A stretch of DNA of 54,054 nucleotides from a virus. Its lineage: Duplodnaviria > Caudoviricetes. The stretch covers positions 1 through 54,054 of the IMG/VR virus record IMGVR_UViG_3300047300_000614; one strand, written 5' to 3'. Each line of letters starts with the position of its first letter. The first letter of the stretch is position 1. Of the stretch, positions 1-54,054 are shown one piece after another. A program made the position numbers and the translations under genes. The notes below the pieces were generated by a model that was given only the letters and a program-made list of their open reading frames with translations, searched no databases and had not been told where the DNA came from.

Positions 1-50
1 ACATAATAATATATTAAATAATGTACAAATAACCTAAACAAAAAAAGCCT

Positions 51-635
51 ATGATTATAAACCTTTGGACACCACTGATTCTTAACCGTCTAACACTGAA
101 TCAGTTTGTCTACTTAGATTTTAGACACAAGGGAATAATACCCCCACCTGACTTAATCGATAGTCCTAACGTTGATAAAGCGTTAATACTAAAAGGATTA
201 ATGACGGATAAAGGTGCTATTACCCCAGCTGGTATTAAGATAATAGATGAGTTCTATGCTCAAATAGAGCCAAAGAAGAAAGTCCATATCACAAACCAGA
301 TGAAACACCCACAGATAGAAGATCTGTTGCTTGATTATCGAGACTGCTTTCCAAAAGGTGCAGTGTCAGGAAGAATACTAAGAACTAGTACTACAGATTT
401 AAAGAAACGTTTTAATGAGTTCTTTAAGAAGTATCCTGATTATACCTGGACTGAAGTACTTGATGCTACTGAGATGTATGCAAATACGTTTAAGAATGGT
501 CCTCACGGATACACTTATATGAAGAACTCAACATACTTTATTATGAAAGACGGAGTTTCTGAACTAGCTTCTACTATCGAAAGTCTTCGTGACACAGATG
601 GTGTTCCAGTATCTTCTGGATATGTTCATGACTAG
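51..635 (+). CDS. Hypothetical protein upstream of the helicase, possibly a replication initiator or helicase loader
   Basis: 194-aa ORF with an A-rich leader. The N-terminal part resembles a winged helix (LILKGLMTDKGAITPAG). It sits directly before the DnaB-like gene; function is inferred from position only. Confidence 0.55.
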   Translation: MIINLWTPLILNRLTLNQFVYLDFRHKGIIPPPDLIDSPNVDKALILKGLMTDKGAITPAGIKIIDEFYAQIEPKKKVHITNQMKHPQIEDLLLDYRDCFPKGAVSGRILRTSTTDLKKRFNEFFKKYPDYTWTEVLDATEMYANTFKNGPHGYTYMKNSTYFIMKDGVSELASTIESLRDTDGVPVSSGYVHD

Positions 636-672
636 TTGTTTTTCTAGTAACTTTTTTGTATTTTTATCTTCC
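636..672 (+). promoter_or_regulatory. Putative promoter TTG-N19-GTATTTTTATCTTCC upstream of the helicase
   Basis: A near-identical element with the same spacing lies on the - strand at 52762-52798. It resembles the Bacteroidota -33/-7 promoter layout. Confidence 0.5.
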
Positions 673-673
673 T

Positions 674-1678
674 ATGAGCACACAAATAACAGACATTTTA
701 GATGATGTAGTACCTTTATCGGTGATAAACCAGAAGGGTATAGACTACATTGAAAAGCGCAGAACAGGACAGATTAAATCCGTTATGTCACCATGGCCTA
801 GTATCAACGAAGTAACTATGGGTGGCTTTGAATGGGGAACAATCTCAGTTATTGCTGCAAGATCAGGAGGTGGTAAGACTACCTTTATGCTTGAGTTAAC
901 CCGCAATGTTCATGATCTAAACTCATCGCAAGATTTTCTTGTACTGGACTTCCAGTTTGAGATGACTGATGAAAAGATCGCATTAAGAGAGTATAGTCAA
1001 AAGACGGGACTATCAGTAAAAGATTTAGCTAGTGCATCAAAGCAGTTAGCTAGTACAGTAGTTGATTATCTTAAAGGGTATCTTGACTACAAGAAAGAAA
1101 AGTCACCAAACGACAAGATCTTTGTAATCACAAAGCGATGTACTGTATCTAATATTAGAGCATACATACTTGCAATGTGGGCAAAGTATCGTAAACCAAT
1201 GGTGATTACTATTGACCATAGTTACTTAGTAATGATGGGTACAGAGAAAAGTGAGTTGGCAATGTTGCATAACCTTGGTGTTATGATGACTGAGCTTAAA
1301 AAAGCAATCCCTTGTTTGTTTATTGTATTAAATCAGATGAACAGGGATATCGAGAGTAATGAGAGACGTACTCCAGGTAAAGCCGGTAATTATCCAAATA
1401 CTTCAGACATCTATGGTGGTGATGCTTTGTATAACCACGCTGACTTAATGATTGCTCTTGATAGACCATTTGAGAAGAACTTACTTATCTATGGCCCTCA
1501 GAAGTACAAAGTAGAGAAAGACCACGTCGCAGCTCACATACTAAAAGCTAGAGATGGTAAATCAGATTCAGTGCTGTTCTTTAGAGCAGACTTTGGTGCA
1601 AATAAGTTTGTTGAATGTCCAGAACCTGACAGAGAAGATCAGACAATAACAACAAGAAAGAGAGTAGTAAATCCTTAA
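674..1678 (+). CDS. dnaB: DnaB-like (SF4) replicative helicase
   Basis: Walker A AARSGGGKT, FQFEM motif, Walker B ITIDH, LNQMNR, then DIYGGDAL...HAD and KARDG. ATG at 674 is preferred over the TTG at 656. Confidence 0.9.
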   Translation: MSTQITDILDDVVPLSVINQKGIDYIEKRRTGQIKSVMSPWPSINEVTMGGFEWGTISVIAARSGGGKTTFMLELTRNVHDLNSSQDFLVLDFQFEMTDEKIALREYSQKTGLSVKDLASASKQLASTVVDYLKGYLDYKKEKSPNDKIFVITKRCTVSNIRAYILAMWAKYRKPMVITIDHSYLVMMGTEKSELAMLHNLGVMMTELKKAIPCLFIVLNQMNRDIESNERRTPGKAGNYPNTSDIYGGDALYNHADLMIALDRPFEKNLLIYGPQKYKVEKDHVAAHILKARDGKSDSVLFFRADFGANKFVECPEPDREDQTITTRKRVVNP

Positions 1679-1680
1679 TA

Positions 1681-2439
1681 ATGTTTAATATGTTCAATAA
1701 ATTAGCTGGTGACTTTACGATCTTACGATCAGTCCCAAAAGCAGTGCCTGAACCAGTAGCTGAGCTAGGGCCGAATGTAATTAGTAAGACTAACATGACT
1801 GCAGAAGAAAAGAAACAACTGTATGTTAAGTTAACTCAGTATCATAAAGATGCTTTAGCAGATCATGGTTTTCCAATGGCAAAGGTAGAGTTTAAAACTA
1901 TCTGGCATGATGCTACAACAAACCAAGACTCTGTTAACCTATATGGTAATCAGTTTAGACGTAACTTCTTCTTTGAGATCTTGAAGTCTTCAGATGATAA
2001 GAAAGGTTATGTAACACAAGATGAACGTGTTTTATATACAGTTAATCCTAACTGTGTATACTATGAAGAGTATGCTTTGGCAAACGTTAATGCAAACGTT
2101 CTTGCAGATCAACCTGAGAATCGATTATATAGCGTTCCTTTAACAGATCTTATTGCTGTTGGTGTTAATGGTCAATATCTTGCAAAGGTGCAATTAGAAG
2201 CAGAGAAAGAAAGAAGAAGACAAGTAGCAGCACAAGCTCCTATACAAGAAGAGCCGGTTGTTAAAGACTCTTTTGAGTTAGAGTTTGAACAGTTATCTGC
2301 AAATGATTTCAAGGCAGAAGATCAACACTATAATAATCTTAGTGTTCTTGACTTACTTGCTATTATTCAGTGTGAGCCTATTAGTTCAAAAGAGTATCTT
2401 AATCAAGCAATAAACAAAATAAATAAACAACGTAAATAA
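1681..2439 (+). CDS. Hypothetical protein in the replication module
   Basis: 252-aa ORF tiling between the helicase and the ATPase; its stop overlaps the next start (TAATG). Confidence 0.7.
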   Translation: MFNMFNKLAGDFTILRSVPKAVPEPVAELGPNVISKTNMTAEEKKQLYVKLTQYHKDALADHGFPMAKVEFKTIWHDATTNQDSVNLYGNQFRRNFFFEILKSSDDKKGYVTQDERVLYTVNPNCVYYEEYALANVNANVLADQPENRLYSVPLTDLIAVGVNGQYLAKVQLEAEKERRRQVAAQAPIQEEPVVKDSFELEFEQLSANDFKAEDQHYNNLSVLDLLAIIQCEPISSKEYLNQAINKINKQRK

Positions 2440-3179
2440 TGGAAGAGATTAAGTTACCTACAGATAAAGTAAAAGCGGAAGTAAAGAATCCAAAGAATCT
2501 TATTATATTCGCAAAGCCAAAAGTTGGCAAGACTGAGTTACTAGCTGGACTACCAGAGTGTCTAATCTTAGACCTTGAAAGTGGTACTGACTATGTTGAT
2601 GCATTAAAGATCAAGGCAACATCCGTTAGAGACATAAAAGCCATCGGTGAGCAGATTTTAAAAGCAAATAAACCGTATAAGTATATTGCAGTAGATACAA
2701 TCACTGCCCTTGAAGACATCTGTTTACCTTTTGCAGAAGAGTTATACAGTAAGACATCAATGGGTAAGAACTGGTTAACAGAAGGTAAGCCTAAGTATAC
2801 AAGCTTATTGAACTTACCTAATGGTGCTGGTTATCCGTGGTTGAGAGAGGCGTTTACAAAAGTTATTGATTACATCAAGACTCTTGCACCTCACATTATT
2901 TTAGTTGGGCACGTTAAAGATACGATGCTAGAGAAGAACGGGGCAGAAGTAAACGTTCTTGATCTTGATTTAACAGGTAAGTTGAAACGAATCAGTACAT
3001 CTAACTCAGATGCTATTGGTTATCTGTATCGCAAAGGAAAGCAAAACTTCCTAAGCTTTAAAACTACAGATGAAATCTCATGTGGGGCAAGACCTACTCA
3101 CTTAAGAGATAAAGAGTTTATGGTATCAGAGATGACTGATAAAGGTCTGGTTACATATTGGGACCAAGTATTTATTTAA
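2439..3179 (+). CDS. AAA_24/Sak4-like ATPase (putative ssDNA annealing or recombination protein)
   Basis: Walker A AKPKVGKT, LDLESG, Walker B IAVDTIT, ILVGH. Followed by an SSB-like gene, as is usual for Sak4. Confidence 0.8.
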   Translation: MEEIKLPTDKVKAEVKNPKNLIIFAKPKVGKTELLAGLPECLILDLESGTDYVDALKIKATSVRDIKAIGEQILKANKPYKYIAVDTITALEDICLPFAEELYSKTSMGKNWLTEGKPKYTSLLNLPNGAGYPWLREAFTKVIDYIKTLAPHIILVGHVKDTMLEKNGAEVNVLDLDLTGKLKRISTSNSDAIGYLYRKGKQNFLSFKTTDEISCGARPTHLRDKEFMVSEMTDKGLVTYWDQVFI

Positions 3180-3211
3180 TGTAAACAATAATATAAAAAA
3201 CAAAAACAATC

Positions 3212-3907
3212 ATGATTAGTACAAAAGATTTCGCATCAGTAGAAGAAAGAGCAACAGCAAAAACTAGCCCAATCATTGGACCAGGAACCACAGAAGCACG
3301 CATTCAGAATGTTCAGTTACTTAAGAACCGTAGTTATGATACAGATGGCTCGGTTAGTTTAGTGTTAAACTTAGAAACTGCGCCAATAACAGATCCAAAC
3401 TTCCAAGGTTTCTTTATCAATCCAAGTGATCCGACAAGTCCTCGTCACTTAGGTCAGATTGGTCGTGTTAAGTATAAGGCTTATCCAATGAAGGATAGTA
3501 CTGTTACTCGTAACATGCCGGATGGTACAACAAAGACCATCAACAACAAGCGTGATAATGAGTATTTACAAGCAGTGATTAACTTAGCAAATACGTTAGG
3601 TGCTCCTATTAGAGAAGCAGTTGACAACATTGCAGCTTCAACTATCTTTGATCACGTTGATGCAGTTTCTCGTATCTTTGCTAATCGTTCAATGGTATTT
3701 ACTATTGCAGCAAGCGGTTACAAGAATGCAAAAGGTTATACAGCTTATGATTTGTATTTACCTTATGATAAGACAGGAAAGAAAGCTTATGTGTTAAAGG
3801 GTAACGAAGCTGATCTTATTACTTTTGACAAAGCACTACATGTTAGTGAGCCAAAAGAAGATAAGCCAGTTGCAGGTTTCGAACCAAACAACGACTTCAG
3901 CTTATAG
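3212..3907 (+). CDS. Putative single-stranded DNA-binding protein
   Basis: Beta-rich 231-aa ORF with an acidic/aromatic C-terminal tail (EDKPVAGFEPNNDFSL), lying between the Sak4-like ATPase and the primase. Confidence 0.55.
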   Translation: MISTKDFASVEERATAKTSPIIGPGTTEARIQNVQLLKNRSYDTDGSVSLVLNLETAPITDPNFQGFFINPSDPTSPRHLGQIGRVKYKAYPMKDSTVTRNMPDGTTKTINNKRDNEYLQAVINLANTLGAPIREAVDNIAASTIFDHVDAVSRIFANRSMVFTIAASGYKNAKGYTAYDLYLPYDKTGKKAYVLKGNEADLITFDKALHVSEPKEDKPVAGFEPNNDFSL

Positions 3908-3931
3908 TATTAGTGGTTAGGTGATGTAAGA

Positions 3932-3965
3932 AAGGGTAGGGATAATGTCTCTGCCCTTCTTTTTT
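3932..3965 (+). terminator. Intrinsic terminator after the SSB-like gene
   Basis: AAGGGTAGGGA-taatg-TCTCTGCCCTT forms an 11-bp stem with two G-U pairs, followed by a T-run. Confidence 0.75.
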
Positions 3966-3986
3966 CTCCTTTAATAACACACGGTT

Positions 3987-4994
3987 ATGCTTAGTACAAA
4001 AAACTTAATCTCAGATGTCAGATTAGTTCCATCAACATGGATCTTTGAGCATTATTGCAAGCTCTCAGATAAACTTGTTGGGCAAGATCTTAAAGTAAAG
4101 AGTCTCTTTAATCCAAAAGAACGTACACCAAGTATGTGTATCTACTTTGATCAGAAGAAAACTGTTTATAAGTTTAAGGACTTCTCAACAGACAAAGGCG
4201 GGGGAGCTATTGATTTAGTAAAACATTTGTATCAGTGTAGCTTTGGACAAGCAGCAGCAACTATTATTGAAGACTATAACGAGTTTATACTACACAATAA
4301 CGGAGGCTTTGATGTTCAAGAGTTTAAAAGCTATAGTAAGTATCGGGTCAAGGATACGTTTGTGAGACCATGGACAACAGCAGACCAGTATTACTGGACT
4401 AAGTTCAACATCGGATCCAGATTACTTGACGGACATAATGTTAAGCCATTACAATCTTACACTATGTTTAAAGATGAAGACGGTAAACCAAAGGAGCTTG
4501 AGATATCAGGCAAACATATCTATGGTTACTTTACAGCAACAGGTGATGTCTATAAGATATATCAACCCACTGTAAAAGATAAGAAGTTTATTAAAGTAGC
4601 GAACTATATCCAAGGTTCGGAACAATTAAAAGGTCATGACTACTTAGTTATTGCATCTAGTCTTAAAGATCTAATGGCACTTAAATCACTCAAACTTAGT
4701 ATTGATGTAGTTGCCCCAGATTCAGAGAATACAATGATCAAACAAGAAGTCATTGAAGAGTACAGCAGAAGATATAAAAAGATTATTACTATCTTTGACA
4801 ATGATGATGCTGGAATCCGGGCAATGAAAAAGTATCAAGAGCATTATGGTATACCTTATGTACATCTAAAGATGAGCAAAGATTTAGCTGATGCTGTAAA
4901 AGACTTTGGGCCTAGAGAGGTAATGATCAATCTTGTTCCTTTAATAACTAAACATATTACTAATGAGTCAGCCAACTTGGATGTACAAGCGTAA
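3987..4994 (+). CDS. dnaG: DnaG-like DNA primase, crAss type
   Basis: Degenerate Zn-ribbon region (SLFNPKERTPS...FKDFS...GGAIDLV), YKIYQP, TOPRIM elements SSLKD and FDNDDAG, and KDLAD. Confidence 0.85.
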   Translation: MLSTKNLISDVRLVPSTWIFEHYCKLSDKLVGQDLKVKSLFNPKERTPSMCIYFDQKKTVYKFKDFSTDKGGGAIDLVKHLYQCSFGQAAATIIEDYNEFILHNNGGFDVQEFKSYSKYRVKDTFVRPWTTADQYYWTKFNIGSRLLDGHNVKPLQSYTMFKDEDGKPKELEISGKHIYGYFTATGDVYKIYQPTVKDKKFIKVANYIQGSEQLKGHDYLVIASSLKDLMALKSLKLSIDVVAPDSENTMIKQEVIEEYSRRYKKIITIFDNDDAGIRAMKKYQEHYGIPYVHLKMSKDLADAVKDFGPREVMINLVPLITKHITNESANLDVQA

Positions 4995-5406
4995 AGCTAT
5001 CACTTCTCTTGATAAGCTTCCAAAATACCACGAACTTGAAGGATTTGTCTATAAGATAACTAATCTGTCAACAGGTCAGATCTATATAGGTAAGAAGTCT
5101 TTGTATCATACAAAGAAGAAAAAGATCTCAGCTCGTACTAAAGCGGAAACAAAGACAAGAAAGACATTCGAGTATATAAAGAAAGAATCAGACTGGCTAA
5201 AGTATTATGGTTCAAGCAAAGAACTATCAGCAGATGTTAAGTTACTTGGAGTTGAGCAGTTCTCAAGAGAGATCTTAGAGTTATGCAAGACAAAGAAATA
5301 CTTAACATATGCTGAGTTTGCTTGGCAAGTTAAACTTGACGTATTAAGAACCAATTCATATAACGGTAATATACTAGGTAAATGGTATTCCCGGGATATG
5401 GAGTAA
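4963..5406 (+). CDS. GIY-YIG family endonuclease
   Basis: GFVYKITN...IYIGKK, ESDWLKYYGSS, FSREIL, YAE and YNGNI motifs. Confidence 0.8.
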   Translation: MSQPTWMYKRKAITSLDKLPKYHELEGFVYKITNLSTGQIYIGKKSLYHTKKKKISARTKAETKTRKTFEYIKKESDWLKYYGSSKELSADVKLLGVEQFSREILELCKTKKYLTYAEFAWQVKLDVLRTNSYNGNILGKWYSRDME

Positions 5407-5417
5407 ACAAAAAGACT

Positions 5418-5762
5418 ATGCCACAACTACATGAAACGATGATGGGACAAAAGTTGATATCAACAAACATCCCAGGTATTCACCACGAGTTAAAGCGTAT
5501 TGCAGATTTACTTGAGACTCTTGTCATAATGCAAGGTCACTCACAAAAAGCAAAAGATAATAGAGGTATTACATTATTAAAACCAGGTTCATACGTTGTC
5601 ACTATATACGGTGATGTATGGAATCTTGATAGAGATAGATGGAACTCAAATATCTGGCGTGGAGTATTAGAGACAGCAGTAACAACAAAGAAAGTTGGTA
5701 CTAATGTTAAAGCAGCCACAAAGCGTGATGCATTATTAATGATAGAAGAAAAATATAAGTAA
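5418..5762 (+). CDS. Hypothetical protein
   Basis: ORF whose likely ATG is at 5418, after the A-rich leader AAACAAAAAGACT. Confidence 0.65.
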   Translation: MPQLHETMMGQKLISTNIPGIHHELKRIADLLETLVIMQGHSQKAKDNRGITLLKPGSYVVTIYGDVWNLDRDRWNSNIWRGVLETAVTTKKVGTNVKAATKRDALLMIEEKYK

Positions 5763-5763
5763 G

Positions 5764-5931
5764 ATGGAAGACCCAATTATTGAAGCTGTTATAGAACAGA
5801 TGAAGGAAGATTTTGCAATGCAGGATGTAACAGCAATCTATGAGTTACTAGAGTTTTTACCAAAGAAAAACTTATTAGGTTATCTTCCAGAAGAAGTAGC
5901 AGACGCGCTTATAAAACAAGAAAAACAATGA
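5764..5931 (+). CDS. Small acidic hypothetical protein, 55 aa (not in the ORF track)
   Basis: MEDPIIEAVIEQMKEDF...KQEKQ*. Starts 1 nt after the previous stop and overlaps the next gene by ATGA. Confidence 0.7.
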   Translation: MEDPIIEAVIEQMKEDFAMQDVTAIYELLEFLPKKNLLGYLPEEVADALIKQEKQ

Positions 5932-6131
5932 AAGATCAATATGCAGTAATACTAAACTTTGAAACACAAACTATTGATGTCTTAAGTTTAGATAATCTTC
6001 CACAAGGTGAAGATGTAGAGTTATTCATTGAAGATACTCTTGATTACAGTCTTAGTAACTGTGAATGGATGGTTACAAATGATATTACACCAAAGCACTT
6101 AAACTTTAATAAAGCTCATGGTACAGAATAA
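5928..6131 (+). CDS. Small acidic hypothetical protein
   Basis: 67-aa ORF translationally coupled to the upstream ORF (ATGA). Confidence 0.7.
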   Translation: MKDQYAVILNFETQTIDVLSLDNLPQGEDVELFIEDTLDYSLSNCEWMVTNDITPKHLNFNKAHGTE

Positions 6132-6297
6132 AAGAACAGAAGAAGCTTGTTTAGATTTACTAGGCTTCTTAGAGAGAATAGAATCAACAACACAGGATAA
6201 AACTACTGCTGCTGAGATTCGCAATTACTTATACCAACAAGGTTATTGGTCAAAAAATAACGAAGTAGACCACAGCAATGAAACATCTGGTATATAA
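6118..6297 (+). CDS. Small hypothetical protein, 59 aa (not in the ORF track)
   Basis: MVQNKRTEEACLDLLGFLERIE...ETSGI*. Fills the gap between its neighbours with short overlaps. Confidence 0.6.
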   Translation: MVQNKRTEEACLDLLGFLERIESTTQDKTTAAEIRNYLYQQGYWSKNNEVDHSNETSGI

Positions 6298-6673
6298 CGC
6301 AGTGCGCTGTAAAGCCTGCAAGAAGAAACTAGTATCAGCGCATACACATGATTACAAAGTATGCGGATGTCCTCAAGAGACTATGGTTGATGGAGGTCTT
6401 AGTTATGAAAGATATGGGGGACTTGATCTTAATATGGTTGAGTCCCTTCATGTTTACGATGATGCTCCAATAACAACTATAAGAAAGTTATTTAAATGGG
6501 GTACACGTGGTAAAGATGGTAGTAAGAAACTAAAGTTTGTCAAACTAAAAGATATAACGGATGATCATCTACTAGCTTTACTTGAGTATAACTGCTCAGA
6601 TTGGATTAAAACAATATTTCAAAGTGAATATAACTACAGAACAGATTATGGAAAACGAACACTTAATGGATAG
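6278..6673 (+). CDS. Putative Zn-binding phage protein
   Basis: NAVRCKAC...HTHDYKVCGC...VDGG pattern (CxxC...H...CxC), followed by WGTRGKDG. Confidence 0.7.
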   Translation: MKHLVYNAVRCKACKKKLVSAHTHDYKVCGCPQETMVDGGLSYERYGGLDLNMVESLHVYDDAPITTIRKLFKWGTRGKDGSKKLKFVKLKDITDDHLLALLEYNCSDWIKTIFQSEYNYRTDYGKRTLNG

Positions 6674-7652
6674 CTTTTACGGACAACCGTTTAATTTTAG
6701 TTACAGCAGCCTTAGCCGGTTACTGTGGAATCCTAAGTCTTTTAAAGACGTATACATTGATGGTAATAGAGAAGAGATTATTGCGGACCACTTAATAAAA
6801 GGTAAGCTTATTCATAATCTTATCTTAGAGCCTGATACATTACAGAAGAACTATATCGTAATGCCAACAGATTTGCCAACAGCAAAGACAAAGACAGTAA
6901 TCGATAGAGTATATGCTCACAAAGAGCAATTAGTTGATGACTCAAGAGAAGAGTTAGAAGATTTTAGTGGTGCTATCCTTGATGTTATGAAAGACATGGG
7001 ATACTTTCAGAACTTAAAGACTGATAATCAACGCATTGAAAAGATTGTAACACTTGATAACTTAGTTTACTGGTCCTTCTTAAAGATGAAGAAAGGTAAA
7101 GACTTAATCGATCAAGAGACTCTTACTTTCTGTACTCAAGCAGTTGAGACTATTAAGTCACACCCAGAAGTATGTGAGCTACTTGGTTTACACTTAGACA
7201 GTATGTCTGGCAATATTGAGACTATAAACGAGAAGATGTTCTTTATCCATAACTATAAAGACTATCCGTTTGGTTTAAAAGGTATTATTGACAACCTTAA
7301 GATTGATCATGACCAAAAGAAGATCTTTATAAACGACTTAAAGACCACTTCAAAAGATCTAATAAACTTTGATGGTTCTATTGAACACTACTCTTACTGG
7401 ATGCAAGCAGCGATATACTATGAGTTAGTATCAGTAAACTTTAAAGATCTATTAGATAATGGTTATACTATTGAGTTTAACTTTATTGCTATTGATAGAA
7501 ACTATTGTACGTATGCATTTGGTGTGTCAGACTCTAGTCTTAATGCATGGCGTGAACGTTTAGGTGAGACTCTTGATAAAGCTGAATGGCACTATAAAGA
7601 AAGAAATTATTATCTTCCTTATGAACTTGCCAGTAAAAAAGTATATTTGTAG
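6648..7652 (+). CDS. PD-(D/E)XK exonuclease (RecE/exonuclease VIII-like)
   Basis: FSYSSL, GKLIH, E...KGIIDNL...INDLKTT and YWMQAAIY motifs. ATG at 6648 is preferred. Confidence 0.85.
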   Translation: MENEHLMDSFYGQPFNFSYSSLSRLLWNPKSFKDVYIDGNREEIIADHLIKGKLIHNLILEPDTLQKNYIVMPTDLPTAKTKTVIDRVYAHKEQLVDDSREELEDFSGAILDVMKDMGYFQNLKTDNQRIEKIVTLDNLVYWSFLKMKKGKDLIDQETLTFCTQAVETIKSHPEVCELLGLHLDSMSGNIETINEKMFFIHNYKDYPFGLKGIIDNLKIDHDQKKIFINDLKTTSKDLINFDGSIEHYSYWMQAAIYYELVSVNFKDLLDNGYTIEFNFIAIDRNYCTYAFGVSDSSLNAWRERLGETLDKAEWHYKERNYYLPYELASKKVYL

Positions 7653-7670
7653 TACAAAACCAAAACACAG

Positions 7671-8249
7671 ATGACAAAGTATATCCTACGCTCACTTTAT
7701 GATAAGTACTTTCAGAAGTCAAAGACTTTCCTGTTACCTTATGTTCTACCAGATCGCAAGAAAATTGCTCAACCAGAGAACGTTTATGTTGCATGGAAAG
7801 GAAGATACACTGTAAAGAAAAAAAGACTTATTGTTGTATACAAGGCGGGGGATAAATCAGCTGCATTCAAAAAGGCGGAGGCTGCTATGGTAGCTTCCCC
7901 TTTATTTGAATTAAGAGAAGTATCTCCAGATAAGAAGCAGATCATCTTTGTCTTTAACTTTTCAAAAAGAGCAAAAGACTGGAACAACTTTATTGAAGGT
8001 AAGTATTCTAAACTTAGTGACCACCTCAAACTTGCAATATTGCACTTTTATAGCGAAGGTACTTCTGAGTTCTTGTATATACACTCTTATTTGTATCCAG
8101 ATGCATACTTTGAAGACTATGCTCATCACCTTGATGTTAGTGTTAAACTACTAGCTGAAGTAGGTGAGCTATGTGATAAGTATAATCCTGATAAAGAAAC
8201 TTTTAGTTTAGTTGCTGAAGATTTGGAGATCTTAGAAAAAGCAGTTTAA
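7671..8249 (+). CDS. Hypothetical protein
   Basis: 192-aa ORF with an A-rich leader. Contains KSKTFLLP and FIEGKYSKLS, recalled as typical of crAss-like replication modules. Confidence 0.7.
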   Translation: MTKYILRSLYDKYFQKSKTFLLPYVLPDRKKIAQPENVYVAWKGRYTVKKKRLIVVYKAGDKSAAFKKAEAAMVASPLFELREVSPDKKQIIFVFNFSKRAKDWNNFIEGKYSKLSDHLKLAILHFYSEGTSEFLYIHSYLYPDAYFEDYAHHLDVSVKLLAEVGELCDKYNPDKETFSLVAEDLEILEKAV

Positions 8250-8272
8250 TTTGTAAAAAACCAACCAACCTT

Positions 8273-8656
8273 ATGCCAAACAATATGTTTATCATCTCTT
8301 CTAAATGGGGAGAACTTGATAGTTTTCGTTTAATACCTATCAACACAGACTGTCCTTTTGCTGAATGTATCTATGATCCATCTCAAGGTATCTTAGCAGT
8401 TATCTCAAAAGAGAAGAGACAAAAGTATCACTTCTTACCTCGTCTTGATGACCGTGGAAAGATTATTCCAGTAAAAAGAAAAGCAGGTGATCCTGAAGAG
8501 TTTACTCCTTTTGCTGAAGAGAGACGTTTAATGGAAACATCTTACGAGTATTATATTGATAATGCTGATGAGATATTAGACTTTGTTGACTTAATGCGTA
8601 GTAAAGATCAACCGGTAACTATTGATTACAAAGGTATGATTAAGAAAGACAAATAG
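8273..8656 (+). CDS. Hypothetical protein
   Basis: 127-aa ORF with leader AAAAAACCAACCAACCTT, followed by a terminator. Confidence 0.7.
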   Translation: MPNNMFIISSKWGELDSFRLIPINTDCPFAECIYDPSQGILAVISKEKRQKYHFLPRLDDRGKIIPVKRKAGDPEEFTPFAEERRLMETSYEYYIDNADEILDFVDLMRSKDQPVTIDYKGMIKKDK

Positions 8657-8677
8657 TTTGATTTGATTAATTACACT

Positions 8678-8708
8678 AATGGGAGAGGTAGTACTTCTCC
8701 CATTTTTT
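8678..8708 (+). terminator. Intrinsic terminator
   Basis: AATGGGAGAGG-tagta-CTTCTCCCATT stem running into a T-tract. Confidence 0.75.
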
Positions 8709-8750
8709 ATGCAAACAAAGACGGGGGAACAGCTTAACTGAACGTTGCAT

Positions 8751-10697
8751 ATGAAAACTAAAGCCCACTGGGTGATGGACTACGAAACAATCTGTAATTG
8801 TTTTATGGCAGTCTTTATTCACTACAAAAATGATAAGGTACGTAAGTACTTTGTTGTATCAGAGTTTAGAGATGACTTTGATGCCTTTGTTGAGTTTTTA
8901 AAACAAAACGTTAAACAAAAAGAATATCATATCTCATATAATGGTCTTGGCTTTGATAGTCAGATCACTCAGTACATCCTTGACAATCACCAGAACTGGA
9001 AAGGTCACTCACCTTTAGTTATCGCTCGTATCATTTATAGTTATGCTCAGTCTGTAATCAATAAGCAAATCTCAAAAGAGATGCTTGATTACGCTCCGTA
9101 TAAGCTTGACATCAAACAGATTGACGTGTTCAAACTTAATCACTGGGATAATCCGGCAAAGATGAGCAGTCTTAAGTGGATTCAGTATAGTATGGATTGG
9201 CAAAGTGTACTTGAGATGCCTCATGAACACAATGTACCTATTGATTCTGAAGAGACTCAGAGAATGGTTCTTGAGTATTGCGTTAATGACGTTGAGAGTA
9301 CGCGTAACATCATGCAGTTAAGTAAAGAACAGATCAACTTACGACTTACTTTAAGTCAAGAGTATGGTATTGATTTGCTATCTGCATCTGAGCCACGTAT
9401 ATCAAAAGAGTTGTTTGCTTATTTCTTGACAAAGAAGTTAGGTATAGACAAGCGTGATCTTAAGAAACTAAGAACTCCAAGACAATCTATTATACTAGAA
9501 GACTGTATCTTACCCTATATACATTTTAAGACACCTGAGTTTAATAACTTGCTTAACTTCTTTAAGAGTAAAGTAGTTGTTGAAACAAAAGGTGCTTTAG
9601 ACTATAAGGTAACATATAAAGGTGTTGATAGTTATTATGGTCTTGGTGGTATTCATGGTGCAGCAAAAGCTGGTATCTATGAAGCAAAACCAGGATGGAC
9701 TATTATGTCAAGTGACGTAACATCATTCTATCCTAACCTAGCTATTAGAAATGGGTTTGCTCCTGCACATTTACCAAAGAAAGAGTTCTTAGAATTGTAT
9801 GAGTGGTTCTTTGAAGAAAGAAAGAAGATACCGAAATCAGATCCAAAGAACTATGTATACAAGATTATCTTAAACTCTACCTATGGTTTGTCTAATGACG
9901 AGAATAGTTTCTTGTATGATCCTCAGATGACAATGCAGATTACTGTTAATGGCCAGTTACAGTTGTCAATGTTGTATGAGATGTTAGCTGAAGCTATCCC
10001 GGATTGTCAACCATTAATGCAAAACACAGACGGTCTTGAGATGATGATACCTGAAAAGTATGTTGATATCTACATGATGGTCTGTGAAGAGTGGGAGAAA
10101 AGAACTAATCTTCAGCTTGAGCATGATGAGTACAAGAAGATGATTATTGGCGATGTAAATAACTACATTGCTGTGTACAAGAAAGAAGGCAAAACACCAA
10201 AGTGTAAAGGTCGTTTTGAGTGGGAAGATCTTAGCAAAAAGAAAGCAGCACTACTACATAAGAACAAAAGCTTCTTAGTTATACCAAAAGGTATCTATGA
10301 GTACTTTGTTAATGGAGTTAATCCTGAAATTTTTGTTAAGAATCACACAAACTTCTTTGACTTCTGTGGAGGCAGTAAATCAAAAGGGTCTTGGTTCTTT
10401 GAAAAGTATAGTTATGTTGATGGTCAAGAGAAAGTTGAAAGGCTTCAGAAGATTATCAGATACTATGTTAGTCAAAAAGGATCAAAGATCATAAAGAAAG
10501 AACCTGCATCCGGAAGAGCAATACAAGTGCTTGCTGATAGATGGTTGTTAACTGAGATGAACTATGTTGAGACAGATCAACAAGTTCCTCAAGATGTAAA
10601 CTATCAGTTCTATATTGATGCAATAAACAAAGAGATAGAAAACATCTCGAACATAAAAGCGTCTAATACAGGACAGCTTGAATTATTCAGTTTTTAA
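8751..10697 (+). CDS. polB: Family B DNA polymerase
   Basis: ExoI DYET, ExoII YNGLGFD, ExoIII YCVND, motif A SDVTSFYP, motif B KIILNSTYG, motif C NTDG, and KCKG. No intein is visible. Confidence 0.93.
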   Translation: MKTKAHWVMDYETICNCFMAVFIHYKNDKVRKYFVVSEFRDDFDAFVEFLKQNVKQKEYHISYNGLGFDSQITQYILDNHQNWKGHSPLVIARIIYSYAQSVINKQISKEMLDYAPYKLDIKQIDVFKLNHWDNPAKMSSLKWIQYSMDWQSVLEMPHEHNVPIDSEETQRMVLEYCVNDVESTRNIMQLSKEQINLRLTLSQEYGIDLLSASEPRISKELFAYFLTKKLGIDKRDLKKLRTPRQSIILEDCILPYIHFKTPEFNNLLNFFKSKVVVETKGALDYKVTYKGVDSYYGLGGIHGAAKAGIYEAKPGWTIMSSDVTSFYPNLAIRNGFAPAHLPKKEFLELYEWFFEERKKIPKSDPKNYVYKIILNSTYGLSNDENSFLYDPQMTMQITVNGQLQLSMLYEMLAEAIPDCQPLMQNTDGLEMMIPEKYVDIYMMVCEEWEKRTNLQLEHDEYKKMIIGDVNNYIAVYKKEGKTPKCKGRFEWEDLSKKKAALLHKNKSFLVIPKGIYEYFVNGVNPEIFVKNHTNFFDFCGGSKSKGSWFFEKYSYVDGQEKVERLQKIIRYYVSQKGSKIIKKEPASGRAIQVLADRWLLTEMNYVETDQQVPQDVNYQFYIDAINKEIENISNIKASNTGQLELFSF

Positions 10698-10706
10698 TAA
10701 CAGATT

Positions 10707-11126
10707 ATGGCAAAAGTAAGTTTTGACTTTGATCATACGTTGTCTAATCCACATGTCCAGGAGTTTGCAAAAGAGCTTCTGGACAATGGACATGACGTAT
10801 GGGTAGTAACAACCCGGTACGATGTAAATCATTTACATAAGTATGCAATGGATTATCCACCAACAATGGATGATCTCTGGGAAGTAGTTGACACACTAGG
10901 TATACCAAGATGGAAGGTTAGGTTTACTAACATGGAATGGAAGTATACGTATCTATGTGATACTGAGTTTGCTTTTCACTTAGACGATAACGAGCATGAA
11001 ATAAGACGTGCTATGTATAACAAGTGTAAAGTACCTATGATACAAGTTCATAGTAGTGCATTTAAAAATAAGTGTTTACGTTTAATCAATAAATATGAAA
11101 GTAAAGTTAAAAAAGCTGCATGCTGA
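10707..11126 (+). CDS. Cap-less HAD-superfamily hydrolase (putative phosphatase)
   Basis: Motif I SFDFDHTL, motif II VVTTR, a conserved K, and motif IV HLDDN. Confidence 0.75.
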   Translation: MAKVSFDFDHTLSNPHVQEFAKELLDNGHDVWVVTTRYDVNHLHKYAMDYPPTMDDLWEVVDTLGIPRWKVRFTNMEWKYTYLCDTEFAFHLDDNEHEIRRAMYNKCKVPMIQVHSSAFKNKCLRLINKYESKVKKAAC

Positions 11127-11526
11127 TGCTGTAGCACCGAAGTTTGGAAAGCCAGGTGATGCTGGTGCAGATCTTGTAGCTACGTCTATTCAATGGAGAA
11201 CTCCATCACAAATAGTATATGGTACAGGAATTGCTGTTGAGATACCAGAAGGGATGGTGGGACTTGTGTTTCCACGTTCTTCTATACGCAACTATGACTT
11301 AGAAATGAGTAACTCTGTTGGAGTAATTGATTCAGGTTATAGAGGAGAAGTTATGGTAACGTTTAATGTTAATCATCTTGATCCTAGTTTTGCTTCAAAG
11401 TATGAAGTAGGTGAACGTATTGCTCAGTTAATTATTATGCCTGTACCATTAATTGAGTACATGATAGTAGATGAGTTATCTGAAACTGAACGTGGAGCCG
11501 GCGGTCATGGTTCAACAGGACAATAA
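11095..11526 (+). CDS. dut: Trimeric dUTPase
   Basis: AGADL, FPRSS, GVIDSGYRGE, RIAQL and RGAGGHGSTG (motifs 1-5). Confidence 0.96.
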   Translation: MKVKLKKLHADAVAPKFGKPGDAGADLVATSIQWRTPSQIVYGTGIAVEIPEGMVGLVFPRSSIRNYDLEMSNSVGVIDSGYRGEVMVTFNVNHLDPSFASKYEVGERIAQLIIMPVPLIEYMIVDELSETERGAGGHGSTGQ

Positions 11527-11537
11527 TAAATACAGAT

Positions 11538-11987
11538 ATGTCAGAAAGTAAATTAAAAACTTGCTTATATTTAGACGATGTACGTACTCCAATAGAGAAT
11601 AAACCAGGATATGAGCCTTGGGTAATTGTACGTAACTATGATCAGTTTGTTGATCATGTTAAAGAAAATGGTATACCAGACTTTATATCTTTCGATCATG
11701 ATTTGGGTAAAGAGCATATGAATGATTACTATGCTCAAGTATTACAACAAGGATACCAAGACCCTAAGTACGATGAATATAAAGAGAAGACTGGTTTACA
11801 TTGTGCTATGTGGTTAGTTGACTATTGTATTGATAACAATGTTGTACCAAAGACTTGTGCAGTGCATAGTCACAACCCTGTTGGCTCAGTTAATATTCAG
11901 AGTTGCATTAATAGTTACAAGAAACACTTAGGACTTACACAAGATTGTTATCTTGGACGAGTTCCTTTTAAAGTAACAGAAGAATGA
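11538..11987 (+). CDS. Cyclic-phosphate-processing receiver-like domain protein
   Basis: LYLDDVR, ISFDHDLG, KTG and VHSHNPVG signature of the divergent receiver family associated with RNA-repair loci. Confidence 0.75.
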   Translation: MSESKLKTCLYLDDVRTPIENKPGYEPWVIVRNYDQFVDHVKENGIPDFISFDHDLGKEHMNDYYAQVLQQGYQDPKYDEYKEKTGLHCAMWLVDYCIDNNVVPKTCAVHSHNPVGSVNIQSCINSYKKHLGLTQDCYLGRVPFKVTEE

Positions 11988-12658
11988 AAAGAAACTTAAT
12001 AGGTATATCTGGCAAGATTGGCTCCGGGAAAGACACTGTTGGCTCAATCATACAGTACTTAACATCAGAGGCTTATACTGTTAGAGATCGTTCGTATCAA
12101 AGCTTTCTACGAGGTCATCAGAATCCAGATACTTTTGGTCATTACTATTACTCACCATGGAAGATTAAGAAGTTTGCTTATAAACTCAAAGAGATTGCTA
12201 GTATACTAACTGGTATAAACATTATGAACTTTGAGGATCAAGAGTTTAAGAAGACTGATTTGCCTCATGAGTGGGATACTTGGTATCCAAACTTAGATAG
12301 ACCTGAGCCAATGACTGTAAGAACTCTGTTACAAAGAATTGGTACAGACTGTATGAGAGATTGTCTACATAAGAATGTATGGGTTAATGCTTTATTTGCA
12401 AAGTTTAGACCTAACGTTGCTGGTGAAGACTTCCCATCTCATTGGCTTGTAACAGATTGTCGCTTTCCAAATGAAGCAGTAGCAATAAAAGAACGTAATG
12501 GTATTCTTATAAGAGTCACTCGTCCTGGAGAAGATCCTGGAACACATGAGAGTGAGACTGCTTTAGATAACTGGGACTTTGATATTGTTATTGAGAATGA
12601 TGGATCTATTGAAGATCTTATAGAAAAAGTAAAGACACAGCTTGCAGATATAATATAA
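11984..12658 (+). CDS. Deoxynucleoside monophosphate kinase (T4 gp1-like)
   Basis: P-loop GKIGSGKDT, KFAYKLK, RTLLQRIGT, TDCRFPNE and HESE. Confidence 0.88.
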   Translation: MKRNLIGISGKIGSGKDTVGSIIQYLTSEAYTVRDRSYQSFLRGHQNPDTFGHYYYSPWKIKKFAYKLKEIASILTGINIMNFEDQEFKKTDLPHEWDTWYPNLDRPEPMTVRTLLQRIGTDCMRDCLHKNVWVNALFAKFRPNVAGEDFPSHWLVTDCRFPNEAVAIKERNGILIRVTRPGEDPGTHESETALDNWDFDIVIENDGSIEDLIEKVKTQLADII

Positions 12659-12671
12659 ACTATTATATTTG
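12642..12671 (+). promoter_or_regulatory. Bacteroidota sigma70-type promoter
   Basis: TTG at 12642-12644, 19-nt spacer, TATATTTG at 12664-12671: an exact fit to TTG-N19-TAnnTTTG. Confidence 0.65.
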
Positions 12672-12676
12672 TATAT

Positions 12677-12745
12677 CATTTTGTGTGTTACTGTGTAGTT
12701 CGGTTGCTGCCTACCTTCCAAACGGAGAAAGGCAGCATTTTTTTT
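12677..12745 (+). ncRNA. Candidate small RNA or attenuated leader (~70 nt)
   Basis: Lies between a consensus promoter and a terminator hairpin, with no ORF on this strand. The start position is estimated. Confidence 0.35.
12705..12745 (+). terminator. Intrinsic terminator
   Basis: TGCTGCCT...AGGCAGCA 8-bp stem with an inner TTCC-aaac-GGAG hairpin, followed by 8 T. Confidence 0.75.
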
Positions 12746-12764
12746 CACCTTTAAGCATAACACC

Positions 12765-12968
12765 ATGTTCGAAATAACAATAGACTTCTTTCCCCAGTAT
12801 CGTGCTTTGATTGGATTAGACCTTCATCGATATAAAGGTTTAGTTCACGACTCTAATACAGATCAAGCTCATCCAAGAGTTATTACTGACGTACGATTAG
12901 GTATAGGAATACTAACTCTTGAACTAATGCATTACGGAAAACCGTTAGACGAAAAATGGGGAGATTAA
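12765..12968 (+). CDS. Small hypothetical protein
   Basis: 67-aa ORF, the last gene of the + block. Its stop lies in the terminator loop. Confidence 0.55.
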   Translation: MFEITIDFFPQYRALIGLDLHRYKGLVHDSNTDQAHPRVITDVRLGIGILTLELMHYGKPLDEKWGD

Positions 12969-12980
12969 TCCCCATTTTTT
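12952..12980. terminator. Bidirectional terminator at the convergence of the two gene blocks
   Basis: AAAAATGGGGA-gattaa-TCCCCATTTTT perfect inverted repeat with A and T tracts at its ends. Confidence 0.85.
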
Positions 12981-15900
12981 ATTGTATCCTGATATCCCAC
13001 TCTTTTCTGAAGTCATCATCAGCAATCGCTGTCATCATCATAAGCTCTTTTGTTACCGGCATAATCTTACCAAAGTATTTCAAAGGCTTAGCACTCTTCA
13101 TGTGTTCATCACTTCCTGTACCAAAACCATATATCTGCTCTGTAGTATGAGTAAATAAGTTGATTACATCAATACCTAGATTAACAATAGGGAATGGAGC
13201 ATTGATTAAGTTTGTAAACTCAAGTGGGTTGTAGTAGAATGCAAACTCGTTATAGTATTTAGACATTGCTCTTGACATGTACTTACGAATACCAGTATAC
13301 TTTTCATCATCGTCATCTCCTGGTTTTAGTGCATGTACTAAGCCGTATGCTGCAAGAAGAATCATAATCTCTCTAATAGCACTTCTAACGTTACCAATAT
13401 ACATGTCAACATATTCACCTTCAGTAATATCAAACTCTTGACCTAACTCATAAGCTTTTGCTTTTTCTTCTTGGTATCTGATTCGTGCTGCATCAACCAT
13501 ACTTTGATTACCAGCAAAAGGCATGAACCCTTTTACTAGTTGACCAATACGTTTTGAGAAAAGCTCAGTAACTAATAAAGATACTTTACCTTGTTGGTAT
13601 AGATCTAAATCATCGTCTTTGTATAGTTCACCAAAACGTTCTTTAAACATCTGAGGAATCCATGAACGGAACTGCATTAAAGCCATACCTAATGAAGTAG
13701 TTCTAATAAGGTTAATATCATCATTAGTACTGTTACCAAGTATAATCTTTGTTGCTTTCTTTACTGCAGCTTTAAATTCTTCTGCTGCTTTTGTTCCTGG
13801 TTCTAATCCCGGAGTTAATAGCTCGTCTCCTTTAACTTCAGAGATAGCATAGATACTTCTAGTTTCTTTTAGCTTACCAACTTTTTCATCTATCTCCCTT
13901 TCAACAGCTTTACGTTCTGCTTCAGTTGGATAAGTAGTATAGAAGTTAGCATAGTCATATTGACTCTTAACATGCTGCATAATGTTTACTAACTTACCTG
14001 TATCATCAAGCATGTAGTTCATCATCATCACAAGACCGATAGGATGCTGAACACCTTTATCAGCTATTCTTTGCATGAAATACATCTTATCGACAGTAAT
14101 GTTAGCCATTACCTTTGAAACAGATAACTTATCTAGTTTATTACGCTTTGTATCTTCAAGTAACAACTCAAAGTGACTTAGTAAGGCCCATGCCTTTTTA
14201 TCATTCTTTGATAATGTATACATTGAAGATGTCCAATCTTTTGTATTAAATAATACTTTCTTTGAACCAAGTAAGAATGCGTTACCAGAACCACCAACAA
14301 ACTGTGCTGATGCTGATAATGGGTTTAATGCTAAAGTCTTTAAACTAAAGAAGCCAAGTAAAAACTCAAGAGTCTTTGCTAATGATATTGTTTTACCAAA
14401 GATTGTAAACTTAACATCGTACTGTTCTCCTGAACGTTTGTTATACAAATAGTAGTTTAAGAAGTCATCAAGCAAGTCAGCATTACGCTCATTGCCCTTT
14501 ATTTTTTCAATCTCACCATTTGCTTTACGTTTAACTTCATTAAACATGTTTGTTAGTAAACTATCTTTTGAACGCTCAACTGCAGATAATACTAAGGCAT
14601 CATCTTCAATAGATTGCATCGCTTCATAAGAATACATATGAGCTCCCCAAATACCAAATACTTTAAATAAGTCAACTGATTTCTTTGAGTAATCACTTGT
14701 ACCATCTTCTAATACAGTAGCTATATCTCTTGTATAAAATACTGGTATACGATTAAGTACCTCTCCTGATACCGGATCTGTATCTGGGAAATATTCTGAT
14801 CCACTATCAACTGCTAGATTCTCAAAGAATCCTGCATTTGAGAACATATCTTTAAAGTTACCAAAGCTAAGTTGATCTAACTTACCCTTATAGATATTAG
14901 GAATAAAGTTAGGGCTAAACTTATCAAGCATACCAACTTCTTCAGCTTTTGATACCAAGCTTCTAAAATATTTGTATGCTTCATATGCTGGTTCGTTACC
15001 TGCTTTTGTTAGTTCTTTCCAACCAGCAGTCTCCCACTTATCTTTTGGTTTAACAAACTTGTTATCTTCATTAAAGTATCCGTCTAACTTTGAGCTATTG
15101 TTATTAACCCATCGTTCAAACATTGCTTTTGTTTTCTCATGATTAGCGTTTGCATCAGAATCAACAACTAGATCTTCATAGTATGCTTTCTTACGAGCTT
15201 TCTCAGCTTCATAAGCTTGTTGATCAAAAGTTGTATTTTCTTCAAACCACTTCTTGTTTCTGTTTCTAATAGCTTGTTCTTTCTCACTATAATACTTTGC
15301 TTCATAACGAGCTAAGAACTTACCGTTCCACTTACCTTTCTCATTAAAGCCTAACATAATGTTAAAAAGATTCTCACCTTTCAAACCTTTGCTATCTCCC
15401 CACTTTATTAAGTTCTCTCTTAGAGTAATCATCTTAGCATTCATAAGATCAAACTTAACATCTCTCTTGCTCTGGGCTTCTCTAATAAGTTTGTAGAATG
15501 TTTTAACAGCTTTTGTTGGTTGAGTACTCATTGAGTTAAACATACCAGCAAAGAAACCGACTTTCTTCTCTTCAGCTAAAAGATTAGTAATACCATTACG
15601 TTCAGCAAGATCAGTTGCAATCTTTGCCATCTCAGCTTCAATATCTTTAAGCGTACTGTTTGCTGCAACGGTCATGTTATTATATGACTGCTCAAGTTCT
15701 AATATAAGTTGTAATCCTTCTTCATCTCCTTCATCTTCTCTATCTAATAACATCTCAGTAAAGGTACTTTTTAGTATACCTGATGTTGACGCAAATACTT
15801 CAAGAACATCTTTTGCTTTTCTGATATCTGCAGATGTTAGACGACCTTCTCTTACAAGATAGTTATATCGATCAATCTCAAGGAAACCAAGATCAATAAA

Positions 15901-17829
15901 ACGACCAAGTGACTGACGTAGTTGTAAATCACGAATAGCAAGCTTGTATGCTTTTAACTCTTCGTTCTTTATATACATCTCAGATCCTTTAACACGCTTA
16001 CGATCTAAACGGTCATGAATACCTTGTAGTTTTGCAATTAACTCATCGATATTTTTGAATCCAGTTTGCTCATCTAATGATACTGGTAATAAGTAAGACT
16101 TATCATCTGGGATAAGAGTAGAGTTGTAATCACCAATCTCAACATCTTTTAAATCGCTGATTTGATACTCACCTTCTTTGTTCTTACTCCAGTAAAACTC
16201 AGTCTTAATAGGAATAGCTCTTACCTTATCAAACTTTCTAATGCCATATACTTCTTTTAGAATACGTTTGTATTCACCTAGCTGTATGCGATATGCTTCT
16301 GCCTTCCATGGTTTAAGATCGTTTTGATTCTTTGATATCTCCTGGCTTTTCCAGTCATAGATATCTGCGGTTCCATCAGGACGAATAGCTAAGAAGTCAA
16401 TACTACCAGCCATGTCCTGCTTTGGATCATAGATACGAACTTCAGTTAATATCTTTGTACCATTTGGATAGCTACCTAACAAAGGTTTAACAAAAGCTTC
16501 TAGTTTTTTAACAACATCCTTATACTCTTCTATATCAACAATAGGATGATTAACAGGAGTACGTTGTTCCCGGATCTCATGTGATTCTGGATCAACATAA
16601 CTCTTTATGATCTCGTCTAATACTTCGTGAATAATATCACCATACTCAGCTTTTAATAAGTCAATCTCTTTCTGAGCTTCAGATCTATTATCAAACTTAA
16701 ATAGCTTCTTGTAATAAGCATCTACTTTTGTTGTAGTTACAGTTTTTGCAATAGGTTTCATCTTAATGCGGTACTCATGTCGTTTCTGACCAGTAGCTTC
16801 ATTAATACTTGAATCTAGTGTAATCTCGCTTTGATGTTGTAATAAAAGATCGTATCCTTCACCTTGTTGATAGTATACACCTTCCAGTTGTTTATCTAAA
16901 TCTAACTCACTAGTATCACCTTCTTTGATTGAAGCAGCAATAGTAGCAAATGGATTTCTACCTTCTGCTTTATTAAATACTGACTTTATAAATGCAAGTA
17001 CTTTATCCCACCACTTATATAGTATGCCTAAGTTCTTGTCTTGCTCTTCAGTAATACTTGGAGCTAATACAGAATTAGATACAATATGTTTAGCAATAAG
17101 CTTACCGATTGCTTCTTTCTTTAGTTTGTCAAAGTTGATCTTACCATCAGCAGTTCTGTAGTCAGGATTGTTCTTGTATTGCTCAACAACCTCAGAGTAT
17201 AATCTATAAGAAGTAATCTGCTTGAACATCTCTTTATATAAAGGATGATTCTCACCTAACATCTCAACAAAAAAGTGAGCTGCTTCTTCTGGTAATGTAG
17301 TTATATCAGCACGACCTTCAACGACTTCAATAATCTTATTAAGCATATCTGCTTTTGCAATTGCAGATATTGTTGCCCCGGAAGAGTCGGTAATACGATT
17401 AACTGTATTGTATGATACACCAATCTTTGATAAGAACTTTAATACTTGTTCATTGATATACTTATCAGGAGGCAAAGGTGATTCTGTTTCTGTTTGATAG
17501 TAATCATCTTCAGGTGTAGTCTCTCTTGGTTCTACATCAAAGTCTTCATCATATCCTGCTGGCTCATTAAACCAAAAATCAATAACATCATCTACTAATG
17601 GTTCACCATTCTCATCAAGAGCTTTTGATGATTGACCAACTTCCCAGTCACCAAACGATTGTTTAAACGTATCAGTGTATGCTGAAGCCCATATATTAAG
17701 GTTATATTCTTCTCCTTGCATGTCAGTATCTCTACTAACAATATCTTTATAAAGTATTGACTCCTTACCATTTGGAGCCAATACTTTTGATACATCACCT
17801 GAATCGTTTCTGATTATACTACAAGTCAT
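12979..17829 (-). CDS. Large putative ejected (polyvalent) protein with zincin-like and PD-(D/E)XK nuclease domains
   Basis: N-terminal APNGKESIL...FGDW module, zincin-like TLPEEAAH (17275-17289), nuclease motif E...AGSIDFL...IYDWKS...Q...Y (~16270-16440), and a helical C-terminus with a hydrophobic segment. Directly follows the vRNAP gene. Confidence 0.75.
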   Translation of the reverse strand: MTCSIIRNDSGDVSKVLAPNGKESILYKDIVSRDTDMQGEEYNLNIWASAYTDTFKQSFGDWEVGQSSKALDENGEPLVDDVIDFWFNEPAGYDEDFDVEPRETTPEDDYYQTETESPLPPDKYINEQVLKFLSKIGVSYNTVNRITDSSGATISAIAKADMLNKIIEVVEGRADITTLPEEAAHFFVEMLGENHPLYKEMFKQITSYRLYSEVVEQYKNNPDYRTADGKINFDKLKKEAIGKLIAKHIVSNSVLAPSITEEQDKNLGILYKWWDKVLAFIKSVFNKAEGRNPFATIAASIKEGDTSELDLDKQLEGVYYQQGEGYDLLLQHQSEITLDSSINEATGQKRHEYRIKMKPIAKTVTTTKVDAYYKKLFKFDNRSEAQKEIDLLKAEYGDIIHEVLDEIIKSYVDPESHEIREQRTPVNHPIVDIEEYKDVVKKLEAFVKPLLGSYPNGTKILTEVRIYDPKQDMAGSIDFLAIRPDGTADIYDWKSQEISKNQNDLKPWKAEAYRIQLGEYKRILKEVYGIRKFDKVRAIPIKTEFYWSKNKEGEYQISDLKDVEIGDYNSTLIPDDKSYLLPVSLDEQTGFKNIDELIAKLQGIHDRLDRKRVKGSEMYIKNEELKAYKLAIRDLQLRQSLGRFIDLGFLEIDRYNYLVREGRLTSADIRKAKDVLEVFASTSGILKSTFTEMLLDREDEGDEEGLQLILELEQSYNNMTVAANSTLKDIEAEMAKIATDLAERNGITNLLAEEKKVGFFAGMFNSMSTQPTKAVKTFYKLIREAQSKRDVKFDLMNAKMITLRENLIKWGDSKGLKGENLFNIMLGFNEKGKWNGKFLARYEAKYYSEKEQAIRNRNKKWFEENTTFDQQAYEAEKARKKAYYEDLVVDSDANANHEKTKAMFERWVNNNSSKLDGYFNEDNKFVKPKDKWETAGWKELTKAGNEPAYEAYKYFRSLVSKAEEVGMLDKFSPNFIPNIYKGKLDQLSFGNFKDMFSNAGFFENLAVDSGSEYFPDTDPVSGEVLNRIPVFYTRDIATVLEDGTSDYSKKSVDLFKVFGIWGAHMYSYEAMQSIEDDALVLSAVERSKDSLLTNMFNEVKRKANGEIEKIKGNERNADLLDDFLNYYLYNKRSGEQYDVKFTIFGKTISLAKTLEFLLGFFSLKTLALNPLSASAQFVGGSGNAFLLGSKKVLFNTKDWTSSMYTLSKNDKKAWALLSHFELLLEDTKRNKLDKLSVSKVMANITVDKMYFMQRIADKGVQHPIGLVMMMNYMLDDTGKLVNIMQHVKSQYDYANFYTTYPTEAERKAVEREIDEKVGKLKETRSIYAISEVKGDELLTPGLEPGTKAAEEFKAAVKKATKIILGNSTNDDINLIRTTSLGMALMQFRSWIPQMFKERFGELYKDDDLDLYQQGKVSLLVTELFSKRIGQLVKGFMPFAGNQSMVDAARIRYQEEKAKAYELGQEFDITEGEYVDMYIGNVRSAIREIMILLAAYGLVHALKPGDDDDEKYTGIRKYMSRAMSKYYNEFAFYYNPLEFTNLINAPFPIVNLGIDVINLFTHTTEQIYGFGTGSDEHMKSAKPLKYFGKIMPVTKELMMMTAIADDDFRKEWDIRIQ

Positions 17830-17844
17830 AGTTACTTCTTTTGA

Positions 17845-20800
17845 TTATTTTTTACAACCTTTATCTTTGTTCTTTAATACTTCTCTTGCTTCCCGAGCTG
17901 CAGCTAATCTAGCATTCATTCGATTTGTGTCAGCAGATACAGTAGTGGTTCTTTCAGCAGTAACTGTTGGTACACCACTACTTAAAATTACTAACTTTTT
18001 ACGAGGTCTGCTAACTGCAGTGTACATCATTCTGTTTTGTTCTTCAGCACTACCTGGGAATGACATGATATCTGTTTCATGAACATACGTAACATCATAT
18101 GTACTACCTTGTACTCTATGTGAAGTAATTGCATATCCAAACTTAACATCAACCGCTGCTTCTTCAAATATAAAAGCTTCTCTATAAGCATTTTTTCTTT
18201 GAATACTACCAGCTGGTAATCTTTCAGCAATAGAATACTTCTGCTTAAGAATATTTCTGTACTCATCGTTTTGCTTTGGATCAACAGTATTAAAGGTAAC
18301 AACTTTCATAACTTCTTTAAAATCACGATCAATAGTTTTTATCTCCATACTTACTTGATATGCCTGTATACCATGTTCTTCTAGTAACTCAACTGATACT
18401 GGTTTAACAGCTGTAACTTTACCTCTAAGACCGTTTTCATATTCAACTTTTCTGTTTCTAGTATAGTTTCTATCAACGCGTAATACATCTCCAACAACAA
18501 AAGCTTCTGATGTATTAAATATCGCACGACGTATTAAGTTATTAAAGTTATCAACTACTTCTCTGCGAGCCGCTACTAAAACTACACCTTTAGTAAATGC
18601 TGGATCATTGTAATCTTTTGCAAAATCTTCAACCGCTTTTTTAAAGTTTGTTTCAAAAGCAACGCCTTCATTATCTGTTATCTTGTTAGTTCTATCCGTT
18701 AATGGGCTAAGGACACTTCCTGGTAATCCTTTTTGCATCTTCTCAACATTTTCAGCATATACATCTGTTACTGGAAGAATAGGACTCTCTGCTCCTTGAC
18801 GCATACGTTCTGTTAACTCAGAGAACCATTCAGTATCTTGTAATTGCCAAATAGGGGAATCTCCAGTTTTTTCTGCATTTATAGGAGGTATCTGAACATT
18901 GTCTCCCATGAAGATAACTTTAGCTTCAGGTAACATTCTTGATAATAGTTTCTCATATATGAAATCATCAATCATTGAAGCCTCATCAATAACGATAAGC
19001 TTTGCAGTTTCAACAGCATCTTGAAGACCTTTTGATTCAAACTCTGCTTGTTCTTGAGCTGTACGTTCTCTAAAGTATTCCTCTCCTTCTTTTGTATATG
19101 CTTGAACTAAACCTAATAAACTAGCAATACTAACTGTATTGTAATTAGTCATTGATAATTGTAGTACCTGTCTAGCTTCATGAGCAACTGTTGCACCAAT
19201 AACTTCCTTTGGTGAAATACCTGATTCAGATATCGCTTTATTGATAATAGTAGTTTTACCTGTACCACCACGACCTTTTAATAAGAACTGATTAGCTGCT
19301 TTGTTTTTCAAGAATCTATCAATATTATCAATAGCTTTCTTTTGTCCTTCATTAGCAAATACTCCTGGGAATAGTTCGTACTTATCTAAAGTTTGCTGAC
19401 CAGGGTTCTCTACAGCTCCACGATACTCAATAACTTTTAGTAAAGCCTCAATAGTAGCACGTGCTTCTATCTCAATCTTATCTTGACTCATTAGATCTCT
19501 ACCGTTAGCCCAATAGATAGATGCATCATCATTATCAATATGACTTTGCTCATGTAATACTAAAAATAAGTTAGCAAGCTTTGTTGTATTGATAATTTGC
19601 TTAAGTGCATCAAGACTGTATACAGGACTGATTGCTTCCATCTGTCTTAATACTTCTGCTTTTTGTACAGAAGACTTACCACCAACTTTACCGGTAAAGT
19701 AATCAAAGAACTCATCAACTGTTTTAACTGGATTGATAGTTATTGATTTACCATCAGTATGAGCTAAACGTTTACTACCATCACTGTTTGTAATAGATCT
19801 GTCAATAGTATAAGCTGGAATCTGAATACCGTTTTCTACTTTTGCAGCAACTACATTAGCAGTAACCTTTGTTGGTTGAACTAATTCAAACTCAATAGCA
19901 TATGGATATTGACCAACTAACTTATCAGTTACAGCTTTTTCCCATCCTTCTTTTTCCCAAGTTTCATCTTGATACTCTTGCGTAAATGGTGTAACCTTTG
20001 TGATTACAGTTTGTGCTGTTCTACCAGATTTATCAGTCATTGGGATTACTTTACCTACTAAATCTTCAATCTTAGTAAGACCGTAATCTTTCATCATTCT
20101 ATCGATATCTGTCTTAGCACGAGTAGTACGTGTACGATCACCAGATAAAACTAAATCCATTGTTGATTTACCTTCAAATTGAGGCTGCATCTTACGACCA
20201 TCCTGACCATCTTTAAAGTTTTGCTCAATAGGAGCTACTGTAGTTGTTGTAGTCTCAAATGGATCAGTACCTTCTTCTTCTGGTTTAAGTAAAGTATCTT
20301 CAACAAATGGTGCTAACTCATAAACATGGTATCTTATATTTAAAGGATTCTCTCTCATCCAAACAACAAGACGACCTTTTACTTGATCTTCAGTAACACC
20401 TTCTGTTCTTAATACTTCTTGCTTACCACCTGCTTCTTCAAGAGTTTTAAAACCTTTGTAAGTAACATATACCTTAACGCCGTTTATTGTAGCAACGCCA
20501 CGTTCGTTAAGACGCATTGCATCTGGATTACCGTAAGAGTGTATTCTTGTTTTTACTCCGGTAGCAATAAGCTCAGAAGCGTTATCAGTTGTACTAATAT
20601 CAAGACTAACTGGACGATTACCTGTTTTTTCTGCTTTGATATCTTCATCTTCTTCAAGTAATGCATTAACAACATTAGAGTTAACTCCTCTAAGGTTACC
20701 CATCTTATTACTTGCGTTAGACTGAATAACTGATTGCATGAATGGATCTTCAGATAACTCAGTTAAACGATACTTAAGACCTAGTGGATTAATTGGTACA

Positions 20801-23800
20801 TATCTAGAATAGATAACTCCTTTTACTACAACATCTTGTCCTGATTTCTTGTACAAGATTGTAGAGAAAATCTCATCACGTCTTCCGTTACGAATAAGTT
20901 CTGCTTGATCACGCTTATCTTTAACTGCAAGAACTGTACGCTTAATGTAGTCTAAGTTAACATCAGTAGAGTCAACAGATATTAATACGTTATCTGTTCC
21001 TTGCTCAAACTTGTAGAAACGAGGTGTTGGTACAACATTACTATCATGGGCCATGTTCTGGTGGAACTGTTCCCAGATAACTTCTGGATTGAAGTCAACG
21101 TTTTCGTTTGTATTGAATCGACCAAGGATGTTCTTTAATAGTACAGAGTATATCTCAACTGGTAAAAGAGGTGTAAAGTTATTGTAGTTCTTTTGGAAAC
21201 CAGTTTGTAAGATACTATAGATTGCTATCTGCTTTAAGAAGTCTGATAAGTCTTGGTTACCTGTGTTCTCAGCATATTGTAATAACTCTTTTGCTGAATC
21301 AACAATATCGTTTATATCTTCTGTACTTCTTAAGCTCTTGATGTTATCCGGTAAGGCTTCGTTTGGAGAAATAATTGGTACCAAGTTTTTGATAAACATA
21401 TTATTTCTGATCATTGAATCATCACTCTCTCTGTATGCACGTAGTTTCTTAGCCCAAGAATTATCTCCAAAGAACATCTTCTTGAAACGATTGATACGTA
21501 CATCTTTTCCGTTTGCATTTTTATATACCGTGTTTTGAATGATATAGTTAAACACAAAGTTTTGATACTTCTCAACTAAAGAATCGATATCATCAGTTGT
21601 CATAAATAAGTCTGACTCTAACTGACGCATTAATGGATCAAATACTTTATCTAGTCTACGATCAAGTAATGTAAAGAATGGTTCAAACATCTTGATGATA
21701 GACTCTTTCTGAGCTTTCATCTCACCAATGAATGTATTGTCTAACAAGTCTTGTGGATTAGCAATAAAGCCATCCTTAACAACTTTATTCCAACGTGATT
21801 GTTGAATCTTGTTAGTACGGATATTCTTTGACTTCTTATTATCGTATCCTTGAGCTCTGATGTAATCATTTAACTGATTACCTTGAACAGAATACTCTAA
21901 GTAGTCAGACATAATACCAATCTGAGACCAACCAAAATCAGCAAGATCTTTTTCTAAAGCAACTTCAGCTTCTTCATTATCAAGTCCTGAGCCATAAACC
22001 GCATACATTGTATACTGAAGTTCGGCTCCGGTTTTGATATTATCTTCTAACTCTTGTGTAGTAATTGTTGGCTGAAGAGTTTGTGCTTTTCTATAGATAG
22101 CTCCAAGGATTTTATCTAAAGATGCTATTAACATAAAGTTACCGGCTTCTTCAGCATCCTTGTAGATGTTCATTATATCTCCTTTGATTGGCTTTATCTC
22201 TAATTCTTTAAATACATCTTCATACTCTTTTGTTGATTGAATGTAGTTCAAGAACGGATTAGCCGCTTCAAGAGCAAGCATCTTATTGTATGCTTTGTAT
22301 CCTTTGATCTTTTTGAAGTAAGACTTGTTTGATGCTACTCCTTTAAAGTAAGTATCTAAGATAGGTTGATTAAAGAAGTAAGCAATATCATCAACGTCAA
22401 TACCTAAACGTTGCATATAGAACCACGTTGCTGCAGTATCCATAGTCAAGTTAAGGTCAAAAGTAAATGGATCTTTTGCAGCATCAACGAATCCAGATAA
22501 AGCTTCGTTAAACAAGTCTGAGATTAATGATCCGTTTTGAGTAACTGTTAATGATAATGATAACTCTTTGTTTGAATCATGATTTAATCTGATATTGATA
22601 GTCTTATCTTTTATACCTTTACCTACTAGATAATAAATACGCTCAGGGTTATATAGACCAGATAACTTTGTTCCAGCAATCTGTGACATGATATGAGATG
22701 TAATCTGTAATGCAGCAATACCAACAAGTTTCTTACCACTAACGAATCTGTGACGAATACGTGAGCTGGCAACAATACTTCTTAAGTTTGCATAACCTGC
22801 ATTTTCATCATCCTTCTTACCTTTTAATGTGTTGATCTTGTTTGCAAGACCTTTTAAAGTTGCTGTTGTGTTTGGTGTAATTAACTGAGCAAAGTTCTCA
22901 GGTAATAAAACCAAGTCATTCATAACCTCAATATAACGGTTCTGCAATGCTTTCTTAACTGCAGCTTGAACAATCTTCTCTCTACGTTCTTCAGCATTCT
23001 TAAGACCTTCTAACCAGCTAACAGCAATACTGTCTTCACCAAGCATTGAGCTAACCATAGCTAAGATCATACGTCCTTCTGGAGTCGATGCTTCTTTTGC
23101 TTTGAACTTCTCAATCTTTTCTAAGTCAGATGGAGATAGCAACTGTCCTTTATCATATAAGTCTTCGTAGTATGCTTTTGTTTTCTCAGCATTACCTTGC
23201 CACTTATATGCAACAATCTTATTACCTTGTTTGTAATGGTTAGCAAGATATACTTGCAACTTATCAATATCAAAGTCAGATCCTGATTTACCAGTAATCT
23301 CAGATGGTAATACAATCATATCACCCATCTCTTTTGGTAAGAATCCTTTTACCTTAATACTATCAATTGAGTTCATACCCTGAGTAGGAATACGGAAACC
23401 AATTGCTTTTAATAAAGTTGGATCAATCTCATAATCACCAGTCTGCAAGATGCCATTAACAAGCTTCATGTTACCAGAAGGAATCAAGTCTTCCATAAAC
23501 CAAGGTAAGTATACCTCCATTGATGTAGTCTTTGCATTCTTTCCAGTACCTTTCTTGTAGAAAGCTAAGTCACTAGATACCATTCTAACAGTTTTTTTCT
23601 CATCATCTGTTAGTTCATTTACTTTTGATGCAGCAATGTCTGTGTATACTCCATCTTTTAAGTAAACATATGATCTACCTTTTGTTTCAAACAATGTGTT
23701 TGCTACTTGAACTAAAGGTTTACCCGGCATCTTCTCAGAGATAACTCGTGAGTCAACAATAGCGTTTAAGATATTATCTATCTTCTCACGAGCAGTTGAT

Positions 23801-26800
23801 GAATCAAGTGTATACTCTAGTTCTTTAAATCCTTCTTCGTTTGTAATAGTATTAATAGCATCAACAACGTTATCTGGTAACTCACGTTGCTTTAACTCAT
23901 TACGTAATACACTAACAATCTTTGATAAGTCGGTTGCTTTGTAATTACCATTTGCTTGTTCAGTAAGACCTAACTCTTCAAGTAAAGACTTCTTACCAAT
24001 CTTTACCATCTCTGTCATGATTTGGTTGTACTCCTTAACAAGTTTCTCAGACTCTTTAGAAGTGTAAACACCTTTAACTCTAAAGTTAGACATGATCAAC
24101 TTAGATACCTGAGTACCACGAACTACTGCGTACTTAAACGTTGATGGTACTTCTTGTTGAATACCAAAGTAACGCATGATTAAAGTTTGAGCAGGGACAT
24201 CAGTAAATGATAACTTGCCATCTTTATCTCTTGTTACGTTAGCGTTTCCATCAGTATCGTAAATCTGAGTAAATCCACCTTTACTGTTTAATGTAGCACC
24301 AACTTTTTGACCAGATGTTAAATTGATTATATCATCTTGTGCTTCTTGAGATGCAATATAGATATCTTCAAAAGCAGTACCTTCAACAAAACGATAAAAC
24401 TTAGGTTGTGCAGAGTTCTTTAAAAACACTGTATGCATTAACTTGTTATCAATTGCATAACCAAAGTACTGTGGCTTGATTACGTTAAGGATACCACCTG
24501 GATTACCTTTTGCTAAAGTCTTTTTTGCTTGTTCTAAAACAGGCTTATCATATGTTTTATGAGCATTACTTGATGTTGGCTTTTTACTTCTTGCAACAAT
24601 CTCATAAGCCATCTCATATTCAATCTGAGCTTTTTGCTTACGTGTTAACTTCTTACTTAAGAATAACAAGTCACGATACATATCCGGCATGATCCATGCT
24701 TGACCATCGGCTTCGTTAATCTCTAAGTATTTAGCAATCTCACCAGTATAGCCACCTTTTTCATCAAAGATGAACCCAACAAACTTATTGTCTTTATCAA
24801 ATGTAACTCCTAACTTCTGAGATGCTTTTTCTGCATTCATACCATTAGCAATCATACCTGCATAAATAACCTCAGCATATTCTTTTGAACGTAATGCTGA
24901 TACAGTTATATCATCAAAGGTACGGTTCTTCATTGTAGCAACACGTTCTGAAGATCTAACTTTACGGTCAAGACGTGGCATGTTTTTATCCATCCATGTT
25001 CTTACAGTAATGTTATCTGTGATACCTTCTTTTGTTGAGTTGATACCATTTGAACGTTTTGGTAAGTCTTTGTATAATGCTGGGTGACCATACAAGATCT
25101 TATGTTGCTCAGTAATAGCAATCTCTTTGTTTACAAATAAGAATGTTGCTAAAGATGTCATCTGTGACTTAGTAATCTGATATGGATCAGATACACCAAG
25201 GTAAGTCTTTAAGAAGTCAGCATCTAAGCTTAAAGAAGCAAAAGTACCTGAGCTTTTTGAGTAAACAACAATGTCATGTTTGATTAACTCATCAATAGTA
25301 TCTCTAGCTCCTTGTTCAATATGTGCATTAAGTGCACGTGTAACGTTATTGCTATTAACAAAAACGTTCTTGTCTAGTGTGCCTGCAGCAATATCTGCAA
25401 CTCTCTTAACTAAATCCTTTCCAAGAATATCTCTGTAGTGACCAAGCTTTTTAACATCGTAAATACCATTCTTCTCATTTTGTGAATAATACTGAATATT
25501 AGCACTTTGCTTGTGCTCTTCAACAGCAGCATCAATCTCATCTAGTAATTGGTCTAAGTAGATTTGTTTTACTCCTTGTAAACCTGCACTACTTGTAATG
25601 TCTTCAATAGAGTAGAATGCTTTTGGTAATGAGATAGCAAACTCCGAAGACTTATCTGAGTTGATAACTGTATAGTAAACGTTTTGTGTCAAGTGATAAA
25701 TCTCTTGCATTAAACGATCTGGTTCAGTTAAATCTGCAGTAGTCTTACCTTCAATACCAGCAGTCATAACACCACTGATCAAGTTATACTGAAGCATGAA
25801 TGGTTTCATAACACCTTGTTCAATAGATGTTTCTGATTCTACCATTCGCTTATTACCTTTCTCATCAAATACTAATCCACCTGGCTTAAGTAATAAGCTT
25901 CGTTGTTGATATGGATGTAAGGTTACTTCACCAGTCTTTTCATTAACTGTACCAAACTGTGGATTACCAAGTACTAAATCTTTTAATGTTGCAGCACTGT
26001 TTATTGCATTAATAACATAACCTGCTGTTGATGGATTACTGATTGTATATTGTTGCTCACCATCAGCTGTTACATGTGACAATACATTCTCTTCAGATGT
26101 TGTTGCAATCTGTAGATTAAGTAATGCATTGATACTAGCATTAGCTCCTGTTCTGCTAAATAAAGTTTGGATACTAAAGATATCACCTTTTGAGATACCT
26201 GCTTTGATACCAGAGAATGCGTTAACAATAACTCTATACTGTTCAGTATTGAAATAAGTGTTTGTAAACTTAATACCAAGCATTGCTAAACGCTCAACTG
26301 CTTCCTCACCTTTCTCTTCAATTGTAGCACCAGCAGTAAGTCTTGCCATGAACTGCTTGTATGGTGTACTCATTGTATCAAATACAACATTACCAGAATC
26401 ATCAATACCTAATAACTCATCAGCAGTTTTTAATGATAACGGCTTAGCAGTTGTTGAAGCGTTTGCTGCCCACTGATCACGTAAACCGTAAGTAGTTGAC
26501 GTTAAGATTGAATCATCAGATATAATAACACCATCCTCACCATATACAGTACGGATAGGATTGTTCTGAATCTTAAGTAAGCTTTGTTCAAAACCAACTA
26601 ATAATTCGATATCATCAGCTGATAAGTTTTCAGTTGGATATGGTTTACCAAAAGCATCTTCATACTTAAGACGAACCTTTAAACGTTGAATCCACTCGTA
26701 TCCTTCTTTGTATGTTTTAATCTTAGACTTTGGAGATACTGGCTTAATCTTGAACTTAGCATCAAGACGTGTAAACATCTCATCAATTGCATTTACTACC

Positions 26801-29800
26801 TTACCATCTTTATATTGTTGAATAGAACCATTAAGTTCATTTAACAAGATAGCGTAAACTCTATCGTAGCTTAAAGATTTTGGTAGCTGTAATGGGTTAC
26901 GCTTAAAGTAGATCTCACCTTTCTTTACATTAAAGTAATCATCAGTTAAACCTGCAAGTAATAACTTGAAGTTAGTTGCTCCAAACTTACGTGGATCAAT
27001 ACTGATACTATCTTTAATACCAAGGTTATCTGTTTTCTTTAACTCATCTGCCCCTTCTTCAACACTTGAGTAATCGTTATCTGATTGCTTAAAGATTAAG
27101 CCATACTTGCTAACACGAGTCTTAAATAAATCATAGATCTCTTCTGTGTTTGCAAATGCAGCGTCAAGCTGATTATACAATCCTTTGTATTTATTAAGTA
27201 CCGATCTATTATCGTTTAATAACTTATTAAACACACCACTCTTTTCTAAATCAGTTAACTTGCGGTTAAGCTTCTGCTCAATTCTACTAACTGCTTCTGC
27301 TAAGAACTCATTCTTGTTTCCTCTTGTGTATGCCTCAGCATCTGCTAAAGATTGTTTAAACAAAGAAACAAGTAACTCATTTGTATCTGCTGTATCATCA
27401 AGTAAAGCATCAATGTTCTTCTTGTTCAAATACAAGTTTCTAAAGAAGAAAGATGTTATACCATCAAGGAAGTACTTTGTAAACTCTTGACTAGTTCCAG
27501 GGATTGCACGATATACTGTCTCTAAGTTATTAAGATCTCTTACAGGGACAGCATTAGCAAACTCACCTTCATTAATACTAACAAATACTTTATTAATCTT
27601 GCTTTCTAAATCATTGAACTCAAGTTCTTTTAAACCAAAGATTCCTCTAATAAAGTTAATCAACTCTTGGAAGAATGTCTTTTGTTGTTTAGGCATATTA
27701 ACCGGTAACTTACCAGTTAACATATAATCTCTAAACGCTTCTGCCAACATCTCACGTACATCGTACATGCTTGCTTCAGCATACGGTTTCGTTTCGTTTG
27801 TGAATGGATTATAGAAAGTACCGTCTTGCTTTATAAACTCTTGAGCTAATTCATCCTGCTGAGCTTTTGTTAAGTAACTATTCCATACTGATTCAAAAGC
27901 TTCGTGGAAACCTGTACCGATCTCTGCATTCTCATAGATATAGATTGCACCGTTCTTAAATGCTCCCCATGCTTTGTTCTCAATAAGATCAGCCATTTTA
28001 TGAATAGGTACTTGTGGTAAAGCACGCTTCATAAATACAGCTAACTTAAAAAAGTCTTCTGTCTGACGAACAGGTCCTAACTGAAGACGGAAAACCATCT
28101 CTTCTCCGGTAGCATCAATACCAGCTTCATTACTTGCATTAAGAATATCTCCTGCTGCTAAAAGAGCTTCAATATCTGAACTAACAACCGGAGTTGCTGG
28201 AGTATCTGCAACTGGAGTACTTGAAGCAGTTGAATCAATACTTTCAGCTGCAGTATTCTTTATTGTTAAACGCTTCTTTGTTGTAGTTGTGCCTTTTGCA
28301 TCACCATTATCTTTTACAGACTTCGCAGCTTCTTGAGCTTTATCTTCTTTGATTTTTTGTGGTGACTTATTTTTCTCAACTGTTGCTTTTGAATCCGTTA
28401 GATCTTGTTCTGTTGGAGCAAATGCTAAGAAACGACCAGCTCTTTGTACACCAGCAGCTTCAGAAGGATTTGAATCGTACGGACGTTCATTTGTAAATAA
28501 TACAGGAACTCTACCGTCAGCATTACTTAATAGATACTCATTATAGTTAGAGTAGTCTTTTATCTGAGGTACACCATTGACCATAGTAACCTCAGTAAAC
28601 TTATCTGTCTTTCTTACTAATGAGCTATTAACAGAATGATACTTACCAGTTAGCATACCAGGAAGTTCTTTCTTAATAGTTTTTGCATCAAACTTAATGC
28701 TATCAGCACCTCGGTATAATTTACCTTTGCTGATATACATCATTGTTGAAGGAACAGCAACACCTTCAACTGGACTTGCCCAGTGTAAAATACCTGATAA
28801 GTATTTCTTTATTGCAAGAAACTCAGTGTCTTCTTGAGCAGAACGTTTCTTATTACCTATTAATCCAGTAAAGTATGCTAATACATCAGTGATGTTTGCA
28901 ATCTCTGCTTCTGATAACTGACGATTGTATACACGGTGAATACGGTTTGTATTCTTACCAATAAGTACAATCGATCCTGGTCTTACGTTTTCTGCTTCAG
29001 GATCATCTTCAATAGTTACTACCTTTAAGAACATAGCCTCACCACTTGGATGATGCAAGTCTCTAAAATCAGTAGTATCCATATCAATAACAATACCTTG
29101 AAGATCTTGTTCTAAAGGTCTGTTGTTGCTATCTTTTTCTGCAAACTTCTTAACACCTTGACTGACACCTGTGATATCTAAAACCTGAGCTTTTCCCTTC
29201 TTTGTTTCGCTTTTTATCATTTCACGAAACTGTTGAAGCATCTCAACTTCTTTTACGATATCCTCATCGGTATATTCTTCTTCAACTGTATAGATCTCTC
29301 TAATATACTTAACAGCTGCTTCTGCATTTTTCTTTACAGACATATCAGCTGTAAGTGTCTTATTGCCCATTAAAGAAGTATAGACAATAGTATCTTTTGT
29401 TGGGTTCTCTAAAGGATTACCAGCAACATCAACATATACATAATTACCATCTGCAAGTTTCTTAACAACAACTAACTTGATGTCATCAGAAAACTTATCT
29501 TCACGTCTAATACCTAACTCATCATTGTCTGCAGTAATAGGCAATAGATAAAAATCATTGCCAAGTATCTGAACTCCTTCAGTAAACTTAAAGAAGATAT
29601 GGTTATTGTTTTCCGTATTTATAGTTTTGTCATCATCCAAGAAATGACTACCTGCTGTTTTAAGTAATCCATACTTTCTGTAAGAAGGCTTTTGTCCTTC
29701 TGTACCTGTTCTTGCATAGAATGACTCAGCATCATTATCAATAATACCGTCACCTTCTCCTTCAAGACCTTCCATCTCTGGATCAACCTCAACCTTTTTA

Positions 29801-32553
29801 CCAGTAGCTTTTAACTCAGCTTCTTCTTCTTTAACCTTTGCTTCCATTACTTTTGATAGCAATGAAACCATCTCTTGGTTATGGCTATTTAAATAGTTAG
29901 AGAAGTTAATTGGATCAATGATATGGTTGATGTTTTCCAACAACGCTTCATGATCATTCTGTAAGCTAAAGTAGTCAGTTAAGTTTTCAAATGCCGCACG
30001 TGCATTGTTATCTTGAACAGGTAACTTACCAGCTTTTGCCAACTGATCATTAATATAAGATGTAAAAGTTGGTAGTGCTTTCTCAGTAAACTCTTCTAAT
30101 GCCTTATTTAAAGCAGCAGCTTTCTTTTCTGGGTTTTTGTTATCAACACTGTTTGCAGCATCAAGTTTCTTTAAATACTTCTCAAGCTCTTTATTGTATT
30201 TATTTAAGCTATCAATCTTTGCTTCCTTTTGTTTCTTTAACTCAGGATCTTGAGTTGCTTCTGCTTCTTGTTGAAGTAACTTGATTTCACTTGCTAACTT
30301 ATCAGTTGAAGTAAGACTATAGATATCTGTAAAGCCAACGTTTTCAAAACCTGGTTTACGTTTGATGCTATCTAATACTTGTTGTTGACGAGTTATAGCA
30401 CGGTTATAAGTATCTTGCATAAAAGTAAGCTGATTAATAGCTTCCTTGTATGACATATAACTCATACCTTCTTTTATATACTCTTCAGTACCGTACTTAA
30501 AGTTACCTGGATTAAATGGATTAGCATAATCAGAAGATAGTTTGTTATGAATATCTCTGATCTCTTCAGCTCTTTGTGTAAAGATCTGAGTTTGCTTAAC
30601 CATATCAGCATGGTTCTCTTTTGTATACTCAACACCAAACGCCTGAGTAAACTCATCTTCATTAAGATTCTTTGTATAGTCAACTAATCGATCAGTTAAC
30701 AAATCAAGCATACCAGTATTGATACCAGTTAAGATAAACTGACGAGTAGCATCATCTTGAATATCATTAAATGCTTTCTTGTCTTTATTAACAGCTGATT
30801 CTCTTAATAACGCAGCAAAGTTTGATTGGTTAGCCGCACTCTCTTTGTTATAATTATAAGACAAAGGATTAGCGTAGATCTCGTTTATTGCATTCTTAAC
30901 GCTTGTTCTTGCACTAGCTTCTTTACCTATACGTTCATCGTATGCAGCTCTATCTGAAAGACGTTGTTGTAATGAACCTGCTCTATCAAATGCTACACCA
31001 GCAGCTCCCATGATAGTCCCTGTAAAGAAACCAGAGATAAATGTTTTAGCACCTTCAACACTAAATTGTTTTGAAGCAGCATCACGGATAGCATCAAACT
31101 TAGAGTCTAACTCTTGTCCGTTATACTTAGCCATATACCATGCTTTTACAGCATCTCCAGAAATACTTTGAGCATTCTCTTGTAAAGCTTCGGATAAGTT
31201 TGCACCAAAGTACTTTAATGGATTACTAACAATAGCATTCTTGTAATACATCCAGCGGTTATCAGCAGCTTCAATGACTTTCTTACCAATCTTTAAAGCA
31301 TCTTTATCACTAACAACAGCTAAACCTTTCATGATGTCTTCATCCATCATATAACGCAAAGGTTTGAATCCTTTTAACACGTTACTAAAGCCAAGCTTAT
31401 TGGACATTAAGATCATAGCTGTATTTGCAGTACCATTAACTTGTGCTGCTTCTAAAGCTTGATTCTTAATCTCTTGTTGTTCTTGGTCCGTTGGCTTTCT
31501 TCCATAACGTGTTTCAAAGTTATACGTCATTGAAGACTCAAGATCTGAGTATGTTCCAGACGCTTCTACTTTAGCTTCAGATAAAGCTAAGTTAAACTCT
31601 CTAAAGTCACGATACAAAGCACCAAATCCTCTTGCGGCAGTTCTTGCTTTTGCAAGAGATGTTGCACCGTATGCCATCTCATCAGCTCTACGCAAAGCTT
31701 TAAAGCCTGACGCAAAGTCCATGACATTGTCAATAGGATTGACTAAAGCTGTTGTCTTTTGTAAAACACTAAATGCCTTACGCATTGCATTTGCAGAGTG
31801 AATACTTTCTGATAACTCAGTAGTTCTCTTTGCTGCTTTTGCAATATTGCTTGCAAGTTTTACCGAACGAGCTGCTTGTAACTCAGCTGCTCCTCCAAAT
31901 GTTTGGGCAGTTAAATAACTTAATGCAGCTTCTTCTGCAGCAATCTCAACTGCTGCTCCAACCATAAATCCACTTTGCTGTAACGTATTAGCAATAGTGT
32001 TAAAGTTAAAGATACCTTGACGATCTGCTTCAGTTTCAAAAATAGGATTATCGTTTAATAAAGCTTTTTGACGACGAGCAAGTTCTTCCATCTCGTTCTT
32101 TTCAAAAGCTGCTTTCATCTCTTGACTAGAGAACACATCAAAAGTATCTCCCCAACTTTTAAACTGATCCACTGCTTGATTCCAAGCTAAAGCACCCATG
32201 CCGGTAAATGCATTCTTTAACTTGTCAAAGTTAGTTTGAGCATTACCGTATAGTTCTTCATTATTACGAAAAGGATTAAAACCTAATTCACCAAAGTATT
32301 CTGAGTTTGTATAACGATCTCTGTTTGTTGCTTCAGCATCATACGCAATAGGACGAAGTGATTCGTCTGTTGAAACTTGTGATAAGTTTTTTCTGGCAGA
32401 AGCCATGACATCTTGAAACTCACGATCAGCTTGTGCATAAGTTGCATTAGCTCTCATTGAGTCTAAAGGATTCGGCTGATCTGGAACGTATGCTGATAAG
32501 TCAGCTTGAGGAGTTGATACCTGGGTAATTAATGGTTGATATTCTTCTGCCAT
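17845..32553 (-). CDS. Virion RNA polymerase (crAss/phi14:2 gp66-like double-psi barrel type) in a 4902-aa multidomain fusion
   Basis: Catalytic GSDFDIDK (DFDIDK at 23260-23277), FRIPTQ (~23380-23397), ADGQAW and FVDAAKDP. Also HEAFE and HEQSH zincin-like motifs, two ASCH-like domains and a C-terminal SF1B helicase. Confidence 0.9.
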   Translation of the reverse strand: MAEEYQPLITQVSTPQADLSAYVPDQPNPLDSMRANATYAQADREFQDVMASARKNLSQVSTDESLRPIAYDAEATNRDRYTNSEYFGELGFNPFRNNEELYGNAQTNFDKLKNAFTGMGALAWNQAVDQFKSWGDTFDVFSSQEMKAAFEKNEMEELARRQKALLNDNPIFETEADRQGIFNFNTIANTLQQSGFMVGAAVEIAAEEAALSYLTAQTFGGAAELQAARSVKLASNIAKAAKRTTELSESIHSANAMRKAFSVLQKTTALVNPIDNVMDFASGFKALRRADEMAYGATSLAKARTAARGFGALYRDFREFNLALSEAKVEASGTYSDLESSMTYNFETRYGRKPTDQEQQEIKNQALEAAQVNGTANTAMILMSNKLGFSNVLKGFKPLRYMMDEDIMKGLAVVSDKDALKIGKKVIEAADNRWMYYKNAIVSNPLKYFGANLSEALQENAQSISGDAVKAWYMAKYNGQELDSKFDAIRDAASKQFSVEGAKTFISGFFTGTIMGAAGVAFDRAGSLQQRLSDRAAYDERIGKEASARTSVKNAINEIYANPLSYNYNKESAANQSNFAALLRESAVNKDKKAFNDIQDDATRQFILTGINTGMLDLLTDRLVDYTKNLNEDEFTQAFGVEYTKENHADMVKQTQIFTQRAEEIRDIHNKLSSDYANPFNPGNFKYGTEEYIKEGMSYMSYKEAINQLTFMQDTYNRAITRQQQVLDSIKRKPGFENVGFTDIYSLTSTDKLASEIKLLQQEAEATQDPELKKQKEAKIDSLNKYNKELEKYLKKLDAANSVDNKNPEKKAAALNKALEEFTEKALPTFTSYINDQLAKAGKLPVQDNNARAAFENLTDYFSLQNDHEALLENINHIIDPINFSNYLNSHNQEMVSLLSKVMEAKVKEEEAELKATGKKVEVDPEMEGLEGEGDGIIDNDAESFYARTGTEGQKPSYRKYGLLKTAGSHFLDDDKTINTENNNHIFFKFTEGVQILGNDFYLLPITADNDELGIRREDKFSDDIKLVVVKKLADGNYVYVDVAGNPLENPTKDTIVYTSLMGNKTLTADMSVKKNAEAAVKYIREIYTVEEEYTDEDIVKEVEMLQQFREMIKSETKKGKAQVLDITGVSQGVKKFAEKDSNNRPLEQDLQGIVIDMDTTDFRDLHHPSGEAMFLKVVTIEDDPEAENVRPGSIVLIGKNTNRIHRVYNRQLSEAEIANITDVLAYFTGLIGNKKRSAQEDTEFLAIKKYLSGILHWASPVEGVAVPSTMMYISKGKLYRGADSIKFDAKTIKKELPGMLTGKYHSVNSSLVRKTDKFTEVTMVNGVPQIKDYSNYNEYLLSNADGRVPVLFTNERPYDSNPSEAAGVQRAGRFLAFAPTEQDLTDSKATVEKNKSPQKIKEDKAQEAAKSVKDNGDAKGTTTTKKRLTIKNTAAESIDSTASSTPVADTPATPVVSSDIEALLAAGDILNASNEAGIDATGEEMVFRLQLGPVRQTEDFFKLAVFMKRALPQVPIHKMADLIENKAWGAFKNGAIYIYENAEIGTGFHEAFESVWNSYLTKAQQDELAQEFIKQDGTFYNPFTNETKPYAEASMYDVREMLAEAFRDYMLTGKLPVNMPKQQKTFFQELINFIRGIFGLKELEFNDLESKINKVFVSINEGEFANAVPVRDLNNLETVYRAIPGTSQEFTKYFLDGITSFFFRNLYLNKKNIDALLDDTADTNELLVSLFKQSLADAEAYTRGNKNEFLAEAVSRIEQKLNRKLTDLEKSGVFNKLLNDNRSVLNKYKGLYNQLDAAFANTEEIYDLFKTRVSKYGLIFKQSDNDYSSVEEGADELKKTDNLGIKDSISIDPRKFGATNFKLLLAGLTDDYFNVKKGEIYFKRNPLQLPKSLSYDRVYAILLNELNGSIQQYKDGKVVNAIDEMFTRLDAKFKIKPVSPKSKIKTYKEGYEWIQRLKVRLKYEDAFGKPYPTENLSADDIELLVGFEQSLLKIQNNPIRTVYGEDGVIISDDSILTSTTYGLRDQWAANASTTAKPLSLKTADELLGIDDSGNVVFDTMSTPYKQFMARLTAGATIEEKGEEAVERLAMLGIKFTNTYFNTEQYRVIVNAFSGIKAGISKGDIFSIQTLFSRTGANASINALLNLQIATTSEENVLSHVTADGEQQYTISNPSTAGYVINAINSAATLKDLVLGNPQFGTVNEKTGEVTLHPYQQRSLLLKPGGLVFDEKGNKRMVESETSIEQGVMKPFMLQYNLISGVMTAGIEGKTTADLTEPDRLMQEIYHLTQNVYYTVINSDKSSEFAISLPKAFYSIEDITSSAGLQGVKQIYLDQLLDEIDAAVEEHKQSANIQYYSQNEKNGIYDVKKLGHYRDILGKDLVKRVADIAAGTLDKNVFVNSNNVTRALNAHIEQGARDTIDELIKHDIVVYSKSSGTFASLSLDADFLKTYLGVSDPYQITKSQMTSLATFLFVNKEIAITEQHKILYGHPALYKDLPKRSNGINSTKEGITDNITVRTWMDKNMPRLDRKVRSSERVATMKNRTFDDITVSALRSKEYAEVIYAGMIANGMNAEKASQKLGVTFDKDNKFVGFIFDEKGGYTGEIAKYLEINEADGQAWIMPDMYRDLLFLSKKLTRKQKAQIEYEMAYEIVARSKKPTSSNAHKTYDKPVLEQAKKTLAKGNPGGILNVIKPQYFGYAIDNKLMHTVFLKNSAQPKFYRFVEGTAFEDIYIASQEAQDDIINLTSGQKVGATLNSKGGFTQIYDTDGNANVTRDKDGKLSFTDVPAQTLIMRYFGIQQEVPSTFKYAVVRGTQVSKLIMSNFRVKGVYTSKESEKLVKEYNQIMTEMVKIGKKSLLEELGLTEQANGNYKATDLSKIVSVLRNELKQRELPDNVVDAINTITNEEGFKELEYTLDSSTAREKIDNILNAIVDSRVISEKMPGKPLVQVANTLFETKGRSYVYLKDGVYTDIAASKVNELTDDEKKTVRMVSSDLAFYKKGTGKNAKTTSMEVYLPWFMEDLIPSGNMKLVNGILQTGDYEIDPTLLKAIGFRIPTQGMNSIDSIKVKGFLPKEMGDMIVLPSEITGKSGSDFDIDKLQVYLANHYKQGNKIVAYKWQGNAEKTKAYYEDLYDKGQLLSPSDLEKIEKFKAKEASTPEGRMILAMVSSMLGEDSIAVSWLEGLKNAEERREKIVQAAVKKALQNRYIEVMNDLVLLPENFAQLITPNTTATLKGLANKINTLKGKKDDENAGYANLRSIVASSRIRHRFVSGKKLVGIAALQITSHIMSQIAGTKLSGLYNPERIYYLVGKGIKDKTINIRLNHDSNKELSLSLTVTQNGSLISDLFNEALSGFVDAAKDPFTFDLNLTMDTAATWFYMQRLGIDVDDIAYFFNQPILDTYFKGVASNKSYFKKIKGYKAYNKMLALEAANPFLNYIQSTKEYEDVFKELEIKPIKGDIMNIYKDAEEAGNFMLIASLDKILGAIYRKAQTLQPTITTQELEDNIKTGAELQYTMYAVYGSGLDNEEAEVALEKDLADFGWSQIGIMSDYLEYSVQGNQLNDYIRAQGYDNKKSKNIRTNKIQQSRWNKVVKDGFIANPQDLLDNTFIGEMKAQKESIIKMFEPFFTLLDRRLDKVFDPLMRQLESDLFMTTDDIDSLVEKYQNFVFNYIIQNTVYKNANGKDVRINRFKKMFFGDNSWAKKLRAYRESDDSMIRNNMFIKNLVPIISPNEALPDNIKSLRSTEDINDIVDSAKELLQYAENTGNQDLSDFLKQIAIYSILQTGFQKNYNNFTPLLPVEIYSVLLKNILGRFNTNENVDFNPEVIWEQFHQNMAHDSNVVPTPRFYKFEQGTDNVLISVDSTDVNLDYIKRTVLAVKDKRDQAELIRNGRRDEIFSTILYKKSGQDVVVKGVIYSRYVPINPLGLKYRLTELSEDPFMQSVIQSNASNKMGNLRGVNSNVVNALLEEDEDIKAEKTGNRPVSLDISTTDNASELIATGVKTRIHSYGNPDAMRLNERGVATINGVKVYVTYKGFKTLEEAGGKQEVLRTEGVTEDQVKGRLVVWMRENPLNIRYHVYELAPFVEDTLLKPEEEGTDPFETTTTTVAPIEQNFKDGQDGRKMQPQFEGKSTMDLVLSGDRTRTTRAKTDIDRMMKDYGLTKIEDLVGKVIPMTDKSGRTAQTVITKVTPFTQEYQDETWEKEGWEKAVTDKLVGQYPYAIEFELVQPTKVTANVVAAKVENGIQIPAYTIDRSITNSDGSKRLAHTDGKSITINPVKTVDEFFDYFTGKVGGKSSVQKAEVLRQMEAISPVYSLDALKQIINTTKLANLFLVLHEQSHIDNDDASIYWANGRDLMSQDKIEIEARATIEALLKVIEYRGAVENPGQQTLDKYELFPGVFANEGQKKAIDNIDRFLKNKAANQFLLKGRGGTGKTTIINKAISESGISPKEVIGATVAHEARQVLQLSMTNYNTVSIASLLGLVQAYTKEGEEYFRERTAQEQAEFESKGLQDAVETAKLIVIDEASMIDDFIYEKLLSRMLPEAKVIFMGDNVQIPPINAEKTGDSPIWQLQDTEWFSELTERMRQGAESPILPVTDVYAENVEKMQKGLPGSVLSPLTDRTNKITDNEGVAFETNFKKAVEDFAKDYNDPAFTKGVVLVAARREVVDNFNNLIRRAIFNTSEAFVVGDVLRVDRNYTRNRKVEYENGLRGKVTAVKPVSVELLEEHGIQAYQVSMEIKTIDRDFKEVMKVVTFNTVDPKQNDEYRNILKQKYSIAERLPAGSIQRKNAYREAFIFEEAAVDVKFGYAITSHRVQGSTYDVTYVHETDIMSFPGSAEEQNRMMYTAVSRPRKKLVILSSGVPTVTAERTTTVSADTNRMNARLAAAREAREVLKNKDKGCKK

Positions 32554-32583
32554 TACTGTTATATTACTTTATTAAAAAAACTG

Positions 32584-35463
32584 TTAGTATGTAATCCCTA
32601 AAGATTGTTTTCTTTGTTCCCATGTTTGTGTGGGATCAACACCTAAGTTACTAAGAACTTTTTGATTTTTCCTAATAGAACCTAGGGCAATTGAGTTAAG
32701 TTCTTGTCTAATACTTCCAATATTTTTTGATATAGGCATCATCAAGCTTTCATGCTTAGTATGCATATTACCTGTTTTATCAGCTTCTTGATATGATACA
32801 CTTGCAATTAATTGATTACCTGCTGTATCTTTTGTTAGAGTCCATTCAACACCTAGTTCTTTAAGCCAGTTAGAAGACTTTAACTCACCACTCTTGTCAA
32901 AGTTTAAGAAGTCAACTGCTGCTGGTTCCCAGTCTGTATTAAAACCAGATACACTACCTTTCTTTACAGCAATCTCAACACCATCGTTAATTGCTTTAAG
33001 TGTTGCTTTTTGTTCATCGTTAAGACTATTTTCTCCACCAAGTAGTTTTACTACTTCAGCCCTATCAAAAAAGACTTTAACTGCTGCACCACCTGCTGCT
33101 CCGATTTTTGTTAAACCAACAGCATTGATAACGTTTCTTGCAGTAGGACCTTTTGTTAACTGAATAATATTCTTCAACTCATCTTCATCTGCACCTTGCT
33201 CTACTAATTGTTTTAAGTTAGTTGGTATACCACCTGTTTCTCCAAGGTTGTCTTCACTCATTGCTTGATCAACAATATTTTGAGCTACATCAGTTTCTTT
33301 TATTCTATCTGTGCGGAATATCTGCATTGATCCAATATAACTATCTCCACCAAGAACATTCTTTAACTGACCAGATGCACGCTCATCAAATGATTCAAGT
33401 AGTTTATCATATTGTTTTCCAGCTTCTTTAAATGTTGCCACAGCACGATCTTTTGCAGATGTGTATACAGGTACAACAGTTCCCATCACTAAAGATTGTG
33501 GAACTCCTGATGCTGTATTAGTTATTGTCTTTGCGTACTCATCAGCATTACTGTATCCAAAACGAGCTTTTAAGAACTCATTCTTACTCATTAGTTTACC
33601 ACCTTTACTAAGTGGTGCAAACATAGGATCTTTTAAAACTGAAGAATGGATATCGGTTTCTGCTTTAACAAGATTGCCATACGTTGTCATATTGCTTTCG
33701 TATCTTTCAATCTTATTCATATCAGATTCACTCAAGCCACCTGTATCTTTTCTTGCTATTATGAATCGCTTAGCGTTTTCAAATAACTTATTAAAAGTTG
33801 CAGTAGGACTTTGACCATATGCAATATTCTTATCAATAAGTCCTTTTTCTTGTAAACGTTTGTACTCAGCTAATACTTCTGGATCTGGATTCTTAGTGTT
33901 AAATACACCATTCTTTAAACCAGATCTATATGCTTCAATTAAAGCAGGTGCAATCTTTACTGCATCTTTATTTGTATTATAAGCATTTGCAGTAACAATA
34001 ATACTTGCTGCTTGATCGATACCTTCATGTAAACGACTTAACTTAATATCAGTAAAACGTTTCTTTGTTGCTATGATATCAAGACCTTTTGTATTAAGAC
34101 CAACATAAGTAGGAGTATTAATATCTAACGCTCCAAATCCTTCTCCATCAGACCCATCTTCAGAAGAACCGGATGATCCGGACTTTGATCCACTTCCACC
34201 TTTTAGTCGTTCTTTATAGTCAATCTTTTGTAACTCTTGATCGAACTTAATTTGATTAGCTTCAGCTTCAAGTTGTATCTTAGCAACATCATCAAGTGAG
34301 TAACTTGATTGCACTGCTGCAGCTCTTGATCTTGCAAATCGAGTTATGAAGTTATTCTCAGCAATATTAGAAAAGTATGCTTCGCCGCCTTTTGTGATGT
34401 TTGTGTAAAGATCTTGATATAACTTAGAGTTTTTATCACCTAAACTATTTACCTTTTGCTCATAATCACTTGCTGATTGACTTAGTCTTTTGTATTGATC
34501 AGATAAAGTCTTGAACTCTTTTGTTTGTTCAGCAGTAACAACTCCAGGGTTTGCAGTATATGCAGCATTCTTTGCATCAAGTTCAGACTTAAGCTTTTGT
34601 GCTTGTTCTGATACATCTGTAAAGCGTGCTTTTGTAGCTTCTAAATCTCTTGAAATAAAGTTGGTTGCTGCAAGATCTTTTGCTTGAGCTTCGGGCATAC
34701 CTTGTGATAAGTATGACTGTGTCAGATTATCATATTGAACAGCACCTTCAACACGAAAGATCTCTTTTGCTTGAGGCATTGTTGCTAATTGATGAGATAC
34801 CCATTCAGTATAGTTAGGTATTGACTTATCACCATTAACTGTTTTGATTTTATATCTACCTGTTGGATCCAATGTTTCTGACTCAACTTTAAAACCTTGT
34901 TCTTTTGCTCTAGCGTCCAGTTCTTTCATTACGTCAAAGAATGGAACATATTTATTTACTTGAACCTTACCAATAGAGCCATCACCACGACTTGCGTTTT
35001 GCATTTTACGTGCTGAGATATTTACAAAGTCAGCCCCCATTTGCCAGTATTGTTCACGCATCTTAGGATCAGAAGATTCAGCAAGCATAGCTGCTTTCTT
35101 TTGATTAGCTATAATCTGACTACTCTTACTATAATCTTGTAGTAAGTCTTGGTCTTGCCAGAAAGGAGAAAAGATTTGTTGAGCTGATTGAACGTTCTGT
35201 TGCTGAGATAAATCAAAAGAAGCTATATCTTTTAGTTTTGTTTGAGCTTGTTTTAAATACTCATCACGTACTTCAGCATTACCTTTAGCTAGTAAAGGAG
35301 CAGATAATATACTATTATAAGAACTCTTGATTTGGTTTAATCCTTGATCAAACAAATAGTTTCTTTTCTGAAGATCAGCAGCTATTGTTGAGAAATCAGG
35401 TGTGTATAGCGGAAGAGCCGCTATCGCATTGTGACCTGAAGGATATGGTGTTATTGAAGCCAT
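32584..35463 (-). CDS. Putative internal virion/ejection protein
   Basis: 959-aa helical/coiled-coil protein with a central Gly/Ser linker, located between the cargo-like genes and the vRNAP gene. Confidence 0.6.
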   Translation of the reverse strand: MASITPYPSGHNAIAALPLYTPDFSTIAADLQKRNYLFDQGLNQIKSSYNSILSAPLLAKGNAEVRDEYLKQAQTKLKDIASFDLSQQQNVQSAQQIFSPFWQDQDLLQDYSKSSQIIANQKKAAMLAESSDPKMREQYWQMGADFVNISARKMQNASRGDGSIGKVQVNKYVPFFDVMKELDARAKEQGFKVESETLDPTGRYKIKTVNGDKSIPNYTEWVSHQLATMPQAKEIFRVEGAVQYDNLTQSYLSQGMPEAQAKDLAATNFISRDLEATKARFTDVSEQAQKLKSELDAKNAAYTANPGVVTAEQTKEFKTLSDQYKRLSQSASDYEQKVNSLGDKNSKLYQDLYTNITKGGEAYFSNIAENNFITRFARSRAAAVQSSYSLDDVAKIQLEAEANQIKFDQELQKIDYKERLKGGSGSKSGSSGSSEDGSDGEGFGALDINTPTYVGLNTKGLDIIATKKRFTDIKLSRLHEGIDQAASIIVTANAYNTNKDAVKIAPALIEAYRSGLKNGVFNTKNPDPEVLAEYKRLQEKGLIDKNIAYGQSPTATFNKLFENAKRFIIARKDTGGLSESDMNKIERYESNMTTYGNLVKAETDIHSSVLKDPMFAPLSKGGKLMSKNEFLKARFGYSNADEYAKTITNTASGVPQSLVMGTVVPVYTSAKDRAVATFKEAGKQYDKLLESFDERASGQLKNVLGGDSYIGSMQIFRTDRIKETDVAQNIVDQAMSEDNLGETGGIPTNLKQLVEQGADEDELKNIIQLTKGPTARNVINAVGLTKIGAAGGAAVKVFFDRAEVVKLLGGENSLNDEQKATLKAINDGVEIAVKKGSVSGFNTDWEPAAVDFLNFDKSGELKSSNWLKELGVEWTLTKDTAGNQLIASVSYQEADKTGNMHTKHESLMMPISKNIGSIRQELNSIALGSIRKNQKVLSNLGVDPTQTWEQRKQSLGITY

Positions 35464-35472
35464 AAGACAATA

Positions 35473-35509
35473 ATAATATACAAAAAATATGTGAGGTTTA
35501 AAACTAAAC
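35473..35509 (-). promoter_or_regulatory. Putative late promoter (GTTTA..TAAAC-N14-GTATATTAT)
   Basis: Motif shared with the intergenic regions at 39028-39065 and 51428-51454. Confidence 0.55.
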
Positions 35510-35518
35510 TTTTATTGT

Positions 35519-38500
35519 TTAGTCTTCACCATAGTAATTAAATGGATAAGCAGATGCTCCATAAGCTCCTCCCATAGGACCTAATAAACTACTAAGTCCG
35601 CTAAGCATTTGTCTTTGGGTTTTAGATAATGAACCATTTGCACCATATGTTGAAGTAGTTCTATTACCTTTTAGCATCTCCATTGCAAACTTACTAGCAT
35701 CTTCTTTACTTAATCCCGCATCCATACCTTTTTTGATTTGCTCAGCTATTGCAGCATATGGATCAGTATTAGAAGATCCTTTACCACTCATGATAAGCTG
35801 AGATATATCAACACCAGGTTTTAATACTTGGAAACCTGTTCTTGGATCAATATCAAAATACTCACTAGTTTTATTTAAAGCATCAAGCTTAGCACGATTA
35901 CCAAAGGCATTCTGATATGCAGCAAGAGTTTGTTTCTCAGCAGCATCTCTCATTGAGAAGTTTTCTAAGTTATACTTATTACTCATCTCAGCTAACATGT
36001 TTGCAGCCTGAGCTTTTTGTGCAAGGTTTTGATTAATAGTTGCTGCATTAACTGCATTAGCTTGATTTGCAATACCAACGTTCTGTGCATTTGTTGCAGC
36101 GTCAATATTTGCAATACCTTCTAATTGCTTACCAGCTATTTGACTAGATCCTGCTAAGTAAGACTGTGGTCTACCAAATGTACGTAATCCTTGGTTCTGC
36201 ATGTTTGCTTGCTCAGCAAGAGCAGCATATTGTCTTGTAGGATCAGCAAATACTGTTTCTGGTAATACATAATCAGGAGCTTGTACAAACGGTGACATTG
36301 TTGGAATACCAGCTCTAGTAATTAAACTCTGAAGAATAGCTGCTTTGTCAGGACGCATCATCCTAGCATTCTTTGGATTATATCCTGCACCTGCACTACC
36401 AGCAGTAGGACCTGTTGGTTGTGTATCTTCTGCAACATCTTTTGCAGCTGGTACATAATCTTCATCTCTAACATATCCAGCTGGTACATTATTTTGAGCT
36501 ACCTCTGGCGGTAACTGAAACTCTTCATTAGGATTAATATCAGAAGGGAAGTATGGATTAGTATACTGTTGTTTTTTTAACTCTTCGTTTTTAAACTGAT
36601 CCCATCTGTAACCTAACTTAGAATCATACATACCACCAATAGGCTTGCCATATTGCTTATGTAACTCATTAATACGAGCTGCTCTTTTTGGATCCTGCAT
36701 GATATACTTCTGTAATGCAAGATTATCTCCAGGAGTTCCGGTGTATCCTATTGATTTAGCATACTCATCCCAAGAAGAACTAGGGAACTTAGAAGCATTC
36801 TTTACACCTGAGTATCTGTCACCAGGCCAAGATTGAAAACCTCTTACTTCTCCACGTTTTTGATACTCAATAAGACCGCCTTCTTCTTTTGCAAAGTTGT
36901 GAGCAAAGACTGCTTTCTTAACCATCTCTGGAGAATACTGATCTTTGTTTGCTAAGATATGCGCAGCAGCTTCTTGAGTGCCCATACCCATACGAGTAGC
37001 TTGAGCTTTAAAGGTACCTTTCTTTGCAGGATCAATATGAATACCACCTTGTTGATACCAAGCATTACCTGAGAATGTTGAACCACCTTTCTTTGCGTAT
37101 TCTGCAGCTTCTGGTTCTTGTTCCATTCCTGGTTGTTCTTGCATACCACGAAGTTGCTCTACCAATTCTGGAGGTAACGCCATCATAGCGGCTTGAGGAA
37201 TACCTTGTGGAAATCCTTTCTTTGATTCTTGAGCTAATGCTAACTGGGCAAGCTTAAACTTGTTGTTATTCATCATCATCTCAGCTGTACGTTTTTGGTA
37301 CTGATCTGCATTTGGATCCTCTAAGATAGCTTTATATTTGTTAAGTTCATACTGTTTAGCTAATTCAGCTGGAGTATATCCTTTCTTTGTAGTTACAGAT
37401 TTACCAAACTGTGCTAATGCTTGACCTTTTAACTTCATACTTTTTGTATCTGAATAGATAAAAGTACCTGGCTTTAAGTTTAATGGTGTACCACCTTGAG
37501 AGTGACGCTTACCGCCAATCTTTGAGTGCTCCATTTCTCCATCACCATCTAAGTCACCATAAGCAGTTTCTCCTCGCTCAGCTTCTAGATTAGCCATATC
37601 TCTTGGTACAGCTTGTAATGTATCTTTTACAGCATAAGGATCTGGTTTACCCATCTCATTATCAATAACACGAGAACCAAGATCTAAACTATGTCCGTAC
37701 TGTCCACCATAAGCCATCTCTCCTAAATCTCCGCCAAACTGGCGAGTTATCATATCATAAGCAGTATTAAATCTACGTATCTGATTATTCGAATTAAGTA
37801 AACCTGGAATAAAGTTTTGTAATAGTTCTGGAGCATGTTTCATACCAGTACCTGTAACATGTTGTACAAACTGACTTGCTGGATTTAAATATTTGTCTGA
37901 TTGAGCAATAGGTGTTATAATATTATGGATTTTACCTGCAATATTTTTAGCTTTTGCAAACTTACCAATGTTAACAACTGCTTTAGCTCCTTTACCTGCT
38001 TTACCAATAAGTGGTAATGCAGAAGCCATTACTAAACCTTTTTCCCAACCTGGCATATTTGGATCATTGTATGCACGATACGCATCATCCCAAGCTGTAA
38101 TACCAGTTGGATCAAATACTTCAGCAATATCTTCTAAAACAGAATCTTCGTTTTGTCCCCCTTCTTGTAAGTGTCTTAAAAACTTAAATAGTGGAGTTGC
38201 TTTTGCTGCTGCAAATCCATCTTTAATAACAGGCCATAAACCTTTAGCTTCTTGATAAGCTTGCTCATATGCTTGATTAGCTGCACTTCTTCCGGCAACT
38301 GATGCAGGAGTAACACGTTTAAAACCAGCTTTAACGTTTTCAATCATCTTACCAAGATCTACTTCGTTATGGATCTTTTTAAGCTCAGCCATTTCACCTG
38401 CTGTATAGTTACCTCTAGTACGAATACTTTCAGCAATCTGCTCAGCTCTTTTAAAAGGATCAATAACTACTCTTGCACCAGCTTGTTTTGCTGCTTTACC

Positions 38501-39007
38501 AACTTGAGTTGCTGCAGTTTTATTAGCATTGTTATATAAATAACTTGCAGTACCCAGTCCTGCTAACGCTGATCCAGCAATACCCATAGGTATATATTGT
38601 GAAACAATAGGTAAATACTGAGACCATGAAGATTCTTCTTGCTCTTGAGGGGTTTCTGGTGCTGTGGCTTTAGGTAAAGTGTTTGGTGTAGATCTTACAT
38701 TACGAATAGGAGTTACCACAGGTCCTTCTTGAGCAACAGGTTGTTGTGCTGCCATTAAGGTATTTAAATCTTGAGTCTTTTTAAGCATCTCAAGCATCTG
38801 TAAGTTCTGTTCAGCAGTTCCTCGATAGTTTTCAATACCAAGGTTTTGAGCTATAGCTTTACGAGCATTGTAGCCAGCATTCTTTGCTTGACCATGTTCA
38901 GCTAAATAGTCATATACCGAAGGATTGTCTACGGGTGGAGTTTGTTGCCCACCAGTTTGATAATAACCATTAGGCTTTGCTGTAACTCTTACTTTATACT
39001 TCTTCAT
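35519..39007 (-). CDS. Modular virion cargo-like protein (DUF3597-like module, hydrophobic module, EAExGE/HxxGG domain, basic module)
   Basis: SVYDYL...YRGTAEQNLQML, DPTGITAWDD...LPLIGK, EAERGE...GKRHSQGG...FIYSD and GIHIDPAKKGTF. Modules are bounded by xxxGG motifs. Confidence 0.65.
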   Translation of the reverse strand: MKKYKVRVTAKPNGYYQTGGQQTPPVDNPSVYDYLAEHGQAKNAGYNARKAIAQNLGIENYRGTAEQNLQMLEMLKKTQDLNTLMAAQQPVAQEGPVVTPIRNVRSTPNTLPKATAPETPQEQEESSWSQYLPIVSQYIPMGIAGSALAGLGTASYLYNNANKTAATQVGKAAKQAGARVVIDPFKRAEQIAESIRTRGNYTAGEMAELKKIHNEVDLGKMIENVKAGFKRVTPASVAGRSAANQAYEQAYQEAKGLWPVIKDGFAAAKATPLFKFLRHLQEGGQNEDSVLEDIAEVFDPTGITAWDDAYRAYNDPNMPGWEKGLVMASALPLIGKAGKGAKAVVNIGKFAKAKNIAGKIHNIITPIAQSDKYLNPASQFVQHVTGTGMKHAPELLQNFIPGLLNSNNQIRRFNTAYDMITRQFGGDLGEMAYGGQYGHSLDLGSRVIDNEMGKPDPYAVKDTLQAVPRDMANLEAERGETAYGDLDGDGEMEHSKIGGKRHSQGGTPLNLKPGTFIYSDTKSMKLKGQALAQFGKSVTTKKGYTPAELAKQYELNKYKAILEDPNADQYQKRTAEMMMNNNKFKLAQLALAQESKKGFPQGIPQAAMMALPPELVEQLRGMQEQPGMEQEPEAAEYAKKGGSTFSGNAWYQQGGIHIDPAKKGTFKAQATRMGMGTQEAAAHILANKDQYSPEMVKKAVFAHNFAKEEGGLIEYQKRGEVRGFQSWPGDRYSGVKNASKFPSSSWDEYAKSIGYTGTPGDNLALQKYIMQDPKRAARINELHKQYGKPIGGMYDSKLGYRWDQFKNEELKKQQYTNPYFPSDINPNEEFQLPPEVAQNNVPAGYVRDEDYVPAAKDVAEDTQPTGPTAGSAGAGYNPKNARMMRPDKAAILQSLITRAGIPTMSPFVQAPDYVLPETVFADPTRQYAALAEQANMQNQGLRTFGRPQSYLAGSSQIAGKQLEGIANIDAATNAQNVGIANQANAVNAATINQNLAQKAQAANMLAEMSNKYNLENFSMRDAAEKQTLAAYQNAFGNRAKLDALNKTSEYFDIDPRTGFQVLKPGVDISQLIMSGKGSSNTDPYAAIAEQIKKGMDAGLSKEDASKFAMEMLKGNRTTSTYGANGSLSKTQRQMLSGLSSLLGPMGGAYGASAYPFNYYGED

Positions 39008-39027
39008 ATTAATATAGTATCTACTCT

Positions 39028-39065
39028 ATAATTTACTAAAATATTGCTAGTTTAACAAGCTAAAC
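39028..39065 (-). promoter_or_regulatory. Putative late promoter (GTTTA..TAAAC-N13-GTAAATTAT)
   Basis: Shared intergenic motif, 20 nt upstream of the ATG at 39007. Confidence 0.55.
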
Positions 39066-39074
39066 CTCAAGGGT

Positions 39075-41360
39075 TTAAAGGAACTCAACATCTCCACCCA
39101 TTGCTTTGATCTGCATGATTTGATCTGCTGTAAGTTCATACTCCCCACCTTGTTGCATTAATTCAATATGTAAGTGATCACCTTCATTAATGATATCCTC
39201 TATACCATATTGTCTTTTTATGCTAGGATTTTGGGCTAAGAACTTTGTCAATCGATTGTAAGCTGCTGGGTCAGAAGAGTTTGCACCAATATCAATAGCT
39301 TTGTTTGCATAATGTTTAGATCCTCTCATATGCTTACTATCGTTTCCAGATGAGATTTTTAATCCTGGGAAATAATCAGACATTGCAGAAGCAAATGATT
39401 TCAAGTTAGGATCTAAGTTGTTTGTGTTTACTCCTTTCTTTGTACTTATGTTTTTAGTTAAGTAACTCATTGGAGTTGTACCAAACGCATCTTTTGTATA
39501 CTTACCAGTTCTGATATACTTCTCTGCTCCTTCTGGACCTTGGAAGTGAATCAACATCTTAATCTGATTTGTATCAAGATTAGGATTATATTGTTGTTTA
39601 ATCTTTTGAGCTTTTGGTGTAAGTACATTCTGATCCCAATAATCAAAGTATGCTTCTTGTGCTTTTGGACTATTCAAGAACTGGCTCTTACTATTAACAC
39701 CAGTCACTGTACGGATAGTATCTTTGTGAGTATCCCATAAGAACTGATATTTACCAGCAGCTGAACTTGCAAGTGTACCATCTTTTCTACGAGGTAATGC
39801 TTGGTAGTTACCTAGGCTTTCTCGTTGCGCAATAATCTCTCTTAAGTTTCCTTCCGGTGCTTCATATGAAGACTCTGCTTGTTCAGGAGCTTCTTGAGAT
39901 ACTGACATATCATTTGGTTGTGCCCGCATTGATGAGAAATCAAACTCAGGTGTACCGATACCTATTGTATTAATACCAGCTGCGTCATCAAAAGAGTCAA
40001 CTGTATATTTAGATACTGTATCCATTGATACAGGAACCTCAATACCTTGTTGTGCAAATGTTTGATTTGGTCTAAACATACCATATGAACTTGGTCCTTG
40101 TGAAAAGTTACCTCTGTTCATTGTATCATTATACTGTTGATTCCAAGATGCATTCTGAGCACGTAGCATTTGACGGTTAGCTTCTTCACGCTGATTCTGA
40201 TTCTCTAAAGCTTGCATTTGTGAATATGTATTAAATGCATTGAATACACTATCACCAAAATCAGAAACATAATCATCAGCCTTTTCTACTTTTCTTAAGA
40301 AGTTATTTGCTTTTATTTGCCATGGTGAACTTATCTTTTTACCATCTGCTTTAACTGGATTTGTTTCTTGTTGTTTATTAACAACATATCCGCTTTGTTG
40401 TACTTTAGGCGTAGCAGTATTTGTAGTACCAGTCCAACCTGTTTTCCAATCATAAGTAGGGGCACCTGTTAATTGTGGATTAGTTGTACCAGCAGTTGCT
40501 TGTGTTGTTGATGTAGTACCTGTTGGATTTTGACCTACTATTGTAGGTAGATTAAACTGACCAACTGGTTTTTGTTGAATCTGCAAACTTGGCGCAGTCT
40601 GAATATTATATTGCGGTTTAGTTTGTTCAACTGGCTGAGCAACAGTTTGTTGTTGTACAGGTTGTTGTACTGCTTGTTGCTGTGCAACTGCTTGTGCAAC
40701 TGGTTGTGCAGCAGCTTGCGTAGTAGACTGAGTTATAGACTTTGGTGTTTGATATTGTCCAAAGATACCTAAACGTGGTTTCCATGTAGCATTATACGCG
40801 GTACTAGGCTGACCGTTTACCGTATTGATGTTACGATAGTAGTAATCTCTACCTGCATCCATTAACTTAACACGTTCTTCTAGTGGAAGTGCATCAATCT
40901 TTGCTTGATATGATTTATACAAATTTTCAAACTCACCAGCTTTAGCTCCTTTAGCACGGTATGCTCCACGATCTTGAAGACCATTAGGCATATTTTCATA
41001 TTGACGTACATACTGATCTAGCATGTATAAACGAGCATCTTCACCAGTGTTGTATAAAAAGTCACCTGCACGCTCACGCATACCCATTGGTAGACCCTGA
41101 ACCTTTGGTAAATAATCTTGTTGAAAATAACCTACAGCTTCATCTAAAGTTTTTGGATTACGAGTATGATATCCCCAATCAGAAAGACCTGTTCCAGTAG
41201 GAGATCCGTGTTGATATTCATAATCAAAGATTCTTTTTATCCAACTAGTATTATCTTCTTGTGGAGTCTGGCCATTAAACTCACCTAGCGTTTGTGCTTT
41301 TATTAATCCGCCTTGACGTTTAATATCAGGTTTTGCTAATCCTGTGATACGAATCTTCAT
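39075..41360 (-). CDS. Putative virion-associated peptidoglycan hydrolase: GH108-like, lysozyme/transglycosylase-like and M15-type peptidase domains
   Basis: IAQRESLGNY...SAAGKYQF (lysozyme-like fold); ISSG...SKHYANKAID...HLHIE (M15: SxH...D...HxH); N-terminal FDYE...WG...EAVGYFQQDY...LP...DFLYNTG (GH108-like, a weaker call). ATG at 41360 lies 1 nt after the upstream stop. Confidence 0.75.
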   Translation of the reverse strand: MKIRITGLAKPDIKRQGGLIKAQTLGEFNGQTPQEDNTSWIKRIFDYEYQHGSPTGTGLSDWGYHTRNPKTLDEAVGYFQQDYLPKVQGLPMGMRERAGDFLYNTGEDARLYMLDQYVRQYENMPNGLQDRGAYRAKGAKAGEFENLYKSYQAKIDALPLEERVKLMDAGRDYYYRNINTVNGQPSTAYNATWKPRLGIFGQYQTPKSITQSTTQAAAQPVAQAVAQQQAVQQPVQQQTVAQPVEQTKPQYNIQTAPSLQIQQKPVGQFNLPTIVGQNPTGTTSTTQATAGTTNPQLTGAPTYDWKTGWTGTTNTATPKVQQSGYVVNKQQETNPVKADGKKISSPWQIKANNFLRKVEKADDYVSDFGDSVFNAFNTYSQMQALENQNQREEANRQMLRAQNASWNQQYNDTMNRGNFSQGPSSYGMFRPNQTFAQQGIEVPVSMDTVSKYTVDSFDDAAGINTIGIGTPEFDFSSMRAQPNDMSVSQEAPEQAESSYEAPEGNLREIIAQRESLGNYQALPRRKDGTLASSAAGKYQFLWDTHKDTIRTVTGVNSKSQFLNSPKAQEAYFDYWDQNVLTPKAQKIKQQYNPNLDTNQIKMLIHFQGPEGAEKYIRTGKYTKDAFGTTPMSYLTKNISTKKGVNTNNLDPNLKSFASAMSDYFPGLKISSGNDSKHMRGSKHYANKAIDIGANSSDPAAYNRLTKFLAQNPSIKRQYGIEDIINEGDHLHIELMQQGGEYELTADQIMQIKAMGGDVEFL

Positions 41361-41361
41361 A

Positions 41362-44300
41362 TTAAATAATATCAAATGTATAACCTTGTCTTTTTAACTC
41401 AAACATCTCTTCAGGAGTTACATCAATCTCTTGCCCTAAACTTAATTGCCCACCATGCTTTTTATCAGGAGTTACGTATAACGACATACCTTGATTATAT
41501 GGAATGTTAGTAAAGTATGGTTTGTTCAAAGTACTTTTACGACAGTTAATACAACCTGCACTCATTCGATTATTCTTAACATTATTGTCTCCAAAAAGTG
41601 GAAGACGTTGTTTTTCTAATGCAACTGGTACACCATGTAATGCTGCAGTAACTGCTCGATTAGGATCTTTAGGATCTGGTATTAATCGTTTATTAGGATC
41701 AATATGCTGCATTGTAAAAAAGTTATTCGATCCATACTGACTAGCAATATCAGCAACCTTTCCTATTTTATTTGTCTTTGTTACTTTATACTCTCCAGAT
41801 GGTGTAGTTCTAACCTTATAAAATATAGGCTGCGCATCTCCTGCATCTGAACCTAATCCAACTTCATCTTGAAGAACTAGATTACCGTCTTCGTCAAAGA
41901 AATACCCGCGGGAGTTTTGCTTTGATACAATACCAAACTTCTTGCCTTTATTAGTATCATGATACTGATTATAATATCCAGCAACGTCTTGCGGAAGAAT
42001 AAAGTCAGTGTTCTTAACCTCATCTTCATTCACATTCAATAGTTTATAAAGCCAGTTACGATTGTCGATTTTATTTGTTACTCTTTGCATACCTTTAGGT
42101 ACTGGTGGCATTTGACGAGATGCTGAAGCAACATTTCTAAAAGGTACAGCTGCTTGAACTCCAGGTGTTGGGAATGCAACATTAGGTCTAACTTGTTGAA
42201 ACCTTTGCTGCTGCCCTTGCAACATCTGCATCATCTTTAAGTTTTGTTCCGCAGAGCCAGTATAGTTACCATTAAAGTATTGGTCAAACATTTTTTTACG
42301 ATTAGCAAAAGAAGCATTTAATCCTCTTTGTGTCATGTAATCATAAATACTACCGCCTTGCTGTAGGTTCTTTAACCAGTTAATACCTTTGTTAAACCAA
42401 CTAGCTTCTTCCATGGCTTCTACAGGTTCATATTTACCAATACCGTTAAGCTGAATACCATTTTTCATATTATCAAATACTAAATAAGAAGGATGACCAG
42501 ATCCAGCACCTGTGCCATGAACTAATTGACCAGGTTCATTAATATATCCTGTATGCTCATATTTTCTAGAACCAGGATAAAGTCTTGGGCCATAATCACC
42601 GGAGTCATTACTCTTTTCTTGAGAAGTTGCTCTTGCTGCTTTACCTTTTGCTTTTCTACCTGAAGCATCAAGACTATTGTTAATACGATTTAGTCCTACT
42701 AAATAACCCGCATCAAGGCTCTGTAAATATTCAGGAACAGCATATGAAGTAGGATCAGGTAATAGTTCTTGATTACTCTCAATCATTCCTTCATAATTAG
42801 GATTTGTCCAAACAACTGGATTTTGATTACCTAGTAACCAAGCATGATTACGACCAAAATCATAACCTTTTGCACGAGCAAAACTAGTAGCAATATCAGC
42901 ACAACCTTTAGCTGTACAAACAAAACGACTGTTAGGATACATTTTATTAAGCATCTCTGCTTTTTCTACCCAGTCTTTATCAATAGTATTATCACCTACT
43001 TCAGGATATATCTTAGCAATATCTATATAACCATCTTTCGATCTTACTTGACCAGCTTTTTGATATTTTTTCATAACTCCGCCATATTGTTTGTATTGAT
43101 CATATGCTTGATAAGCATCAGATCCTCTTCCTATTACTGGTCCATACTTACCAGTAGCTTTTAAAAGTTCAGCTGCAGCTTTTGCATTCCTCTTTTGTCT
43201 TTTAGTAATTGCTAATCCTGTAGAAAGCATATCTACTAATTGACCAAACTTCTTAGCTTTACCTAACATAGGTATTGCACCAAAAGCTTCAAGAGCAGTT
43301 GCACCAGACATTCCTGAATCAATAGCTGATCGATACACATCATCCCAAGAAGATATACCACTAGGATCAATTATCTCAAAGATATTTTCACCAAGTGTAT
43401 CAGGCATTTGTCCTCTATAATTACCAGGACGAACATGTTTTGCTACATTACCTAATCTTGTGTTATCTGGATATGCTATAGTCTGTCCACCCGGTTGCAT
43501 TTTATTTTTACCAGTAACTACGTTAGTACCTTGTTTATATCCATTAGCACCATACCATGTAGCTTGTTCGTCATTAGGGAACTGAATATACTGACCAGTG
43601 TCCATTGCGTAGTTATAAGCAGCACGAGGATCTCTTTGATTTAACCACTCTACAAACTTATTACCTGGACGTTGAACAACAGTAGGATAAGCACGAGCAT
43701 CACCGGATTCCATAAAATGCGTACTTGGTTTTTTAGAACCAGGTAAGAACATCTGTGGAGCATTAGGATTGTACATACGCTGAACAAAGTTCTTGTCCAT
43801 GTTTGCATTATTTACACTATCAACCCACGCTGTTCTATTAGAATCCCATAGACCGCCAAACTGCATCTTAGATTTGATCTTACGTTCTTGCTCTAGCATC
43901 TCCTTAGTAGGTTTTTTACCAGAACCTTTATTAGCACGAATGTTATCCCAAAGACCACGTCTTGAATATGAACCATCCGCTCTACGAATCATCTCACCAC
44001 CATTCTTAAGCTCTGCCATATCTAAAAAAGATTGTGCATTATAAGTAACATTATCACGATTAAAATCAGACATCATTTGTCGCGCAATCTCTGCACGATT
44101 TTGTCGATCTTCTATTTGAGATAATATATCAGCAATACCGTTAACCATCTCACGCTCATCAGATGTCTGACCACCTTCTGCCCAAGTTTTTCTAGCAAAA
44201 GCTCTAAAGAAAGGATTGTTCTCTAGATTCTTTTTATGACGTGCATAGAAAGCTTTCTTACGTTTAGGATCTTTTGGATGTTGACCCATGCTAGAATCGC

Positions 44301-44643
44301 CAAAGTATTTAACAGTACCATCTGGACCAGTAACTTTATGAGTCTTTCCTTTGCGATCATTACTTCGTGTAACAACATATCCACCACTACCCATCATTGG
44401 ATACTCAGTAACATTATCAGCATCAGGATAATAATACTGTTGATCAGGATACATCATTTGTGGTTGCCCTACATTAGGTACACCTAACACAGGATAACTA
44501 ACTGCATCCATAGTAATACTATTAGATGGGATGTTTGTTATCTCACCAGGATGTTGCCATTGGTTTTTCGGAACCTTTAGTTTACTAGGTTTCTTGTTTA
44601 AGTCCTTTGTAATCTGTGATAGTAATGATCTGTTATAACTCAT
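41362..44643 (-). CDS. Modular virion cargo-like protein with NlpC/P60-like, DUF3597-like and L,D-transpeptidase domains
   Basis: GCADIA...HAW...EHTGY...LVHG (papain-like fold), SIYDYM...YTGSAEQNLKM, and TPSGEY...ALHG...SAGCIN (YkuD signature). Eight xxxGG motifs separate the modules. Confidence 0.72.
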   Translation of the reverse strand: MSYNRSLLSQITKDLNKKPSKLKVPKNQWQHPGEITNIPSNSITMDAVSYPVLGVPNVGQPQMMYPDQQYYYPDADNVTEYPMMGSGGYVVTRSNDRKGKTHKVTGPDGTVKYFGDSSMGQHPKDPKRKKAFYARHKKNLENNPFFRAFARKTWAEGGQTSDEREMVNGIADILSQIEDRQNRAEIARQMMSDFNRDNVTYNAQSFLDMAELKNGGEMIRRADGSYSRRGLWDNIRANKGSGKKPTKEMLEQERKIKSKMQFGGLWDSNRTAWVDSVNNANMDKNFVQRMYNPNAPQMFLPGSKKPSTHFMESGDARAYPTVVQRPGNKFVEWLNQRDPRAAYNYAMDTGQYIQFPNDEQATWYGANGYKQGTNVVTGKNKMQPGGQTIAYPDNTRLGNVAKHVRPGNYRGQMPDTLGENIFEIIDPSGISSWDDVYRSAIDSGMSGATALEAFGAIPMLGKAKKFGQLVDMLSTGLAITKRQKRNAKAAAELLKATGKYGPVIGRGSDAYQAYDQYKQYGGVMKKYQKAGQVRSKDGYIDIAKIYPEVGDNTIDKDWVEKAEMLNKMYPNSRFVCTAKGCADIATSFARAKGYDFGRNHAWLLGNQNPVVWTNPNYEGMIESNQELLPDPTSYAVPEYLQSLDAGYLVGLNRINNSLDASGRKAKGKAARATSQEKSNDSGDYGPRLYPGSRKYEHTGYINEPGQLVHGTGAGSGHPSYLVFDNMKNGIQLNGIGKYEPVEAMEEASWFNKGINWLKNLQQGGSIYDYMTQRGLNASFANRKKMFDQYFNGNYTGSAEQNLKMMQMLQGQQQRFQQVRPNVAFPTPGVQAAVPFRNVASASRQMPPVPKGMQRVTNKIDNRNWLYKLLNVNEDEVKNTDFILPQDVAGYYNQYHDTNKGKKFGIVSKQNSRGYFFDEDGNLVLQDEVGLGSDAGDAQPIFYKVRTTPSGEYKVTKTNKIGKVADIASQYGSNNFFTMQHIDPNKRLIPDPKDPNRAVTAALHGVPVALEKQRLPLFGDNNVKNNRMSAGCINCRKSTLNKPYFTNIPYNQGMSLYVTPDKKHGGQLSLGQEIDVTPEEMFELKRQGYTFDII

Positions 44644-47600
44644 CGGTTACTGATTTGTAGCTTTGTGCTAATTAGCTTGAATAACATTTTTGTTGAACCA
44701 CTCTTTATCTTTCTTAAGAATACACGATTAGAGTAGTGTCTAAACTTCTTGCGTTCTATTGCTGACTTTTTATAGTCAATATACTTCGGATTAAGTGTTC
44801 TAGTGTATCCATTTGAAGACACATTAAACATCGGTACTTCGTTACCGACAAACTCTCCTCTGTTTTTAGTAATATCCCAGAACTGATTAAAACGATACTT
44901 ATTCTCTTCTTTTGAATAATTAATTCTAATGCTTTCTGATTGTACTGATGGATAAACTAATAAGCTAACAGGATCATTCTTCTTCTTTATGTTAAGCTCT
45001 AAGTAACCAGATACTTGTTCTGAGTTATATACTAAAGCTCTATCAAAGTTATCGTCAAGCAAGTGGAATCTATCATTACCATCGTTTAAGTATTTAAAGC
45101 ACTCAAGAATATACTCAACGTTTCTTACAGTTGATACCGTTGCGCCGGTTGATGCAACATACTCTATTTCAAATGGATAATCAACACCGTAGAAGTTACA
45201 GTATAGATCTGTTCTACTATTATGTCTCCAAATACTTTTATCTTGTACAGATAAGAATGAGCTTCTTGCCGGGATAATAAAGCTAGGATGCCAATCATGA
45301 AGAGATATAAACTGTTCATTCTTAACATCGTAACTCATTGTCCAAGAAGCGTTCTCAAAGTGCAATGGATCACCAAGAACAACTTTGTTCTTTGTTTGCT
45401 TAACTACTCCATTATCAATAAACTCTTCACCTAAAGTATAGAAACCGTTTATAGTATCATACTTAAGGTTTGCATTTATTGGTTTGTAATCTTTTTTAGT
45501 AATGTATAAGATCTCATTAGTATTATCATAGGACATGTTACAGCCAATACCAATAAGAGGGTTATCGTAGTCAGCAAAGTTTGGATAAGCTTTAAGTAAC
45601 TGTGAAGGAAGATATTTGGCAAACCACCACTTGTTACCGTTTCTTGAGATCTCTTTGTATTGTCCTGCATACTGAAAGATTTTACCTTGTTCTTGTGATA
45701 CCCAGAATACACCTGCTGGTATACCAACAATGGCGTATTTACTTTGACATGATCCATACTGATACTCATCATCAGTATTCATTATGTTTCTCATTGGTTG
45801 TGTGAATAAACCACCATCACCAATAGTTATTTTAATACCTGCATCTGTTTGTAATGTATCAACACCTTGGATTAATATCGGTGACTCATTCTCTAACATG
45901 ATAAGAGCTCCGCTATGACCAACTGATTTTAATGACGTTACCCTACCACTCATATCAATGTAGTTGTTAGGTAAGAAACGTACCCAGTTATCTTGCATCT
46001 GCTCTTTATCTTGAGGTAAAGAATACATGATTCTAGATGGTGAGTAACTATAACATTGTTCAGCTATTTTTGGATCGTAGCTACGTGGCTGTAAAGATCC
46101 CCAGCTAATATAGTTATTATATAACTTAGATACACTAAGAGAGTAATCATATTTATAGAAGTTACCTCTCTTCATAATATCTGATCTAAACATAGAACTT
46201 AAATCAGTATATCGATCAGGATCATAGTGACGTTTTTCTGGAGTCTCATCCCAGTCACGGTATGCTAAGTTTACTTCTGATTCTACAAAGAAGTCTCTAA
46301 CTCCATTACAGAACAAATAGAAGTACCCTCTATCAACAAAGGAATCTTTTTCATAACGATCATCAAGATGTGAAAAAGCAGTAGTTCCTTGAGCAACTAA
46401 TCGTCTTGCATCTGTATTCTCTAACCAATAACGAGGATATGCAACCGACATTCTTGCACGATAGTCATATAACAACTCATCTTGTTGATCATATAACCAA
46501 TCATGGAAAAATAAGAATGGGTTCTTTTCCGTATATCTTCCAATGTAAACATCACCTCCAAATAATATATCAGTTGAATAAACCTTTGTTTTATCTGGTT
46601 GTGTTTGGTATACACATGTATAAACAGGAATCTGTTTAATAGATTCTAGTTGACCATACTGAGATGGAAAAGCAGATTTAATCGCACCATAGTATGCAGA
46701 GATATTAGTCTCAACTATTTGATTAAGACCAACTTGTAATTGTGTCTTTGTATTTCTACTACTGTCAATAGTCTTTGGTGTTTCAAACTCACGTTCTGTA
46801 TTAACTAATACATACTTACCCCTATGTAAGTTATTTATACGGTAGTTATTATAAGACTGTAAGTTATCTCCAATATAGAAAGCATCAGTTACTTTTCTAC
46901 GCGCATTATCTGAAGCAGAATTAATTAGATAGTTGCTATAAAAACCATGAGAGTCATACTGAGCAGCATACTGACGTTTTGGAACCATGCTTGCAATAAC
47001 ATTGATTACCTTTTCAGAATACTGGTCTTTCATTAATTTTGCTGCAGTATATAAAGCATACACGTTCGCAGCAAATGTAGCAACGTTAACTAAGTAAGCA
47101 GCAAGAGAAATAGCAGATGCTACCTCACCACCAAAAGTACCAGCAGCAGCTGGAGGGGCAGGAGTAGGAACAGCCCCACCCATTGAGAATGAGAAAGGTT
47201 GTCCTTCTGTGCCACCAAATGTAATTGTTTTTGCTGCGTTTGTTAATACGTTTGTTGCAATAAGAGTAGCTAACAAACTATCAATAACAGTTTTTGCTTG
47301 CTCACTTAACTGCTTGAACTGAGGATGTTTGTATACATGCTTAAAACTACCTTGAGATTTACCATAAACCTCACTATATATCTTTAATTCACTAGCTGAA
47401 AGATAAGGTTTAGAGAAAGAAGTATCAGGACTATGGAAAGAAAACATGTCCTTTCTATACTCAGTCAATGGATCTTCTAAACGATTATTTCTTGAACCAA
47501 CATCAATAAAGCTTTTATTTGATGTTAAAAATAAATCGGATCTTAAGTCGTTATAAGGATAGTTTTGATATAATCCTTTAACTCCTGGTTGATCAGGCAT

Positions 47601-49229
47601 ATCATGCTGACGCATATTGTTTAATAAACCTTTTGCAACAACAGTCTTATTACCTTCTCTTGAACCACGCAAGATCTCATAACCAACAATATCTTTTATT
47701 GGATTACCAGCGTTATCTAAAGGAACAGATATATTCTCAAACTTAACTCCAAGAATACGTATTTTATCACCGCCTTGTGACTGATGATATACTTGTTCAG
47801 CTAATGAGTTATCTGGAAACTTATGATGTCTAATCTTTTCTCCACATAAGTTACCCCAAATATCTGGTCTATTATCTGGATAAATCTCAGTTGATTCCCA
47901 GAAACCCATCTCACCTTCAGCAATAACTACACCACCATCAGTACGTTGTGTATTTGGAAGTGATAATACTTCAGCCGTATTTTTTACTTTCCATACTTCT
48001 GGCGACTCATCTCCTTCAATAGCACTAGCATCTGCAGAAAATAAATAGTTGCGTTCTTGAGTACGAGGAGCTCTTCCAGGAATGTGGTAAGATGCAGACT
48101 TATCACCTGTATTATATATCCATCTAATAAAGAAGGCATACTGTTCATCACGCATGTATCCGGTGTTGTTACCACCTTTTACGTAATAGTTTGCAGGATA
48201 CTCAACAGTTGCCCACTTAGTAACTATTTTATTAGCTATTGGTTGATAGTTAAAGTCAAACTTGCTTTGTATACCTACTCTAACTAAATAGTTATTCAAG
48301 CGATACATTGCATCAGCAGATTCAATTGCTGGTGTTACTAATGGGATTAGTTCTAATGGTATTGTAATAAGATCTGGTTCTACAGAATCAATATGTACAC
48401 GGTTCTGATTAACTGAGTATATACCTAATCTTTTAGCTGTAGTTTGATTATTTACTACTGAGATGAGTACTAACTCAAACTCATCAAAATCTTGGTCTGT
48501 ATTCGAGATATCAACGGTTAAACTACCACCTTCACCATCGTGATCAAATAGACCTTGTACTTCAGATACTACTAGATAGTCAGTAACACGAATACTATTA
48601 ATTGAGTATGCAATAGCAACTTGATAAGAACCGTTTCTTAAAGTACCAGCAGCTTTACCTTTTTCAATGTTGATGCATGGAATAGTTAAGACTTGTGCAA
48701 TACGCATCTTCTCTACATCAAGTACTCCTGTTGATTGTTCTATGTAACACTCGCCTTGTTTTACTTTCTTTGTAACATAAGGTACGTTATCAAGATCTAA
48801 TACGCGACCAGGGTTACGTCTACCATCTTCAAAGTATACTTTATAACCACAGTCAAATCCTTTACGAGACGCTCCTGTGATTAAGTTCTTCTTATTAAAA
48901 TTTAAGCCACGACTGTTTACAACAGTCTTGTACGTACCAAGATTAGCGTCAAAGATACCAATCTCAGAATCAATGTCATCTGTTGTAAATACAGCCCATG
49001 TACCATCAATGATAGGTATAGTACCTATAAGAGAGTAAGGTAAATCAACTGTATGCAAGTTAGCTGGTTCATTACCAAGAACACCAACTTGACCATCGTG
49101 TGAGTTATTGACAGCGTTTCGTGCATGCAACCATACACCTTCACCAACGAAGGTTTCGTTAAGGTCTTTCATCATACCTTTTGAGAAGGTATTGATTACA
49201 CTAGCATTATCTTGTGGTGAGGTTGCCAT
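44640..49229 (-). CDS. Tail stabilisation/muzzle protein (crAss type)
   Basis: 1529-aa beta-rich protein beginning NTFSKGMMKD, with GYMRDEQYAF and IRHHKFP. Lies downstream of the ring-protein genes, matching crAss-like synteny. Confidence 0.75.
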   Translation of the reverse strand: MATSPQDNASVINTFSKGMMKDLNETFVGEGVWLHARNAVNNSHDGQVGVLGNEPANLHTVDLPYSLIGTIPIIDGTWAVFTTDDIDSEIGIFDANLGTYKTVVNSRGLNFNKKNLITGASRKGFDCGYKVYFEDGRRNPGRVLDLDNVPYVTKKVKQGECYIEQSTGVLDVEKMRIAQVLTIPCINIEKGKAAGTLRNGSYQVAIAYSINSIRVTDYLVVSEVQGLFDHDGEGGSLTVDISNTDQDFDEFELVLISVVNNQTTAKRLGIYSVNQNRVHIDSVEPDLITIPLELIPLVTPAIESADAMYRLNNYLVRVGIQSKFDFNYQPIANKIVTKWATVEYPANYYVKGGNNTGYMRDEQYAFFIRWIYNTGDKSASYHIPGRAPRTQERNYLFSADASAIEGDESPEVWKVKNTAEVLSLPNTQRTDGGVVIAEGEMGFWESTEIYPDNRPDIWGNLCGEKIRHHKFPDNSLAEQVYHQSQGGDKIRILGVKFENISVPLDNAGNPIKDIVGYEILRGSREGNKTVVAKGLLNNMRQHDMPDQPGVKGLYQNYPYNDLRSDLFLTSNKSFIDVGSRNNRLEDPLTEYRKDMFSFHSPDTSFSKPYLSASELKIYSEVYGKSQGSFKHVYKHPQFKQLSEQAKTVIDSLLATLIATNVLTNAAKTITFGGTEGQPFSFSMGGAVPTPAPPAAAGTFGGEVASAISLAAYLVNVATFAANVYALYTAAKLMKDQYSEKVINVIASMVPKRQYAAQYDSHGFYSNYLINSASDNARRKVTDAFYIGDNLQSYNNYRINNLHRGKYVLVNTEREFETPKTIDSSRNTKTQLQVGLNQIVETNISAYYGAIKSAFPSQYGQLESIKQIPVYTCVYQTQPDKTKVYSTDILFGGDVYIGRYTEKNPFLFFHDWLYDQQDELLYDYRARMSVAYPRYWLENTDARRLVAQGTTAFSHLDDRYEKDSFVDRGYFYLFCNGVRDFFVESEVNLAYRDWDETPEKRHYDPDRYTDLSSMFRSDIMKRGNFYKYDYSLSVSKLYNNYISWGSLQPRSYDPKIAEQCYSYSPSRIMYSLPQDKEQMQDNWVRFLPNNYIDMSGRVTSLKSVGHSGALIMLENESPILIQGVDTLQTDAGIKITIGDGGLFTQPMRNIMNTDDEYQYGSCQSKYAIVGIPAGVFWVSQEQGKIFQYAGQYKEISRNGNKWWFAKYLPSQLLKAYPNFADYDNPLIGIGCNMSYDNTNEILYITKKDYKPINANLKYDTINGFYTLGEEFIDNGVVKQTKNKVVLGDPLHFENASWTMSYDVKNEQFISLHDWHPSFIIPARSSFLSVQDKSIWRHNSRTDLYCNFYGVDYPFEIEYVASTGATVSTVRNVEYILECFKYLNDGNDRFHLLDDNFDRALVYNSEQVSGYLELNIKKKNDPVSLLVYPSVQSESIRINYSKEENKYRFNQFWDITKNRGEFVGNEVPMFNVSSNGYTRTLNPKYIDYKKSAIERKKFRHYSNRVFLRKIKSGSTKMLFKLISTKLQISNR

Positions 49230-50140
49230 TACTTAAAGGTAGTATTTGAAGCTGAACTAAACATTGCATAATATCTATTGTACTGAGCTTTTCTGTTCTT
49301 AGCCCATAGATCATGCATCTCTTGGAAGTTCGGAGTATTAACTATTGATAAAGCATTATTTCTTGCTGCTCTATACAAAGGTTCAATAAGTTGAATCTGG
49401 TTTGTGACAGTGTTCTCACCGTTCATAAACAAGTTCTCAAGAATACGTTTCTTTAAAGCGTACTCATAGTATTCGTTAATCATTGGGTGATCAAGAACCA
49501 ATAAGTTGCCTTCTTCATCTTCAAGAGCACCCTCATAGTTTAAGTAAATCTTTCCTTCTGTTAGATTAGTATAGATGAAACCGTTTTTGATTTCAGCTCG
49601 CCAAGCAGTGCTGTCACCAGCAAGCCCCATACTTTGAGCGTAACGAGATAAAAACTTACTTGGATTCATATGTACTCTTTCAAAGTGATCGTACACTCTG
49701 ACCTCGTTTCTGATCTTCTCAACAAGTATTACATCCCCTGCACAGTCACCATTTACTTGAGTTGATGTACTATATGTATCATTGCATGCACAAACAGTTG
49801 CTTCAGACCCACAAAGTCTACAAACGTTTGGATCAACAACAAGTGTTAACTCCTCAGTTTGACGACCTGCCATTACAGGAGTTTTTACTTTGTACTGACC
49901 TAACAACATTGCATTGTTTAGTACATAGAAATCTAAAGGCAAGCGAGCTTTACCTTTTGATATTTCAAGAACAGTTTCTTTTGTTTTGTTTATACGTAAA
50001 CCAAGATCATAAGAAACACGTTGAGCAACTTTGATAAGATCAGCCGGCTCAATCATACCCTCAAGGTTATACATACGAAAGTCAGATGCCACTGCTGCCA
50101 TCAACTCGTCAAAGGTGCGATATTGTAAGTCCGTATTCAT
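49229..50140 (-). CDS. Tail ring/tubular protein
   Basis: KARLPLDFY, NGFIYTN...GKIYLNY...DEEG pattern, plus synteny and TAATG coupling on both sides. Confidence 0.7.
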   Translation of the reverse strand: MNTDLQYRTFDELMAAVASDFRMYNLEGMIEPADLIKVAQRVSYDLGLRINKTKETVLEISKGKARLPLDFYVLNNAMLLGQYKVKTPVMAGRQTEELTLVVDPNVCRLCGSEATVCACNDTYSTSTQVNGDCAGDVILVEKIRNEVRVYDHFERVHMNPSKFLSRYAQSMGLAGDSTAWRAEIKNGFIYTNLTEGKIYLNYEGALEDEEGNLLVLDHPMINEYYEYALKKRILENLFMNGENTVTNQIQLIEPLYRAARNNALSIVNTPNFQEMHDLWAKNRKAQYNRYYAMFSSASNTTFK

Positions 50141-50817
50141 TATCTAAAGTTACTTTGTTTATCTGCGGATACGTCTGATGGTATCTGTAAGGTTACACCA
50201 AAATCTTTCATTACGTTTGATTCAATCTCACCATGAAGATAATCTGGTACATTAAATGATTCTAGTTGTCTGAAGTTACAGTCATCAGTAGGATCACAGT
50301 TCCAACATCCAACACTATCATCAAAAGCTGCTTCAATCTTTACCGCATCCCAATCTAAATCAGGAAAGTATAAGTAATCATTTAAGAACCAGAAGTACTT
50401 TGCATTATTATACTTATAGTTCTTTTGCTTTGAGATATTTAAGAATGATGCTGGAGTAGTTGGCTGTAATGCTTCACTACCATCAATAGATGTAATTGAT
50501 CTAATAAGTGGTCCCCAATAACCTTGCATAAATGCAGGTATCTTTGCTTTTGTGCGTCTAAATGTAATCCCTGATTTAATACCAGTACATTGTGCTTCTA
50601 CTCGATCTATCTCAATAAGCTCAACAAAATCTAGTGTTTGAAAGATAGAGGAAAAAGACATGATCTTATTCTTGCTATCTTCACGCTTCATTAACCACTT
50701 AGCGTGTTTTTGTATTAGACTATAAATAAAACGATCAGTTAAAAAGGCGTCAGATTTGACAGCCTTCAACTGATTTCGTACTCGTGAGATAACTTCTCCA
50801 ATAGTGGTTCTTGCCAT
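50140..50817 (-). CDS. Tail ring/adaptor protein
   Basis: TIGEVISRVR...LTDRFIY and YFWFLNDYLY; located between the IHF-like gene and the tubular protein gene. Confidence 0.65.
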   Translation of the reverse strand: MARTTIGEVISRVRNQLKAVKSDAFLTDRFIYSLIQKHAKWLMKREDSKNKIMSFSSIFQTLDFVELIEIDRVEAQCTGIKSGITFRRTKAKIPAFMQGYWGPLIRSITSIDGSEALQPTTPASFLNISKQKNYKYNNAKYFWFLNDYLYFPDLDWDAVKIEAAFDDSVGCWNCDPTDDCNFRQLESFNVPDYLHGEIESNVMKDFGVTLQIPSDVSADKQSNFR

Positions 50818-50824
50818 GATTATA

Positions 50825-51409
50825 TTAATCTAAGTCGAACTCATCATAGTTAATGAGATCTTCAGCTGTTTTCTTATCTTGTATATCTCGTTGATTGGAT
50901 ATACGAAACATCCGGGAGATCTTCTGAAAGTTATCTACAACCGGATACTTTTTCCACTCAATGGGATATGTTTTAGCAACAGTACGTTTGAAGTCTCTAA
51001 CTCCAGTAAAGCCCCACATATGATGAAACTTAAACCTGTACTTAACTTCAAAGTTTGTATAAAAGATCTTGGCAACATATTGATCTGATTCCCAGTTCTG
51101 TCGTTGTACTTTAACACCATAGATCGAAGACTTCTGATAATCAGTGTTGTCTGTGACCTTGCGTTTGCATGTACCAATGAACAAATAACCAAGATGTTCA
51201 GGTAGTTCTACCCCATCTCTATTATCAATAACTGTTTCCCAGAGCTTTTGATTAATTGCGCAAACAATCTTTTTATACTCTTGGTAGGTCAAAGAACGAT
51301 ACTTAGGATTCTTCTGTAAGAAGTTACGGAATGTTTCCTGACTAAGTACGTTTAGTTTCTTTGGACGATACCGAGGAGCATTTAAATCTGGTTGTTTATA
51401 TACCTTCAT
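50825..51409 (-). CDS. IHF/HU-like DNA-binding protein of crAss-like phages
   Basis: Basic protein with a helix followed by GVELPEHLGYLFI, resembling the HU/IHF core. Conserved position before the tail ring genes. Confidence 0.6.
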   Translation of the reverse strand: MKVYKQPDLNAPRYRPKKLNVLSQETFRNFLQKNPKYRSLTYQEYKKIVCAINQKLWETVIDNRDGVELPEHLGYLFIGTCKRKVTDNTDYQKSSIYGVKVQRQNWESDQYVAKIFYTNFEVKYRFKFHHMWGFTGVRDFKRTVAKTYPIEWKKYPVVDNFQKISRMFRISNQRDIQDKKTAEDLINYDEFDLD

Positions 51410-51427
51410 ATAGAGGCTCTTCTACTA

Positions 51428-51454
51428 ATAATTTACAAAATATCCGCCAAGTTT
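51428..51454 (-). promoter_or_regulatory. Putative late promoter (AAAC-N14-GTAAATTAT)
   Basis: Third copy of the shared motif; also shares a downstream AGTAGA with the 39028 copy. Confidence 0.55.
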
Positions 51455-51455
51455 C

Positions 51456-52730
51456 CTATGAAAACATGATCTTACCTTCAAAGATACGCTCAGTATACTT
51501 CTCAACAACCTCGTAACTACAACCAGGTCTATTAGGTCCAAAGTTTGTTCCTATCCATTTACTACCTCCAAACAATGATAATACATTACGGTATCTAAAA
51601 GCATATGCTTCTTCTGATGCAGATAAGTGAAGATCTCCCTTTATTAATGATACTCTTAGATCTTGTGCATCAATACGATTATACATCAAATACTTACGTA
51701 GATAGTTCTCTACCTTATCATTTAAATGTAATGGTAGACCATGCTTCATATCAGCATCATCCTTACCATGAGTAAACATAAACAAGTGATTACCATACTG
51801 TAAGTGCTCGATGAACTTCTCAAAGATACGTGTCTCTACTTGTGGATACTTTGTGTTTGTATAGATCTCAATAGCTCTGTTAACCATATAGTCGAAGTCA
51901 CCACCATGGTTTGAGTTAGCATTCTGATATACGTGATAGTTATTTGCTGTATCAGATTCCATTAAAGCATCAATGAAGTTCTTCTCTGCTTTCACAGCAA
52001 CCTCAAATGCTTCACGGTTACTCATATTCTGAGGAAGTTTGTGACCACCTCTGGTAGTATAACCATCATAACCATCCATCTTATCTCCCAGATCGATAAT
52101 GAATACATCCTCAAACTTGCCGAAAATCTCTTTTTGATAGTGAACTTCATGTAGTACTTCTGCTAAACGTTTTTCATATACTGTTTGATCATACTTATTC
52201 TCGTAGATAGCAATACCACATACATGAGCAGCAATGTGTCTATCAGATAAATAAATAAATAATGCTTTTTGATTTGATATCGTTGGGTAGAAAGTGACAG
52301 GTTTGAATGTCTTGTCTTGAAATACTTTCTGGATTATGTGCTCGGCGTCTTCGATTGATAACTCGCCGTCTTTTTTCTTTACTACTAATGCTGATACTAA
52401 CCAGCCGTTCTTCTTTTGTTTGTTCCAGAATCGATTAAGTTCCCACTTTGATAAATCGATCTGCAGTACTTTGATAATCTCTTCTGCTGACTGAGGTTGC
52501 TCTGTTGTAGTACCTGTTATTTTTGCTGTACCGTCTTTTACGTTTTCTTCTATCTCAATACCGTAAGCTAAGTCAGGAGCATCAGCATTAAACATCTGAT
52601 TGGTAAGAACTTGTCGTTTTAACTTCTTGTATTGCACAAGCGATAGTCCTAATTTGTCAGCACAATATGCATTACTCTTCTTCCAGTTAATGCTTTGTGC
52701 TACTAATTCATTGATTGATTTAGTACCCAT
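51456..52730 (-). CDS. Calcineurin-like metallophosphoesterase with an N-terminal HTH-like region
   Basis: SDRH, DLGDKMDG, SNHG, THG and GDLH motifs; N-terminal CADKLGLS. Confidence 0.8.
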   Translation of the reverse strand: MGTKSINELVAQSINWKKSNAYCADKLGLSLVQYKKLKRQVLTNQMFNADAPDLAYGIEIEENVKDGTAKITGTTTEQPQSAEEIIKVLQIDLSKWELNRFWNKQKKNGWLVSALVVKKKDGELSIEDAEHIIQKVFQDKTFKPVTFYPTISNQKALFIYLSDRHIAAHVCGIAIYENKYDQTVYEKRLAEVLHEVHYQKEIFGKFEDVFIIDLGDKMDGYDGYTTRGGHKLPQNMSNREAFEVAVKAEKNFIDALMESDTANNYHVYQNANSNHGGDFDYMVNRAIEIYTNTKYPQVETRIFEKFIEHLQYGNHLFMFTHGKDDADMKHGLPLHLNDKVENYLRKYLMYNRIDAQDLRVSLIKGDLHLSASEEAYAFRYRNVLSLFGGSKWIGTNFGPNRPGCSYEVVEKYTERIFEGKIMFS

Positions 52731-52761
52731 AAGTTACTTTTTGGTTGTTAGTTACACTTAT

Positions 52762-52798
52762 GGAAGATAAAACTGCTAAAAATATTTTATACTTCCAA
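52762..52798 (-). promoter_or_regulatory. Putative promoter TTG-N19-GCAGTTTTATCTTCC
   Basis: Matches the element at 636-672 in spacing and at 13 of 15 nt of the proximal box. Confidence 0.5.
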
Positions 52799-52817
52799 GC
52801 TTTTACTGGTTTAATGC

Positions 52818-52852
52818 AAAATAAAGACCCCCGCCATTTCTAGCAAGGGGTC
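52818..52852 (-). terminator. Intrinsic terminator with GAAA tetraloop
   Basis: The - strand reads GACCCCTTGCTA-GAAA-TGGCGGGGGTC, followed by TTTATTTT. Confidence 0.75.
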
Positions 52853-52894
52853 CCGTTTGTCAGAAGAAAACCAACAAAACTTCAGACAATATCT

Positions 52895-53857
52895 TTAAGC
52901 ACCTGGTGACGTGTCTGATATCGGAAGAGTAATACTCTTTGTAATACCAGGGCTTGTTAGCGTAAGCAAGAAGTTTTCAACACCTTCTGTAGTTACGTCA
53001 TTTGCAAATGTAAATACTTTTGAAGCTGTACCATTGTTTACAGTAAAGCTTCCTGTTAATGCTGCGGATCCAACAGATAAGTCAGCTGACTGGATACCAG
53101 TAACTTCATAGTTTATTGTTGTTCCGTTTGATACGTTTGTTGTTGTTAATACAACTGTTATTGTTTGACCTTCAGCCCCTACGGATGTTTGTGTACCATA
53201 GATATATGCTTTAAGATCATATGTTGGAGTCAATGTTCCCCCACCAACTGCACAACCTAATGTTATTTGCCAGCTATCTGTTACTGTTGCATGACCAGCA
53301 TGCTCAACAACAAGATAAAAGAAACGACCATCACCTGACGCTTTTGGAAAACTAATAGTCCCGGAAACGCTTGTATTAATACTACTTCCCCATGGCCCTG
53401 CATAATCAGCAACACCAACCCATCCTGAGTTAGCTACTTCAACACTCTCAGAGTTATAGACAATAAACTTATTTGGAGTATCGTTTGCGATATAGTTCAA
53501 AGAAACTGTTGATGAAGATGTATTATCAACATCAAGTAACTCTTTTGGATAAATATAAAAGCTAGGAGATAGTTTACTTCTAACAAGAATGTTTGTACAC
53601 TTTGTTGAAGCTAATGCTGGTACACTCCAGATAGTTGATGAACTATAATCATTATTACCACAACTGTTTTCAATAGTACCTTCAACAGCGTTACACATTG
53701 GTATGTTTGTAAGTACTACTGGAGAGCTAGTATATGTCCCTGCAATAATATAGTTCGCATCACCAACATTTCTCCAACGTACTCTGTACCCGTTTGCAGG
53801 AGCCGGAGTAGATGGATTAAAGTTGATCGTTATAGTTCTAGTAACTGGGCAAGCCAT
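52895..53857 (-). CDS. Structural or tail-fibre-associated protein with FN3-like and Calx-beta-like domains
   Basis: PAPANGYRVRWR (FN3-like) and EGQTITVVLTTTNV...GSFTV...DVTTEGVENFLLTL (Calx-beta/Ig-like). ATG at 53857. Confidence 0.7.
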   Translation of the reverse strand: MACPVTRTITINFNPSTPAPANGYRVRWRNVGDANYIIAGTYTSSPVVLTNIPMCNAVEGTIENSCGNNDYSSSTIWSVPALASTKCTNILVRSKLSPSFYIYPKELLDVDNTSSSTVSLNYIANDTPNKFIVYNSESVEVANSGWVGVADYAGPWGSSINTSVSGTISFPKASGDGRFFYLVVEHAGHATVTDSWQITLGCAVGGGTLTPTYDLKAYIYGTQTSVGAEGQTITVVLTTTNVSNGTTINYEVTGIQSADLSVGSAALTGSFTVNNGTASKVFTFANDVTTEGVENFLLTLTSPGITKSITLPISDTSPGA

Positions 53858-53859
53858 AA

Positions 53860-54054
53860 TTAACAAGTAGGAGTTGAAGGGCAGAATACTAAACTAGCAG
53901 TATTACTAACTGCACAGTTAAATGTAATATCTTCTGGTACGCAGTTGCTTTGACCACAATCTACTACATCGTATTTTGTATAGTCAAGATAAGCTGATGC
54001 TTGTCCAGCAGGGATTGTAATAGTTTGTGTATAAACAGGATCTACACCACCCCA
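53860..54054 (-). CDS. 3' end of a Cys-rich structural protein (partial; begins outside the window)
   Basis: Open frame WGGVDPVYTQTITIPAGQ...CPSTPTC* ending 2 nt before the next ATG. Confidence 0.65.
   Translation of the reverse strand, partial: WGGVDPVYTQTITIPAGQASAYLDYTKYDVVDCGQSNCVPEDITFNCAVSNTASLVFCPSTPTC

Follow-up and report, generated by a model that had tools for sequence, protein, structure and literature searches.

In phage T4, capsid-targeting sequences and internal proteins are cut by the head protease gp21, and phiKZ carries inner-body proteins; such head-packaged, injected proteins bear short N-terminal leaders, and the head protease, which cuts after Glu, is encoded beside the portal and capsid genes. 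Double-glycine leader peptides, N-terminal leaders of 15–25 residues ending in Gly-Gly, are cut by C39 peptidase domains. The polyvalent proteins of phages and conjugative elements, reportedly described by Iyer et al. 2017, are long virion-delivered chains of unrelated small enzymatic or effector domains. Fused polyproteins encoded in the RNA-polymerase block of crAss-like phages share this design, and embedded-peptidase processing has been proposed for both; in the available text of bioRxiv 10.1101/2020.03.07.982082 these polyproteins are called 'likely cleaved' and a zincin-like protease domain is described as packaged. Adenovirus, through its protease adenain, and African swine fever virus (pp220/pp62; pS273R) make internal virion proteins as Gly-Gly-processed precursors with repeated hydrophobic-x-(x)-G-G motifs followed by any residue (partly covered in PMC10308890). 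In the model of ΦcrAss001 (Bayfield et al. [quoted passage not shown] The available part of that article mentions neither cleavage of C1 nor a Gly-Gly motif. Our literature search found no published description of a GG junction motif in phage cargo proteins, in line with the original prediction, which knew of none for crAss-like phages.

The window analyzed here, a stretch of 54,054 nucleotides, comes from a crAss-like phage, as proposed: it has a Pfam crAss_MUZ match (3.7e-26), and a complete relative (G001; CheckV 100%) has matches to Crass_capsid (7e-29) and CrAss_Ring_1/2. Three ORFs with repeated GG motifs (P0001, P0002 and P0003) are flanked by the crAss muzzle gene and a giant ORF with the RNA-polymerase DFDID motif. 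All three, and every motif and position originally listed for them, were recovered in the sequence (Table 1), together with the variants YQKAG, AQTLG and YQKRG. ΦcrAss001 carries its cargo genes in the same slot, after the muzzle gene and before those for the RNA polymerase. We read the three genes as cargo, and in our best explanation they encode virion cargo (ejected) proteins. From one to four GG-rich genes occupy this slot in 10 of 10 scorable related loci (11 tried).

Table 1. Cargo slot, neighboring genes and junction motifs in the window.
Feature	Protein and residues	Coordinates	Strand	Remarks
crAss muzzle protein gene		44640..49229	(-)	PF25731, 3.7e-26; immediately upstream of cargo protein 1 gene
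Cargo protein 1	P0001, 1093 aa	41362..44643	(-)	
MGSGG	P0001	44380..44394	(-)	in pLDDT<50 segment 85-91
WAEGG	P0001	44170..44184	(-)	ends helix 148-155; low-confidence segment 158-164 begins at last Gly
LKNGG	P0001	43996..44010	(-)	in pLDDT<50 segment 209-220
MQFGG	P0001	43852..43866	(-)	in pLDDT<50 segment 259-308; 21 HSP ends at aa 264
MQPGG	P0001	43486..43500	(-)	junction motif
KQYGG	P0001	43078..43092	(-)	junction motif
Cys-His module	P0001, aa 535-760	42364..43041	(-)	high-confidence fold
LQQGG	P0001	42352..42366	(-)	joins Cys-His and wall-binding-like modules; pLDDT dip 61-68 between confident domains
YkuD (L,D-transpeptidase-like) domain	P0001, aa 905-1037	41533..41931	(-)	E 9.8e-5; 23.4 bits, exactly the cut-off
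KKHGG	P0001	41449..41463	(-)	precedes C-terminal tail
C-terminal tail	P0001, 28 aa	41365..41448	(-)	same ending common to many family members
Cargo protein 2	P0002, 766 aa from TTG	39075..41375	(-)	
KRQGG	P0002	41307..41321	(-)	end of N-terminal leader
MQQGG	P0002	39144..39158	(-)	precedes C-terminal tail
C-terminal tail	P0002, 22 aa	39078..39143	(-)	holds intrinsic KAMGG
Cargo protein 3	P0003, 1162 aa	35519..39007	(-)	
YQTGG	P0003	38948..38962	(-)	end of N-terminal leader
LQEGG	P0003	38156..38170	(-)	ends helix 272-281; in pLDDT<50 segment 277-306
RQFGG and MAYGG pair	P0003	37703..37744	(-)	9 residues apart
Conserved folded core	P0003, aa 460-620	37148..37630	(-)	pLDDT 82-92; invariant non-motif GGs SKIGG and HSQGG
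AKKGG and YQQGG pair	P0003	37043..37096	(-)	conserved short peptide between
KEEGG	P0003	36875..36889	(-)	follows module common to Crassvirales C1 proteins
959-aa protein		32584..35463	(-)	cargo protein C2 position; without the motif pattern
Fused RNA-polymerase-block ORF	4902 aa	17845..32553	(-)	DFDID aa 3093, HEQSH aa 4334
SF1 helicase	4902-aa ORF, aa 4386-4857	within 17845..32553	(-)	

Each protein reads as a succession of modules. P0001 begins with an N-terminal beta domain and DUF5754-type, helical and DUF5872-type modules, followed by two more modules, the Cys-His module, a DUF3597-like wall-binding module, YkuD and the tail. By our own reading of its conserved residues, the Cys-His module may be NlpC/P60-like. 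For P0002 the likeliest start is the ATG at 41360, 1 nt past the upstream stop, since its homologues start MKIRITG; its leader (MKIRITG...KRQGG) precedes an N-terminal domain, a Q/T/P-rich stretch, a stretch that we read as SLT-like, a LAS/hedgehog-like Zn-peptidase stretch and the tail. In P0003 the leader (MKKYKVRV...YQTGG) is followed by a wall-binding-like module, a hydrophobic stretch, the conserved core and a module at aa 654-710, and the protein ends in a long helical region. Crassvirales C1 proteins share the aa 654-710 module, with GG on its flanks in Rudgehvirus gene49, cr108 gp_22604 and ΦcrAss001 gp45. The latter also begins with a basic leader that ends FDTGG, and its 21 GG sites compare with 13.3 expected. 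In other respects gp45 differs from the window proteins: sequence similarity is weak (pairwise E 0.004 over one module; hhalign probability 1%), Foldseek gave no match between the window cargo and C1/gp45, ΦcrAss001 has one GG-rich gene rather than three, and most gp45 GG contexts read A-[YF]-G-G, lacking a hydrophobic residue at P5.

The cargo proteins show no enrichment of the bare GG dipeptide (observed/expected 8/9.3, 3/4.5 and 11/9.8 in the 1093-, 766- and 1162-aa proteins). What distinguishes them is the context of the dipeptide. The motif [MLIVFYWKR][QAK]xGG accounts for 14 of their 22 GG sites versus 1 of 37 in the other 19 window ORFs with 150 aa or more (Fisher p=3e-7), so its reported absence from the flanking large proteins was right. 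This count exceeds the 9.5% expectation (binomial p=7e-10). Across 10 loci, and with the caveat that homologues are related sequences whose counts are not independent events, the cargo slot holds 139 strict motifs among 403 GG sites (29,022 aa), compared with 10 among 150 in other ORFs (34,355 aa; Fisher p=1.5e-12). In a family logo of 1629 unique GG contexts, P5 is hydrophobic in 66% (background 28%), P4 is A, Q, K or E, and both P5 and P3 favor Met and aromatic residues. The junction motif pattern is thus real, widespread and family-wide.

Repeated GG words could also arise from Gly-rich composition, or from micro-homology acting as a DNA-level recombination signal, in proteins that are 7.7–9.2% Gly and are rampantly shuffled. 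However, none of 5000 within-protein, composition-preserving shuffles reached 14 motifs, and the pattern holds in distant relatives. Motif codons vary at every position (GGT, GGC, GGA and GGG; both CAA and CAG), indicating that selection acts on the protein. Together with the family logo, the shuffle test and codon variation largely refute this explanation, which we regard as highly improbable.

Modules are exchanged at the motif. The second Gly is the exact endpoint of 26% of 25,106 internal HSP ends, and 46% end within 2 residues of it (random positions, 6%). Comparison of the window with two related loci, L001 and L002, revealed whole-module indels located at motifs, as had been anticipated; for example, the module after MQPGG (P0001 aa 387-522) is missing from both relatives; P0003 has a homologue of it at aa 284-426. 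Modules found at the N- and C-termini keep to those positions. A DUF5872-type module ends ...KAKNK without a motif when it forms the C-terminus and is followed by the motif when internal. This behavior weakens the earlier suggestion of a packaging tag, and in our best explanation the motif is part of the preceding module, at its C-terminal end. Some motifs end short leaders (the first 20 residues of P0003; 7 and 11 residues in relatives). These recall T4, phiKZ and C39 leaders, and cargo leaders of 15–25 residues ending in Gly-Gly match the C39 type in length; in contrast to C39 leaders, the cargo motif is mostly internal and repeated.

AlphaFold2 models of P0001 and P0003 agree with the claim that motifs fall between recognizable domains. 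Thirteen of the 15 listed sites are in segments with pLDDT<50, although low values may stem from shallow, mosaic alignments rather than true disorder; of the other two, WAEGG abuts such a segment and LQQGG occupies a dip between two confident domains. SKIGG and HSQGG, both non-motif GGs, are internal to a single confidently modeled domain. A predicted helix ends 0–2 residues from P5 at seven sites (WAEGG, LKNGG, MQFGG, LQQGG, LQEGG, RQFGG and KEEGG), and the other eight lack a preceding predicted helix. In glycine helix termination (Schellman and alpha-L motifs), a hydrophobic residue lies about one helical turn before the helix-stopping Gly, and the seven sites fit this rule. It leaves unexplained the second Gly, the tandem arrays and the leader peptides.

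The original prediction offered polyproteins cut after Gly-Gly as one of two readings. On this account a virion-packaged or host protease, recognizing P5-P1, would release some 20 small proteins or peptides at assembly or after ejection. Information does sit at P5-P1, homology breaks exactly past P1, the sites lie in linkers predicted to be accessible, protein C-termini lack the motif, and short leaders end in it; fusion and fission of slot genes are tolerated. The account also accommodates the crAss polyproteins and packaged zincin-like domain described above. It would more simply explain the presence of gp45 in both tail barrel and portal, with GG at 263, 332 and 373 between these parts. Set against this, GG at 427, 434 and 447 falls within a single resolved gp45 domain. 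Pro at P1' is not depleted (109/1629, 6.7%, versus 5.7% background), and tandem motifs 3–9 residues apart are frequent (277 of 1725 GG-to-GG distances, 16%, are below 10 residues). At junctions spanned by 30–60%-identity alignments, GG is retained in only 63%, no better than Gly generally (70%).

Protease searches were likewise unsupportive. In the window, G001 and G002 (three records, one complete), searches at E<=1 gave no match to C39, C48 (Ulp1), C5 (adenain) or Prok-JAB, and no clan-CE protease was detected. Among 41 late G001 proteins the sole protease family was the fibre chaperone S74, with no head-maturation protease of the T4 type found. The Cys-His module is present in only 2 of 48 loci and missing from the other 46. 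In favor of cleavage, by a zincin, the window's giant ORF has its HEQSH, and the only HExxH in the entire G001 proteome is in the RNA-polymerase-block protein. The G001 protein gave weak zincin matches, all below threshold (M1 0.026, M56 0.063, DUF3267 0.21), and no match came from the HExxH region of the window. Zincins usually read P1', whereas P1' is weakly constrained here. Unlike the adenovirus and African swine fever virus sites, the window motif has its hydrophobic residue at P5 rather than P4, and cleavage of phage cargo is putative. Cleavage after Gly-Gly is therefore not supported, though not refuted, and we consider it unlikely while keeping it as the foremost alternative. What stands of the original interpretation is crAss-like cargo built as modular strings with indels at the motif.

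Alternatively, hydrophobic-x-x-G-G words could be multivalent short linear motifs that act as 'stickers' or docking tags. Proteins of ~400 aa bear 12–14 motifs, about 3 per 100 aa, and the very short spacers of tandem arrays, the Met and aromatic residues at P5 and P3, the position-specific terminal modules and the docking of C1 by short segments would all suit such a role. A tag, however, needs neither exact placement at module boundaries nor loss when a module ends the protein. We judge this role improbable.

Our preferred reading, held tentatively, is that the junctions work uncleaved, as a hinge or stop, and that the chain may stay intact. For it we count the gene slot, motif specificity, the family logo, the boundary and linker locations, helix ends, motif loss where a module ends the protein, protein-level selection, the failure to find a GG-specific or head-maturation protease, and the stretched, partly unfolded C1 model, whose available description does not mention cleavage. 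Several observations weigh against it. A plain linker needs no conserved five-residue word, and P5-P1 conservation with a sharp break after P1 resembles something a partner reads. The eight sites lacking a helix, the short leaders and the tandem arrays are unexplained; pLDDT may mirror alignment depth; and the homologue counts are non-independent. The slot can hold anything from 1 to 4 genes, so the modules need not strictly be linked covalently.

In our best explanation, the cargo proteins are strings of small, independently folding modules, freely swapped among relatives: putative cell-wall-acting or wall-binding modules (YkuD, LAS-type Zn-peptidase-like, Cys-His and DUF3597-like) and small basic DUF5754 and DUF5872 modules without known function. 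They resemble polyvalent proteins but differ in having very small modules and a defined junction word, both outside the published descriptions we found. If the hinge reading is correct, that word, a hydrophobic residue, A/Q/K/E and x-G-G in a flexible linker, would terminate the last secondary-structure element of a module and insulate it from its successor. Folding, unfolding and refolding could then proceed bead by bead, both during packing and when the chain passes through the narrow tail, and a junction could accept nearly any new module.

The window is a phage contig of 54 kb, and its minus strand carries a late-gene block encoding, in order, proteins of 1529, 1093, 766, 1162, 959, 4902 and 1616 aa. 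A complete relative syntenic with the window (G001; 130,037 bp, CheckV 100%) has a major capsid protein that matches Crass_capsid (7e-29), together with CrAss_Ring_1 and CrAss_Ring_2, and the window phage is therefore crAss-like. The genes for P0001, P0002 and P0003 sit between the muzzle gene and the virion RNA-polymerase genes, the position that marks cargo genes in Crassvirales. From this gene order, they are predicted virion cargo that fills the slot of gp45 and gp46 (cargo proteins C1 and C2) in the cultured crassvirus ΦcrAss001. The slot holds two to four genes in 10 scorable related loci (11 tried) and one long GG-rich gene in further loci. In the relatives L001 and L002, a single gene of 1417 or 1448 aa replaces those for P0001 and P0002. 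Megablast and tblastn returned no match to the locus or to P0001 among cultured and GenBank phages.

Features of the cargo slot and adjoining late genes, in window coordinates
Feature	Position	Strand	Detail
Muzzle protein, 1529 aa	44640-49229	-	Pfam crAss_MUZ, 3.7e-26
P0001, 1093 aa	41362-44643	-	
P0001 stop and probable P0002 start	41358-41364	-	TAA T ATG, 1 nt apart
P0002, 766 aa	39075-41375	-	
P0002 aa ~215-330	40380-40730	-	long Q/T/P/A-rich low-complexity stretch between N-terminal domain and rest
P0003, 1162 aa	35519-39007	-	
4902-aa ORF	17845-32553	-	DFDID at aa 3093; HEQSH at aa 4334; SF1 helicase (Dda/PIF1-type) at aa 4386-4857

The original prediction described a recurrent motif, typically hydrophobic/basic-[QAK]-x-G-G (numbered P5 to P1, with the second glycine as P1), in these three proteins, and every motif and coordinate it listed was correct on re-checking. 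The GG dipeptide alone is not enriched (observed/expected 8/9.3, 3/4.5 and 11/9.8), but the context of the glycine pair is. The pattern [MLIVFYWKR][QAK]xGG fits 14 of 22 GG sites in P0001-P0003 versus 1 of 37 in the other 19 window ORFs of at least 150 aa (Fisher p 3e-7), in agreement with the noted absence of the pattern from the flanking large proteins. None of 5000 within-protein shuffles reached 14 motif sites, and we consider it very improbable that the pattern is an artefact. Most of the remaining GGs belong to a different class: an alignment of 51 homologues shows no variation in SKIGG and HSQGG, and both sit within a folded domain modelled with confidence. Across the 10 related loci, strict motifs account for 139 of 403 GG sites in 29,022 aa of cargo-slot genes versus 10 of 150 in 34,355 aa of other ORFs (Fisher p 1.5e-12). 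The motif is real, cargo-slot-specific and family-wide. As far as our searches show, it is apparently undescribed: we found no description in the literature searched, including the accessible portions of PMC10172136, PMC6235969, PMC10136315 and bioRxiv 10.1101/2020.03.07.982082. At the DNA level, no conservation was found at the motifs. Rare glycine codons cluster there, with 11 of 24 GGC/GGG codons falling among the 44 motif glycine codons (267 glycine codons in total; 35519-44643, minus strand); possible reasons are that GGTGGT repeats are avoided or that translation slows where modules meet.

At E<=0.001, P0001 had 861 relatives in a set of 8000 scored candidates close to it in length and 904 in a set of shorter proteins, and P0003 had 181; an ESM Atlas look-up returned viral clusters of the same family alone. 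Most relatives cover just 7-25% of the query at 60-90% identity, which, judged from the alignments, is the signature of shuffled modules. Because the members are homologous, and because an alignment is drawn out to the motif by the motif itself, the frequencies that follow describe a pattern and not independent events: in 1629 unique GG contexts from 157 members (after redundancy filtering), P5 is hydrophobic at 66% versus a 28% background (M 26%, Y 18%, F 11%, W 7%), P4 is A, Q, K or E, and P1'/P2' are weakly biased to E/Y and I/T/V; in an all-against-all BLAST of 123 members, the second glycine is the exact end for 26% of 25,106 internal HSP ends, 46% of these ends fall within two residues of it versus 6% for random positions, and HSP starts accumulate 1-5 residues ahead of the preceding GG. 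The prediction that module indels should end at the motifs was borne out when the window was compared with L001 and L002, where modules have been inserted, lost and moved between genes precisely at these sites. P0001 aa 387-522, absent from both loci, is homologous to P0003 aa 284-426.

The ends of the proteins follow rules of their own. In many members the last GG is followed by a conserved tail of ~25 residues, a variant of which occurs in both P0001 and P0002, and a leader of the form M-K-x-[YI]-K-V-R-I...P...[AQ]-x-G-G begins the genes that follow the first one in the slot. The DUF5872-type module ends without the motif where it is last in the protein. Unrelated domains occur within one cargo polypeptide (YkuD, DUF3597-like and HH_signal-like matches; DUF5754/DUF5872 in homologues), a feature shared with polyvalent proteins that carry an embedded processing peptidase, in which several unrelated domains are likewise joined in one polypeptide, here a predicted virion-delivered one. 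Some P0003 homologues (P0288, P0316, P0334) contain Peptidase_M23 (PF01551) and PF26571; by its Pfam assignment, Peptidase_M23 is a further putative wall-peptidase module swapped into the same cargo scaffold. The labels NlpC/P60 and SLT are a reading of conserved Cys/His and E-S...G-K-Y-Q-F residues and have no Pfam support even at E<=10. The N-terminal module of ~400-aa cargo proteins (P-x-N-P-x-L-W...WY-K-S-K-G-G) is also present in T4-like cyanophages (Sf-CH8, P-TIM68) and a roseophage; the range over which the small modules circulate therefore extends far outside crAss-like phages. The GG of this module (WY-KSKGG-xW) is intrinsic to it in stand-alone cyanophage proteins as well, and thus not every GG is a junction.

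AlphaFold2 models of P0001 and P0003 (mean pLDDT 60.1 and 58.1) consist of confident islands (P0001 aa 31-82, 535-760 and 765-815; P0003 aa 30-88, 460-620, 660-706 and 880-1070) with low-confidence stretches between them. Of the 15 motif sites listed for these two proteins, 13 lie in segments with pLDDT<50, WAEGG abuts such a segment, and LQQGG lies in a dip between two domains; the motif therefore does not map inside folded domains, the outcome that would have counted against the original prediction. In 7 of these 15 cases, the end of a predicted helix lies 0-2 residues from P5. Foldseek searches of the whole P0001 and P0003 models against the PDB returned nothing (best E 0.39 and 2.9), a result of little weight because complete multi-domain models with half of their residues at pLDDT<50 make poor queries. 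PDB sequence searches gave nothing for P0001 and P0003 and just weak hedgehog/LAS matches for P0002 (E 0.2).

We tentatively favor a reading in which the motifs are uncleaved hinge or stop junctions, which would keep shuffled beads insulated from one another in proteins whose ejection requires unfolding. Proteolytic dicing at the motifs, as first proposed, appears rather unlikely, although several features speak for it: the information in the word lies at P5-P1 and stops at a sharp boundary, the sites appear accessible in the models, the N-termini are leader-like, and gene fusion and fission are tolerated in the slot. Against dicing, Pro occurs at P1' at 6.7% versus a 5.7% background, 277 of 1725 GG-to-GG distances are shorter than 10 residues, with tandem motif runs in ~400-aa members, and GG is kept at 63% of alignment-spanned junctions versus 70% for Gly overall, although misalignment at indels may have lowered the 63%. 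A multivalent docking or cohesion motif would be an improbable alternative, and the remaining probability falls to something not considered.

The search for a protease also argues against dicing. The predicted internal virion proteins resemble the polyproteins of adenain and pS273R-type systems in carrying G-G sites repeatedly, each with a conserved residue upstream; the difference is that no clan-CE cysteine protease of the two families searched, Peptidase_C5 and Peptidase_C48, was found at E<=1 in three records (the window, the 100%-complete G001 and a further relative, G002). The C39 peptidase of double-glycine leader systems was likewise not found in G001 or G002 at E<=1, nor among window proteins in Pfam scans, and the JAB/MPN metalloprotease of ubiquitin-like processing was not found in the window and its relatives (Prok-JAB, 0 of 3 records at E<=1). 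S74 was the only protease family in a set of 41 late proteins of G001, and none was found between the portal and capsid genes. A Cys-His module in P0001 was rejected as a universal Gly-Gly protease: jackhmmer finds it in L001 and L002 and in 0 of 46 other loci, hence in just 2 of 48.

In favor of dicing, the RNA-polymerase blocks of the window and G001 both contain an HExxH, the sole one of the whole G001 proteome, and the G001 region gives weak, sub-threshold zincin matches (0.026, 0.063 and 0.21). The accessible portion of bioRxiv 10.1101/2020.03.07.982082 describes fused RNA-polymerase-block polyproteins of crAss-like phages as 'likely cleaved', with a Zincin-like domain packaged. The window 4902-aa ORF fuses the RNA-polymerase block, HExxH and helicase, and the G001 block is split into proteins of 1995, 2838 and 1272 aa; because the proteins are too diverged (alignment limited to aa 1-905, 72% identity), the fusion point cannot be located against the split genes. 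Proteins of this block begin M-A-C or M-T-C (window 12979-17829 and 17845-32553, minus strand; G001 genes at 77221 and 85740), and the preceding, upstream protein ends in a basic Cys-containing tail (...KKCN, ...NQCK, ...GCKK). Cysteines thus stand at both ends of consecutive predicted cargo proteins.

The module at P0003 aa 654-710 links the family to true Crassvirales, with tblastn matches in six Crassvirales and related records (E 3e-11 to 2e-6). Copies flanked by GG occur in Rudgehvirus jaberico (gene49) and in cr108_1, in both phages in the first gene to follow the muzzle gene, and a diverged copy occurs in ΦcrAss001 gp45. Beyond this module, homology between P0003 and gp45 is not established (pairwise E 0.004, hhalign probability 1%, no Foldseek match); the window 959-aa protein matches gp46 at E 0.031. 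In gp45 there is a basic leader, ending FDTGG, and the protein carries 21 GG sites versus 13.3 expected. E1-like and peptidase pairs are of a kind that acts on Gly-Gly C-termini, and in ΦcrAss001 (MH675552.1, 81394-83792) gp76 is annotated as ThiF-like and the neighboring gp77 as carrying a metalloprotease domain. The resolved portal-bound domain of gp45 contains three GG sites, a further point against dicing. The words cleav-, proteol- and protease are absent from the accessible parts of the ΦcrAss001 structure paper (PMC10172136) and of a 2023 review, and a 2018 paper, in the part available, puts gel-mass discrepancies down to modification or anomalous mobility. We regard as rather unlikely the proposal that the hydrophobic-[AQKE]-x-G-G words are cut by a virion-associated protease yet to be recognised, for which the HExxH domain of the RNA-polymerase block is a possible candidate, and that crass-like phages, possibly with gp45 as one case, package precursor cassettes for dicing. 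Such cassettes would release dozens of small wall-degrading enzymes, basic proteins and spacer peptides, with payload modules insertable at any junction.

Crassviruses are among the most abundant phages known, and roughly 5 MDa of cargo protein has to be packed, ordered and ejected by them. Hundreds of cargo proteins (861 and 904 at E<=0.001 with P0001 as query) have their module boundaries marked by the junction word; it predicts where virion proteomics should look for neo-termini and which residues to mutate, and suggests sites that might tolerate foreign modules. If the junctions are cut, tailed phages would have their first maturation system of the Gly-Gly type, which would give a new reading of the ΦcrAss001 structure, in which the available text reports one cargo protein in both tail and capsid (PMC10172136). 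If they are uncut, as we favor, they would illustrate clearly how an insulating junction can let modules be exchanged in plug-and-play fashion within proteins that have to unfold for injection.
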